From assembly GCA_000182565.2 (NCBI GenBank), contig KQ257454.1: 64,000 nt of DNA. The stretch is one strand, 5' to 3'. The notes below the pieces were generated by a model that ran no database searches, was not told where the DNA came from, and was given only the letters and a program-made list of their open reading frames with translations. The number at the start of each line of letters is the position of its first letter. Position 1 is the stretch's first letter. The stretch comes from Spizellomyces punctatus DAOM BR117. Its lineage: Eukaryota. The position numbers and the translations under genes are program-made. Positions 1 through 64,000 of the stretch are shown here, piece after piece.

Positions 1-231
1 CCAAGTTCAGCTGCGGGAGACGTCGTGGTCAACCAGTTTCCGTCTGACCAGCTGATCATCAGTGAAGTTAGGCGTATCGTGGAGCGGTCAGATTTGATGA
101 CCATCTCGAAAAAAACTATTCGAGAGTTGCTTGGGCAGTTGTTCCGTGTTGATTTGTCGGCAAAGAAACAATTGATTAGCGATGTAGTGGATGAATTGTT
201 GGACAATATGCTTCACAATACCCAGCAATAG
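1..231 (+). CDS. 3' end of a gene with a C-terminal DEK_C domain, probably a class V/VII chitin synthase (partial)
   Basis: FPSDQLIISEVRRIVERSDLMTISKKTIRELLGQLFRVDLSAKKQLISDVVDELL fits the DEK_C pattern that ends fungal division-2 chitin synthases. The frame is open from the window edge. Confidence 0.7.
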   Translation, partial: PSSAAGDVVVNQFPSDQLIISEVRRIVERSDLMTISKKTIRELLGQLFRVDLSAKKQLISDVVDELLDNMLHNTQQ

Positions 232-1318
232 AATTGGAAAGAGGTTTAATTGTTGGTTTGAGAAGGGGTTTAATTGAATAATACTCGTGTATAGTGTTAG
301 GTATGGTAGCATAGGTAAAGGATACATATTTTTTTTTGTAATGAACGGTATCAATATTCGATTGTATCAACTTAGGAAATGTCCAATCTCGAACTGATAA
401 GGCCGTAGAGGTTGGGTTTCCCTTAGTCATCAATCTGCTGCAACTATGGTACGGCTTCATATTGCACTTTCGGCAGTCGCGCCTGTTTTTGATATGGAAA
501 CGTCTCTGCCAGTGTACAAGGATTCATGCCCATGCATAGTGAGCGCACAGCTGAGGGAGAGTGGTGTCCAGGAATGCATTGAAAATGGCAGTTTTCTTTG
601 CGAGCAGGACTGGGTCACATTGGGTTGAGAACCTTAATTGTTCATGCGCTCATGTAAAGCTGGTCTGAGTTGACTTGATTGAGTGATGTCAGCGTTGTTC
701 TGTTTGGCAATGAGGCCATGTACGCTTGAATATACACGAGACGGGAATATTGGAATATGCGCATTTTATTCATTTTGTTGTTTTCACCCAAGTCTACGTC
801 AAGGATGCAGTCTAAGCGCTGCTTGTAACGCCTGTCAGCAAAAGCCTGCAAAAAAAGAAACGATAGCGATTGCAATTGACTCTTATGCTAGAGTTCTGGT
901 AAATAATGATCATCAAAATTCGTTGTTGTTCCTCTGTTGGGGTGGACGTCAGTACAATTGGGTGACATTCATTTAAGCCGACTTGCCATACAGTTCAACC
1001 ATATCCTTATTTTGAAATTCAATGCCGCTTTCCCCATAACTAATACGGATAACACATCCCTCCTCACTGTATCCTGCAACAGGCTCCCAAAGACAGACTT
1101 TCCCGATGAACCTTTTACAAAGTTTTGCGCGCGTAACTTGTGGAAAAGCATAATTTTGCTCACAGTAGACTTTTGTGGTATGTTGGCATAGCTCCGCATC
1201 TTTCATGGGCAAAACAACATTTGACATGATGGGAAGCGAACTATTTAAAAAGCAACAGGGATGTCCTTGAAGCCGCCTTTTGCCATTCACCGTCCATTCG
1301 CAGTCCTGGTTGGAACTA

Positions 1319-2112
1319 ATGGGTTCTTTCAGTCTTCTCCTCATATGTTTGGCTGTGATGGTCGCTTCCGTCTGGGCGCAGACTGGGAATGCAAGTAGGT
1401 ATTAGTATGCTTCCTTTGCTAAAGCTACCAAGCTCATCTGTGCCAATCTGCCGCACAGCTTGCAAATACAAGGAAATAGACCCTCAGCTCGAGTGTCCAA
1501 GTACGTACTATCTACACAACCATGCTGCGTACACATCAATCTCATATGCTACTCTAAATGCAGCATGCCCGAAGAAACTTGTTGATGCGGAATGGCAATG
1601 TAATTTCGACTTTGTGACGGAAGATTACCGTCTTACAACTGAAACGAATACGACTTATCCGTCTGCTGCCCACGACAATGCGTTCAAAACCTTGGCCAAG
1701 TGTATGTGTAAAGCTTTTGAGGAATACCCTACATATGAGCCGTTAAAGCAGTATGGAGACTATTGCACGGAATATTGGTGGGGGCCAGGTTAGTGGATGC
1801 TGGCGAACAAAGCTTGCGTCGTTCGTATTTACTCATCCATTGAACACAGCGCGGGTGCCATTTTATCCTGATTTCAAGAAAGGCTGCGTAGGCGATGCCT
1901 ATAACGATGTTTTGGTAGCGCTAAACTATACGTACTTTGTCAAGGAGGGCAAAAAATATACCCGCATCAAGCCGCCATTTAAGAACGCTCAAGGGAACTT
2001 GGAAGGTGGTTCAGGCTCCAGTGGCCAAGGCTCTAGTGGGAGTGAGAGGTTGGTATCTTCTCTTACTGCTGCTGCTGCAATAGGTGGTCTGGTATGGGCG
2101 ATTGTAATGTAG
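1319..2112 (+). CDS. Cys-rich secreted, probably GPI-anchored protein (multi-exon)
   Basis: ATG at 1319 gives signal peptide MGSFSLLLICLAVMVASVWA/Q. GT-AG introns join ORFs 1389..1793 and 1753..2112. It ends in a Gly/Ser linker plus hydrophobic tail (LTAAAAIGGLVWAIVM). Confidence 0.7.
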
Positions 2113-2138
2113 AACCTCATAAATGCGTATTGTACGGA

Positions 2139-2265
2139 GATCTCAGACTCTAGTGATTATATGTAGCGACTGACCCATTATCATAGCGGCATGAGTGCAT
2201 AGATGAGGCGACCTCAGACTCTTGTGATTACAAGTAGCGATTTTCCCATTATCGTAGCGGCATGA
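2139..2265. repeat. Two-copy direct repeat, period 71 bp
   Basis: gatctcagactctagtgattatatgtagcgactgacccattatcatagcggcatga at 2139 versus gacctcagactcttgtgattacaagtagcgattttcccattatcgtagcggcatga at 2210. Confidence 0.85.
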
Positions 2266-3853
2266 ATTTCAAGCAGACCTGTCGACGGTCATGTTTTGCT
2301 TTGTTGGCCCGCGCATAACAATTGTCCTCTCGATTCATGTTTGCAACACAGATCCATTGTCAAAAGTGCTGCTGGTGGTGAGGTACTCGCATGCGGTCAA
2401 TAGTTTCGCACTACATGATTCCCGGCTTGTGGTCTCTGCCACCGAGGACAGACGGTTAATTGCTTTCCCTCCATGTTGGGTCCTGCTCTTGTCTATGGCT
2501 CAAGCTGACCGGTTGATGAGTGTGATAAATGGTTTGCAGAGATCAAAGAGTTAGCAGATAACAGAGGTGATGAAATCAATGAAGATTATTATATGACCTG
2601 TCGTAGCTATTTGAGCAGCATACACGGCTGCTCTGAACTTTGGTTCATTACTGATATCCAAGGAAAACGAACATGGGGCTGCCCTGCTGAAGAGCTTGTG
2701 TTTTCGAGTCGCCATGGCACTGACATCTTTCCGCTTCACCAAGTCTTTCAGTGCTGGTTTCTGATCAAGTTCTTTGCTTGATGCGTCAGGAGTGTGTTCA
2801 TTCTTGGTAAGGTCGTATGAGTGGATCCGCTTGACATACGGGCGCGAGCTCTGAACTAGTTTTCACTTTTTTGGACGAGGGAGTGTGGGAGGACCGCGGA
2901 TGCTGACGATCATCGCGACATGGGTGCAGCCAGTTGAGCTGTAAAGTAAGAGGTCGACGTTGGCGCTTGACGTTGCTGGGTAGAAATACGAAATGCTCCA
3001 GGTTGAATTCCGGAACACCATGATGCGTTGTTCCAAATGTACAAATTAACAAGAGCCAACAAGCAATCTAGTTGAGCCGAGATATTGCCTCAGCAGCTTC
3101 TTGGGTAGTTGGCTGGGATTTACTCCTCAGGAGTTTTGTAGTCGGGATACGATCCGTATCCGTCAATTATGGAGAGAGTGGGATTTGACGACTTTGCGAC
3201 CAGTTTTAGCGTGGTACGCATGTGCATCTTACCACTGGGAGACAAACATGTCCAACTAACCCGATGTCCGGACCTGCATGGCTAGTGCCATCTCACTACC
3301 CGGAGCACGTTGGCTCACCTACCTATCTCTTTGTATACTTGGAACTTTGCCACCTAGTTGCCCAGTATAATGACACTTGGATTACTCCCATTCATGTGCC
3401 TTGTTGAGTCAATTGTGCACCATGGTTGTAATATCTGTAGTGTGTTCGGAATCCTAGAGGATCAGAAAAGGATGATACTCTTGGGCGATGGATGAATGGA
3501 CACAATTTGGGGGCCAACCCGAGTCCCATCTTAAGCCAAAAGAAATATCTAATATTATGTCTACTACCGTATCTAAACCCGCTTTCGACGCTGCGGCTCC
3601 CGTAACAGTCGTATGCCCTCCAATTGCTCTTTGGTCCTAAATGTCCGGATTGTGGTACACCTGTCCGCTCTGCCAAAAGGCAAATCCACGGATGGTGGCA
3701 TGTCCAAGTCCATATGAATTGCTCTCTTAACAACAGCAGCCTACTAGATCCTCTTCAAAACAGACGCTGGACGCAGAATGTCCCCTCCTCTAATTACATC
3801 GGCCCCCCTCCTCCTCCACCTTTCGTGATGGGATAAACACTAAGCAGGCAGCA

Positions 3854-5056
3854 TCACAGAACCATTATCTTGCACGGTAGATCATCTGACACCTTGTATC
3901 CCTCACCGTCTTCTTCCTTTGTCAGATCTTGATCGATTTCTACCGTGACAGATGATGGATCTGCCCCCTTAAGCACATAATCGAATCGGAAGCGTAGATG
4001 GAAGCCATCTACAGATATCTTGCGAACGTAACCATCAACATACCCTCCAAACATATCGAACGGCAAAAGGATCTTTGGTGTGAGATAGCGCAAGCCATCT
4101 TCTCTCGTTATAGTTTCTCGCCAGGAGCCGATCACTTTCCGTTCATCAGAAAATGTGATTCCCCGAATGAGATTGTCATCGTATGTCGACGTCGAGTCTG
4201 ACCCAGATACTTTTTCTGTGACAGTGATATTGAGCGAGTCAACGTCTGCGTTGAGGAGATCTTCTAGACGTTTCTTTGCGTCGCTCTCGAAAGAGATATG
4301 CTCAGATGATAAATTCAAGATCACTCGAAGGAAGTTATCTTTGCTGCGGTGCTCATTGAAGAATTTGACTCGATGTAGTCTCTGACATTCCTTGGCGATG
4401 CTCTCATGATTATCCATGACTTGCTTTGGTGAGAATTCTCGATCAATATACTGTGACTTTAGCATGCCTGTTTCTGTTGGGACAAACCCTGGCGAGTATT
4501 CGCCCTCCCACTCGATGACGACTGGTTCGTAATTCTCTTCGTTGATGAGTTTGTCCACCTCGTACAATGCCGAATAATAGACGGGACTCCAATACCATCC
4601 CTCGAAGAACAGATACGCATCGCCCAATCGTTTGTAACCCTGTACAAACTTGTCGGAGCGGTCGTCCGTATGTAGCGTTGTTCCGTTGTCGGCATCACAC
4701 ACGTCAATAGCACCATGTTTCTTGTTGAAGATAAAGACAACCTTGCCATACTTGTTCTTGTAGAATTCGATCATACATTCCTTTGAAGGATAATAGTTGT
4801 CTCTCCTCAGCGAATACAGATATGACCCTTTTTTAAAAAAGTCACAGTAAAACTCGGTCGCGTCATGTGGGTGATAGGGAGGATCATTCTCCTCAGCGTC
4901 ACCTCCGTTAGGTTCTTTCGAAGAAACATGGAGCGGATAGACGGCAGCGTATTCTCCAAGTTGTTTCAGTGCGTACTTTTTTCCATCTCTGTACTCGTAG
5001 ACATCTTTGCTATCATACGTCAATTCGGTACCTCGTTGTGATTTGAGTTCGTACAT
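3854..5056 (-). CDS. Intronless 400-aa hypothetical protein (D/E/K/Y-rich)
   Basis: Uninterrupted ATG-to-stop ORF of 1203 nt with globular-protein composition. No domain recognised. Confidence 0.75.
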   Translation of the reverse strand: MYELKSQRGTELTYDSKDVYEYRDGKKYALKQLGEYAAVYPLHVSSKEPNGGDAEENDPPYHPHDATEFYCDFFKKGSYLYSLRRDNYYPSKECMIEFYKNKYGKVVFIFNKKHGAIDVCDADNGTTLHTDDRSDKFVQGYKRLGDAYLFFEGWYWSPVYYSALYEVDKLINEENYEPVVIEWEGEYSPGFVPTETGMLKSQYIDREFSPKQVMDNHESIAKECQRLHRVKFFNEHRSKDNFLRVILNLSSEHISFESDAKKRLEDLLNADVDSLNITVTEKVSGSDSTSTYDDNLIRGITFSDERKVIGSWRETITREDGLRYLTPKILLPFDMFGGYVDGYVRKISVDGFHLRFRFDYVLKGADPSSVTVEIDQDLTKEEDGEGYKVSDDLPCKIMVL

Positions 5057-5796
5057 GGTTTCCTGATCGTGCGAATGGGATGTAGCGTGTCCTGTAGATG
5101 GTTTGTTTAAATGTGTATCTAATAAGGGTGAAGCCTAAACTTTCATGGCTTCCCCATATCATAGATGCTAGCTCCGCAGTACATAATTGCGCATCGACGT
5201 TTTCCCGATCAACACATAAAAATACCAGAAACCTTCGCCTCTTGCGTGGGGGACATGCGCAATCGACGCGTGTGTTTTCTTAGTAGTCGTATTTGGCCCA
5301 CCGGTCGGAATAGTCATCATACTGAAATTACTTTTCGCCATTGCTCTCTGTCTTGAGCTATGTAACGAACGTACTCAGTTTATGCGTGATGATGATGCAT
5401 GTCTCTGAACAAGAGGCAACGAGTTGTCCATATTCCTCGGTGAACTCGAGCAAATCATGGCAACACTGGCTTGGGTGGGTCTAGATCCATTATTCATATT
5501 TTGTATTGCATAAACTACATCCTTCAAATTGCCCAATTTCATCACAACTTTAAAGACGGTGATGTGTATTCGTGCATGATGCATGCCTGCGGAAACCTCC
5601 TAAAAACCGTAAATACAAGAAACCCTTCTGTTGCCATAGCCAGATAGTGATCATTGTATGTCATCGGACAAGCACAGCGGCACATGTTAATTAACCCCAT
5701 TTTGATTGGAATGATAACCGCCACCAACGGCCATAGCAATGAAGATTATAAAAACACAAGACTCAAAGCAAAAAAGCGTTTTTGTAGCAAACAATA

Positions 5797-6027
5797 ATGG
5801 ATTATCCTTTGAACCGACGGAAAGAACTCTCAGATTTTGTGAGGGCTCAAATCATTGGAGCCTACAAAGCAGGTCGCACCAACAGAGAAATTGCAGAAAT
5901 TCTGTCTGTACCACGTTCCACGGTTTCGGATACCATCCTGCGATACCGAGTCACTGGATCTGTTACCCCACCGAAACGACCGGGTCGCCCTCGTCTTACC
6001 ACACCTACTGTTAGTCATCCAGCATGA
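5797..6027 (+). mobile_element. Tc1/mariner transposase N-terminal fragment (paired-like HTH), truncated
   Basis: ELSDFVRAQIIGAYKAGRTNREIAEILSVPRSTVSDTILRYRVTGSV..KRPGRPR shows the HTH plus GRPR motif. The ORF stops before the DDE domain. Confidence 0.85.
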
Positions 6028-6139
6028 GTTTATTAGCAAAGCAACTTTTGGATAGTAGGCGTGATCTTTAGTTTTACGCAGATGGATTTCTTGTAACGAG
6101 TCGAGTACAGAATAGCAAATGCTTTCTTTAACAACGCTG

Positions 6140-6370
6140 TCGTATCGCTTGGGTAATAAGAGACAAAGTGCCCGCCAGAGCCATATACGTTGAACACAGT
6201 AAATTCCTAGTTATCATACATTGCCCTCACTCCAATTCTCATATATGGGATACGATCGCACACCCCGTCAAGTTTCTTGGTGTCAGAAGACTACATGTTC
6301 CAAGTGATTTGTTCTTTGCATGATGTTTCCACAGCAAAACGCGGCAAGAACACATTACTACAATGCCCGT
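6140..6370 (+). pseudogene. Decayed coding relic, paralogous to 12690-12933
   Basis: Shared DNA blocks (atcgcttgggt, ccgccagagc, agtttcttggtgtcagaa). Translations PARAIY..PVKFLGVRRLHVP and SARAIY..AVEFLGVRNLDIP align. Both copies contain stops. Confidence 0.5.
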
Positions 6371-7055
6371 AAGTGGCATGGCACCTTAAAGCTAGTCCTT
6401 CCCATTAACTATTGGTTAAAAGAACCGGCCGTACGATCTCTGAACTGATCACATACCATAGTCTGCTCGGCTCACCCCAACCGATCCACCTCGCCTCTCG
6501 CCGCCGTTACAGATTCCCTTTGTGTTGGGCTCTGTAACTTTGACGCGGTGACGCCTAAATCCTAGGCAGAACTCATAAATCCGTTATATGTCGTCCCTCT
6601 ACACCATATAGATTTATATGAACTTACTGGTCCCCTAAACCTAAACTCCATTTTCGTAGGTACTTGACAGCTACTAGTGGTACTAGTGATAAACTAACCT
6701 ACTCGATTTGTTTTTATACTGATGGCATACTAACCAGATGCATAAGATTTAAATCGATACGCAATGCCGTCCTGTTGTCCCTCTACAACAGCGATCGACG
6801 CATTCCCCGGTCAAGCGGTTCGATTTGAATTATATGTGTCTATAAAGTACTAGGCAACGTCAGTAAGCCCCTAGTGTAAGCCCAGAGGAAGCCATGACGT
6901 GGATGCAACAGCGGCCCAAAAGACAACTTTGCTAGAAGGCCTTACGGCTGCAGTGCTTGCCAACCCTGGATACGAGAAAGCCCAGCTTAGTTTAACCCAA
7001 GTCGTATAGTAGCTACTCGTCAGATTGGAACTGGCTTTATCTCGTACCGGTAGGC

Positions 7056-7120
7056 CAACCAGTATAAGCAACGAGTACAAACAACGAGTATAAACAACGA
7101 GCATAAACAACGAGTATAAA
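7056..7120. repeat. 13-bp minisatellite x5 (caacgagtataaa)
   Basis: Direct reading of the tandem units. Confidence 0.9.
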
Positions 7121-9017
7121 CAAACTATAAAGTGCGAGGGGCGTAACTCTCACCACTGTCCACCACTGTTCAATGCGTGGGATACGAAAGATTTGCTTTG
7201 TACATGTAAATGCATGGCGTGTAGCCACATACATATAATTCCAAACCAAACCGCTACTGCCTTGGCACTGAACTCATGGACATGAGTTATGCTATTTGTC
7301 ATATGGAGGTCACTTATGTCACGAGTGACCTGTGGTTCAATTTGACAAAGGCATGGGATAATCCTATATTCTAGGCGAACATCTATAAACAAATCAAACC
7401 GCTACTACCTTGTCCCTTGAACTCATGGGCATGAGTATGTGGGTTGGCAGATGTGGCCCGACTCCGAGGGAAAAGCACTTGCTCCCGATCACGTTTCACA
7501 AAGACTTGAGATCATTCTTAATGGTTGCAGTGGAACGAGATTGACGTGGGATGTCAGGACGACACCGGGCAAAGAGACTCTCTCTGTGGGGATCTGTGTG
7601 GGTTACAGTGGAGTAAATCAATCGAGATGAAAGTATACTATATTGGTGGCGCCAGATGGTACTGCCGTCGCCTACTGTTTTGTGTTTTGTGTGGGTGGGC
7701 GGACACAGCGTGCAGTGCCATGACGCGTGCATGAAATAGCGCATCTTGCTTTATTGCAAAAGCAGAAAGGCGATCCATGCACCGACCGCTGTGACATGCA
7801 ACAGAAGAGAAAAACACTCCCGCCCAAAAAGCAAATGCATTCACGCCTGTTATCCATTTCCGCACGCAATTATCATCAACCATCACCCAACTGTATGCCT
7901 CACATTCGGAGTCCATACAATGTGGGGGCAGACGCGATGCAGCTGACACAACTCACCGCACCTAATGTGCTCTAAGCGGGATTTGGTAGAACAGATGTGA
8001 CCCAGCTGAAAAACAAAGCAATAGCTATAACTGTAAAGTCTGTAAACTTACCTAAAACACGACGGGAATATCTTCCAGCGCAACGGCTGCAATAGGGACT
8101 GTCGTGACCTGAGCCATTCTGCGACTCCACAGAAAAGTTGTGGTCAACTAGCGAGAACCACAAAGAAGTCAAAGATCAGTGCAAGCGCTTTTGAAGGGAA
8201 CTCTTGTAAATACTTTAAACTTGTTAAAAACAAAGTACTGGACACAAGGTGCTGTTCAATTCGTGTCAATCCATTCACTAGAGTGGCTCAAATTGAATTA
8301 TACATGTGCATGAGTGGCATATGAAGTACTAGCCAAGTAGTTATCTCATAGGCTCGCAGTGGAGCTGAAAGATACAAATCTTTCAACAGGTTACAAGTCT
8401 GACCATGTCCGGACCCAAATATGTGATCTTTTCCTGGTGTCAGACTCACTATAACAATGAACATTTGTAGCCAGATCTGTTTAATATCTGTACATGTCGC
8501 GGTCAAATTGTAATCTACTTTCCTTGTACGAACTGTGCGTTTGGCAGGAGGAGACGGGGTTGCCGTCGACCAAGGACTGCTGCTGCTGCTGTCCGGGACA
8601 GAGCTCCTGTACCGTGGCATGAGAATGTGGGTCCATACGATTGCCGACCCAACAGCCGTACCCTCGGAGCGCCATTCACCAGGACTTTCCGGTTCATGAG
8701 GTGCATATAATTACAATCCAACAACTGCTGAGCTCGATCGGTGCTCCTCCACTGTTTACGCCCTTTGCTTCGTTACATATTTGTCAATTTTGAGCTGTAG
8801 GCGGGTTGACAGATGCGATACCCGAGCGATTGATCTGATTGCGCAAGAACAGAGAAGGGAAGCCCGACATACCCTGAGCTCCTCCTGCCAACTGGTCGCA
8901 ATTCCACCATCACGAGCGTCCCAATGCATTGTCACAGGGGATACGGCCGAGGTCGACTTGGACAAGTATCAGCCCCAGCCTGTCCCACAGCCAATCCCTT
9001 CTGTACTGCCTGCTTTG

Positions 9018-9230
9018 CATTCTCCAACATTCCCCATCTCTACCATCATCGTGAATGCCTTGAATAATCGCATTGCCCGACACTTCCATCTCGATCATCA
9101 TCGTGAATGCCTTGAATAATCCCATTCTCCAACATGCCCACCTCCATCATCATTCGTGAATGCCTTGAATAATCCCATTCCCCAACATTCCCCGTCTTCA
9201 TCATCATCGTGAATGCCTTGACGAATAATA
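9018..9230. repeat. ~52-bp tandem repeat x4
   Basis: Core catcatcgtgaatgccttgaataatc recurs four times, separated by related linkers. Confidence 0.9.
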
Positions 9231-9549
9231 AGAATTACCAAACGGCATACGATATTAAGAAACTTGCTGAGGAGAATGGCGACGTCCTGTCATCAGCCGT
9301 GGCTTCCTTGTTTATCGGTAGTGCGGGTGGTCATCCTTGTACCAATGGCTTTGTGCGCTACAAAGCCTTCTGATCATAATGCCCACACCTCCCCTCGGCC
9401 ACAATTTGTGGACCAGCCGGTAATGCAGTGTAGCTGAGGTTCAGAAGCTTCCAACGCTGGTTTGATGGGTGAGAAAGATCAGAATGGGCATTGCGTCAAA
9501 ATTGATGCACTTAATGAAAATAGGATCGTCCGGCGTTTCTTTTGTCGAT

Positions 9550-9795
9550 ACCCAAGAACCATTGGCGAAATGAAGCGGTTTTAAGGCCCCTGAACGAGTC
9601 CCCGAAGCCAATGCATGAAGAACAACGGGCAACTCTGCATCGACGGTTCGTTCCATCCATCTTATTTTCAACACATCTCCCCACTACTATCGTTACCCAA
9701 GAACCATTGGGGAAATGAAGCGGTTTTAGGGCACATTAACGCCTCCCGGAAGCCAATGCATGAAGAACAACGGACAGTTCTGTATCGACGGGTCG
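9550..9795. repeat. ~100-bp direct duplication, period 145 bp
   Basis: acccaagaaccattgg(c/g)gaaatgaagcggtttta...gaagccaatgcatgaagaacaacgg at 9550 and 9695. Confidence 0.9.
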
Positions 9796-10487
9796 CTGCT
9801 CGTCGTTTCCATCCATTTTTTTTCAACGGCTCTCCCCGCTACAATAATTTGTAGACCAGCCGACTTACTCTCTTTCGTCCTGCCCGCCGCCCTAGGAAAA
9901 GGTCCAGATCGAAAAAAAAACCAATCGTTGTCCACAGTTCCCTTAGCATCTTGCCAAGTGCCTCACAAACTGGGCACATCCATTCCTTACCAAATTCATC
10001 CATAAACCCAGCACCTTCTGTAGCATTGACTGTAAGCTATACTCTAGGTGGGTTGGCAGATTCGACCTAACATAGCCAAATATGTCGTAGTTATACTGGT
10101 ACATATGGCTACTGGAGCCAATTGTAAAGGAGGACCTACGATTGCAAATAATCGCAAATAACTTGGTTGTGAATTAGGAGTATATGTTAATATTTGCAAC
10201 CAGGTCTGTAGACCTGGGTCCGCGACTCGTTGGGGCATACCCCTCGTTGACGTTGTTTCTGCGCCAGCAAAAAGATGACTGGAGCTGCAATCAGTGCGAA
10301 TCGGGTCATGCATGTTTTAATCGGGTATAAACCATGAGACGCTCCAAATCAAACCGCTACTGCCTTGGCACTGAACTCAAGACGGTATGGCTAATTCAAA
10401 TCCAAACCACCACTGTCCGATGAAATACTCTATACTCGTTGTAATGGAATAGTTGAATGATTGCAACCACCATAGACCAGCTCCAAA

Positions 10488-11240
10488 TCCGCCGCTATGC
10501 TTGAACGGTAAAATGAGGTCTATACGACTGGTACTGCACACGCCGGACGTATTAAATAGGATAAATAGATCAGAGCTGTCTGATGTTATTTAATTGTCAG
10601 ATGTTATTTATTGTGATACCGATAGTGTGTTTTCAACTTGTCCTATCGATCCTCTCGACATCCTCCGATCTGGGCTATCTTAAAAATAAAGTAGCTAGTA
10701 GTATAGTTAAAGCTTCTAGAGCTACAGGTAATCCTATTATCACCTTTGTCTCGACTGCAGAGTCATCGATCACTGCCCGCCCTTTGACGCTTTCCACTCG
10801 TCCCCTCACGTTTATATGCTTGAAACCAGCTCTTTTTGAATGCATTGATACATGCCGCCTCTGATGCTTTAGACACACGGACATTTCCCTCGTCCCCCCC
10901 CCCCCCCCTCAAACCCGCCGCTATGCTTGAACGGTAAAATGAGGTCGATACGACTGGTACCGCACACGCCATTCGATACGATTGGTGCTGCACACGCTAT
11001 ATCACTTTTGTCTCGACTGCAGAGTCATCGATCACTGCCCGCCCTTTGACGCTTTCCACTCGTCCCCTCACGTTTATATGCTAGAAACCAGCTCTTTTGA
11101 ATGCATCGATACATGCCGCCTCTGATGCTTTAGATCCCCCTTTGTTAATGTTTTTTGCAGACACGACTCATACATCACTGCCCGCCCTTTGACGCTTTCG
11201 ACACACGGACATTTCCCTTTCCACTCGCTCGTCCCCCTCA
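10488..11240. repeat. Mosaic of shuffled direct repeats downstream of the tRNA
   Basis: A ~135-bp module (tttgtctcgactgcagagtcatcgatcactgcccgccc...gatgctttaga) occurs at ~10745 and ~11007, with a partial copy at ~11174. A ~55-bp module (ccgccgctatgcttgaacggtaaaatgaggtc) occurs at ~10488 and ~10915. Confidence 0.9.
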
Positions 11241-11273
11241 CAGACACCACTCCAATATTAAAGGACTGGTCGG

Positions 11274-11283
11274 AAAAAAAAAA
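11274..11283 (-). terminator. Pol III oligo-T terminator of the tRNA
   Basis: T10 on the minus strand about 17 nt past the tRNA 3' end. Confidence 0.7.
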
Positions 11284-11299
11284 TACAAAGAAGACATGA

Positions 11300-11391
11300 T
11301 TCCCTGGGCGGGGTTCGAACCCGCGATCTTTGCATGGCATAAGGAGACCTTCCTTATAAGTACAAAGCCTTAACCACTAGGCCACCAGGGA
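11300..11391 (-). tRNA. tRNA-Ile(UAU) with a 19-nt intron after position 37
   Basis: Cloverleaf: acceptor TCCCTGG/CCAGGGA, D stem GCCT/AGGC, anticodon stem TTGTA/TGCAA with loop CT-TAT-A[intron]A, T arm GCGGG-TTCGAAC-CCCGC, discriminator A. An oligo-T run lies downstream. Confidence 0.9.
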
Positions 11392-11398
11392 TCGACAC

Positions 11399-11741
11399 AA
11401 TAACAGCACTCCGAACGTTAATCATGACTTTTGAACAATAACAGCACTCCGTACGTTAATCATGAGTTTTGAACAATAACAGCACTCCGAACGTTAATCA
11501 TGACTTTTGAACAGTAACAGCACTCCGTACGTTAATCATGAGTTTTGAACAATAACAGCACTCCGAACATTAATCATGAGTTTTGAACAGTATCAATATT
11601 CGGGATGCTATTCATGAGTTTTGGACAGTAACAAGATTCCGTACGTTGTTGATGAGCATTTTGGAGTTCTGCTCGCGTTAACCTCCTTACGTTAACCATA
11701 AGTTTTGAACGATAACAATATTCGGGATGTTAATGATGAGC
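11399..11741. repeat. 38-bp tandem array (5 near-perfect units, then degenerate ones)
   Basis: Unit aataacagcactccg(a/t)acgttaatcatga(c/g)ttttgaac starts 8 bp upstream of the tRNA 5' end and decays with distance. Confidence 0.95.
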
Positions 11742-12254
11742 TGTTAGATGTCCAGACAGGTTGCATCCATCCATCTGCTGGCAAATTTCCCCAGCCAACG
11801 CGTCCACGCAGAGTTTATCGATGAGGAGGGCGACGCGTTCATTGGTAACTGAACGGAATCCTAGTTTACAAACAACTCCTACACATTTTGGTGCTAGTGG
11901 CCTAGTGGGTGAGGGTGGACGTTAAATCCAAATGCTCTGCTGGCCTAGTGTAGAACCCTATTCAACCTTCCGACCGGTAATACATAAACGCATTGCATCA
12001 CTGTGCCTCACTTGCTTGCAGCATACGACCCTTCAAGGAAGCAACATGCTTCAGCATTTCCTGGCCGACTTCAACTAGACAGATCAAGCAAGTAGCGATT
12101 CGATATATTTTTGGGTGGAGCAACAAACTGGTAAGGTCTATTTGGCTTTTTCTGTTCTTGAACGCAACCATCGCTGCAATATATTGTCACAATGAAAGGT
12201 GAATGGTTTGAACTAGTACATTGTGGTTGCAATCATTCAACTATGAGAGTAGCC

Positions 12255-13005
12255 CATCCTGACGTTCACACTCGCCTCACCCACTAGTCCACTAGAGCCA
12301 GCTCTGACACTAGGCCACCAGAGCATCCTGACCTTCATACTCGCCTCACCCACTAGGCCACCAGAGCGTCCTGACTTTGATGCCCGCTGTAGGAAATGGA
12401 TGGGAAACCCGCAATTTAAACCAAAAATGGGTATATTAGGATAACGTATGGAAATTGGTCTGTATGCCACAAGATAATGATGCGGTATATGTGTTTTTCA
12501 CCATAGTTTACTGTAGATTACACACACGATGAACTTGGAGCGATTTAGTATCCAAACTGCGTGGCTTAGCAGCCAATGCGCGTTACCTAGCAACCATAGA
12601 AAGCCGTAGTATAAGACAGACTTTTGCGACACAGGTAGAACCTTAGAACTATATAATAACATCTTTTTTCTGTGACATTTGCTTTCACATCGCTTGGGTT
12701 TATCAAAGAGACAGTTTAGGTCCGCCAGAGCAATATATGAGAGCGCCGTCGTAGAGAATAAGGTGCTATTAGTTCTGAAAACACACAAACTTGTGCCGAA
12801 TCACCTACAGTGGTTAACGACCCCGCATGCCGTCGAGTTTCTTGGTGTCAGAAACCTCGACATTCCCAAGTAATCCGTTCTCTGTGTGGTGAAAATACAA
12901 AGAAAGGGCGGAAGAACGCATTACGACACCGCCTCACCCACTATCCCATCAGAGCGTCCTGACTTTGATGCCCGCCTCACCCACTAGTCCACCAGAGCCG
13001 CTCTA
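12255..13005 (-). repeat. 43-bp tRNA-5'-half-like repeat clusters (12255-12387 and 12931-13005; further copies at ~11890, 16185-16262, ~20351, ~22487-22565)
   Basis: Unit gcctcacccactaggccaccagagcgtcctgactttgatgccc. Its reverse complement contains GCTCTGGTGGCCTAGTGGGTGAGGC. Confidence 0.85.
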
Positions 13006-13586
13006 ACACTATCCCTGTGGCCATCCCTATGTCCTGATACTGCCTGCACATGCCCCCAGTGCATAGCTCAGTCAAGTCCTGTCAAGTATGTTGGGAGTAG
13101 TGAACTTCAGATAATCGGACACATGTCCGAATGGCACGGCTGGGATATAGACACCCCTGGCCAATGCATCAGCTCATGTGAAAGATGCCTGCTACTCTCA
13201 TCGTAGCAGAGCATCCCTCGTCTCATCCTGTAGTCCAGCGTCACCTCGTCAATAGCTCATTTGAGTGCCCTCTGACTGTCGGGTCCCGCAATTCCCGACA
13301 AAGTGGATATCTCCTTGTGTCCTTTGTGTTTGAGCAAGATCAAATACACAGCCACCTTGCAAGAGGGGCCCCCTCTATAAAAGGCCAGGCCGGGGGTCGC
13401 GCGGCCACCCCCTCCCACAGCCGGGCACGTAGAGATTTTCGCCGGACACAACGAAGCGATTGGCCTGAAGAAGACTAACCATCTTGCTCGACTTGATGTC
13501 CCTAACCGCGCTTGGGTTCCTTGCGTGGCTCTGATTCACAAACCTTTACGGATTAGTGGAAGACAAACTTCAGGGGTTAGCATATC

Positions 13587-15129
13587 ATGCTTTCCCTGAG
13601 CGAACTTCCGCATATCGTCCTTATGAGCATCGCGCGGAACTTATCTCTCGCGGACTTGGTTCATCTGCGCTCCTGCGCAAGGGCTTTGCGGAGACGCCTC
13701 TCCATTGCGGATAGACGGCTCCATGGCCTGAGTTTGATATTTGCAGAGCTGGAGCGGATCTTTATTTTGCCGTCCACGGTAAGTTTGGACTATGTTGGCG
13801 TCTCTTAGGACGTCCGCATTTACTGTTTTCTTTTTTTTCCAGTTGCAACAATATGACGACATAGAGAAGACCTACGACGCTCTACAAGGGTTTCTCTCAA
13901 ATTTGTCCTACAAGCGGACACCCCTTGGCTGCGAAGTACTTTTCGAGGAGTATGATGACATCGAGATCGACGTAGGGTACAGGTTTCTTGAGAGATATTG
14001 GCGGTCTACCGTCAGGGTTATGGACTTCATCGATCCGTCAAAATCGGTCTACCTTACCGGTGTGAGTCGATTATCATGGAGCAGTGCAGGTCAAGAGCGG
14101 CTGGCTTACGAGGATTGCGCCATCTACATGCACATCGCTGATGGGCAATACGCACTGGTGTATCAAGGAACGGAGGGCAGCTTCCCTGGGGAGGCTCGCT
14201 CCGCATTGCCTACAGTCGCAAAGCAACTACATACTACGCATAAAGAGCTAGCAAAGGTTCTTGGAAGAGCCTTGTCAGCTTTCGCAGAGTCTTCCATCCA
14301 TACCGGTACCGGTGTTGGGCAGCATCTGAATTGGTCGGAGATGCAGCCAAAAGTCCTGGAAGAGCCCGAGGATTTTGTCATCGAATATGACTTGCAGCGG
14401 AAAAGGCTGACCGCTCACCTACTCAAGGGCTTGGAGGAACTGCGGCCGCGGTTGGATGACACCCATAGTAGGCTGTGGAACTGGATACGGAGTCAAGTCG
14501 ATCTGAAAAAAGCTGAATCACATATATTCTTTTTCCGAGGAATCTTTCGGGCTCTTCACGACAATTGGTGTCTATTTCACGATACAAACTTAGCACAAGA
14601 TACCCGTTCGGAAGCTTTTGCCTTCGATTGGGTCAAGAACAACATCGTCTTCACGTCCTTCAGCTGCAACAAAATAGCGCCAACAAAGACTTGGCCTCAT
14701 CCCGTTGAGAAACTCGAAGTGACTTTTACTGTGAACGGCTCAAAAAATCCAGTCACCTTCCAAAGACTTCTCTGTTGCCCTGATCGCAATGGAGGCTGGA
14801 ACGAACTGGTCTGCTGGTCTGACCAGATTCGGTGTCATCTGTTCGAGGCAGTGGCGAAGACTACGAGCCTCACTCTCGTTATTGGAGCGCATTCGCTGGC
14901 GTTTAGAGACATTGCGGGGTGCAGCGAGACATGGCGGAACGCTGATGTCTTCATGCTTGTGATCGCTGCGGTAGCTCTGAGCTTTGTAGCTTGGCCACCG
15001 ACACCATTCGAGCTGCGACGTGTTTACGTTGAAGGTGAAAATGAGACCTTACTGGAGATTCCACTTGAGCCTCCTCTGCGAGTGCAACCAATTTCCCCCA
15101 CTACAAGGAACTTAAGCACGGTAGATTGA
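13587..15129 (+). CDS. F-box domain protein with uncharacterised C-terminus (intron 13779-13842)
   Basis: N-terminal LSELPHIVLMSIARNLSLADLVHLRSCARALR is F-box-like. The GTAAGT...TTCCAG intron joins in frame to the long ORF. TATAAAA lies at ~13376. Confidence 0.75.
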
Positions 15130-16814
15130 CTTCTATTCATATAGAGGTCATATACGGAACCAACGAGTTGATACTTAAGCGCCTTGCCTTCACAGGCTGT
15201 AGAATCAGTTCTAGGTGAACGAAGGACACGAGGAAGTTTCGGGAATAGACTTTCAAAAGAATTTCTCTGCGGTACTGTTTAATAGACCTGGTGCGCATCT
15301 GCTACTTTCTTGGAGACCGAGCATGCAAAGCAAGAATAAATGAAATTACGGAATGCCGTTATTTGAGCGGGAGCGCCGTCTTTCCTTTGAACCGGCCGCG
15401 TGTTGTTAAGGCAAATAGAGCCGCCCGATATATTTCCGCTAATCTCGTTTTGAATGTGTTTGAAGTAGCTTCTGGACTCGGTGAGGAGCGTGGATTATGG
15501 TGCTCTCAATTCTTCTGGCAGGAGCCTAAAAAATTCTCCATACTTCCAGGAAGCCAGTATGAAGAGGCCGAGACGGGCAAAGCCGGGCGGTGACAGAGCG
15601 GGGTAAATGCGCTGTTGCAGTGCATGACAAAAGAGGTTCTCGGATGCAGGACACGCAGAAGGCAGCGTATTTTCTCGCGGGCAAGGCGGGGTCATGATGA
15701 CAGACGCACCATGGACAAGTTGAGCCATTCCTCACACCTTCCACACCTCTGACGCGCATGTAAATTACTGTACAAAAAGAACATGCCGGATATTTCTGCA
15801 ATAACTCTAGCTTTTACCGACTTCTCCATTGCCTTTCGGTTAGGGTTATCCACATCCCGCTGCTTTCCTTCTCGATCTCGCATCTCGCCTCGTACGGATG
15901 TATTCGTTCACTGGGATACCTCGACCCCTTCGTCGGTACAGGAACAACGATGATGGCGGCTATGGAATGTGCTCGAAATAACATCGGGGTGGACCCATGT
16001 CAGCCATACAAATATTGGCTCAAGGAGAAGGTTGAACCCGGTAGCGAGTCCAGGGAAATGACGGATATGAAGTTGTGGGTTACGTCCTTCACACGTGATG
16101 ACCGTTTTCAAAATGTGGTTGGTCGAAAAGAGGTCAAAAAATTGCGGTTTGAGTTTTTGACCACTTTCTGACTATTTTGTTCCCGGCCACCAGAGCGTCC
16201 TGACTTTGATGCCCACCTCACCCACTAGGCCCGCCCCATCTTGACTCTTACGCCCGCCTCATCCAACGACAACTAGTATGGAAGATTTAATCGAACAAGC
16301 ATAGCAGCGGGTTTGAACTGGTGTGTTGTGGTTGCCATCATTCAACTATTCACGTAGGCCATTCATCAAACCTGGTTAACGCACACAATGCAATGCCTGC
16401 TATGCTTTGTCCGATCAAATATTCGATCCGAGTGGTAGGCCCCTTTTTGACTTGTACAGCCGCCTCAATCACTGGACCACTACCAGTCGTATCAATGTAT
16501 CTACCATTGAAGCATAGCAGTGGTTGCTGACGAGCATGGTTACATTTGTGTATCGCCATTTTTAAGCTGTTGCTACAGTGGGATTATACCTGGTTAACCC
16601 TGGTGAATACATCGTTACGAGTATTATAACCTACATATTGGGGTGCCCAATGATTAAATGTGTAGGAGTGGTACACACTATGCATACAAGCAGGTCCACC
16701 CCAAGTGGCAGTGCCTGCAGTATCGGACATGTCTGGACTGACAACGACAGCGATCGGCGGGTGGCACAGTCATATCGACCAAGTACTGTATGCACATTTT
16801 GAGCCCTATCTATT

Positions 16815-17040
16815 CAATAACGCGCCCATCATCCTTAACGGCCTCCGTGCGCCTAGGCATAGATTCAACTAGTTTAAAGAGGTTTTCAGGAGTTATGGCC
16901 GCCCACTCTTCCTCCACGATGGCCTTCAATTCTTTTAAATTATGAGGATTTATGCCTATACACCCGTTTTTTCAAGACCGACCACAGGTCTTCGATGGGA
17001 TTAAGATCTGGAGATTGTGGTGGCCATGGGAGCAACGAGG
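16815..17040 (-). mobile_element. Tc1-like transposase C-terminal fragment, frameshifted
   Basis: LPWPPQSPDLNPIEDLWSVLKKRV, then after a frameshift NLKELKAIVEEEWAAITPENLFKLVESMPRR. SPDLNPIE is the Tc1 catalytic-Glu motif. Confidence 0.9.
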
Positions 17041-17276
17041 ACGTCATTCTGGAGAAACCACTGGCGTGAAACCCGGAATGTCTCAATGAGCGCGTTATCT
17101 TTGTTGGAAGAAGAAAACGCCTGGAACTGCGGCTTGATGCAATGTTTGGTTTTATGCTAGCCAGCATTGGGCACGACGATGGGAGAGGATGTCACATGAA
17201 GCACGTGATGTTCTTCACTAATGTGCACTAGCCACGCTGTGTGTTGAGCACAAGCCCAGACGGAATTCCAAGCGTC

Positions 17277-18386
17277 ATGGATCCCATTGAGATAGACGGC
17301 TCGATTTTGGAAGGCGGAGGACAGATCCTCCGAAATTGCGTGGCTTACTCTGTGTTGTCAATGCGTCCTATATATATTCATTCTATTCGCGGAAACCGCA
17401 AGAACCCTGGGTTACAGCTGCAACATCTCACTGGGATTCTCCTAGCTGCTCAATTATCAGAGGCAATTGTGTCCGGTCTGGAAAAGAACTCCCTCACACT
17501 CACCTTCCAGCCCACACGTCCCCAAATATCTATGGACAAAACCAACGCAGGACCTAAAACATACGTAGCTGAGATCTCAAGCGCCGGTGCTTGTACTTTG
17601 GTTCTGCAGTTAGCTTTACCCATCGTCCTTTACAAGGCAACAAATCTGCAAATTATTGTAAAGGGTGGCACAAATGTCCCTTTGTCACCTAGTGTCGATT
17701 ATCTTCAAAGAGTTCTTTTCCCGACCTTGTCTTTTGCTTTTAGCATCCCAGGCGTGAATTTGTCCGTTGTAAAACGAGGGTTCATGCCCGCAGGTGGAGG
17801 GGAACTCCACGTTACCGGACACACCATACAAGGTCGGCAGGGATGGAAGCCGTGTACGATCTTGGATAAGGGTCAAATTGTATCATACGAAGCGATCTTT
17901 ACGGGATGCTGTACTCAACAATTCTTGTCTGAATTGACGTCTCAAGTCAGTAGACGACCACAGTATGTTTTGCTTTGTGAGGATTTGCACATTGTAGCAA
18001 AGCACACTTCACAATCGCAGCTACTTCTCGTAGCAAGAACCGATACAGGATGCATCTTTGGAGCTTCAGCTTTAGGAGGAAAGTACCAAAACGGAGAAAA
18101 GTTGTTTCGTTCGGCGGAAAAAGTGCTTCTTAAACAGCTCATGGGCAGATCTTGCGTTGACGAGTACCTGCAAGATCAACTTATCGTCTACATGGCATTA
18201 GCGAAGGGCCAATCTAATGTTCGCACGGGACCTTTGACTTTACACACAAGGACTGCTATACACTTTGCGCAGGTCATGACGGGCGCGATTTTCAACATCA
18301 AAAGAGATGAGGATAAACTGGATTGCGATCAGTCCCACGAATCTTATGTCATTACTTGCGATCCTTGTACATCAGGGGACATTTGA
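17277..18386 (+). CDS. RTCA: RNA 3'-terminal phosphate cyclase, class I (RtcA/RTCA), intronless
   Basis: Motifs IDGSILEGGGQILR, RGNRKNPGLQLQH, GGTNVPLSP, RGFMPAGGG and VDEYLQDQL, plus TLHT carrying the adenylated His. Confidence 0.92.
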   Translation: MDPIEIDGSILEGGGQILRNCVAYSVLSMRPIYIHSIRGNRKNPGLQLQHLTGILLAAQLSEAIVSGLEKNSLTLTFQPTRPQISMDKTNAGPKTYVAEISSAGACTLVLQLALPIVLYKATNLQIIVKGGTNVPLSPSVDYLQRVLFPTLSFAFSIPGVNLSVVKRGFMPAGGGELHVTGHTIQGRQGWKPCTILDKGQIVSYEAIFTGCCTQQFLSELTSQVSRRPQYVLLCEDLHIVAKHTSQSQLLLVARTDTGCIFGASALGGKYQNGEKLFRSAEKVLLKQLMGRSCVDEYLQDQLIVYMALAKGQSNVRTGPLTLHTRTAIHFAQVMTGAIFNIKRDEDKLDCDQSHESYVITCDPCTSGDI

Positions 18387-18834
18387 GATTGGCGAGTCGG
18401 ATCACCCTCTTGCTGTGGCAGTTGTTGGGACTGCTGATGTTTTGATAATGGGGGGAAACGACGCTGTTGTACCGAGTGATGGCTCTTTTCATCCACCGGT
18501 TGTTCTGCATGAGTTGTGCTTGATTCGCGGCATCCTTTTCGAGACATGGATTGTTGCAATGGACTGGGCAACCAGAAAGCACACAATTGCTGTCAAGATC
18601 GGAGCGAAAATGGCCACCTGACCTACCGTACAAATGAGTACTATCACGGCGGCAATCAGTATGATGGAGATAGTAAAGGTCAACACAACCCTCGGAGAAG
18701 CATTGGGGACGTTGGCACCTAAACAATGACATTTGCAATTTGTTGCGCGGTAGTAGGATCCAAAGACGGATCCTCTGCCTCTACGTCAATAAGATAGGCA
18801 TCGTTGTAGAGGTGTGAGGATAAAGGAATACTCA
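18352..18834 (-). pseudogene. Frameshifted small two-TM membrane-protein relic
   Basis: Stitching adjacent frames gives CKCHCLG..VVLTFTISIILIAAVIVLICTVGQVAIFAPILTAIV/AFWLPSPLQQ. At least two frameshifts are needed. Confidence 0.4.
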
Positions 18835-19093
18835 TCTTCTTTTCCCTTCTTGGTTACTTTATATCGCGAGATCCTCCCGTTTCTATAATTAGCTTTGGTC
18901 TGGCTCCATTTAAACAAGAAGCTACATATCCTTTGTAAGCACTAGGACAAAACATATCCACCAGTAGTTGAGTAGTAGACCACTAGAATATTGTATTACA
19001 AGTTATAGTTGTTTGTAAACTAGGGCTTTTGCTTCCAGTACCACATCTGTGCTGTCTTTGTTTTCGAAAAGCCTGCTCTTGCACTCGATTTAA

Positions 19094-19183
19094 TGATCGA
19101 GACTACTATAGTGTATTGGCAATAACAAATGTCACAACACAATACACCAGGGAATAAACCGCGCGACAACCGGTTCGGAAAAG
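19094..19183 (-). ncRNA. Fanzor1-type omega-RNA (75-nt scaffold 19183-19109 plus ~15-nt guide)
   Basis: CTTTTCCGAACCGGTTGTCGCGCGGTTTATTCCCTGGTG...CACTA matches the S. punctatus Fz1 scaffold as I recall it, at 35 of the first 39 nt and the terminal CACTA. Stems GAACCG/CGGTTT and GTGTATTG/CAATACAC are present. Confidence 0.8.
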
Positions 19184-19240
19184 CTAAGCTACTACTAGAC
19201 AATTATACACGCAATACGTAACGGTTGTTCTAACCGGATA
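19109..19240 (-). mobile_element. ORF-less ('ghost') Fanzor mini-element, copy 1, TA at both ends
   Basis: 57-bp leader plus omega-RNA scaffold. The boundaries are defined by homology to 34711-34833. Confidence 0.7.
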
Positions 19241-19665
19241 ATTGCCCACCACCACACACGGTCCCTACTAGGCCTTGATCTGGAACTCTTGATGGCATTG
19301 AAGCCAGACTCTTGCATCCAGGAGCGAATCGACTGGGCAGCGTCACAAGCCAGAGGATGTTCAGTGACAAGGCTTGGAGACTAAAAAAACTGCATGTCAG
19401 CGACAGAATGACAGAATGAAAAGAAATGCCATCAGTACTTACCAACCAAGCTCAACAAATGTGGCAGCATAATAACAGCTTTGTTGGTTCCGAGGCTGCA
19501 CTGGTTCCAGTTGGTTGTAATCGGGTGGGCGAGGTCCTCGGCACCAGAGCAGTACTCTCATGATGATGGACTTGAGAGTGCTGTGTGAGTGTTGGGCAGA
19601 TGCTTCGAGAGTCGAGGGATATAGAAACAAGATGGGGGGCAGACAACGGGGGGGTTTATATAGAA
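19230..19665 (-). pseudogene. Small spliced transcription unit or gene relic running into the ghost element
   Basis: TATATAAA at ~19660, ATG at ~19561 and a GTAAGT...GCTGAC...TTTTAG intron (~19442-19381). The spliced ORF stops inside the element's left end. Confidence 0.35.
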
Positions 19666-20947
19666 AAAAGAGTGGATAGATTGAGTCATGGAGCGTCATG
19701 CAGGTGGCAAACTGCAGAATATTCCTCTCATAGATGGCCGCAAAGGGATAGTAATTGCAATCCGTTCTTGGCCGCACCTTTGGACCCGTCTTTTTGTTTA
19801 TCTTCGTGAGGTTCACAATAAATGTGGTTAATTCAACTGGCTGCAATGCTCCGTGGCACTGACATTTCTATTTTCCCACACACTATGGATAAGCCACATT
19901 ATCTAATGTCCGCACCACGTCTGCTTGCCACAACCGAATCATCCACAAGGTCCCATTGATTTGCAATATTACCATGTTCGTTTTCTCATGTACAATGTAG
20001 AATGGTTCCCTCATGACGGTTTTCAGGAAATTCCCACAATTGTTCTCACTGCGCATCGCTCTGCGCATCTCTTGTCATCCGGGTCTTTCGCAAGGACAAT
20101 TGTCTTGGAATGATTGCCAAACTCGACATGTACAACGTGGAATGCATCTCGTTCAGGTCTCTTGCAGAGGCAAGTGTTTTAGAATGAGTACCACGCTCGA
20201 ATTGTACAATAATCGTCACAAACATGTATTCGTTTGAATGTTTTGTCGAGTCCGAGTACCACGATGAAAACCCGACGAGCATTTGAACGCGTGTGCAATG
20301 TACATCTCATGACGTTTTCCCCCAAGGTCTTGGCAGCCTTTTAATTCTACGCCCACCTCACCCACTAGGAGTCTAGGCCACTAGTGTTATACATCTCCTA
20401 TAAACCTATTCATCGGACACGCCAAGCACTGGTTTGATTTCAACTATACTTTCATAGGATATAACAAACAATAAACTGCAGCATCGTTTGCATTTTCCAG
20501 GTCTTCTTTCAAGTTCATCGCACACATGGGTTCACATTAGTTGTATATGTTTTGCCAGTATTTAGTTTGCCCACTCACTGAGTATACTTCCATTCGAACC
20601 ACTTTTCCGGTGGATATATCGATACGAAATTATAGTTGTTTGTAAATTAGGGCTTTTAGATTTGGTACTGGAGCATAGTGGGTGGGGGTGCGTTTTTCAG
20701 CTGCTATGCCGTCTACAGCTGGAATTTGAGTCCCACCCATACACTCAAAAACCCCTTTTGTAACAATTTCTATATCGAAAGACTTTAGCAACAAGAAAAA
20801 TAACCATGGGATGCCCTCAGGCAGGTCTATCACTCGCTAGACATTACATCGAGGAGAAAGGGACGGAGGGGTATCGCTCCTGAGGAATGGACTCCCTCGG
20901 CGCTCAAAGCGCTTGCGACTTGTCCCTCTAATTCACTAGGGAATTAG

Positions 20948-21372
20948 GGACAGTTATAACATTTCGTATGTTATTTACAAAGCTTCTTGGACAGTCTCAA
21001 CATTCCCTATGTTCTTTACAAAGCAATTTTGGGCTACCAGAGCAGGACAGCTACAATATTTTGTTGTTATTTACAAAGCTTGTTAAATTCATATCTACAT
21101 GTATCTCCCTATAGAGTAAAAGACTAATAAAGCAATGATCTGATGGACTGTCAATAATTAGTAAGTTTGCGAGCAGATTGCTTACCCATTTACCACTACC
21201 CATGATTGCAACCACTACAGCGGACAGATAGAACATTTTATGTTGAGAATTTCATATTTTATTTGCAAACCATTTTGGGCCACCACGGCGAGGACAGACA
21301 GAACACTTCTTATGTTATTTACGAAGCTCCCTGGACAGTCTGAACATTCCCTATGTTCATTACAAAGCGTTA
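20948..21372. repeat. ~40-bp degenerate repeat cluster related to the 38-bp array
   Basis: About six copies of ggacagNNNNaacattNNNtatgttatttacaaagc. Compare ggacagtaacaagattccgtacgttgttgatgagc at ~11623. Confidence 0.75.
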
Positions 21373-23744
21373 CTAAGGTGTTCCGAGCACACGCACAAAA
21401 AACTTTAGCTGCGTCGCCTATTGGCCTATTTACCGTTCAAGCATAGCAGAAACATTCCGTTACCCAGGTTTGATGGCAACCACAATATACCAGTTCAAAC
21501 CGCTGCTATTCCAGAGGTAAATAGGTCGCAGAGGAGGTCGCGCTGAAGGCAACGAAGGCGTCCAAACTTGCGATCGATCAGATCCTGCGTCAGTTATGAA
21601 AGACCGTAGAAACGTGGGCCTCCGTAATCTTGAGGGAACAATGGACACTCCGCTGTTCATATCGCCTGGAAAGTGGGGTTATTGTCACCGGCAATGTTGG
21701 GACGTGGCTTCTCCCAAATTGCTTTTCCGGTTTTTCTCGGCTCCTTGAAATCTGCCGTACAGTGTTTCTTTGGAGGGTAAGGAAACGCCCAATTATATTG
21801 TATTGTTGGGTATTGATGTCATCACACTTTGTAGATCGCGTTGGAAGCCGTTGCGCGGGAGGTCGGGTGTGATGCGATCGGCAGTCCAACCCGCGAACCT
21901 TTGAGAGTAGCTGAGACATATGCATAGAGGCCAAGAAAACCACTTGGGTGGATGACCCTGATGAGTAAGTTGGGTCACGCCAAGGGCACGCATTGCCATT
22001 TGCTCAACTGTCTACAGCAGCTAATTCACCACCAACTGAATTTGGACTACCACCACTTGAACCAGTTGGACCACCTAATGGGTACGGCTGGTAAACCACC
22101 ACCATTAACCATTAATACCACAGACAAGTCTAATCATAAATATATATATAAATCAGCGGCAATTGCCTTGGCATGATTACCATGTTTGTCATTTACAATA
22201 ATGGCAGAAACATGCATTCGCTTGAATGTTTTTGAAGGGAAGAACTAGGGGTTTTCCAAAAAAAAAAAAAGTCATGAGGCACACATTCCACATTGTAAAT
22301 GACGACTAAGATAGTCATTTCAAAACGATTGCTGCCGCAAAAGACCTGGAGAACATGCGTGGCAAACAGACTTTGTGGGCGGAGGTATTAGATAATGTGG
22401 CTTGTAAGTGTGTCGATCATTGAATTACATAACTGTTGAGCTATCAACAAGGCCCGACAGGTCTCTAGCTGTTCTACACTCTGGTTGCTAGGCCACTAGA
22501 GCGTTTGACTTCTACCCCCACTACACCCACTAGCATGTTATTCCTACAGCCCACTAGGCCACTAAAGAATACTTTGTGAGTTACTATTGCTTGTGAGTTA
22601 AGGCTTGTATTGTCGCTACCAAAAGGGTTGAATGGTACATAATTTTTTCAGCCGCCTCGCCCCTCATAGAGCATAGTGTGTGGAGGTGGTGGTTTCTAGC
22701 TACGTCGCGTCTACAGCTGTGATTTCAGTCCAACCCTATTCATTAGGTTGCGGGATGACATGAGGCAATAGGGTACAAGTGTTTATGGACAGATGGTCAC
22801 TATATGTCTCAAGGGAAAGTCGAGATAGTCTATACGACCCTGATCGTGTCAATGACTAGTATCAGCTTGATTCACGCATTGGCAGAATGATTTCTATGGT
22901 TACCCTAACCCTCTCCTTTAGATTCGGGGCTAGTTCATCATGTTATGTCTGCTCATGTGCTCATGGGCCAGTAGGAGATACCAACAACATTTTGAATCGC
23001 ATCTTCTTGTCGATTTGGGGCACGACAGCAAAGGGTAAACTATATGACAGAAATGGGGCATTTTGGCCAGCGGTCGATTCAGTTTGTTTATCAACGTTTA
23101 CTGCGACACTAAAGGATCTAATAATTTGTCGGAAAACTACCACATGGACGTTCGCCACCACTGCGTACGCAAACTCATAGATGCAAAGAGGGTTTCTGTC
23201 CAGGATATCTCATTTGCAAAGATGGTCCCGATACACTGACCACGCGCCCACCAAACCTACGGTTTGTCAAACACAGTCTCGCCATGAGAGTCGTGGGATA
23301 TATAGGTTTGTAGTGTTTTTATTGATGAGCCAAGATCATCTAGACAGTCTGAGGTTGGTGAGAATTGTTATAAATGATGGTTGTTTGTAAGTTAAGGCTT
23401 TTAGGATTCGCTACCCATGAACGTAAATAATCGTTTTTCAGCTGCGTCGCCCCTTTAGAGCATGGTGTGTTACAGTTGTTTAAAAGCAATTCCTTGCAAA
23501 ACATAACCAAGCTTTGAATAAAATAATACTTACAGCCAACACAAAGTGGCTTGAACAGCTCGAGTTGCAGTTCCATGCATTAGACTAGTTTCTGTGACAT
23601 TTACAGACTCTAAAGACATTCTTTGGTAGGATGATGTGATGGATGGAAAGACATGCGCTAAATGTACAAGAGATGAAAACGCACAGCCTTAATTCCAACT
23701 GCTAACAACCATCTTGTTCACGGGAATATCCTTCCGATCAACGT

Positions 23745-24480
23745 CTATTGAGCAGACTTTTGTAACTGTGCTATCTCTAAGTGCTGATCAAGGTAAGAGT
23801 GTTTGAATACAAGAGCTGCCGCACCTTCAGTTTTAAAATTAAACAACCAGACTTCTAAAGACTCTGATATTGCTGTTTTTCCTTTGGTTTGGTTCACGTC
23901 TGCCAACACGACTCTAAAAATACATACAACTTGTATCAAGCTATTCACCCGATGGTTGCTTGAATAGACATGTATCTTAATGATCGAGATAGCAAGCCAC
24001 ATCAAATACCGACTACGTTCCCCACTGTACATGACAAACCTGGTAATAATTGCAAAACAGTCGTACCTTGCAGACTATGGCGACCGTTTCGGCCATCAAT
24101 TCGGAATTCCTTCTCCAAATGTTCAGCCTGCAGCGAATCTGCAAGTTCCAGATTTCCCGCTTAAAAGGGCCATCAACTTTGGATTCCTTCCCCAAAAGTT
24201 TCAGCTTGGAACGATTGTGCAATTTGCAGAAAAACCGAGTGCAGAGTGCTGCGGCAACTTGTTCTGCTTCTGGCACCTCACCGCTTCTTCAAGCCCTGGA
24301 GTCTCTGCAGGCTCCACTGCTTCTGCAGGCTCTGCAGGATCCTCAAGCTGCTCTTCGTCTACCCACTCCTCATCCCCACTCCTCATCTTCTAGTACGCAT
24401 CCCTCGTCTAGACGCTCCACTTCCTCAAATTCTGGAAAGCGCCCAGCTCTTCCTCTACGTACAATTGTTGTGCGATCGCT
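23745..24480 (-). pseudogene. Frameshifted gene relic with an acidic E/P/A-rich tract and internal ~75-bp duplication
   Basis: EEWVDEEQLEDPAEPAEAVEPAE tract. Two copies of LQIAQSFQAE/LELADSLQAE...gatggcc. Coding sense switches frames. Confidence 0.45.
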
Positions 24481-26513
24481 ACCACGTTTGTTGTGTGCAA
24501 TGGACAATGTGCGATGTGGGTGTGCAAAATGGAATATAAATGTAGAGTAAATTGCAATGCAACGGACAACTGTCGAGAAAATGGCTGGGAAGTCGGAAGG
24601 CAGCAGGGGTGCCATATAAGTAGTGGTCCAGAGAGCTACAGTGGTCTATATTTGGTTGGATTGGAAGCTTCTGCGAAAGCTGAGAACTCCTAAGCTCCTG
24701 TGAATGTCCCTGGAGGGCGCTTCGGCTTTAGCGCTTCTTCAAATGCTGGTTGAGCAAGCCAGCGTGAGTTCATTCTGGAACGATTGAATTGGACTGCGGT
24801 GTAGCTTGTTTGATAATTAAGTGACGAGATGGGATGGCGAGAACATCCGATCCAGTTTTGGTTTAGGTAGCTTCAGTTATTTTATCGGCTGCAAGTAGAT
24901 GTAGAGGGCAATTATAATGCTCGGGATATGAATTTGCAACGATGAATTGGCTTTTCACGATGGAGCAATAACTGTGCTCAATCATTGACCTGGATTATTG
25001 GCAGCAAACAGCCCAAATACGGCAAAAGATGAGAGAGAACTACACACTATCCATCGAGTGACATCGATTAGACATATCTAAAAACCAAGGTGGCAGCTAC
25101 AAACTGGCACGCGATGCACAAAATCGTGTGATGAAAAACTTTTCACACAAGCTTGATGCACTGCTGATATAGTGCAAGTAACGAAGTCGCGATGCAGGAG
25201 AACAGATCTTCAAGTACTTAACGATACGTTTTTTGCGTGTCCTGGAGTAGATCAGAGGCGAGGATATGCCATTGTTGTAGAGTGTTTTTATAATGGCGTC
25301 TCCTCATTTGCCGACTCTGAACTTTCAATGCATTGATCAATCAAACTTGCAATCACGTAATCTCTGACAACGTTGGCAGACTGAAAAGCATGCGAAGAGA
25401 TGCAGAAAGGGTTAAGATTCATGGAAAAGGGGAATGCTGTGATAGGATATCATAAGAACACGGCAGATATCATCAACAGGATCCTCATTTGATGTTTTCC
25501 TCTCCGAATGTCATTAAGCTGATATATCCTTGAACCTTAATGAATGTGTGCGTTATAGTGTATGCACTTTTCCCTAAACCCTCGCTCGTTTGATACCCAA
25601 AATATGTAGTGTATGATGCTCGCATAAATTGTCTCCCACACTTACGAGATAAGCTTTTTGGGTTTGTACGGAAGAGCTTAATTACACGTCATTCGATAAT
25701 GGAATATTCGATGGTGGAATTAATTGAACACCGCGTCCAATATTGAATACTATAAACGAGGCATCGACCCAGCGCCGTTTGTTAAGACTATGCGTTAAAA
25801 TATTTTACGAAGACGGACGACGTGATGATCATGCTTCATATCCCTCGGTTGAAAATTTGGAGAGCTTTCAACCGTCCTTGGAGCCAGAGGATAATACATT
25901 CTCCATTAGTGGTGAGTAAGTATAGTGGTTTGGGGCAGTCCACGGCTTAACTATCCCAATTTACAACACCTGGTCTAGAAAGCTAGTGATTGCCAATACA
26001 ACTGTCAATGAGAAGCACCTGGTTCTTACAAGCTCAGCATCATATATGTCGTGAATTCCATGTTGGAAACATGTTACTATCACCCTAACAGATGTGGACA
26101 TACTAAACATGACCACTTCTCTGTGCAGCGTCTAAAAGAGAGTAGATGGCGTATCATTCAAAGCTGTGTTCAAGAGTATTAACCAAAGAAATCTTGTCCC
26201 GTTCGCGTGCTGTAAACAAGGTCACTCAAAGCTGGACGCCTAGACTTCACTACCGGAAAAGCTTTCTTGTTGTCGCCCCGCATGTTTGCCAAACAGACGA
26301 CTTGTATTGCACTACCATATATATTAATAGTGACCCCACTGACATAAAAGTTCAAGGAAACAAATCTTTCCGAGCCCAGGCTTATGGACGCACAATTCTA
26401 ATAATTAGTTTATACCAACAATGTACGGTCAACATATGTCCACCCTAGGCAATGCCTCCTATGCAGCCTCCCTCCTGGCTGTTACTTCAATCTTTGGATT
26501 TTGCTCAATCTAA

Positions 26514-28420
26514 CTAAAAATCTTGCCACTCATCATCAGAGGTGCCCACTTGGGTGCGGGCGCGTGATGTGACGGAGCCGCTATCTCGTTGTATACCCGA
26601 ATCAAGTGTCACAGCGGGTGTACTTGATACAGGAGTGGGGTTGTTGCCCGGTGACCACTCCGAGCTGGGTTTATCCCAATCGCTCCAGAGGTCGTCCCCT
26701 CCTTGACCGTCCCAGCTGTTGCGCAAAGCGCCGGTATCGTACCCGTCGGTCCCATATGTTGTTCCCTCTGGTCCAAATCCGCCCTGCTGTGCTGGGGTGT
26801 AGCCACCTGCTTGGTTGACGAGGTTCGTTGCAAAATTGAACCCTTTCTGCCCAGCTTCGGCCACCTATGAATGCCAGCCGTTAGCACAATGTAGGTTGAC
26901 GTGCTTGCACAAGTTGGGTACTCACCCTATTGCCCAATGTTGAGACAGACCGCGTTATATTATCCTTGAAATTGGGATCCCGTACAGCCGTAGCGGTCGG
27001 TTGAATGACGTTTTCTGCCACCTACGAAACATGGGGATATGTACATAACGACGAGGTTGCTAACGATAAAATCCGGTCAAATGATACCTTTTGCCCAACC
27101 ATTTCAGCCCCTGATACAGCCAGCTTCGCACCCTCTACCACCGTATTCCCTAGTACCCCTACCACGGAAGTCACAGTGGGTGCCAGGAAGCTCCATCCTT
27201 TTGACAATGCGGCAAGCGGGTCCTCCAAGAGATTAGCAGACCCGGGATTATTGGCTGGTGTATCTAGAATCCACGTGAATTAGTGCACAGCGAGAGGATA
27301 GCAGGTGCGTTGCAAACTCTACTAACAGTTGGTATTTCCGAAACCAGCATACCGCCCACCTTGGCTTGGTGGTAAATCTGCTGAGCGGTTAGAGTTCTCC
27401 TGGCCTTTACGCTGACAAAGGAGGAATAAGGTGCCTGACTAAAAACCGATGACCGCAGTCAGAACATTCTCTTACATAAAAATAATCTTCATTCCTTGCT
27501 TTATCGGGAAGCGCCCCCGTAGTGGCGCTCTGCGTACCCGTATATCCCCCTGCCGAGCCCCCACTCCCCATGCTTCTCGGCACAACAGGCGATCCATTAG
27601 TTCGCGGCGTTCCAGTCGGACGAGGAGAACTGGTGCTCGATCGCGGCGGCGCTGTCCATGTTCGACCTTCACACTCGGCAGCGAGCTAATACAGGCAGTT
27701 GATGAAATAGATGTTTGGTTATAGAAGTAATAGTAGTAGGCACCTTTTCTTTATACTGCCGCGCAAATTCGCTGGATATAATCGTCGGCGGTTAGCTTGG
27801 CACCATAGGACACAAGGAAGACTGCCGTTCGAACCTCTGGTATTTATCCTAAAAAAACGATATACAAATATACCGGCTCAGACAAGCATCGAGCAAGATG
27901 CACAAATATTCTTTCTATCAACATACTTGAATGGTCATTCCCTCAGAATAATCTTGAATTGGTACGGCACATGAGCCACGTCATGTCAGGTTGCTTAATA
28001 AATCCACGCCAACCAACCTGGATGCGACTTGAAAAAGGCCAAGGCCTTTTTATTTCCACCGAGCTGCATCCTCCGGACCTGATCCTCACTCCACTTATCC
28101 ATCGTCACTGACCGTACGAAACTCACATGAACGCCCTGCGCAAACCCGAAAAATTTAAGCATCGTCAGCGCAGGTACCGCCAGTAGCTCTCTCATGTGGC
28201 AACCCTCTTACCAAACTCCTATGTACGCCCGAACACTCCAAGCAGAAGAAAATGCCATAAGTCACGCTCGCCCATTGGGGATGATGTGCTCCTGAACACT
28301 GTAATCAGCATCCGTTGCTCCCCTTCATCAACGACAATTCCACTATATACCACAGTCAATGCATATCTTGTTATCCTCTCTGCGCTGTAGCTCCAATAAT
28401 GTTTGTTTCAGAGGGTCCAT
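26514..28420 (-). CDS. GCS1: ADP-ribosylation factor GAP (ArfGAP1/Gcs1-like), multi-exon
   Basis: [61 protein letters not shown] zinc finger, [18 protein letters not shown]-like region, and DDEWQDF end. Confidence 0.92.
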
Positions 28421-28509
28421 AGTGCCTTGGGAAGAGATGTGAAATTGTACCTTCAACGAACATTTGGTTTTAGCGGCTATCCCAAGTCGGCGGTTGCGTA
28501 ATCTCTTAT

Positions 28510-28515
28510 CACGTG
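28510..28515. promoter_or_regulatory. E-box TCACGTGA in the divergent ArfGAP/28843 promoter (similar CACGTG at 17202, 32609, 32622, 34912, 36359)
   Basis: CACGTG recurs in short intergenic regions upstream of start codons. Confidence 0.45.
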
Positions 28516-28842
28516 ACAGTAATCGAGAGGGCCGATCGCGCTAAGGTCAGCGTTATGCTGGTTGACCTTTCCTCACCATTGAAAAACTATTTATCTCGAG
28601 TTCACTGTTCAAGCTGGCGATTACCCAGTACTTTTTAATCTCGAGCGCCATTTCTGATAGAAGCACCTAGTATCCGTACTTATCGAAAACTTGGAGAACC
28701 GGCATTCTGCTCTTGCGCAGCGCAGCATTCAAGAAACGCTGTAGGAGTCGATAACTCGGCTCCGAATGTACTTTAAGCCTGAAACCCCTCATTTCCCCCA
28801 CCAACCTCCCGGTCTCCAGCGCAGCGATCCATTTTTAAATCC

Positions 28843-29688
28843 ATGATGTCGTCCGCAGGACCCGATACCGAAGACCTATCAGAAACACAAAGTTCTGCAC
28901 CAGCTCCTACATCCTCTGTTACTCGGTCATTGAAGAATATACGGCACATAGATAGAGAAGAGGGGGAAGGTGATTCCACACAGGTTGCGGAGATGGAGGG
29001 TGTAGCAACGCGCGCGCGTGGACTGAAAGTATGTTTTTTTGACGAATGGGGGTGTGGTAATGTGTATGAGATGTTTACCGGAAACTCAACTTAGCGTAAA
29101 CAAGCACTACAAAATATGCCCAGCAAAAAGGCTAAACGAGGAGCAACAAAGGTAGTATCCTCTATTGCCTCTTCTCTATATTTAAAAGCCAACTCATAGT
29201 TGGATCCCAAGAAATCAACAAAACAACCGCCAGGTGCTCGCGAAGCAATACTTGCTAAAGAACTCCGATGCTTCAGCAACGATACAAAAGAAGTCATGAA
29301 ATGGAGCGTATGGATGCAACAGCTAGGGGAGCAAATTCGGCATATGGAGGTGCTAAACGTTTGTTTCACTGACACGATTATTTTTGATTGTAACATCCGC
29401 TGGCATCAGAAACGCTTCTCGACCATGTCATCGCAACATAGCAATACCCGCGACAACGCCACAAGAACTTTTCACAAGCGATCACAATCCCTAATTAAGG
29501 AGTTGGAGACACTCCAGACACGCACAGAGCAATTGTCGGACAAAATGAGACAGGACGTTATAGAACCGCTCGGGGAGTTGCAATCAGAGGAGAGAAGAGC
29601 AGATGGGGGAGGGAATGGTAATGGTAATGGACCAGGGAGATCGGGCGACTTGAGACGTAGAGGACAGGCTGTAAATAGTATACAATAG
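28843..29688 (+). CDS. Hypothetical spliced protein with a C-terminal coiled coil
   Basis: GT-AG introns join 28843..29029, the RKQALQNMPSKKAKRGATK exon and ORF 29200..29688 in frame. No family recognised. Confidence 0.55.
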
Positions 29689-30171
29689 AGAACACCCCGT
29701 ACGTTGGTGTCAAAAGTGTTACATGCCCAAGTCATCAATGAGGCATAACCAGAAAGCGGTTACCCAGAACCAAGATCACGTCATGACATAGAAACTCATA
29801 CGAATAATCTCTTCCCAAAGCTCCCCCATACACCTAGCTATACACCCAACACGGAACAAAGCGCATCCGCGAAACCAGAATGTCCTGCATCTACCGACCT
29901 CAGACCTCATCCGCGTCGTACACAGCCACAGCGTACTGGCAAAAGCATTAGAGCCCGGCCAACTGATAAAGACGCGTTTCTCTCCCACCGACGATCAAAA
30001 CATTTCCCAACCCCACCCTTACATGCCCACCAGCCCAAAGAGCAAACAGAACTGCTCGATTATCACCCCGCAACGCACATTCTTAGCAGGTACGCGACCA
30101 CCTGGCGCACTAATCCCGATATGGACGATACCCAACTGGCCAAGCCAATTACCTGCCCGACAGACACCACA

Positions 30172-32204
30172 TCAGAAACCTCGCCCCGCCCCGCCACTGG
30201 GTTTTCTTGCTTGTTGTCCAGCAGCGCTTCCACCTTGCATACTCACACCAGGAGTCGCCACCCGTGAACTATTCCGGGTCATGGCCGGATCACCGTAACC
30301 ATATTGGGCGTTACCGTGTCCTGGACTTCCGGCTTGGTAATAGTTAGGGTAGGCGTACTGTTGCTGTCCCGTGTAGGGGGCACCCGCAGCGTTTGAACCA
30401 TAATTTGTTGCTGCGGTCGTAGCGGGACGCTGGGCGCTTCCGGTTGTTGCCGCTGGTCGGCGAGCAGAAGCAGCGGCGGGTTGGACAGCAGGGCGAGCTT
30501 TCTCGCGGGACGAATGGTGGTGTCTTTCAACGAGGTACATCAATATAACATCATCACATTACTAATCCACAGGTCAAATTCTTACCTGTCGTCACCACCT
30601 TCTTCGGTCTTGACTTCTCGTCCAGAGGCATCCCTTCCTTCTTGCTTCATAAAGAAAAGCAATATTGTTAGCGAGGAGACCATGGATGGTTTCGCAAATG
30701 GCTCAGCCTTCAATGGACTTCGACCTACTTGGTATTTTACAACTGTCCAGTCGAAGACGTAGTCGTAATGGTATCCTTCACGAATAAAAAGATCTCGGAA
30801 AAGTTTCCGCAAGTAACTGTAGTCAGGTTTGTCGTCAAAGCGTAACGAGCGTGTGTAGTTGAGATACACGGAGAACTCATTGGGGAAACCTCTGCAGATT
30901 ATGGGATGAGCTAAAATAACGGCGAGCGGAACGTGGACCCACCGAACCTACCTGCACAGAACTTCTGTTGGGGTCGTCATCTTTTTTTCCATAATTCTGT
31001 CGTATTTTTGCTTCTTCGTGGCAGCCTTCAAGCCTTGCCATGGTAGTGCTCCTCGACAGAAATACATGAGGACATAACCGAGCGACTCTAAATCATCACG
31101 CCTCGATTGTTCTGCGCAAAAACCATCAGTCAACTAAACCGGCGAGTATTCGCTGTGGCCTAAGAACGCGGTGGCTTACCAACTCCCAGGTGAGTATTAA
31201 TACTCGCATAACGGGCCGTCCCTGTGAGATTTTTGTTTTCTTTATAGGGGATATGTAGGTGTGTCTTTGGATCCCGGTACTTCTTTGCCAGACCGAAATC
31301 AATCACATTGACTTGGTTTCCACGCTTCCCCAAGCCCATCAAGAAATTATCCGGCTTGATATCCCGGTGTATAAAATTTTTGGAGTGGATGTACTCAATG
31401 CGGGAGATCTGGTCGAAAATGAGATCAAAATTCAGAGAACGGGAGGGTTGCAAAAGTATCATGAATACGCACCAACTGATCCGCAAGCAGTAGAACAGTT
31501 TTTAATGTGAATTTCCGACCGCAGAAGTTGAACAAATCTTCCAGACTGGGCCCCAGCAAGTCAATAACCATGCAGTTATAGTCGCACTCTATCCCGAACC
31601 AGCGCACGAAAGGAATTCCAACTGAAAGAAGTAATTGGTCAACCATGCTGCGCTAGTTCAATCGACATAATTAAGGAAGTGTCAAACTTACCGCCTCCTG
31701 CTAAACTTTTGTACACCTTTGATTCATACTCTAATTGCGGATGCTTCGCCTTTACAGATTCCAATTTGATGGCAACCTCCTCCCCATTGATGATGTTCGT
31801 ACCTGGTAAGAGAAAGGAACAGGTGATGGAGTCAGTCATCCTGCTGCAACGAAGAAGGCACGACGGATTGGGTGCCGCACGGAATTATCTCCATCAATTT
31901 GTCAATTTGACTCGCGCGAAGAGAAGTGATGAAAGCATGCGCTTTGACCTCCAAGTCTGCTTCCTGCCAATCAAACGCATGTGATTGGACTCCTCAGAAG
32001 GTAGACCTCGCTCCATGGAGTTCCCATCCTCTCTCATCAAGTGACATCAACCAACGTCATCCATAAACAAGTACCTAAGTAGATATCACCAAAGCTTCCA
32101 CTTCCGATCTTTCTTCCAATCCTGAATTTGTTGCCGACTCGAAGGTCCATCAATGCATGGGGAGGGCCCTGAGCTGACGACCCAGAGCCTTGCTGAGCCT
32201 GCAT
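30172..32204 (-). CDS. HRR25: Casein kinase I (delta/epsilon, Hrr25/Hhp1-like), multi-exon
   Basis: [81 protein letters not shown]. Confidence 0.97.
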
Positions 32205-32995
32205 TTTGGGTTGTAAAAGGGATGCGAGAACCTGATGGGCAAAGCGTAACCGCCGAGGCTATATATCTAAAGAAAGGGCGAGATGAAATGATATTGCATC
32301 ATTAGATTCCCAAATCATCGAGCACGGCAAACTATGCACCTTTCTTGGCTAACAAGAAAGGGGGTCGCGCCACCTACCCCGCAATGGTGGGATGTGCGCC
32401 AGGAAGTGGGATGTGCCTGGCAAGACAGCGAGCACAGTTCTCTGTCTCTAACGCCGAGAAATGTAAAATGTTTCTGCCGTCGCGTCCTCCAAAGATTGGG
32501 TCTTTGCTTCCAATGGGGGGTGGTTCGTCAGGTGGGTTGCCCTGCTTCCCACTGTGCGCCGCTTTCAATTTCACCCCCCCAGCCAAACAAAGTGTGTGAC
32601 AGTAGAGTCACGTGTATTTATCACGTGTACAAGGTGACAGGTCCAGCGTCATCCTTGGAGTTTCCAACTTGTAAAACAAGGTTTGCAAACGACTGCTGAA
32701 CTTGGAATTGATTTGCGATAGATCTTGGCTGTTCATTGGCGGAAGGCTGCCTAATGTGAATATTTGTTTGTATCAGCTACAGTCTCATAATAATAAATAG
32801 TGTTATAACATCTGACATGTCCTACTGCAAGCAGTTCTCCAAGGCTTTTCTGTGAAGGGGGTCCATATGGCTCACAAGTCCGGCTTGTGCATGGGCTTGC
32901 TGGCTGCGTTGCGTAATAATTCTGTGACTACTCTTACCTAGGATGAATTGAAATTGAGCCAAACTGCCTGTAATTTGGTGAAATCTATTTTACGG

Positions 32996-34204
32996 ATGCT
33001 GGAAGGCAACCAGTCTAACGCTGAAGGCAAGGACAAAATCACAGTCATTGATGCCGGCGCTGCTTCGGTGAGCAAGGACTAGAAGAGTTGTGCAGAAAAT
33101 CAATTATATCAGACAGGTTTCGACTCCCTCTAATTCCAGGTGCAAGGCCGTCGTCCACATCAAGAAGACCGGTATACTATTATCCCGCCCACAGCTGTCC
33201 CTGGCTCCCAGCGCAAGGTGGCATTTTATGCGATCTTTGACGGACAGTAAGCTGGTTTCGATGACATTATATGATCCGCGTGTATCTAGCAGATTACTGA
33301 TATCCCCATAAAGTGGCGGCACAACGGCTGCAGAACATGCTCGCACCCATCTGCACAGAATTCTAGCTCTCCTTCCCGAATTTCAAAAGGGAAAGTACGA
33401 AGAAGCTATCCGCATAGCGTTCCGTAGAGAGGATGAAGAGCTTTTCAATACCCTCGTCTTAGAAAGGGGCCAAAAGAAGGGTGGTACAACTGCCGTCATC
33501 TCCATTGTCGATGTGACAGCAGCGCTTCTTGTCGTTGGAAATCTGGGCGACGCTCGGGCAGTTTTAGGTATTTTAGATGATAGGAAGCATTCCGGGTATA
33601 GAGCGGTGAGTACGGGATCTTCATGCTGATGAGTGGACTTGGAGCTCAACATTGGTCATGTAGGAACGGTTAACAAAGGATCATAAGCCCACTGAACCAG
33701 AAGAAATGGCAAGAATTGCGGAGGTTGGAGGAGAAGTCAATCCTGCCTCTGGGAGAATTGGTAGGATCGTAGCACTCGGTATCCAAATTTCACCATACTG
33801 ACAGTCTGCAATCTCTTTCAGGAGCCGTAAATATATCTCGCGCATTGGGAGATTTCCGATACAAGCTGCCTCTGACTCGGACTGATCAGAACGATCCCCT
33901 TGTGTCTGAAGCTGTCCGTCCAGGGGCCAACGTCAAAGACGATTTCGTGTCCGTTGAGCCACACATCACGAGTAAACACCTTGACCCAGCAGTACATCAT
34001 TTGCTCGTGCTGGCTAGCGATGGAGTGTGGAATGAAATGAAAGATCAAACTGTCATTGATCTCGTTGCCGCTGGAAGGCAGAAAGGATGGGACGCACATA
34101 CAATTGCAAAAGCGATTGTGAAAACTACAGAGAAAAACCTGTACAGCGATAATGCAACGTGTATCGTGGTGATTTTTGGGAAGCCGAGGCCAGTGGAGGA
34201 GTGA
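32996..34204 (+). CDS. Protein phosphatase 2C (start uncertain), multi-exon
   Basis: QGRRPHQEDR, AIFDGH/GG across an intron, GNLGDARAV, LTKDHKP, SRALGD, LASDGVW, DNATCIVV. Confidence 0.93.
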
Positions 34205-34710
34205 GAATGACGGAAGCCTGCAGTCCTCTTTTGTCAAAATGCGCAAGTATATAGTGTGCTAGTTCCTGCGGCATTGCGGTCATTTGAATAAACCCCATGA
34301 TCATGAAGATGAACATGCAAACCTGTTCACTTGTCGTGATGGCTGCAATTACTGCCCTTGCGGCGATCCAATGACTGGACATTCTCCTCCTGTAGCACAT
34401 GTTTTTCTATATAAACCCACTTTCTCTCTCTTTTCCTTTTGATCTTTATCCTCGACTATCAGGAAGAAATCTTAGGAAGGATGCCGATCTGGTGCTGAGG
34501 ACCTTCACTTTCCAAATGACCCCAACAATCAGCAAACATTGCCTTTCAATGCTGCCGCCGTGATCACAAGTATGTCTTAATAGAATCTTTCCATACTTAT
34601 TATCCAGTCTAATCCTGGTTTCCGAGTATCCAAATATCCTAGAACTGACAAACTCTGTCGTGGTAGCCGGAGCACTCGTAGGAATCCTCTCACGGTGCTG
34701 AGTGCAAGGT

Positions 34711-34833
34711 TACCCAGTTGACCGACTGTAATGTATTGCATGCGTAACTAAGCCCATTAGTTGTGGTTAACTGTATCCAGGCTGGTTGTCACTAGACCAA
34801 AGGTGTTCATTCTTCGCTGGGGCCAATACACTA
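34711..34833 (+). mobile_element. Decayed ghost Fanzor mini-element, copy 2
   Basis: Colinear with 19240-19109. The leader matches at 29 of 41 aligned positions, mostly with transitions, followed by tcc..g/ctggttgtc, ggtgt and an identical 3' end gccaatacacta. Confidence 0.65.
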
Positions 34834-35001
34834 TCGAGTTCCTTGCTGCCTCGAACGCACTGGGATCGGAGAATCATGATTACGTGATAGAAGGTGGTTG
34901 CAGCCATGAGTCACGTGCCCTGACCAGAAGAAAACCATAGTTTGGAGCTAGTGGTGGGCAACTGGGCATTTGGCACATTACCTTGGCTTATTCGACCCAC
35001 C

Positions 35002-36234
35002 ATGGCCAGTAAAACAAACAATGCCACTGCAGTCCGCAAGGAGGCTTATGAAGGACTGGTCAATCTAGAAGGTATCGATCCCGGCCTTCTCGAGTCGAAG
35101 CCACTTCATGAAGTTCAGCTCGATGCTTTGGTTGTCCTCAAGATCTTGAAGCACTGTCGAGAATACGCTCCTGTGACCGCCACTGGACAGCTTCTGGGAA
35201 TAGACGTTACTGGAACGCTTGAAGTTACCAACTGCTTCCCCTTCACATCAAAGTCACATGAAGACGAGGGGCAAGATGAGATGGACGGGGCCGAGTACCA
35301 ACTGCAAATGTTGAGATGTTTGCGCAAACTCAACTATGATGCGAACACTGTTGGATGGTACCAATCGACATACCTGGGCTCTTTCTGGAACCAGTCCTTG
35401 ATTGAGACCCAGTACAATTACCAGAAGACGTTCGCTCAGAGTGTTGTCATTGTGTATGATCCTACTCGCACCACTCAGGTAAAGACATCTATATAACAAT
35501 AAGATGTCCATCGGTTCACAGTCGCTAAACCTTTCATGTGCTTGCGCTAATAGGGGAATCTCTGCTTGCGCGCCCTCCGACTGTGTGACGGGTTCATGGA
35601 GTTGTACCAGAACCGCAAGTTCACAATGGAAAGCCTCATTCACAACAAGCTCACTCCCACATCGATTTTCCAGTCGCTCCCTATCAAGATTCGCAATTCG
35701 CATCTTCTCACTGCCCTCCTCCACGAGCTCGACGAACAGATATCCTTCCCGCCGTCTCTCGAAAACTCCCTAAGCTTGCCTTCCTCCACCTACACTCCCC
35801 GCATCCCAACGAACATATCTCCGTTCTCCCCTAATTTGGATAAACTTGAGCTGGGTCTGGAAAGTTATTTGGAAAAGCATTTGGAATACCTTGGAGAAAC
35901 TGTTGAGGAGCATGGACAGGAACAATGGAGGTGGCAAGGCTGGCAGCGAAACCTGCAGAAAGAACAGCAGCGGTTGCAACAGACTATCAGCAAGCGGAGG
36001 TTGGAGAACTCCTCGCGTGCGGCGCAAGGTCTCCCGCCAGCGTACACGGAAGAGGACCTTCAACCCACAAGTCAGACCTTGACAAAGATACTAGCGAACG
36101 AGCCTAGCCGCTTGGAGAGCTTGATCATTACCAACCAGATTGATACGTATTGTAAACAAGTAACTCAATTCGCTGGACCAGGATTGACAAAGATGTTCAT
36201 GACCAAAGGTGTAAGGGTGGAGGGAAAGGAATAG
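35002..36234 (+). CDS. EIF3H: Translation initiation factor eIF3 subunit H (MPN domain), one intron ~35479-35553
   Basis: VQLDALVVLKILKHC, GQLLGID..LEVTNCFPF, YQLQMLRCLRKLNYDANTVGWYQS, EPSRLESLIITNQID. Confidence 0.95.
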
Positions 36235-36509
36235 CTAGGTTACTACAGCCATGTAAAGTTGGACTGTCTGTCTAGCACAAACGTAGGCCAACATGTTTGA
36301 CGACTTTATCTAGAGAAGTTTTGTACAAAATAGCGTATATGCTCCTTCACTTGCAAGGCACGTGATGTACATCTTGATAAACCACTTGAAGTGTTGATGT
36401 TTTTCGCCAGTGATCTACATTGCCAGCATACCAATCTTCGGGTCTAATTTTCTATTAGATACAGCACGTTTGCGACTTTGGTTTCCTTTCCCTCGTTCTA
36501 CTACTTGGA

Positions 36510-37981
36510 ATGTCCATTTCCGGCTCTCCTGAACTGGACGATGGCGACGAAGACGCTTATCACCGCCTAGTGTCCATGGATGATTACATCACTAATGAAA
36601 TGGAACAGCCTTGGACAGATGCGGAGGTTCAACGGTATGTGTAGAGTGGTGTGCATGAGAGAGAAAGTGATTGGGTGTGAACTGCAGTGGGAGATCAACT
36701 CTACATGTTCGTCCTCATGCTCAACGTCCATTGCTTTGTGCTCACTCCTGTCTATTAGAGTTCGTGACAAACTGTATAACAACTACAGACGAGATGCAGA
36801 AAAAATATACGAATGCGTTCTTGGAAAGTTGGAAAGCAGAGAGGTGCTACCTTTTTTCTTCCGTTTCTCAAAGATCCATTACTCACTCACGTCCGTAGAC
36901 CCACATGTTCTCTCGTATGAACCTTCTCTTCATTCTCGACAAACTCTGCACCGAGAGCGCAAACCAAAAATCGCACGACTTTTATGCAATATGGAAAGGG
37001 ATGAAGAACAATCTTGTCAAGGTTGTTAATTTGGTGTTGGAGATAGGAGAGGATGATCCACCTAGCCGATCGGCGAATGCAAATGTTGTTTGGGCCAAGA
37101 AAGTAAGAAAACAAGTCTTGAATAGGCTGTCCAAAACTTTGTGTTTTCGTCTCTGGTTCTGACTGTACTTTTGGTGACAGATTTTAATGGGATGGCATCG
37201 CCGTGGGTTGTTCCCTGACGAGGATATCACATTGTGCGAGAAACGGATAGATCAAGCGGAGGCTCTGGACGAACCGTAGGTTGCTGTTTGGTGCTGGGAG
37301 GTAATACACGGTCCTGATCATTTTGAGCCGGGCAGTGCATTTGAGGATGCGGTTCGTTACGAGGAAGAGAAAATTGATCGACGAATGGATGCTGATAGAG
37401 AAAGGGTAAGATCATCTCTCTTGATCCAGAGTAGGTTTCTTACTAGTTCCGGCACCCTGACATGTACGTTGCTGTAGCAAAAGAAAGATCGAGAAGACAC
37501 TCTCCTCCAGAATGCCTTGGAACCCTGGGCAAAAGTTTCTGATGACTGGTTCATCAATCTCCCAGATGACCAAGCCCTCGACGTCTCCGAGTTTTGGATC
37601 ACAGCCTCCGAAGAAATCACAGAAGACGACTATGAGATGATGGAAATCGAAAATGAAAAGTTCCGAATATCTGCCATGGAGCTACTACAGCGGGCGCAAG
37701 GCTATACATCGACATCTCCCTCAGTGGACGCCACATCCCCAGCGCAAGGCCATAGCTCGTCATCGCACCAGTCAGTTCCACCCCCGCCTCCACCGACATC
37801 TCACTCATATGGATATTATGAGAAACCGGTCCCACTTTCACGAGGTAATTCACCGCCTCCGCCACCTCCTCCGTCTATGGGATACCGCAGTGGACATGAC
37901 AGATATGGGTATTCGCGAGGATCGTATGTGCCTCCCCCACCACCAGTACCAAGTTCGACGAGAAGCTATCGGGCACCATAG
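36510..37981 (+). CDS. CTK3: CTD kinase I gamma subunit (Ctk3)-like protein with Pro-rich tail, multi-exon
   Basis: Spliced translation gives IYECVLGKLE..SRMNLLFILDKLC..KVVNLV..ANVVWAKKIL..RRMDADRERQKKDRE, which resembles the Ctk3 CID-like N-terminus and the 'RxExDRER' C-terminal motif. Confidence 0.65.
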
Positions 37982-38331
37982 AAAAGAACGGATGCGGTTG
38001 GGTGTGTTGCCTGTTTGGCAAGTAGAAGACAGCGACGAAAAAACCACGTTGCGCTGGACGAGAGCAAAGGACTGTAAATAGGAATTAAAACGCAGCTATT
38101 GCTAGATGATGTAAATATGAGAATGGATCTGCCACCACCCTGTGTCTTACACAGTGTCCCTTCTACGACCATAGTGAAATGTCAGACGAATGAGAGCAAT
38201 TGGGCCACCTGTTCCTATGGAACAAGATGGCGAGTCGGTCATGACATTTGTAAATTGCATGCCTGCATTGTATCTGTATATTGCGTCTACATGTCCCATC
38301 GTCATGCACTAACTCCAGTTTGTCCATCACA

Positions 38332-40197
38332 TCACTTTAGCTTGCCGATCGCTTGCCCAACTTTCACCTTTTGTCCCGCTTCCAACATAAACTCGAACTC
38401 GGTCGGTGCTTCAAACACCAAGACAACCGTGCTCCCCAACATAAATCCTCCCATTTGATCACCCTTATGTAACCGGACTGGAGGTTGGTACTCTCTCTCA
38501 ACGTATGTACCTGGCGGATGGTTTAGCTGGCGTTTGGAGAGGTTTGTGCGGAGTTCCTAAAACGTGTTACACGTTGGATACATGACAAGGCTGGTGTCAA
38601 AACAAGACAGACTCACTGGGTCGAAATCGATCTTGATAGAACCAACATTGGTGGCTCCCACCGGGATCATTGAAAAGAACCCGTGCTGCCAATCACCCAA
38701 GAGAACCACACGCTCGTTGAGAACAAAGAGGTTTCGGATCAAGTTAACGGCAATGGGAGAGACCGAGTAGAGTTCACCTGATTTGCACATGTCAAGGCAC
38801 GATGTGTATTTAGCAAGTCTGTGGGTGTACATACCTGAGAAGTGCCTTCTCTTCTCTACACTCCACTCGGACGGTGAATGGAAGCGATGATAATCACCCG
38901 GTGCAAGGTAAATCACCGCAAAAAACAGCGCATTACCAGGTTTCAACTGATGAGCAGCATGCGCATGAGGATGTTCGATGGGGTTTCCTTTCCCATCCTT
39001 ACTGGTGGTGTGCTGCCCCGGCTCGTCGCCCAGAATTTTGTCCAAAGAGTAATTGATCGAGTTGATATCTGCAAACTCGTCTTCTGATACCACTAACTCT
39101 GAATGAGTTTTACGAGCCACGTTGAGAACCTCTCCTTCCGCCGGCTCCGCGGCAAGCGCCGTTGGATTGCTACTGCTGTCTGGCTTACGTTGGCGGCCAA
39201 GGAGTGCATCCAGGGAATAAGTTATACCCTTGATCTGCTCTACTTTGCGCTGAGATGTGATGAGACCAAAGTGGAGGACAGTTCCATCTGCTGGGCTAAC
39301 CTGCGCCGCACGTAAGTGTATTGCCTTCCAATGCACACAATAATTCAGGTCCTACCAGCGGTGCCTTTGGGTCCAGGGGACGTACCCCTGGCTTCAATGT
39401 TCTGTAGAAGAACGCAGCCAAGTTTGGGTAGTGTGTCAAATCAGGATCCTCCATTTCCTCCAGATTACACCCAAACATTGTCGCATAAGATTTGTACAGA
39501 GGCTCCCGAAGCCACAAAGGGACAGTCAGATTGTTCAGCCAGCCCCACATACGCGAAATGGTACGAAGGGGGAGATAACCGTATGCATGAACCTGTGCTG
39601 CCAAAGAAATCGACGACAACATGAGTAGCGATTCTCAATAGAAGCGCCTCGCCGCAAACAATCATCAACGCACATGCCATGGGCCCTCCAAGGCCACTAC
39701 TTGGGCCTCATGGTCCTTGTCCTTTTCTTCTCGCCGCCGAATATGCAGATAGTGCATGAAAGCCAAGCACGCGATTCCTAACGAAATCGGAATCGGATAC
39801 CATACGATCCGTGTCCCGACCAAAATGTCCTTTGCTTTCCTAAATGCCTCTGGAGCACATTCCGACGTCAACGTTAATTAACGACAAGATTCGGGTAATC
39901 CAGAAACATTGTAATCCACCAGTTCTCACCCTTTTGTTCTCCCCACCAGCCATGTTTAGGTTGCTGATAAAGGGAGCGGACAATGCCATGACGACAACCA
40001 CCAAGACGTGGAAGAATGCTAATACCACTTGTCCAGCGCGGTAGGGGGCGAGGATATGCTATCAACATTGCAGTTTTGGGCGTTTCGTGAAAGAAACGGA
40101 CACTCGGCACTCGGGGAACGGCACGGATCGCGTTGAAAGATGGAATCCCGAGGCGAGATGGAGTTGTTAAAAACGGTAAAGATGACAGCCTCTCCAT
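38332..40197 (-). CDS. PSD1: Mitochondrial phosphatidylserine decarboxylase proenzyme, multi-exon
   Basis: [52 protein letters not shown], and the LGST self-cleavage motif. The N-terminus is presequence-like. Confidence 0.95.
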
Positions 40198-40489
40198 CGT
40201 GACAAACTCGTCACACCCAGCTTTGGATGCTGTACCCGATAGGCCGACTAACGTGGCGGGAAGCACTGGAAACAGAACAGCCAATGTTTGCAAAACTGTG
40301 CCATCCACTCGTCATTATTGGTTTGTTTACGATCGACCATTGATGCTCCACATACAGGACGAGATTTGACAACGGGCTGCATATTCAGGAACTACCTGGG
40401 GTTTGGCTGATAGATTAGAACAGTGCATTTCGTAGAACGAAAATTGAGAGAGAAAATGTCTGAGCTTTCCATCAACTTTAATTAGCAAT

Positions 40490-42168
40490 CTATAAAATAA
40501 TCTTATACTTGTGGTCTTTCGGGACCATATTAATAGCCAAACGTCCGTCATATGACAGTGAAGCAAAGATCCAGGGGTCCGCTGCACTCCACTCGACCGC
40601 ATAGACGCTATCTTCATGTTGGTCATAAACCGCAACCAACCCATCGCTCGGTCTCCTGCAAGATATGATCGTATTAGATGCTTTTCGACTGCTGTGATGG
40701 CCAAATCTTCAAATTACCCATAGTATTCATCCCTTTCATCGTCCGATTTCTCACCCCCTCCTTCATCAACATCCGACGTCTCATCCGAGAGCGGGGCGGA
40801 GGAAATAGATATAATACTCTGTAGATTCACCAAGCAGTCTGAGCCGGAAGAGACGAATAACTGATCATGGAAGCGATTGAAAGAGATACTCCACACCCTA
40901 CAGATTGTAATATCGAGATCAGTTCGTAAGCCCATTGCGTGCGTCAAGGGTGGAAACAAACCAATGCGAATGGTCGGATATTTCCTTTAGGGGTAGATCA
41001 CAGTTACGGGTGTCCCAGAAACGTATCTTGCAATCATCCCCAGCGGTTGCAAGATGAAATGGTTTATTTGGGTTATAATCAGCATCTCTAACAGAGATGG
41101 CGTGTGCATTCTGTATCTCAAATGCTTGTCTGTGGATCGATCAATCATGTCATTGACAAATGCCAGATGTCCGTGATTGGAAACTGCCACACAACTTACT
41201 TTGCCGTTCGAACGTCCCAGCCAGACAGATTGCATCCTATTCCGGTAGCCACTACATCTGTTCCGTGTGGATTCCAAATGGCACATGAGGCCCGGCTTGC
41301 CGACTTATCACTCGATAATGTTATGGGGATAAGGGTAGAAGGCTATCGCAGGATGAATAATGGGACTTTCACATTTGCTGAATCAACAATGGCACGCTTT
41401 ACTTTTGAGTTTGGATTTCCGCTATCCAGGGAAAACAGACCGAGAGAGTGATTGCAAAGTGCCACCATAGACTGGGTGGAGCCCGTTGGATCCCATAGCA
41501 TTCTAAAGGGCTATTAAAGGGATGCCGGCATAAAAGCAAAGTTACAGATAAACCTCACTTTTTAATATCGCCCAAATCTGTGCTCAGCTCGAATGCTGTC
41601 ACCTGTTCCAACTTTCCCATATCATTTTTAAGCCGGCCAGTATCATCGGCTTCTGGTGCATCAAATCGCCAAAGACATGCTTTGGCAGGGTGATTCGCTG
41701 AAAGCCAAGCGACGATTGTCGTCAGAAACTCTGCGCGACGTGATGGCTACACATTGTCCTGCTCAGGAACTTTTACCTCACCTTCCTTGAATACTGTCAC
41801 AACATGATCAGTCTGTGATGGTGATGGAGCGATTCCCCAGATTTCATGAGCATGTTCAAACTTGTGGGTTGTCACCAGCGACTCGTCTTCATCAAAGTCA
41901 AGGAGAAGGAGCTGCCATCGCCAGCATGTCACTTGGGAACCCAATCTGCCAATGCTTTGCTTCCCGCATCACACCTCATTGCGTTGTTTCAAATCTTGGG
42001 TACCCACAAAAAACCTGCTGCGTTCTTGTTCTGCCAATTGTGCCTTTAGGCAGCGAGCCTGACAAGTGCATCGAGATGCGTTAAGACCCTTGCTTGCTCA
42101 ACATTTAGACATTATACTCATATTCGTACTTGGTGACTTAGACCATACACACAACCCTCTCCTTCCAT
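40490..42168 (-). CDS. EIPR1: EARP/GARP-interacting WD40 protein (EIPR1/TSSC1), multi-exon
   Basis: [43 protein letters not shown], and C-terminal [21 protein letters not shown]. Confidence 0.88.
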
Positions 42169-42860
42169 GTCGACCCTGCTTTCGCCTGTACAATACTATG
42201 GCTCACAGTGGAGTGCTGGGTGATGGCACGAGAATCTCGGTTGAAAAGCGACTGTCAGCACGCGTCGCCTGCAAGACGCGTCAGCAGAGTCTTTAGTGGT
42301 CCGTGATCCCGGCCACAAGAAAAACCATATCCCTTGATTGAAGAACAAACGCATGCAAACGATTGTTCATCCTCCATTCAATGAGCCCAAACTTGCGCGC
42401 GCATGGGCAGTCTCCCATGCATCGCCATTAAAACAACAGTCCCAATCCAGATGCCTCCAGGAATAGACAGCTATTAATAAAATATCTTTTTTTAAACCTC
42501 TGTTGCATTCAGAAATCCTTGCTGCTCCCCCCCCAGAAACCCGATTGCTCAGCCCCCCCCCCCCCCCCAGCACACCAACAACCCTCCGATTAGCCGCTCT
42601 TTTTGACCAACATTTTTTCTTCCTACATGTGCTATTTTTGTCCTTGTCTCTGGAAGAGATACTAGTGGTGGCACAGTCACATTTACGGAGCACTTGTGGT
42701 CGTTATGTTACTATTTTGGTTTAATGGAACCGTCCAGAACTCAACTTTTGGTGAATATAAAAAGGGCATGTCGGGCCTTTTGTCTTCCTTCCTCAAGTCC
42801 TTCTTGTTCATTTCCTCTTGTTTTATATATATTCTCGAGTACTTATCATCATCAGCACAA

Positions 42861-43595
42861 ATGGCCCGCTTGACCTCTTTGCTGTTCCTTGCCGCCCTTG
42901 CCTTGACAGGCACCACCGCCAAGCCCTGTGTCAAGACCGACACGCGTTTTGTGGGTCAGAAGGCAACGCTTGTGCAGGCCGCGCAAGCCATTCCCAACAT
43001 TACCCAACCTCTGCAAGTGAGCGGTACCGCTGAAATCTTGGATGGATGCACTTTTGTTATCCGAAACTTTGTCTACGAGCCCTACACAGACGGTACCGTT
43101 TGGTATGGTCGTCGTGGAACTGACGGAGCCACGGGAGTATGTGAGTATTTTGTGTGATGGAGTTACAATTTCCCGCGGACCAGCGCATTTACCATTTTTT
43201 TTCTGTTGCTAGTGGCTGCTCGCGGTGTGAACAATGCAAGCACTGGAATTGACAGCGCGCCCTTTACTTTTGTTGATACTGTTGGTGCCGCCTACAGTTG
43301 GGATGACTTTGACACACTCGTCCTGTTCAACCCTACCATCAACTTTGAGATGGGCTCTGCTTCGTTCACCGCTCTTCGCCTGAACGCGACTACGACTACA
43401 ACAACAGCCGTTGCCACATCCACCTCCCTTGTACCGTCCTCCACCACATCGACGACGACGCGTTCTACAACAACGGCTCCCGCCACCAAGACAAGCACTG
43501 CTGACAGCCAAAAGAGCTCTGGCTCTGCTGTCGGTGCTGGAGGTTTGGCTGCTGCCGGATTGGCCGCTGCTGCCGCTGTTGCCATGGGTATCTAA
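42861..43595 (+). CDS. Secreted Ser/Thr-rich GPI-anchored protein (intron ~43137-43212)
   Basis: Signal peptide MARLTSLLFLAALALTGTTA, a small globular domain, a poly-Thr stalk and a hydrophobic C-terminus. TATAAAA lies at ~42756. Confidence 0.85.
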
Positions 43596-43866
43596 GTGCA
43601 AAAAGGGTATCCCCTGCTCTATGCAATGTCGTAGATGCAATTAGAATTTAGATGATTTTTAGTGAGCCGTTTTCAAAAAAGGATTTGTTTGTAATACTAT
43701 CAACATGTTGAGATGTGTCAGCATTTCCTGATCGTACCTGGTCATGTGATGACAGGGAGGCATCCCTGCCCCACTTTCCAGCTTTTTAATTCCAGCTTTT
43801 AATTCCTGAATTCCACACAGCAGCGTATGTCTTATTGCCATTAGCCTGATATTAGATTATAGACCA

Positions 43867-46760
43867 TCATTTATCCACTAAACTGAGCTCTAAAACATAT
43901 TGCAACTCCTCATCATCCTCTTCCGTTCCCCTATTTTGCGAAGAATATCCACCAGTTGGCACGCGCGAAGCCACCTTTACGTTTCCTTGTAATTTATTTC
44001 CAGCTTTCTCGCGCACCTCATACCGTTCTGCTACGTGCTCCCACAAAGAAGATCTCGATCCAGAGACGCTGCTAGCGGATCCAGTGCTGCTGCCGTACAC
44101 CATCAGCCGGCTCCCCCGGCGGCTCTGATTTCCCCATCCTTTGGAGTCGTCCCATGAAGAACAAGTTGTTGATGGATCCGTGGTGGAATCAAGATTCCAG
44201 TCCAAGTCTACGTGTGGCTCCTCTGATACCAAATCTTCTTCGTCGTCATTCCGGGGGACGGAATTCTCGTCGAGCAAACTCTGCTCCAAAGCATCCATCA
44301 ATGCCTTATCATGGCCAGTGTCTTTTTGTTCCTCCAAGGACATGAGCATTGCATAGTTTATCAATTCCTCTTCTGACATGCCGGTGGGCGGATGTACACC
44401 ATTGATCTTCTGCGCCTGTTTTCTACTCCACTCTTCAGCTTCCCGCTCATATTCCCGCTCCAACCGACTTTCTCGAACCTCATCACGAATTTCCAACCAA
44501 GTGTTTTCATGGGCATTGCCGCGAAGTCCACGCGCAGGTCCACGTCGGCCATTTGGGGCGCTGGATTTTTTCTTGCCTTTACCGGACGTGGCAGATGCAG
44601 TGGAAGTAACAAAGTCCCATGACTTGACATGGTCGCCGCTCCCAACAATGACTTGATACGGCCCAGCCCAAATACAACGCACCATACGTCGTCCATCCGC
44701 TACTCCTCCGCCCCCGACAGCGTTCAATCCATCATTTCCACCACGCGTGCGGCGAACGAGCAATGTTCGGATGCAGCGCCCTGTGAGAATATCAAAAACT
44801 TTCGCGCTTCCGTCTTCGGCTCCTGACACGACCTTGAACGCATCTATATGAAGCGCACACACCGATGCCCGGTGGGCATCAATAACATGGACCGGTCTAG
44901 CTGTCATCGTCTCGTGTGTGCTGTCCGCCGACAATCTCGGTTGCGGGACGTCCCAAATGGATACGGTGCCAAGAACGTCACCGGTTGCCAAGAGGATCCG
45001 ATTATCGCCATGTGATGAAGAACCTGGATTCGTCCTGTCCCATGCCGCACTAGAAATCTCAGCAGCATGTCCCCCGATGAAGTTCACAAGCACCTCTCCG
45101 GTTCGCACGTTCCATTGCCTAATACTCCCGTCGATATTAGCGGGTGACCCAACAATCCCCAGAGCCGTATCTGCTGTTGGATCATACAGCAGGGAGACTA
45201 TCTTTGCATCTTCTGTGGTTTGACCGAAACGCAGCACTCTGGAAGCGGGAATAGGCATTTCCAGTGGTGGTGAGCCGTATTCAACACTTGCTAGGTCGAG
45301 ATCCCACACCAGAAGATCACCATGGTCGGTTCCGGCAAGAACATAGCCTTTCCGGTCGCAAGCTAGTGTGGTGATACCCACGCCTGCCGTGGGTCCTACA
45401 GAGCATAGGAATCAATTCTGAGCCCCGAAAGATCCACAACTCACAAATACGTACCTCGGAGGGTTCGGATACATTGGGACTGAGCCACATCCCACACCTT
45501 GACGGTGCCATCGTTTCCTCCGCTAATGAAAGCGGAGGGAAGATTAGGCACCCAAGCCAAACAGGTCACAGGCCCCAAGTGGAGCCCCGCAAAACGCCGA
45601 ACGGTATAATTGATCCTGTCCCTAAAATCAGTTACCAGCGCAACTCCACCCGAAATGTAACCAACGGCAATTCGATGCCTTAAATGGCGTTACTATCAAG
45701 AGAAAGCGAGCAAAGCATGCCCAATACCGGTTACCTGTCCAACTGAAGGGCCGCAATTTGTGTGGGAACTCTATTGTCGTTAAAGTAGACAGTGCCTTTC
45801 TCCACTCTCCCGGTGGAGGGATGACAAAAGGCCACCATTCCTTGATGAGGAGAAAGTTAGCCTTATGATGGCCATTTGATGAGCTGCTCAGAAGAATTAT
45901 TCGTACCCTTCTCTAATGATCCACAAGCCATCCTGCCCTCTTCAAAATCTAGGAACACTTGATCTATTTTACCGATACGTGGATCAAATTGGACAACGTG
46001 CTTTCCTCGTTGAAAACTCCTAGAGGATGTAATGGAATACAGGCTATAACGCGACGCTCTTCTTCCGGTGACAATATGATATGGATAATACCTTAGAAGT
46101 CGCGTGCGTTTCAAATACTCTTTACGCCAGCTAGTTTCCGCTAGACGTCTAGCATTTAAATATTCAGTGTCCCGCGTCCAACAGTGATCATTATCCAAAA
46201 TATGATGCAAAGAAGGTTAATCTACCTGATGGGAAGACATCCATAGTAGATGTCAAAGGCAGACCGCCAACATCCGTCGTCAGCGATCACTCGATGCCAT
46301 CGCGAGCAGACTCTGGAGGCTGCTTTCTACAAAGCATCCACTCACTTTAGAGAGCATGCTCCATTTCTACGCCCCACAGACCTGCTGCAATACCATTTCG
46401 GTGGGCTCCAAGTTTGCTAGAATGTGAATCAAGAGTTCGTCGGGTAAGAGTGCAATGTAACATTTGCTGAGTAAACGGAAAGTCAAGTTAGTGTAACATT
46501 TTTTCATCGCTAATTCCTCTTCGATCCAACCTTGAAGCAAAAGCTCCCGTCTCCCGACGATTTGAGCGTCGTGAGGAGCCCGCATAACCACTTCTCTTCC
46601 GAGGTTCAGAATTATCGCGCCAAGTACGGTCGCGCGCCTCTCTGTCCGTTTCGGGCGTTCTTTTCACTATATTGGATTTGCCATCGCTAGTCTCAGTCGA
46701 TAATTGAACGGTCCTGTCCCGCGTATCAGCTGCGTTTGGCTCTGGGTGACGACTCCACAT
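43867..46760 (-). CDS. F-box/WD40 protein with C-terminal UIMs (Pof10-like), multi-exon
   Basis: LLPDELLIHILANL..VCSRWHRV F-box, several WD repeats, and UIM-like EEELINYAMLMSLEE and DEELQYVLELSLVDK. Confidence 0.85.
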
Positions 46761-47018
46761 TGGATCTCCACTAAACGCCAAAGTCCAAACCAGTTCCTCA
46801 ACACAGCTCGTTGTCGATTACGTGACTTGATCAGCCTGTGGCAAAGTCACATAATGGTAGTCACGTTTACGACCAATCGCGCCCCATTGGCATTTTTTCT
46901 GCAATTGCAGCCATTACAAGACACACCCTCCTCCTCCTCCTCAGCCGGTCTCTCCCAGCATCCGTTCTCCAAATTTCGCATTTGGGGTGGAATCAACTGC
47001 TCTGACACTCAGGTTACA

Positions 47019-47943
47019 ATGTGAGTTCTCGTCGCTGTCTAACGTATTTGTAGATGTGAAATTCACAGAACACTGGTCATTGCAGGGCAAACCTTCGCAC
47101 TCAGAAGCGCCTGGCTGCTGCCGTCCTCAAGTGCGGCAAGCGCAAGATCTGGCTTGACCCCAACGAAGTCAACGAGATCTCCAACGCCAACTCCCGTTAG
47201 TATTTTGAGAGTATACGTAGAGGGGATGTGGAATGCGCGGAGAATTAAACTTGGTTGGACATTGTAGGTCAAAACATCCGTAAGCTTGCCAAGGATGGTT
47301 TGATCATCCGGAAGCCCGTGGCCATGCACTCTCGCTACCGTGTCCGCGAGCGGGCTGCTGCCAAGCGTCTTGGTCGTCACACCGGTCCTGGAAAGCGCCG
47401 AGGTAAGGATTTCTCTGTGTTGTTGGACAGGGGGCGAAGAAGACAGACTTACGGGAGTTTGATCAGGTACCGCCGAGGCTCGTATGCCCACGACTGTCCC
47501 TTTGGATGCGTCGTATGCGTGTTCTCCGTCGTCTTCTTCGCAAGTACCGGGAGTCTGGCAAGATCGACCGTCACCTGTAAGTCTTGTGGTCCCTATGAGT
47601 GATGATTGGGCTTTGAAGCTCATTAGACGGCGTTCCCTTAGGTACCACGAGTTGTACATGAAGGCCAAGGGTAACGTGTTCAAGAACAAGCGTGTGCTTA
47701 TGGAGTACATCCACAAGGCCAAGGCTGAAAAGACCCGTGTGAAGCTTCTCGAGTATGTTCCGGAATTCTCGCTTGGTGTGTCGTTGGTGGCTTGTAAATT
47801 AACTATCATATTCTTACAGGGACCAAGCTGCGGCTCACCGTCAAAAGGCCAAGGCTGCCCGCGAGCGTCGCCAGAACAGGTTGGCTGCGAAGAAGGAGGC
47901 TCTTCGCACTGGGTCGGAGGAGACTGCCCCAGCAGAGAAATAA
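47019..47943 (+). CDS. RPL19: 60S ribosomal protein L19 (eL19), six exons
   Basis: Exons 47019-20, 47086-195, 47268-402, 47467-576, 47642-752 and 47820-943 give [28 protein letters not shown]...[26 protein letters not shown]. Confidence 0.97.
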
Positions 47944-48287
47944 GTTGGGTAGATATCTCGTGCGCGGCTGTGATGGGCAAGAGAGGGCTTGGCATATCTC
48001 TTTCTTCTTGTATCATTCTTCTTCGGTCTTAGGTAACATTAATAAATGGGTCATGCCAACCGCAAGTGTTCTTTGACACATTGGTTAACAAATCCAGTTG
48101 TAACATTATGCGGATACGATCAGACGTGCGACGATTAGCAATAAGCAATCCAATGTACAGTCTCATTGATGTTATTATTATGTTCTGCATATACATAGCA
48201 GCCTACTGACGCTATAACAAGGTACATCCCATCCTCTTCCGCATGGCCACTTCTCCGTTCACTCCTCCTAGTAAGCCCCACTGAATG

Positions 48288-48694
48288 CTATCTTTTCTTG
48301 AAACCATACTTTTTTCTTTCATAAAATAGATCTGTTTTACTGCTCCCCAGATTCACAATCTTCGGACAACCATCCCGCTGATAAAATTGAACAGTAAAAC
48401 ATTAGGAATTCCGCAAGGTGACCACGAAAGTCTGAACCAAAAGGAACTTACGTCTTTCTCTTGCACAACACACTCCTTACAATAGTACGCATCCGAAATT
48501 CCCGCCCCACCACAAATAACGCATCGTCCCTGATATGATCCATAATTACACTCATCGCAGATTCGCACCAGATCCGCTGGTCGCACGTAAGAATCACAGA
48601 TCACGCATTTTCCGTCGCATTTTTCGCATAAACGTCCGATGGCTATTCCTGGTTGCTTTCGGCAAAAGATCAAATCGGGATGATGGCGGGCCAT
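48288..48694 (-). CDS. RDS3: SF3b subunit PHF5A/Rds3, one intron
   Basis: [39 protein letters not shown]...[32 protein letters not shown]. Confidence 0.98.
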
Positions 48695-48927
48695 AGTTTA
48701 CTGTGATGCTGCAAACAGTGTGTTCAGAGACGCTTGGAAAATGTGAGTGAAAGGACAAGGATAGGGAACAGATTGTGGGGTGCGAGCTTTTGAAATGCTG
48801 GTAGGGTATTTGGAATCTTGACGTTGCGCAGTCAGTTGTCCTTGTTGCTATAGCAACATATGCATCTTGCCTTTGACCAAGCTGTTTCTTTGATCTCTGT
48901 TAACATTTGTTAACAATTAACGCAAAT

Positions 48928-49936
48928 ATGAACGATATTGTAACACCTGGACAGCGACTAGCGCACGCTGGCGACTATAAAGGTACTCCACGAACGAAGG
49001 ACTTTATTGGTCGATTCTTAAGTCTGACCGGTTTTTGTCCGTTCCCTCCGTTTGTCTAGTATCCTCTGGAACATATCAAAAGTGAGTTGTGGGGAGAGCT
49101 TGGTAGAACTGTTCTACTGGAATGGCGAGTGGTATCTTTGTCCATTGCCGTTATAGTTGCCGCACGAGCTGGGTTCCGGCTATGGAGCTGATTGACAGAA
49201 AGATCACGAAGGGGAAATCCTCACTCGCTCACTCCTGAACGTAGGGACGATTTCATATACGCCTCAGTAGTCGGCATAAGTCAGATATTACCACCAGAAA
49301 AAGAAGGCGAAGTAAGTATGTCATTTTGCAACGTCACCCTACACCCACGTCGCTGACTTGTTCGATAAAACGCGAATAGTCTCCAATAATCACCGTAACA
49401 CGCCACAAAGAATTCAACCCAATACCCGATGTAGGATCTATTGTAACGGGCCGCATCATCCGAGTCAACCAATTCTCTGCAACAATGACCATCATGGTAG
49501 TCGGGACAGCACCATGCAAAGAAAACTTTCAAGGCGTCATTCGAGTACAAGATGTGCGAGCAACGGAGCGGGATAAAGTCCAGATCTACAAGAGTTTTAG
49601 ACCAGGGGATGTCGTGAGGTTGGTCAATAAAGCGGGCACCCATACTCCTATGCAAGTACATAGCTAATAGGGCATGACAACAGAGCCGAAGTGGTTTCGC
49701 TTGGTGATGCGAGAAGTTATTATCTTTCGACAGCTAAGAACGAGCTGGGAGTGATATTTGCACAGAGTATGGCCGGATACACCATGATTCCAGTATCATG
49801 GGAGGAGATGATTTGCCCAAAGACAAAGGTAAACATCACGATATCCATGGCAGGTGACGGTAAATGGACTTCTACTGACTTTTGTGGAATACATAGGTTG
49901 TTGAGCATAGAAAGTGTGCAAAGCCAGAGTCTTGAG
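48928..49936 (+). CDS. CSL4: Exosome cap subunit Csl4/EXOSC1, multi-exon
   Basis: IVTPGQRL, IYASVVG, FQGVIRVQDVRATERDKV..SFRPGDVVR, VVSLGDARSYYLSTAKNELGV, CPKT..EHRKCAKP. Confidence 0.95.
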
Positions 49937-50398
49937 ACGTTAGGAGGATTTGGGGGACTCAGCGCCGAGTAGCTTAGCCGTATGCACTTTACCAAATAGA
50001 TATGCGTATTAAGAATGTCAAGATTCTTTCCCATTTCATATAAATGGAGATGCTCACACATGGTAAACGGAAGATCTCTGCACCACTGTTTGATAAGAAG
50101 CAGCCGTGCTGTCGCTTTTCGTCGTAAGAAGTGGTGCTCAATTCGATTGAGGTAAGAAAAAGTTTGGTAACTACGGGCGCTGCTCAGATGGACATGCAAG
50201 ATGATACTTTGGGAACAGTTCGCTCGTGTGAAACGATAAATACAGATGATATTCGAATGCGCCATCCACAGGAGCGATCCGTTCACAGGCCGTCCGACCT
50301 GTAACCCCATACTAGCCCATCTAATCATCTCGGTGTTATGTAGCAGGGTGGAAGGAAAATTGTCTAATACTGGCTATTTGGATATGCTATCCACAGTT

Positions 50399-51559
50399 TC
50401 ATGCATTTGTTGCGTCTTTGTCGAAGAATGTGATGCTGTCTTCGTCCAGGTCTGATGGCAATTTTATGTCCTTGACCTCTTGGAGGTAATGCTTTTGCAA
50501 AGCGTCTCTTACTGCCTAGATTGTGAGGATGCGACCATCAGCACTTATCACACCAGGAGCGGCCCTTGTAATGGATAACTTTGCTTACCCTTGTTTCTGC
50601 CATTTCCAACGAGCTGCCGTGCCCCTCCCCAATCTTCTCGACTCCAGAGTAGATTCCCACAATAAATACAGGTGAGCTAGATTGTCGACCGCTTTCCTTT
50701 ACCAAACTAAAAGAGAGAGCTGATAAGAATACGCGTGGACTGTTGGCCCTTAACATTCCATCAAGTGCTTACCGTGACACCGGTCGGACTTGACCTTTGG
50801 CCTTGGTGATTTGTACCAACAGCCGCTTGGGGTTGAGCAACTTCAAGTGTGACTCTATATCCACTGATCGCGACAGGAAGTGAGCATGGACAAACTGTCT
50901 CGTAATCTTGGCTCCCTTGTCTTGATACAGCGCCCCGATCAACGCTTGCAAGACTTTCCCCGCTACAAGAGCTTCCCCATTTGCAGATATTTGGCTAGTC
51001 TCCTCGCTGTTACCCTATACGGTGAAGCAGAATTAGTTCATACGTCCACAGATCGGTGGCCGGTACTACACGAACCTTCCAGCGCATCACGGTTGGTATC
51101 CCGAAATGTTTTCCCAAGCTGGCCAAGGCCTTGTCGCCGATGTAAGCCTTCACCACGCTTTCCACCGACTCCGCTGGCAACTCTGGAAACTTCATGTAGA
51201 CATGCTCTGTAACATATAGTCCCAATACTTTTCCACCTTCAAGAGGTCGACAAGGCCACTGTCAAAATCTACGAATTTTGAAATAAAGCAGTGGCAAAGG
51301 ACTTACCCAGATATTGAAGTCGGGAGAATGCTGACTTTGGCCCTGATGGGAAGGACTTGTGGGTGAGTGCCTCGTTCAGCAGTTTATTGTCGGAGAACTG
51401 GAATCCCGTCCGTGCCGAAAAGGCTGAGAGTTTGGCGAGGTCTTGGGGGGAGGGTGTAGATGTATATGAAATTGGTCGTGATTGGAGAGTTGTGCATGGC
51501 GCTTGCTGACACCACGCTCTTACAACTCGAGTTCGGGAGCCAAGTAAAAGGGTTCGCAT
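50399..51559 (-). CDS. MRPL3: Mitochondrial ribosomal protein mL44 (RNase III-like plus dsRBD), multi-exon
   Basis: Presequence, [25 protein letters not shown], and [36 protein letters not shown]. Confidence 0.88.
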
Positions 51560-51745
51560 AATGACAACGGTGACCTAGGTGGATGGCAGGAAGGTCCCTT
51601 GAAGCTGAAGATCGTCGTGTTGCGAGTTTTTGCAATTGCAAGAATGGCCGACGTATTGCCATGGTTACGTCGGTTACCATCCAGTCGACGCGATTTGACC
51701 TTTGTCGTTGGTCTTCCCTCATCAATCAATGTACGGACCATAACA

Positions 51746-53083
51746 ATGCTAAAAAGATTTTTTAAATGCACGGCATGTCGTAACCGTGCTGCCTCACCTC
51801 GGCTGGCGTCAATAGCGGGGCAAGTACGAAGAATAGCTACCACGGAGCGCAATGACGATTCAGTTTCGATAGGAGAACAATTGCATCGAGCCTTTGCGCC
51901 GCTCCTGTCCAAAGACCCACAAACAGGTGGAGCTGCATCCGATGCTTTAATAGACACATCTGACCTTCCAACAGTTGCCCGTTGGACTGTCGCTCCGCGC
52001 AAGCGTCCTGTCACTGGTGCCATGGACACGTCAGGGTCAACGGCTGAAGCCCTCCACGCTGCGCTACGTTCTCACAATATTCGTCAGGCTTGGCAAGTAT
52101 ACAAGAACATGTATCGAGCGGGTAAATACGATACCCTTCATGCAGACGATCACAGCACCATACTCGGTTGGTTGACGGCACATACACTTCCCAGCCTTGC
52201 TGCTATTCACGCTGCCCGTGTTCTTGCAAATATGCGACGATCTGGCTACCGTCTGGACCTGAGAGATTACCATGCGACGATGTTGTGTCATCTGCGGAAT
52301 AACGATTTACGTCGTGTGGCTGAGACGTTTAAGGCAATCCGCGCGGACGGTGAACGACCAGACGCACGCGCTTTCAATCTGTTGATTGCTGCATATGGGC
52401 AGGGTAAGGATCTACGAGGTGCATTCAGAGCATGGGAACAAATGAAGCGGGAGGTACCGGGGGCGCAGGCCGACATGGACTCTTGGGCCGTCATGATCGA
52501 GGCATGTGGTATCTCCAACAGGATGGATGAGGCCGAAAGATTGTGTGATCAGCTGCGAGCTGCAAATGCGTATTCAGATCGTAAGGTCTATGAGGCTATG
52601 ATACGAGCGTATGGAGTGAACGGAGATCTTGAGAAGGCACTCAAAGTGTTTGGAGAATTGAAAGATGGGCGTGCACGGGAGAATGTAGATTTGGAAACGT
52701 ACGATGGCATCATTTTGGCATGCGAGGCAGTAGACGATGTGGAAACAGCGCAAGAATTGTGGGATGAATTACGCGAGTTTTGCCGAGAGCATGATCGCCC
52801 CTCGCAGAAACGAGCTATTGCGCCCCTTGTGACCACTTTCAACCGCATGCTGTCGCTGTATGCGCGGCATGGCGACGTTGGCCAGTCAGAAGCATTGTTC
52901 AAGGAGAGAAGCATGCTGTATCCGGAGGATCTTGCTAGTTATCAACATCTTCTTCGTGCCTACGCATATCGAGAAGAGTGGCAAGGGTGTGTCAAGGTAT
53001 ATGAGAGTATTGTTAAACGAGGGTTCTTGCCGGATATTGAGATAGTGCAGGTGGCCATGCATGCACAGAGTAAGATACGCTAA
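51746..53083 (+). CDS. Pentatricopeptide-repeat protein, probably mitochondrial (start 51746 or 51644)
   Basis: Tandem ~35-aa repeats: AFNLLIAAYGQGKD, VYEAMIRAYGVNGDLEKALKVF, TFNRMLSLYARHGD. Confidence 0.9.
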   Translation: MLKRFFKCTACRNRAASPRLASIAGQVRRIATTERNDDSVSIGEQLHRAFAPLLSKDPQTGGAASDALIDTSDLPTVARWTVAPRKRPVTGAMDTSGSTAEALHAALRSHNIRQAWQVYKNMYRAGKYDTLHADDHSTILGWLTAHTLPSLAAIHAARVLANMRRSGYRLDLRDYHATMLCHLRNNDLRRVAETFKAIRADGERPDARAFNLLIAAYGQGKDLRGAFRAWEQMKREVPGAQADMDSWAVMIEACGISNRMDEAERLCDQLRAANAYSDRKVYEAMIRAYGVNGDLEKALKVFGELKDGRARENVDLETYDGIILACEAVDDVETAQELWDELREFCREHDRPSQKRAIAPLVTTFNRMLSLYARHGDVGQSEALFKERSMLYPEDLASYQHLLRAYAYREEWQGCVKVYESIVKRGFLPDIEIVQVAMHAQSKIR

Positions 53084-53171
53084 GTCATTTGTAGCAAATA
53101 TTTACAAGAGTGTATATAGTACAGACTACGGTTGCCGACACAGGCTTCCGTATTGTTGGCAATTATCACCC

Positions 53172-55814
53172 CTAGTCCCATCCAAACATCCATTTTCCTA
53201 TCGTCTTCTGTATTCCCCCAATCTCCCACTCTCTGCGTCCAATCCACAGATCATGTGTCATGTCCAATTTTCCGAACACACTTCCGCCTTTCCACGCCAG
53301 CACTCTAGAATCAATGTCGCGCGGGTTTTGCAATAGGCGCGGAGTCAGAGCGGGAGTAGCTCCAGTAGCTGACGCTGCTGCGAGCCTTTCTTTTAATGGC
53401 GTTCCTTGGAATACTGTTCCAAGCCGCTCCTCCAGCAATTTCGCCAATCCTGGTACCATTCCCCCGCCGCCCACTACCAGAATCGAAGAGCACAGCTTTC
53501 GAACGCGTATTTCTAGGTCGCCATCTTTCATGTCTGCATAAGTTTGCGCGTATAGGCCAACGGAGTGTGCCAACGCTGCATCAAGAGGAAAGGATATCTC
53601 AGATAACGTTCCCATGAACCGGCGCCGTCGGAGGAAGTGCATTATCGGTGGTGGTTGAAGTACATCATCCGGTGACTTGGGTGCTTCAGAGAATCCTTTT
53701 GTATTTGCTATTGTCACTTCTGGACTTTGCGCAGAATTCCCCCCAGCCTCGTAACGGATTGCTCCTCCTTGCGTCGGACTCGCTAGCTTTGGATCTACTG
53801 ATAGCACATCGGCAGCAGAGGGTTGATTATCCACCTCGAGGTCTGTTGTATTCGGAATATGACCCTCAGGAAATTTGTCGCTGTCCGCATTTTTCGACTC
53901 GCGTATGCGTTTCCCGTTGGTGGCGAGTTCTGCCGGATGGCTGATATAAGAACGGTAGGCTGCGGCTGCTGCAACTCCTGCATTGTGCGGCAATTCATCT
54001 CCCTCCGTGTCATCCTCTGCGTTGTAATCCAAATAGGTTTCGCGAAAAGCAACATGCTGTAGCTTTTTGGAGAAGTCAATCACGTAGGGGTGGAACAGGA
54101 CCTGCGATGAGCCGTTAGCCTCCTTAAGACTTGATATTACAGTTCGGAGCAGTTAATACGCACCCTGGGAGCAGTCACCACCTCATCGTAAACCTTGATC
54201 CTGTACAACAGAGTTGGTTGATCGGGAGCGCGAACGCAAAAGTTGCATAGGTTCACGGTCATGTCAATCTGTTTGGCCAGAACATTCAGCTTTGGACATT
54301 CCGCTCGCCCATTGCGATAGATAAGCTGGAACCCACCTCATTATTCGTGCAAAACTTTTCCTTCAGTTCGTCTGCAAGGAGCCAATCATACACATTCTTT
54401 TTGGGATTGAAATCGGTATACGGAAAAGCACTATTCAATAAAAGTTTCATCAAGAATGCCGTAATGTCATCGCCTCCGTATTTGAGATTGACTCTAATAT
54501 ATCCAACCATCAGTTAAACACACACTCATCTCAAGGGTAGGCTGACTTGCACCCACCTTGTATCTGCAACACACATGCCGTCTTCTACGCATGATATGCT
54601 GGTCTTCTGTGCTCCAATATCAATCACGCATGCAGTTGTAATCCCAGCGCCGAATGTGGCAGCCACAGATTCCTTGTTGAGCGATGGCTAGTGTTAGTGA
54701 GCGCTCACGAAGCGCACCAGTAACGCTACGGGACATACTTGGAGTGCTGTTACTCCCCGAAATCCCATGTTACGCAGCAGGAGTGTCGTCATTTCACGCA
54801 CATGTGCTTTACTAAATAAATCCGGCACCAACCACACGACATTGTATGATCCAAATTCAGAACGCAAAATCCCGAGTTCGCTTTCAATAATCTCGCTCCA
54901 TATAGTCTCCATATCGGCTAGACAACCCCATATTGACGTGTAGTCCGACATATTTAGCATCCCATGCTGGATTGGATAAAAGGCACGATAGACTATTGCT
55001 GAATCTGAAGGCTCGTCTTCGTCAAAATTTTGCGGACTCACGATACGCAGAGCCTTTTAATTATCGTCAGTGTGTTGGGTGGATAAATGCGGTCTGGCTC
55101 TAGCAGGTCATCGACAGCCGTACCTTTGGCCCGACAATGTAACTCTCTAGATCGTTGAGCTCTGTCCATTCTATTTTATAAGGGTCATTATGATCCGGTA
55201 TCGTTTCTGGCGTAGCCTGCGAATTGAAGCCCACTACTTGACTATGCGCGTTCGGTACAGCCCGGATCTTCTGCGTTCGCATGCGATGCCGTATATCCTC
55301 CTGGATGGGATCATACAAGCCCGGCTCATCCCGAATTGTGTCTGGAAAAGTTTGGGCGATTGCGCCCGGATTGGCAGATCTGGTCTGATGGACCTCTGTG
55401 CTGTCTCTGGTTTCGCGAACTTTCCTCACGATAACGTGCGGTACTTCTTTTGGGAACGCATCAGATGCTCTGCCCACGCGAAGATTACGGGAACCGGCAT
55501 GGATAACAATTATGTCGGAAAAGTTCTCATCTGGCTGGACGGAATCATGGCAATGTGTAAGACTCCCGCAAGGCATCCTATCCCTTACGACTCTGCCGAG
55601 ACTATCCCCATCGGAATTACGAAAAAGACCTAGAGGTACAGCAACTTACATTCGGTTGGACATTATCGTTAACCTTGTCCGCAACAGCTAACGAGCTCGC
55701 GGTTTTGAGGTATGTAGAATGAACGTTCTTGGGGTTCCAATTCGGGTAACCTTGGATCAGTGGGATGGATGTAAACTTTAGCGAGGGTAGGTCGTTAGGT
55801 TGTTGGGCGTACAT
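53172..55814 (-). CDS. ARP8: Actin-related protein 8 (INO80 complex), multi-exon
   Basis: IVIHAGSRNLRVGRASDAFP, ESVAATFGAG..ACVIDIGAQKTSISCVEDG, YGGDDIT, and PRDIDSRVLAWKGGSV. Confidence 0.93.
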
Positions 55815-58670
55815 GAGCCGGGAGCAGAGGCGGAACCAAAAAGGACGAAGGAGGAATGCACCAAAGTACAAGGACTCTGCACTGAGAACAGAGTCCAACA
55901 AGGGTGACGCGACCGCGTCCGAGCTCTTGTCTACTCAGATATTCTTGTCTTCGCACCTTCGTCCGAGCACCATCTACAGCAGATCTGACCATATGAGAAG
56001 TGATACCCATTGTCGAGTACTCTAACTAGCTGCTACCAAGAGGCTTGTACACGCCCAAAACGTTACGATTGTTCCTAGCGGGACAGTACTCCCACTCCTG
56101 CTGGGCTTTGCTCGGATTGCTTGGCTGTCAAGCAGGGGATATGCAGCAGTGTAGGGCTGGTCCTAAGTAGAAGGAGCTGTGGAATAGTAGATTGTCATAC
56201 TAGGTCAAATTCATGGGGGAGACCACAAGGGATGCACATACACTTAGCGAAAGGACAGTACAGCGCAGCTTCATCCACATTATCAATTTTGTAGTGAAGC
56301 TAGCCCAAGGCGGTAAGGGTCTTATTCAGGTCACTGACGGAATGGTCTTTGGTCACAAAGAGGAGAAGGAAAGCAATTTATTACCCGTCGTCAGAGTAAG
56401 AAGTGGAAAATCAACTGGTCCCAGAGTCGAAGACTCCTCTGTTCCCCTTCCACCAACACAATGCACAAGAAGATGCGCGGCAGAGAGCGCTCCCAAGAAA
56501 CCGGAAACGTGTGGAAGACTTGACTGGGAGTTGGTGGATTAATTTGGAGCATATGTAAGGAAGTGACTGGAAATGGCGTGAGGTTTTCGAGGGTTGCTGC
56601 ACACATTTACGCGTTTGGGAATAGTGATGAATGAGGAGGGAGTGGAATGGGATGTAATGCCATTGGCAAAGTTTTCCCATTCGAAGCCTGGAAAAAACGA
56701 CTAAAAGAAGAAGCATCCGGAAGTAATAAAGGGTGCTCAAAACCGAAGCTCCGCCGTGCCAAGAAGGAAGACCAAAGCACTTATCTCCTGCCCGCTCGCG
56801 CGTCGAGATGAAGCAGGAGACGCAGGATGTGAAGCCATGCGGCACAGAGTTATGCAAATACTCTTGATGCCAATAGGCCGGCTGCTAGAAATGACAAGAA
56901 TGGAACGGACTTCCTCAGGGTTCCGCATCCGGTCTGGGTCAGCATTGTCTGCGAGGCAAATCTGCCCGAAATGCACCTGTAGCTATTGATAATTTGAAGT
57001 GCATGTTGGGAGCAGAGACTGAAAGGGCACGATTCAGAAGTGGTACGAGCTTGAAACAAAATCGTTGAGAGAGGGTCTCGCTTTGAATTCGTATTGTTGA
57101 CCAGAGTGCGGATTGTATTACATTGCGACTGATTGAAGGAGAATCTAGGTGATGAAATCAATATCCATTGGACTCTGTCTTCGCGGCCTTTCTTTCTTTG
57201 TTCATTATCGTTATATCGCCGGCGGTGTTGCTGGTACTGGAATCAATCACTAGTCAGTCAGCGACAGATTACCAGGCATCAATTATTGCCATCGGATCAG
57301 GCATTGTTGGGGGCAATCTGATGCACCGTTGGAACGGTACTTCCCGTTACGCTGGTAGTCTTGGTCATGATTGCTGGCAAATAGAGGAGGAGAGAGCCTT
57401 TTCGGGCTCTTGGACGCCGGTGGCTGGGACCCGCGGATATTCATCTGCCAATACCCTAGGGTGACCGAATCCTCATGATTCGATCGTATGTTTGGGTGCT
57501 TCTTGTGGCTCCTTGCGAGCCAGGAAAACACCCGCAAACTTATCTGTGAGGCACCGCTGTATCATCGTTGGCGGACGGAGCTCTCCAATATGTATTTTTA
57601 TGACATGTTGAAATACGGTTTTACGAAATGATGGTTTTGCGGCCAATGAATGTGATTGTATTTTTGTTCTCAAAACATTGGAATTTGGCACTGTTGGCGT
57701 CTCCCTTTGCGTGAACCAGATTGCACTTTTAATTCATAATACAAGCGTTCAACGGCTACCCAAGTATACCCTTTGCAGAAGGCACGAAGTATTTCCCTCG
57801 ATGTTGACCACGTTTGGGAACGGGTTTTACATGTGTCTCTAAGACAGACATAGCAATCGATGTCCGCCTTACAATACCGATCCATTGAGTAGTAGAAGAC
57901 GGTAGCAAGTAGAGGGCCACATCTAGCGCTAACTAGTTACTACCTTGAACATTTTCAAACCTGAACCTAACGAATAAGAGTGCCTAACAACAGGATTGGT
58001 AGGAGATAAACAAATGGCCGTCCTCATTTGAGTAGTCGACATATAACTTTGTCAATTCATTGATTTATCTTATGTCGAATACAGAATATTATTATTCGCT
58101 TGCCTGAACATAAAATTTTTGAGAATTAAAGCATTTGCCTAAAGGTGAGTCCATGTCGATTCTCTGCAACATATTCAGTGCGCCCTTCCTTCCAATGGAC
58201 CGCCCACAGGAGAAAAGAATACTTGTTTGATCTTTTCGAGACAAGACGTCGGTAAGGATATTACAGATGATTCAGATTGAGGAAAGCATGATCTTATTGC
58301 AATGAAGGTGATTATGGACTGGACGAGAGTATCACCCTGCTAACTACGACATACATTCAAGGTAAATGATTTGAAAATCCACGGCTGGAGTGCTAATAGA
58401 AACGGAATGTGTTAACATCTTGCGAACCGGATTAAAGAGCAGCTACTAGAATACTATTAGCCAAGTAAGGTAGAAAACATTAACAAAAACAAACAGTCTC
58501 TGGTTGCAAGTTATATCGTAGAGGTGATCATCGCAAATGGACAGCGAACGCGACGTGTGTCCGTAAAAGGCAGCACAACTGTCTGGCACGCGCTCTCCCA
58601 CATGCACTAACAATTCATGGCATGAGCAAATAGTCATTTCTGTCGCTTCTTAACGTTTCCATCTGCCGCA

Positions 58671-61600
58671 ATGGAGTCATATCCTCTGGAATATGTTCTT
58701 CACCATGTGCCGCTGATGGCGGTTATGGGTCTCATTGAACCGGATGTCGAGCCGCCGAGTGGGACTACCGACACGCCAAAGAGTTCGTCGCTGAAGAAAG
58801 TCCTACTCTCTGTATTGATGGCAAAGAACAACATGAGCATCTGGGATGCAGCAGCCAAGAGAGAAGGCTTCTCTGCTTTTTTTCACGTCACCGTTTTGGA
58901 CAAGGTACTTTTCACGCTCTTGATGACTCGACCGCATGGCAGGTTGACAAAAGACTTCTGTTCTGATCCTTTACCCAGGCACACGTCTTTCCTCCCCGGA
59001 AACTCCAAAGGGCAACACCAGTTCAGCATTCCAATTTGTCTCCTTTAACTCCTGGATCGCCTCTTTATCCTGATGGTCTTATGCTCCCTGCATGGATACA
59101 ACGGCAGAAAGAAACGAGACCTGCAATAGTTGTGGGTTTCTACGATTTGTGGGAGCGAACAGAAACGCTAGACAATCGTGACCCCTTAGGCGTACAGCAA
59201 GCAATGAGCATAGAGCGCGAGCGTGATCTCATACTTTGCGCAGAGATCAACGAAAAGAAGCGAAATGCAACTGATCGGGGCATCAGGTTTGCTGTGGTGC
59301 TCATAATAAAGACGAACCCGGCAGGTAGGTCCTCTCAGTACCAAACCCATTCGGACACGGCCCGTGCTCTGGATTTTGATGCATTTAGTGCGCAGATGAC
59401 CCACATCTTGACGAACGAGTATCTTTCATTCGACGAACCTGTGGGTTGGATCTCAAAAGCTCGTTGTTCGTTCTACCGTCCGCCAGCACAGATCCGCAAC
59501 AGTTCATTACTATGTACGTAGGGCTAATGTCCTGTATATAGACGAGTGCTTATTTGCTGAGTGCATTTTTGATTCAGGATGCAAAAATCACTGCATGATT
59601 CGGCCTGTAGCTACTATCGCGATCATGACAAACGCATAAGGAAGAAAAAAGCGCGACTGCCGCCCATCTCCGCTCGTGCAGTAAGCACGGCGCCGTCTAC
59701 TTCTGCTGCATCCCTTCCAGGGATGGTCAGCATATCCAGCGCCCAGCAAGCAAAACCACTACCGCCGGCTGGCTGGCACTTACGGTACGAATACAAATTG
59801 GCGGTGTTCGCTGAATTCAGACAGGATATGGAGAATGCTATCAAGTACGTGGAAGCTGTGTGACATTGTTTTCAAGCTGCTGATCTCAGAGTCTGTTTAG
59901 GCATTATGAGACTGCATATCAATTGTTAATAGAGTTGTTTCACTGTGCCATTTCCGGTGGGGTGCTCGTTCCGGGAGGCGGAGGGTCTGCTCCAAACGAT
60001 CTCTTGCAACCCTTCACTCCTCGCTGGTTGGAAGCCCGGACGTTGGTCGATTGCATTAATCTAAAGGTCGGTACAAGAGTGAGGTATTAACGGATTGATG
60101 TGCTCAAGCTAAGACTCATCCGCAGCGTTGCGACTACCTTAGATTTGCAAACTCCATCTGTACACCGACCGCCCTGTTCCCGCATTACAACAATTAGAGA
60201 AGCATCTTACCAATTGCAAAAGCTTCCCCGAATTTGTTGGTCCACCAAGTACTGAGCTAACGTGGGAGGTCTCTCCGGGATTAACTCAATTGGCTAACCT
60301 CACCGGCGGTGGGTCATTTGAATACTGGACATGGGTGTCTACGCAGTACGTTTCATGATTTTCACTGGTCAACCTCCGCATCCGCAGACTGAGTCACTTG
60401 TATGAATCAGGTATCGCGTCTTTGGGGAGCTTATAGAGTTGGCTACCGGGAAGATTGGGTTACGCTTACCCTTTCCACCGCCGGGCTCGCTACCGGCAGC
60501 ACACACAGCGACGGGTCAGGCGCAATCTTTCTTGAATACTCTGTCCAACAATAGCATGAATGTCCTCTCTGGCGGAGACGTTCCCGTTGCTGTTTTTGGA
60601 CCATTCAGTGCCACGAATGCTTCTCTCGTGGTGCAGCATGCAGGATACTATTATTTCCTTGCTGCTCGTTGTGCTGAAGAGCGATGGAAACGCTTTGCAG
60701 AAACCGAGAAGGTGAGAAAGGCATTCGCTCGTAAGAATAGGACATATAATAATGATAACCCTAGGCCATTACGTCGGCCCCGCCTCCGCCGCCGTCGGCT
60801 GCTACATCCGTCCGAGGCGGACAAGCTCGCCTGGGATCTTTTGGTACTTGCCGTTTATCTTTTGCAATCACGGTTGAACTTGTGTAGGCTGACAAGCGCC
60901 ACCCGCTAAATGCTCCCTATAGCCGAAATATCTGGGTCACCATTTTCTGCCATGATGCCAAGCTCACCTATGCATGCGCACAATCTCGGTGTGTCACTGG
61001 CCTCCGAGCGAAGTGTAGATCACGCTACCTTAGTCATTGAGCTCTTGACAAAGTCTTACGAGCAGTTCAAGAAGCACAGGGCCGGGCGCATGACCCTCTT
61101 CCTCGCTTCTGAAATAGCTCGGGTGTATGAGCAAAGTGGAAAGTACGAGATGGCGCTCAAGTTTTTCGAGCGGATAGGAAAAACATATCGAAAAGAGCAT
61201 TGGCCCAATGTTCTCAAAGATGTCTTGAAATGGAGTGTACAATGTGCCAGAACCTTGGGTCGATGGGATGTCGTGGTTGAGTGCCTCGTGGAGCTGATGA
61301 GCGAGCGGATGGCGGGTGGGGCCGAAGGAAATGCCGAGCAGGAAGCTGCTGTACAGGAGCTCATGACCATTTTGCGCGGCGATGGACAAGATATGACCAA
61401 GGGACTGAGGGTGGCGGTGGATATGGACCAAATCGATGGTTTCCTACAGTGCAATGTTCAATTTAAGAAACACAGCACGTATGTGGGGGTGTCCGCGCCG
61501 TTCCAAGTGGTTTTGACTGCCGCCTCAGCCAGATCACCTCCTATTGCGCTAAGAATTTCAAAAATACATATTGGGTTTTCCGATGCACGGTTCGACCATG

Positions 61601-63633
61601 TCATTCTTGACAGGGAAGGCGGTGAAAGTAGCCTCTCCTCGTCTGGGCGGAGAGTCAAGTGGCTCGACATTACAAATTGTGAACGAAAGACTCTGGAGGG
61701 TGACGACGGTCATGAAGTATGGACGAAGAAAGTTGACTTGGAACTCCTTCCTGGCATGACGCAAGTGTTGGAGGGAGTGGTGATACCAGGAGAGGGGATG
61801 GATTTAAAGCTGTCAACAGTGTCAGTTGTGTTGGCGGCTTCGGACGGACAAGTGTCACTAAATTTCAATCTTTCTGAACGGGGGGAAGACACATCGGCAA
61901 GGCGCAAATGGTGTGTAATAGATGGCGCTGAATCGATCCCTCGCTGGGTTATGCTTGATGGTTATGGCGAACAAGCAGCACTCAGAGTCATTAGGCGACA
62001 GCCAAATCTATCGATTCATTTGACACATGCGCCCCCAGGGTATATTGACGAAGTTTACTGGGTAGTTGTTGAGGTCGTAAATGAAGAAAAGGAGGAAATA
62101 GAGGCATATCTTGATCTGGAATTCAGAAGCTCTGGAACGGATGGTGCTGATCCAACAAGTCATATCACGCAAAGGTTCGAAGATATTGCTGGCGAAGCAT
62201 CATCTCCCGCACAACCTGCCGGAAGCGACAGAAATGCAATATCCGCAATACGTTTAGGCGTTATTCCTTCGCTTTGTCGCGTATCGCAACGCTTCTGGCT
62301 TCGCTGCAGGCAAAACGCTGGCGAGCGGGTCATGTACAATACGGTGTACTACCGGACGACTTCGTCCACGGCCACGTTATCGAACACATTTGAAGCCCCT
62401 CAGCCATCGACTCATCCAGACCTTTTCTTCCGAAAAAATGAAAGTATCCGATTGAATTTCATTAACGGATTTGAGACAAAGTTCTCAATAAATTCAGAAT
62501 ATGGAATGCCATTTGAGACAACAGAGGCGGGACTGCTGTCGCTGCAGGATGCGGATGGCAGTCTGGAACTAGTTGAGAAACACAGCATAGTCGCCGCGGT
62601 CAAATGTGTCGGCCCTTGGGACATGGAAGTCGCGGAAGTAAAATTCATTCCAAGAAATGTTGAGGTACATTATACCATGCGCACTTACAGCGCTTGCCCA
62701 ATGTAATAATGCGTTGATTTTCCGTAGCAAACACAGGCTCAGCATCCCGGTATTCGCAGCGTGCTAGTCGAAACCGTAAATACGCTGCCCACATCCGCAA
62801 ACCCCATTGAAAGTAGGTATTTTCCATTCGGTTGTGGCAATAGGGCTGTGCTGGAACAAAATACTTCTTGGCCTGCAGGCTGGAAATCAGGACACGTATG
62901 GAACGGAGCGTATCATGCAATGGTTGCGGTCGACCCAGGCGCCGAAGTTGAGGCGATACCCGTCGGGGACATGGTGGTACGATGGCGAAGGTATGTACAG
63001 TGGGGATTGCGCACGGGCCCGAGGGCCGTCTTTCTCATGTACTCTCTGTGACAACAGACGGCAAACAGGAGATATCGAACCAGCATGGGCTCAGACAGTA
63101 CTTACAATACCGGATGTACCCCTTCAGCATAGAGATATATTGATCTGCGTTGGTAAGTTTTCTCTCTAATGTTCCCTTTCCTATCATAACGTCTCCTGAT
63201 ATTGTTGTTTCGCGCCATATCATCGGCAGACATCCCACCGTTGCTGCACCACACAACCCCATTCACCGTCACATACGAGTTGCACAATACATCGCTTGCA
63301 ATACATCATCTGTCGCTGTCTATGGAAGTCACTGAAGGCTTCGTTTTCAGTGGGTGCAAGCAAACGCACGCGCGAATGCTACCTCTCAGCTCAATGAGAG
63401 TGACATACAACTGTGTGCCAATGGTTTGTGGGAAGGCCGCCCTTCCTCGATTAAAAGTTATGGTGATCCCAGAAGGTGCAGAAGAGAAGGAAGGGTCCCC
63501 ACGGGAGGTGAAGAATGTACATGTTCGGGGCGGGGTGGAAGCCGGGTTGGGACCTGCTGGGGAGCTAATGGTATTTGTGAGGCCGCGGAGCGGTCAGCTA
63601 TTGGAACGACCGTCCGCAGATACGATGCTATGA
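58671..63633 (+). CDS. TRAPPC11: TRAPP III subunit TRAPPC11 (Foie gras/Gryzun domains), multi-exon
   Basis: MESYPLEYVLHHVPLM, SPLTPGSPLYPDGLM, RYEYKLAVFAEFRQD, HAGYYY, IELLTKSYEQFKK, YRKEHW, and FVFSGCKQ..LPRLKV. Confidence 0.93.
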
Positions 63634-64000
63634 GCTTGTCAGTATAGGTAGTGCAAAAATAATATGTTTTGATAATACAGATATCCCATCTTAGAGTACC
63701 GCTGATGGCGGACATTTTTCACCCACAAACCATATTACTGAGGGACAATGGGTGATTACCGTACAACGGATGGATCGGACACTTCCCGCATAGGGAACAT
63801 TAACCAAGGGAATTGTACAGTGATTTCTAGATAGCCTGAGGAATGATGAGCCGAACGCTGGAATTAAAGCGGCTCGGATGTCAAGGACGAATTAGAGGAC
63901 AGCGGTAGTAACACGAATACTGCGCGCCTCTGGTCTTGGGCGACAAGCGGACGGGGAGACAAGTTTATCGGTCAACAAAAGTATATCGAACTTAGGGTCC

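What the first reader, a model, noticed from the sequence alone, without database searches (positions are those of the whole stretch)
19094..19240. Stand-alone Fanzor omega-RNA ('ghost') gene with a rebuilt second stem
Seen: the minus strand 19183-19109 is exactly 75 nt, CTTTTCCGAACCGGTTGTCGCGCGGTTTATTCCCTGGTGTATTGTGTTGTGACATTTGTTATTGCCAATACACTA. It folds into stem 1 (GAACCG/CGGTTT) and stem 2 (perfect 8-bp GTGTATTG/CAATACAC, extendable). Recalled knowledge: the S. punctatus Fanzor1 scaffold begins GTTTTCCGAGCCGGTTGTCGCGCGGTTCAATCCCTGGTG and ends CACTA, and ORF-less ghost loci are known to express such RNAs. Here 35 of the first 39 nt match, the stem-1 changes keep pairing, and stem 2 has different sequence but the same length and closure. 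No Fanzor ORF lies upstream, only a 57-bp leader with TATAAT about 25 nt before the RNA start. Inference: this is a self-contained guide-RNA gene that could load a Fanzor nuclease in trans. The predicted guide is TAGTAGTCTCGATCA (19108-19094).
Basis: partly seen in the sequence, partly recalled or inferred. Interest (0 to 1): 0.92.

Follow-up and report, generated by a model that had tools for sequence, protein, structure and literature searches.

The report
Known Fanzor "ghost" guide-RNA element
This is one copy of the already published "ghost Spu-1" elements of the chytrid fungus Spizellomyces: a 777-base mobile-element remnant that has lost the Fanzor nuclease gene but keeps its 75-base guide-RNA scaffold, so it is real but not new.

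Summary
The quoted 75-nt sequence is on the minus strand at 19183-19109. It folds as described (z = -3.3).

It is not a mini-gene with a 57-bp leader. It is the right end of a 777-bp element (minus 19885-19109). The element is bounded by imperfect inverted repeats (21 of 30 match; 0 of 300 shuffles reach the match) and preceded by CA, which makes CATA, the published SpuFz1 TAM.

Saito et al. 2023 describe this class: 134 "ghost Spu-1" loci in S. punctatus, each with a CA motif, 30-nt repeats, a 75-nt scaffold, a 14-15-nt guide and a distinct stem 2. Four ghost scaffolds worked with SpuFz1 in human cells. A 2026 paper catalogued 126 ghost scaffolds.

All 13 protein-contacting ωRNA nucleotides named by position in the 2023 text are identical here. 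C40/G70, in the dispensable part of stem 2, are U40/A70 and still pair.

Protein look-ups place the window in Spizellomyces. Public runs show the element is highly multi-copy.

Verdict: correct recognition, already known. Side observations: an internal TATA box, a canonical 62-nt GT-AG intron, and frame-inconsistent "hypothetical protein" gene models. Locus-specific expression could not be tested.

The parts
19109..19885 (-). Whole ghost Spu-1-type element, inverted repeat to inverted repeat (777 nt), without a Fanzor ORF
   Evidence: Inverted-repeat pair found. Ends aligned. Single copy in the window. 212 contigs of run X1 lie on it.
19884..19887 (-). CATA at the left end: the conserved CA (19887-19886) plus the first TA of the repeat. 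It equals the published SpuFz1 TAM.
   Evidence: Sequence. TAM and CA motif from PMC10432273 sections 7 and 8.
19856..19885 (-). Left-end inverted repeat (TAGTGTGTGGGAAAATAGAAATGTCA...)
   Evidence: 20 of 26 and 21 of 30 positions match the reverse complement of the right end. 0 of 300 shuffles of the 2 kb upstream reach 21 of 27.
19109..19183 (-). 75-nt ωRNA scaffold: stem-loop 1 (19176-19156), 6-nt linker (19155-19150), stem 2 (19149-19109). Its last 30 nt are the right-end inverted repeat.
   Evidence: Folds. 13 of 13 position-named contact nucleotides are identical.
19094..19108 (-). Predicted 15-nt guide (flank DNA outside the element): TAGTAGTCTCGATCA
   Evidence: Position directly after A75. 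The paper gives 14-15-nt guides taken from the flank. The guide is unique in the window, and CATA plus guide is absent from the window.
19657..19662 (-). TATA-box-like TATATA(AAC) inside the element, about 100 nt upstream of the first ATG (19561). Candidate Pol II promoter of a precursor transcript (inferred).
   Evidence: Motif scan. Sequence.
19381..19442 (-). 62-nt canonical spliceosomal-type intron (GTAAGT ... CTGAC ... TTTTTTTAG)
   Evidence: Sequence. Contigs that join 19443 to 19380 exactly are in runs X1 (3 contigs), X19 (1) and X12 (1) (table 5). Annotated paralogous gene models read across the same junction.
19230..19561 (-). Spliced 89-codon ORF (ATG 19561, stop 19232-19230). Probably not a conserved protein.
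   Evidence: Paralogous models P0008 and P0010 change frame relative to it after GCK and after LVGTV.

Best explanation
The locus is one copy of the non-autonomous 'ghost Spu-1' element family of Spizellomyces. The element is 777 bp and has lost (or never had) the Fanzor1 gene. It keeps the two terminal inverted repeats, the CA/CATA motif at the left end, and the 75-nt ωRNA scaffold that overlaps the right end.

Shown here: the anatomy, the fold, the identity of all position-named protein-contact nucleotides, the multi-copy nature, and the genus of the host.

Inferred from the published work on the family:
- A transcript that runs through the right end into the flank is trimmed to roughly 90 nt (75-nt scaffold plus 14-15 nt of flank, TAGTAGTCTCGATC(A)).
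- This RNA is bound in trans by SpuFz1 made from one of the genome's Fanzor loci.
- The RNP would cut DNA that carries CATA directly followed by the guide sequence. That is the junction expected at an element-free copy of this very site (CATA from the left flank joined to the right flank). This is the logic of TnpB/IS200-IS605 homing or retention.

My own further inference: the precursor is made by Pol II from a TATA box inside the element (19662) and carries a 62-nt intron.
For: - Sequence and fold: (z = -3.29; 1 of 200 shuffles folds as well).
- Element ends: the inverted repeat 19108-19134 / 19860-19886 is the longest of 14 pairs in 1.7 kb. 21 of 30 positions match. 0 of 300 shuffles reach the match. 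CA precedes the left repeat, making CATA.
- Published description of the class matches point by point. PMC10432273 section 7 was read whole; passages of sections 8-11 and 33 were read. It reports 134 ORF-less loci, 30-nt inverted repeats, CA upstream of the 5' repeat, a 75-nt scaffold spanning the 3' repeat, 14-15-nt guides, a CATA TAM, a distinct ghost stem 2, and four ghost scaffolds active with SpuFz1.
- Position-named nucleotides U16, G17, U18, C19, G20, G22, A29, C32, C34, U35, G37, A72 and A75 are 13 of 13 identical. The 6-nt linker 29-34 is unpaired in the fold. C40/G70 are U40/A70 here and pair in the fold.
- Multi-copy: 212 contigs of X1 and 142 of X2 lie on the 961-nt stretch at 80% likeness or more. 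The unique flank has one contig of depth 36 that runs from the flank into the element to 19137 with 0 differences.
- Host: window proteins share a 90% cluster with Spizellomyces sp. 'palustris'. Paralogous copies of the element interior are annotated in S. punctatus DAOM BR117.
- No Fanzor in or near the element: 0 of 9 ORFs of 200 aa or more in the window have a TnpB/Fanzor domain. The 61-aa open frame next to the scaffold has no Fanzor match in the PDB sequences.
Against: - Size: the element is 777 nt, whereas the paper gives about 550 nt of conserved region plus two 30-nt repeats. Even without the 62-nt intron it is about 100 nt longer.
- The predicted stem 2 has three single unpaired bases and a 4-nt loop. 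I could not compare this with the published '3-nt bulge' drawing.
- Most laid copies lack one base at 19162, in the CG run of stem-loop 1 (X1 depth 20192 of 21370; X2 93.7 of 123.2). This copy therefore differs from the majority form there.
- I could not see the published list of 134 loci (supplements closed). That this locus is on the list is inferred.
- No whole genome was held, so Fanzor genes in this genome rest on the paper.
- Expression, processing and binding of this particular RNA were not tested. Only contigs were available, and they cannot show RNA ends or strand.
Confidence: 0.88

Rival explanations
1. It is a ghost Spu-1 copy, but an inert relic. It is no longer transcribed or loaded, and its guide has no target, so it has no present function.
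For: - The inverted repeats are only 20 of 26 identical.
- The element is longer than the published consensus size.
- PMC13434818 (passages) reports that ghost scaffolds distant from the canonical one edit less well, so not every copy is equally competent.
- The paper found no transposase for Spu-1 elements.
Against: - All 13 position-named contact nucleotides and both stems are intact.
- The only named differences (positions 40 and 70) are a compensated pair in a region shown to be dispensable.
Confidence: 0.25
2. One reading: a self-contained mini-gene whose own promoter (TATAAT at 19207-19202) starts transcription at 19183, independent of the rest of the element.
For: - An A/T-rich TATAAT lies 24 to 19 nt before the scaffold start, a spacing that would suit a eukaryotic TATA box.
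- The published RNA species is 88-90 nt.
Against: - The unit bounded by inverted repeats starts 700 nt further upstream.
- No run of T follows the guide. The first T4 is at 19070, 24 nt past the guide's last base (19094).
- In the two annotated paralogous copies the gene models run through this stretch up to the base before the scaffold.
- Contigs of run X19 (guessed RNA) are continuous from 19380 to 19189 and one runs to 19143. This fits a longer precursor, but these contigs may come from any copy.
Confidence: 0.1
3. The element is chiefly a small protein-coding gene (like the annotated SPPG_09412 and SPPG_09407), and the ωRNA-like part is merely its 3' untranslated region.
For: - There is a TATA box, an ATG and a canonical intron, giving an 89-codon spliced ORF.
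- Two annotated paralogous models of 80 and 144 aa share exon 1 (25 of 44 identical, with in-frame gaps) and the start of exon 2 (22 of 23 identical).
Against: - The three copies leave the common frame at different points. P0008 does so after GCK. P0010 does so after LVGTV and again later. They end at different places.
- There is no relative outside these ghost copies among 1.84 billion representatives. 5 hits reached E of 0.001 or better; 1 is a ghost copy. Of the other 4, the two I looked at are repeat proteins, and I did not look at the last two.
- The 61-aa open frame next to the scaffold has no Fanzor match among PDB sequences. My Pfam scan of the element's frames failed on a stop codon and was not repeated.
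Confidence: 0.05
4. Chance resemblance: an ordinary hairpin-rich intergenic stretch.
For: Rfam has no match at the locus. In 17000-21000 there is 1 match at E of 10 or better, and it is unrelated and elsewhere.
Against: - 13 of 13 named positions are identical.
- The repeat ends exactly at the scaffold's last base.
- CATA lies at the other end.
- There are hundreds of near-identical contigs in public runs.
- The host genus is right.
Confidence: 0.01

Closest known systems
Ghost Spu-1 elements of Spizellomyces punctatus DAOM BR117 (Saito et al. 2023, PMC10432273; catalogued as gst1-gst126 in PMC13434818)
   Same: - ORF-less.
- Terminal inverted repeats of about 30 nt.
- CA before the left repeat.
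- 75-nt scaffold across the right repeat.
- 15-nt guide in the flank.
- Distal stem 2 that differs from the canonical one.
- Multi-copy.
- Same genus.
   Different: - 777 nt instead of roughly 610 nt overall.
- One base more at 19162 than most laid copies.
- Whether it is one of the listed 134 loci could not be looked up (supplements closed).
Canonical SpuFz1 ωRNA of Fanzor-encoding Spu-1 loci (structure 8GKH as described in PMC10432273 section 10)
   Same: - 75-nt length.
- Stem-loop 1, a 6-nt linker A29-C34, and stem 2 closed by U35...A75.
- All 13 nucleotides reported to touch the protein.
   Different: - No Fanzor ORF upstream.
- Positions 40 and 70 are U and A instead of C and G, and the distal stem 2 differs. 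That part is reported to be flexible, not contacted and dispensable.
Bacterial TnpB ωRNA / IS200-IS605 elements and their ORF-less derivatives (PATEs). Named from general knowledge, not tested here.
   Same: - The guide RNA is encoded at the right end.
- The guide is flank DNA.
- The TAM lies at the left-end flank.
- ORF-less copies depend on the nuclease in trans.
- The predicted target is the element-free site.
   Different: - Eukaryotic host.
- No pseudoknot in the ωRNA (stated in the paper's Extended Data Fig. 10 legend).
- No TnpA-type transposase known for Spu-1.
- The interior has a spliceosomal intron.

Membership tests
Ghost Spu-1 element / SpuFz1 ωRNA | 75-nt scaffold that ends at the element's right end, followed by a 14-15-nt variable guide | tested here: met
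   19183-19109 is 75 nt. The right inverted repeat ends at 19109. The flank is unique in the window. Definition.
Ghost Spu-1 element / SpuFz1 ωRNA | Identity of the nucleotides that contact SpuFz1 (U16 G17 U18 C19 G20 G22 A29 C32 C34 U35 G37 A72 A75) | tested here: met
   13 of 13 identical at the same positions (against the text).
Ghost Spu-1 element / SpuFz1 ωRNA | Two-stem architecture with a 6-nt single-stranded linker 29-34 | tested here: met
   In the MFE and centroid folds, 8-28 is stem-loop 1, 29-34 is unpaired and 35-75 is stem 2. z = -3.29.
Ghost Spu-1 element / SpuFz1 ωRNA | Ghost-type stem 2 ('3-nt bulge instead of an 8-nt hairpin loop') | tested here: inconclusive
   The fold has unpaired U45, U48 and U63 and a 4-nt loop. 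The figure and the sequences are not in the text held, so there was no direct comparison.
Ghost Spu-1 element / SpuFz1 ωRNA | 30-nt terminal inverted repeats | tested here: met
   21 of 30 match. 0 of 300 shuffles reach 21 of 27.
Ghost Spu-1 element / SpuFz1 ωRNA | Conserved CA upstream of the 5' repeat (CATA TAM) | tested here: met
   The minus strand reads ...TTATC CA|TAGTGTG, with CATA at 19887-19884.
Ghost Spu-1 element / SpuFz1 ωRNA | No Fanzor ORF between the repeats | tested here: met
   The longest minus-strand ORF inside is 135 aa. The 61-aa frame has no Fanzor hit in the PDB sequences.
Ghost Spu-1 element / SpuFz1 ωRNA | About 550 nt of conserved interior shared among copies | tested here: inconclusive
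   The interior is shared with many contigs and with two annotated paralogues. However, this copy is 777 nt overall, and likeness falls off toward the left end.
Ghost Spu-1 element / SpuFz1 ωRNA | Host genome is S. punctatus and carries Fanzor1 genes | tested here: inconclusive
   The genus Spizellomyces is supported. No whole genome is held, so Fanzor genes were not searched. None lies in the 64-kb window among ORFs of 200 aa or more.
Ghost Spu-1 element / SpuFz1 ωRNA | Expressed as an 88-90-nt RNA and bound by SpuFz1 | not testable with these tools
   Only assembled contigs were served. They cannot show ends, strand or level.
Ghost Spu-1 element / SpuFz1 ωRNA | Listed among the 134 published ghost loci / 126 catalogued scaffolds | not testable with these tools

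The most novel reading that the evidence does not exclude
Ghost elements may be small Pol II transcription units: a TATA box, a spliced 62-nt intron and an mRNA-like precursor whose 3' end is trimmed to the ωRNA.

Contigs in two runs that the tool guesses to be DNA join the two exons exactly. If those runs really are DNA, some genomic copies lack the intron precisely. That would mean ghost guide-RNA genes are also copied or homogenised through spliced RNA (retro-copying). This route is not described for Fanzor or TnpB elements in the papers I read.
Probability: 0.1. Interest if true: 0.6.

Novelty: already known. Interest (0 to 1): 0.15.

Why it matters
The class matters. ORF-less guide-RNA genes widen the target repertoire of a eukaryotic RNA-guided nuclease, and they have already served as scaffolds for genome editors. 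This particular copy adds nothing to that, because the family, its number of copies and its activity in trans are in print.

How ghost ωRNAs are transcribed may still be open. The 2023 main text does not contain the word 'transcription'. The interior of this copy offers a testable answer: a TATA box, a canonical intron, and gene models that read through to the base before the scaffold.

Tried and rejected

- Whole-genome search: no genome is held for this window.

**Searches for related RNA and DNA**
- Rfam at E of 10 or better over 17000-21000: nothing at the locus.
- Other copies in the window: none. The 38-nt core with up to 3 mismatches gives 1 match, which is itself. blastn of 861 nt gives only chance hits of 28 nt or less.
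- Related loci in JGI metagenome contigs: 0 hits for a scaffold pattern and 0 hits for a 24-nt interior word. No independent copies could therefore be aligned, and no covariance model or covariation test was made.
- Printed scaffold sequences in three papers' main texts: none found. The '35 of 39' count stays unchecked.

**Protein-level checks of the interior**
- Fanzor remnant in the interior: the 61-aa frame 19380-19198 gives only an unrelated PDB hit at E = 0.22.
- A Pfam scan of three element frames failed because one reference held a stop codon. I did not repeat it.

**Locus-specific expression**
- In run X19 (guessed RNA) no contig lies on 19099-19131 or on the flank. In X2 there is next to none. 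With contigs this says nothing either way.
- The kinds 'DNA?' for X1 and X12 are guesses. In X1 there is zero cover on the intron, a GT..AG joint, an uncovered left flank and a strong rise toward the right end, all of which would also fit RNA. I therefore draw no conclusion on intron-less DNA copies.

**Small shares in other runs**

Full report
**Observation**

Its fold has three parts:
- stem-loop 1 at positions 8-28;
- a 6-nt unpaired linker at 29-34;
- a long stem 2 at 35-75, whose core is the perfect 8 bp GTGTATTG/CAATACAC.

For the 75 nt, dG is -23.4 kcal/mol against a shuffle mean of -13.8, z = -3.29, and 1 of 200 shuffles folds as well. With the 15-nt flank, z = -2.61 and 1 of 200. The window holds no second copy. 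The 38-nt core with up to 3 mismatches matches only itself. blastn of 861 nt gives only chance hits of 28 nt or less. Rfam has nothing at the locus.

**Real extent of the unit**

The '57-bp leader' is not a boundary. The longest of 14 inverted-repeat pairs in 18300-20000 joins 19108-19134 to 19860-19886. Read on the minus strand, the unit starts ...TTATC-CA|TAGTGTGTGGGAAAATAGAAATGTCA and ends ...TGACATTTGTTATTGCCAATACACTA|TAGTAGTCTCGATCA.

The two ends match at 20 of 26 and 21 of 30 positions, and the element is 777 nt from repeat to repeat. None of 300 shuffles of the 2 kb upstream reaches 21 of 27; the best is 18. One repeat ends exactly at the last base of the scaffold. The other is preceded by CA, so the left junction reads CATA (19887-19884).

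**Comparison with print**

I read section 7 of Saito et al. 2023 (PMC10432273) whole, and passages of sections 8-11, 33 and 40. For S. punctatus DAOM BR117 the paper reports:
- 42 Fanzor loci and 134 'ghost Spu-1' loci that lack the ORF;
- about 550 nt of conserved interior flanked by 30-nt inverted repeats, with a conserved CA before the 5' repeat;
- a 75-nt region across the 3' repeat similar to the ωRNA of Fanzor loci;
- RNAs of 88-90 nt, meaning the 75-nt scaffold plus 14-15 nt of variable flank;
- a CATA TAM;
- ghost ωRNAs with a distinct stem 2;
- four ghost scaffolds that work with SpuFz1 in human cells;
- a discussion of ghost loci as a guide repertoire used in trans.

A 2026 paper (PMC13434818; passages) extracted 126 unique ghost scaffolds of 74-76 nt and tested representatives.

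The main texts do not print the scaffold and supplements are closed. I therefore could not make the direct alignment or check '35 of 39'. Section 10 does name ωRNA nucleotides by position: U16, G17, U18, C19, G20, G22, A29, C32, C34, U35, G37, A72 and A75. All 13 are identical here. The two named ends of the distal stem 2 that the protein does not touch, C40 and G70, are U40 and A70 here. They still pair in the fold. The 'rebuilt second stem' is thus the published property of the ghost class, in a region shown to be dispensable.

**Host and copy number**

The window is eukaryotic nuclear DNA. It encodes RNA 3'-phosphate cyclase (17277-18386), eIF3h, a PPR protein and a TRAPPC11-like protein. 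None of the 9 ORFs of 200 aa or more is TnpB/Fanzor-like. Three of four window ORFs that I looked up are in public protein sets on a 1.54-Mb contig. One shares a 90% cluster with a protein of Spizellomyces sp. 'palustris'.

Laying the contigs of four coded public runs on 19000-19960 at 80% likeness or more gave these counts:

| Run | Contigs laid |
|---|---|
| X1 | 212 |
| X2 | 142 |
| X19 | 17 |
| X12 | 14 |

- In X1 the unique flank is one contig of depth 36 that runs into the element to 19137 without a difference.
- The summed depths over 19099-19362 are in the tens of thousands and fall toward the left end.
- The element is therefore a large repeat family, best conserved at its right half.
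- Variants with another distal stem 2 exist, shown by a loose end at 19143 in X2 and X19.
- Most laid copies lack one base at 19162.

**Interior of the element**

The minus strand carries, in order:
- a TATA-like TATATAAAC at 19662;
- an ATG at 19561;
- a 62-nt segment with all marks of a spliceosomal intron (GTAAGT ... CTGAC ... TTTTTTTAG, 19442-19381);
- a spliced 89-codon ORF that stops at 19230.

Contigs that join 19443 to 19380 exactly occur in X1 (3 contigs), X19 (1) and X12 (1).

A search of 1.84 billion representative proteins with the exon-2 frame found 5 proteins at E of 0.001 or better. Only one is a true relative, the 80-aa P0008. Of the other four, the two I looked at are unrelated repeat proteins. 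I did not look at the remaining two.

P0008 and its cluster mate P0010 (144 aa) are 'uncharacterized proteins' SPPG_09412 and SPPG_09407 of S. punctatus DAOM BR117. They are gene models on paralogous ghost copies that read across the same exon junction. The three copies leave the common frame at different places and end at different places. P0010 stops at the codon that abuts the first base of the scaffold. I therefore take the ORF as not conserved, and the transcript as a likely non-coding precursor. The 61-aa open frame next to the scaffold is not a recognisable Fanzor remnant.

**Mechanism**

Shown here: the anatomy, the intact contact nucleotides, family membership by structure and host, and multi-copy status.

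Inferred from the published family: the RNA is trimmed to scaffold plus TAGTAGTCTCGATC(A), is loaded by SpuFz1 in trans, and directs a cut next to CATA. In the published substrate the target starts directly after CATA (key resources passage of PMC11423790). Joining this locus's left flank (...CATA) to its right flank (TAGTAGTC...) gives precisely TAM plus guide match. The predicted target is therefore the element-free form of this site, as in TnpB homing. CATA plus guide does not occur elsewhere in the 64 kb.

My own inference: transcription starts below the internal TATA box and passes the intron and the scaffold.

**What stays open**

- Whether this copy is expressed, since contigs cannot tell.
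- Whether X1 and X12 are truly DNA. If they are, intron-less genomic copies exist.
- Whether a 2-fold-depth X2 contig that joins 19105 to 19891 with 7 other letters between them is an element-free allele.
- Whether the locus is on the published list.

**Verdict**

This is a correct recognition of a ghost Fanzor ωRNA locus with a wrong boundary, and it is already known. Interest is low. The only fresh angle is the Pol II-like, intron-bearing interior.

Noticed in passing
window 19381-19442 (minus strand): A 62-nt segment with canonical intron signals lies inside the ghost element. Contigs in X1 (3), X19 (1) and X12 (1) join its two sides exactly, and another X1 contig skips 66 nt. X1 and X12 are only guessed to be DNA, so this may be splicing or intron-less genomic copies.
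   Followed up: partly
window 19105 / 19891: One X2 contig (depth 2) joins 19105 to 19891 with 7 unrelated letters between them, so it lacks the whole element (table 5c). It could be an element-free allele in another strain. The junction is not the clean CATA+flank expected.
   Followed up: no
window 19230-19561 (minus strand); proteins P0008, P0010: The public S. punctatus annotation carries 'uncharacterized protein' gene models (SPPG_09412, 80 aa; SPPG_09407, 144 aa) that are read from the interiors of paralogous ghost copies. Their frames disagree with each other and with this copy.
   Followed up: yes
window 19162 and 19199: Most laid copies lack one base at 19162, in the CG run of stem-loop 1 (X1 depth 20192 of 21370; X2 93.7 of 123.2). 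Nearly all have G where this copy has A at 19199 (X1 67961 of 68261).
   Followed up: no
window 19200-19380, run X12 (another coded organism label): Contigs 95-99% alike cover the interior 19200-19380 and 19521-19596. Two of them diverge at 19189 and 19200 into other sequence instead of continuing into the scaffold (tables 7 and 8). The interior may also occur without the ωRNA end.
   Followed up: no
window 19089-19094 (minus strand): ATTAAA, a poly(A)-signal-like hexamer, starts at the last base of the 15-nt guide. It may be chance, since it lies in flank DNA.
   Followed up: no
window 11300-11391 (minus strand): ARAGORN calls a 92-nt tRNA-Tyr with anticodon 'ata'. The length suggests an intron-bearing tRNA-Tyr whose anticodon was misread.
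   Followed up: no
window 19887-23500: There is no stop-to-stop frame above 137 aa on either strand for 3.6 kb on the left side of the element. The ghost sits at the edge of a gene-poor stretch downstream of the RNA 3'-phosphate cyclase gene.
   Followed up: no

Follow-up and report, generated by a model that had tools for sequence, protein, structure and literature searches.

Spizellomyces punctatus is reported to carry 42 Fz loci and 134 ghost Spu-1 loci (Saito et al., Nature 2023, PMC10432273). As described there, ghost loci are bounded by 30-nt inverted repeats (IRs), with a CA conserved upstream of the 5' IR; they share a conserved stretch of ~550 nt and lack an Fz ORF. Their 75-nt scaffold spans the 3' IR, and a 14-15-nt guide comes from the flank. 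The TAM of SpuFz1 is CATA, and mutation of any TAM base abolished cleavage. In addition, ghost RNAs are bound by SpuFz1 and their scaffolds allow cleavage in human cells; no transposase is reported within the Spu-1 IRs (PMC10432273). A re-analysis gives 126 unique ghost scaffolds of 74-76 nt (PMC13434818), and the SPu-1 Fanzor1 transposon has been described with 33-bp TIRs and putative TA TSDs (Bao and Jurka, Mobile DNA 2013, PMC3627910). In our literature search, ghost Fanzor elements were found only in PMC10432273 and PMC13434818.

The window analyzed here, a stretch of 64 kb, is eukaryotic nuclear DNA, from the chytrid S. punctatus or a very close relative, with spliced genes, an intron-bearing tRNA-Tyr and the eIF3h, PP2C and CK1 genes; the CK1 and eIF3h genes have canonical GT..AG introns that are skipped by contigs of public runs. 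Other ORF pieces in the window, besides those of PP2C and eIF3h (JAB and eIF3h_C domains), match RNA 3'-phosphate cyclase, phosphatidylserine decarboxylase, and PPR, WD40 and TRAPPC11-type domains. An earlier note had described two short colinear stretches of this window as copies of a mobile omega-RNA cassette, with these bounds:

Copy A: 34711-34833 (+)
Copy B: 19109-19240 (-)

We consider it highly probable that copy B forms the right end of a ghost Spu-1 element of 777 bp and that copy A is of the same kind, old and decayed. The evidence for membership consists of 18 nucleotide identities along with the fold, IRs, TAM and two protein names, as compared with the published description of the family.

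Homology between copies A and B

Both stretches read as the earlier note had written them, and their colinearity is real. The leader identity that it had given, 29/41 with differences that are mostly transitions, also stands, as counting by eye in the alignment gave 9 transitions, 2 transversions and 1 gap. GGTTGTC, GGTGT and an identical 12-nt end, GCCAATACACTA, are common to A and B. Taken alone, the 130-nt similarity is only marginal. The separate BLAST HSPs of A against B have an E of 1.9 each, which is chance level, and the chained local score is 22.8. In comparisons with background tiles, the observed score was reached by 0/2797 under soft, chained and global scoring and by 11/2797 under a stricter scheme. 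The best match of A within the window is B (Gumbel E over the window, 0.009 to 0.1). MAFFT pairwise alignments of A and B mis-register the copies and were left out of the counts.

An inverted-repeat search around B found imperfect 27-nt arms at 19108-19134 and 19860-19886 that are 78% complementary, which places copy B at the end of a longer unit, here called element E:

19109-19885 (-): very probable ghost Spu-1 element E, 777 bp from IR to IR, without a Fanzor ORF; copy B is its right-terminal 132 nt
19884-19887 (-): CATA left junction, formed by the flank CA and the first TA of the element, the same as the published SpuFz1 TAM
19094-19108 (-): predicted 15-nt guide of the omega-RNA of B, in flanking DNA, placed from the published scaffold and its 14-15-nt extension

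The terminal 30 positions of E match at 21/30 between the IR arms. The left junction of the element reads tcCA followed by TAGTGTG, giving CATA, and TA is present at both junctions of both copies A and B.

When the 777-bp element was compared with the window by BLAST, a colinear series of matches was found upstream of copy A, in addition to the one at its right end. The matches and the unit that they outline are as follows:

E37-64 = 34271-34298: BLAST HSP
E218-234 = 34402-34418: BLAST HSP, 17/17 identical
E338-354 = 34488-34504: BLAST HSP
E766-777 = 34822-34833: BLAST HSP
34252-34833 (+): probable decayed ghost Spu-1 relic, 582 bp, colinear with E; copy A is its right-terminal 123 nt

A chained local alignment of E (19885 to 19109) with 34201-35100 scored 75.4, with an aligned part of 34271-34833. 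In a background of 264 chunks, the mean score was 16.4 (sd 2.6) and the maximum 26.4, corresponding to a Gumbel p of 8e-14 for the observed score. In the global alignment of E with the copy A element, 394/542 columns are identical (~73%), and 67/148 of the mismatches are transitions, an enrichment over one third (binomial p 0.0017). The left end of the copy A element starts with TAGTGTG at 34252, as in E. Based on the whole-element colinear score and this shared start, we conclude that copy A lies at the right end of a copy of 582 bp that has decayed; the similarity of A and B is the tail of a longer, whole-element homology.

These results bear on the alternative that A and B resemble each other by chance, or through a regulatory motif in common such as the CCAAT box in GCCAATAC. 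Such a reading could draw on the E values of the single HSPs, on the poor MAFFT alignments and on the location of A in the eIF3h upstream region. Given a whole-element score nearly three times the background maximum and the excess of transitions among the mismatches, we regard it as extremely unlikely. Elsewhere in the window, 56028-56081 (-) has 39/54 identity to the leader region of B with a score of 20; this candidate third copy was dropped, as its E over the window is ~0.15 and it lacks a colinear extension.

The extent of the homology also revises the anatomy of the unit. The similarity was thought to stop at TA on both sides, which holds for the right end, but at the left end homology runs ~460 nt further. 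The proposed MITE-sized unit of 125-130 bp is thus replaced by an element of ~580-780 bp between inverted repeats, and the statement that there are no long TIRs is true only of the 130-bp unit, since E has 27-nt imperfect IRs. It is very unlikely that leader and omega-RNA nonetheless form a separate, self-moving, MITE-like family of 125-130 bp, bounded by TA on both sides. The exact right boundary, contig loose ends at 19109 and 19241, and the highest summed contig depth on the terminal 133 nt would fit such a cassette. Against it are the leftward extension of the A-B homology, the letters behind the loose ends at 19241, which are still window-like and indicate that other copies also continue there, the position of the TIR partner of the right end (19860-19886 rather than the leader), and the published ghost loci, which run from IR to IR with ~550 nt between (PMC10432273).

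Family, omega-RNA and transcription of the element at copy B

Element E resembles ghost loci in these features: an IR pair of ~30 nt, the CA/CATA junction, a related 75-nt scaffold at the 3' IR, the lack of a Fanzor ORF, and many copies. The single ORF of at least 80 aa within the 777 bp (19439-19867 (-), 142 aa) has no Pfam family and no nuclease domain, and a PDB search with the small protein of the element gave no Fanzor match. No Fanzor-like ORF was found in the window by Pfam on 20 ORFs, including 15/18 of those of at least 170 aa, and PDB phmmer on three large Pfam-less ORFs of the window gave no Fanzor chain. The earlier description of the element as non-autonomous is therefore sound, as no nuclease gene lies within it. 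Its suggestion of a possible new, separate family does not hold: the element corresponds to the published ghost Spu-1 elements, with the SpuFz1-bearing Spu-1 element as partner. The ghost Spu-1 family is already published and is not new, and copy A is a decayed member of it.

The translation of 19198-19380 (-) matches only SPPG_08830, an uncharacterized protein of Spizellomyces punctatus DAOM BR117, with 90% identity; a second paralogue is SPPG_09412. In Rfam, both copies gave nothing at E<=10 except a chance SNORD103 match at 34896-34963, and over the window at gathering score tRNA was the sole match. A metagenome scan with an exact 24-mer from the right end of B gave 0 matches. Other identities considered for copy B were an H/ACA snoRNA (with ACA three nt from the end) and a 5S rRNA or SINE, each without an Rfam match and in disagreement with the TIR structure, and CACTA or Helitron ends, for which orientation and motifs do not fit.

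Several other repeats occur in the window. A 31-nt repeat is present four times (19000-19030, 20627-20657, 22578-22608 and 23372-23402), and a diverged duplication of ~600 bp adjoins the ghost element (20150-20740 and 22150-22740, 76-82% identity). Another family, at 10400-16400 and 21471-21501, has inverted and direct copies of 31-40 nt (for example, 10447-10486, 12205-12244, 16310-16351 and 21471-21501), and repeats of the CACTAG/CTCACCCACTAG type lie at 11889-12998, 16180-16239 and ~20340-20400. The last two groups are probably the "long-TIR elements" from which the cassette had been set apart. In the region 11300-11740, the intron-bearing tRNA-Tyr (11300-11391 (-)) abuts a 38-nt tandem-repeat array (11359-11662 and onward).

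Contigs of four public runs were mapped on 18500-35600; X1, X8 and X9 are spliced and X2 is unspliced (depth 2-3), and we take the former as RNA-like and the latter as DNA-like from this splicing state. Contigs of the four runs pile up along E (19109-19800). At 19199, contigs at least 80% alike reach a summed depth of 180.7 in X2 (5 contigs; flanking contigs have depth 2-3) and of 68,261 in X1 (18 contigs), a measure that is not a copy number. Loose ends of contigs fall exactly at 19109, and X1 contigs continue past this position into unlike letters. The ghost family of copy B is multi-copy and well transcribed. Contigs also cover the B scaffold and cross 19109, although contigs as such do not show RNA ends. 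In X2, one contig (depth 2.2) bridges 19105 and 19891, with 7 other letters in place of the whole element; this would fit an allele that is unoccupied or excised in that sample, though the joint differs from a clean TA empty site.

The right-end block of copy B was compared with the SpuFz1 omega-RNA, with the scaffold numbered 1-75 from 19183 down to 19109 in a register fixed a priori:

19109-19183 (-): omega-RNA scaffold of the SpuFz1 ghost type, 75 nt; stem 1 at 8-28, linker at 29-34, stem 2 at 35-75

The test set consisted of 18 nucleotides named by position in the published work: U5, C6, C7, U16, G17, U18, C19, G20, G22, A29, C32, C34, U35, G37, C40, G70, A72 and A75 (PMC10432273). In B, 16/18 of these match (Poisson-binomial P 1.7e-8), and its register is the sole one of 127,850 in the window with more than 13 matches. 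The two misses, C40 to U40 and G70 to A70, pair together in stem 2, and the U40-A70 pairing makes them one compensated change. The scaffold has a minimum free energy of -23.4 kcal/mol, and 0/500 shuffles were equally stable. Its minimum-energy fold reproduces the published arrangement: stem 1 (8-28), an unpaired 6-nt linker whose bounds are exactly 29-34, and stem 2 (35-75). The proposal that the right-end block is an omega-RNA is thus borne out by the named nucleotides and by the two-stem fold. Among the blocks common to A and B, GGTTGTC falls in the stem-loop 1 region, GGTGT in the 5' strand of stem 2, and GCCAATACACTA in the 3' strand of stem 2. By its sequence, copy B is a ghost Spu-1 element carrying an intact-looking omega-RNA gene.

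The 15 nt past the right end differ between the copies, as expected if a flank-derived guide is gained at each insertion, in agreement with the earlier proposal of a new guide per insertion. Both copies keep GTATTGC in the leader, at 19209-19222 (-) and 34729-34738 (+), and this motif, which had been described as an inverted echo of the right end, complements the 3' strand of stem 2, and base pairing between the two could compete with that stem.

Based on the published system, a mechanism can be proposed for the element. It would be transcribed toward its right end, the last 75 nt forming the scaffold (stem 1, the 6-nt linker and stem 2), and transcription would extend 14-15 nt into the flank, with the flank part serving as guide. 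The RNA of B would carry the guide 19108-19094, and SpuFz1 made elsewhere in the genome may bind it, acting in trans. The loaded SpuFz1 could then cut DNA in which CATA is followed by a match to the guide; CA, TA and the right flank together would be the joint expected at the element's own empty or excised site.

Three further features lie inside the element:

19200-19240 (-): the "leader" of the earlier note, internal, 17-57 nt upstream of the scaffold; its counterpart in A is 34711-34750
19381-19442 (-): 62-nt GT..AG intron, from spliced contigs
19656-19663 (-): TATATAAA box in the sequence, ~95 nt upstream of the first ATG (19561)

The leader had been taken for a promoter or a transposase-binding end. 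It is neither a promoter nor an element end: it sits within the element, immediately before the 75-nt scaffold, and one annotated paralogue, SPPG_08830, reads it as the C-terminus of a small ORF. Leader frame 1 reads ...AIIRLEQPLRIACIIV and then a stop, and the gene model SPPG_08830 reads alike. The joint 19380 to 19443 (CT..AC on the plus strand) is present in contigs of X1 (3), X8 (1) and X9 (1) and was not seen in the unspliced run X2. The block around the TATA box, 19652-19668, is 17/17 identical in copy A; with 73% identity over 542 columns, ~0.65 runs of this kind would be expected anyway, and we make no claim of selection on it.

It is conceivable, and we suggest it tentatively, that ghost elements are self-contained Pol II-type transcription units with a TATA box, a leader of ~100 nt, a 62-nt intron, no stable reading frame, and the omega-RNA at the 3' end. 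Such units, if real, would account for the native expression of Fanzor-less guides. We favor a non-coding spliced transcript ending in the omega-RNA over a protein gene, because the post-intron frames differ and the protein collection holds only two such proteins.

The alternative is that the repeat unit is a small protein-coding gene family (~105 aa, CaaX-like CIIA/CIIV), its leader kept as code for the C-terminus. Consistent with this, a TATA box, an ATG and a spliced intron are present, the SPPG_08830 model ends in ...RLEQPLRIACIIA (CaaX-like, ...ACIIA) while frame 1 of the window copy ends in ...ACIIV, and the exon 1 indels among those listed are of 3 nt or sum to 3, where those upstream of the TATA box are of 1-3 nt, mostly 1-2. 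The post-intron frame, however, is frame 2 in the window copy and SPPG_09412 and frame 1 in SPPG_08830; only 2 family proteins occur in a collection of 5.8 billion proteins, despite more than 100 loci; and no Pfam or PDB relative was found. A protein-coding family is therefore quite unlikely, and the non-coding transcript remains our preferred reading. The small ORF at 19198-19561 (-) has a CaaX-like CIIV end, which is CIIA in SPPG_08830. It is probably not a real protein, as its post-intron frame varies among three copies, and a pheromone-like CaaX protein was dropped for the inconsistent reading frames of these copies.

The decayed copy between the PP2C and eIF3h genes

The relic that ends with copy A sits between the PP2C gene and the eIF3h gene, and has the following parts in addition to those given above:

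34250-34253 (+): left junction in the sequence, TATA and not CATA
34772-34833 (+): degenerate omega-RNA scaffold, ~62 nt, aligned to the B scaffold
34834-34848 (+): would-be guide of copy A, in the flank, assigned by position only; unlike the flank of B

At the left end, TAGTGTG is all that remains of the IR, and the ends of the relic are no longer inverted repeats (4/30 match). Both in the fixed register 34759-34833 and by alignment, A keeps 11/18 of the published positions, a count reached by 139/127,850 registers in the window. Those kept by alignment include, among others, U5, C6, C7 and U16-C19, and G20 is changed to A. The scaffold has lost 13 nt, with a linker of 3 nt and a shorter stem 2. 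When folded, two stems are possible, of which stem 1 has the UGUC loop found in B and stem 2 is short, and this fold is no stabler than those of shuffles (z +0.39). A covariance model built from the scaffold of B did not find copy A at E<=10. Thus, of the features of ghost loci, the relic has end-to-end homology and lacks the IR pair, the CA/CATA junction and a 74-76-nt scaffold with the contact nucleotides. The earlier view of A as a second, decayed copy is upheld by its colinearity with E over 582 bp, its shortened and mutated scaffold and its TATA junction.

Stem 1 of A is as stable as that of B despite 11 changes in 21 nt, and only 1.9% of 20,000 simulated B mutants with the same number and type of changes keep a stem 1 as stable. 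This hints that stem 1 may have been maintained for some time after the lineages of A and B split.

Copy A is most likely a dead relic. The alternative is that it is alive, belonging to a ghost lineage that has diverged and whose shortened omega-RNA remains functional with a Fanzor protein of this genome. In keeping with this, stem 1 has persisted although both of its sides have changed, the UGUC loop and the 5' UCC are identical, SpuFz1 in human cells can do without the distal part of stem 2 (40-70), the part shortened in A (PMC10432273), and the published ghost scaffolds include several divergent clusters (PMC13434818). Such activity is nevertheless unlikely: G20, which is A here, pairs with C6 at the active site in the structure (PMC10432273); the linker is 3 nt instead of 6; any TAM change abolished cleavage (PMC10432273) and the junction of A is TATA; the covariance model from the B scaffold gave no match; and a scaffold of ~62 nt compares with 74-76 nt in published ones (PMC13434818).

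In the four runs, X2 bin depth on copy A is 1.06, with one listed contig of depth 2, there is no pile-up of family contigs (at least 80% alike), and no contig of the spliced runs is among those listed within 34312-34963; all three observations come from contigs, which show presence and not absence. A spliced-run PP2C contig (33821-34311) extends 107 nt past the stop codon (34204), 60 nt of this lying in the left part of the relic, and the eIF3h contig begins, at 34964, ~130 nt downstream of the relic scaffold. The relic is now within the UTR and promoter space of these host genes.

If ghost elements are transcription units as tentatively proposed above, the relic would indicate that they last until stem 1 has accumulated changes on both sides, and that they are eventually absorbed into host 3'UTR and promoter space. 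As a dead relic, copy A offers a view of the long-term fate of such elements beside housekeeping genes.

Comparison with known systems

A reading from raw sequence alone recovered a eukaryotic omega-RNA element in this window; it was right in kind and wrong in anatomy, namely in the size and left boundary of the unit, its TIRs and what the leader does. As corrected here, the mobile unit runs from IR to IR over ~600-780 bp with the leader internal. The Fanzor system itself is published, so these results add little to it; the unit with a TATA box and an intron is one possible addition, which bears on how ghost omega-RNAs are transcribed in the native host.

The closest match is with the ghost Spu-1 elements. 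Like the element at copy B, they are flanked by IRs without a Fanzor ORF, have CA upstream of the 5' IR, a 75-nt two-stem scaffold and a flank guide, and occur in many copies. They differ from it in length, at ~610 bp (~550 nt and two 30-nt IRs) compared with 777 bp, and the IR arms of E match at only 21/30; unlike them, copy A is a decayed relic outside the published scaffold range of 74-76 nt. The TATA box and spliced intron found here are unmentioned in the main text of PMC10432273, where a word search found neither TATA nor intron. The SPu-1 Fanzor1 transposon shares with both copies the host and TA at both junctions, and with B the terminal inverted repeats; at ~2.1 kb it encodes a 633-aa Fanzor protein, whereas the elements of A and B encode none (PMC3627910).

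Tc1/mariner-type MITEs are like A and B in having TA at both junctions and no transposase, and like B in having short TIRs. They differ in that the element here would carry a functional RNA gene, and no transposase is reported within the Spu-1 IRs (PMC10432273). A relic of a DDE_3 (Tc1/mariner-type) transposase lies at 16940-17191 (-), ~2 kb from the ghost element; no TIR or terminal motif in common was found between the two.

A prokaryotic IS200/IS605 omega-RNA cassette was also considered and rejected, as the window is eukaryotic and the element has TIRs. Bacterial non-autonomous IS200/IS605 derivatives keep omega-RNA-like ends, and their nuclease-less guide RNA is served in trans. IS200/IS605 elements are prokaryotic, transpose as single strands and have neither TIRs nor TSDs (PMC3627910). 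The element here differs from these derivatives in being eukaryotic and in having TIRs, TA junctions and an intron, and it is like them in that a guide RNA is encoded at the end of an element without a nuclease.
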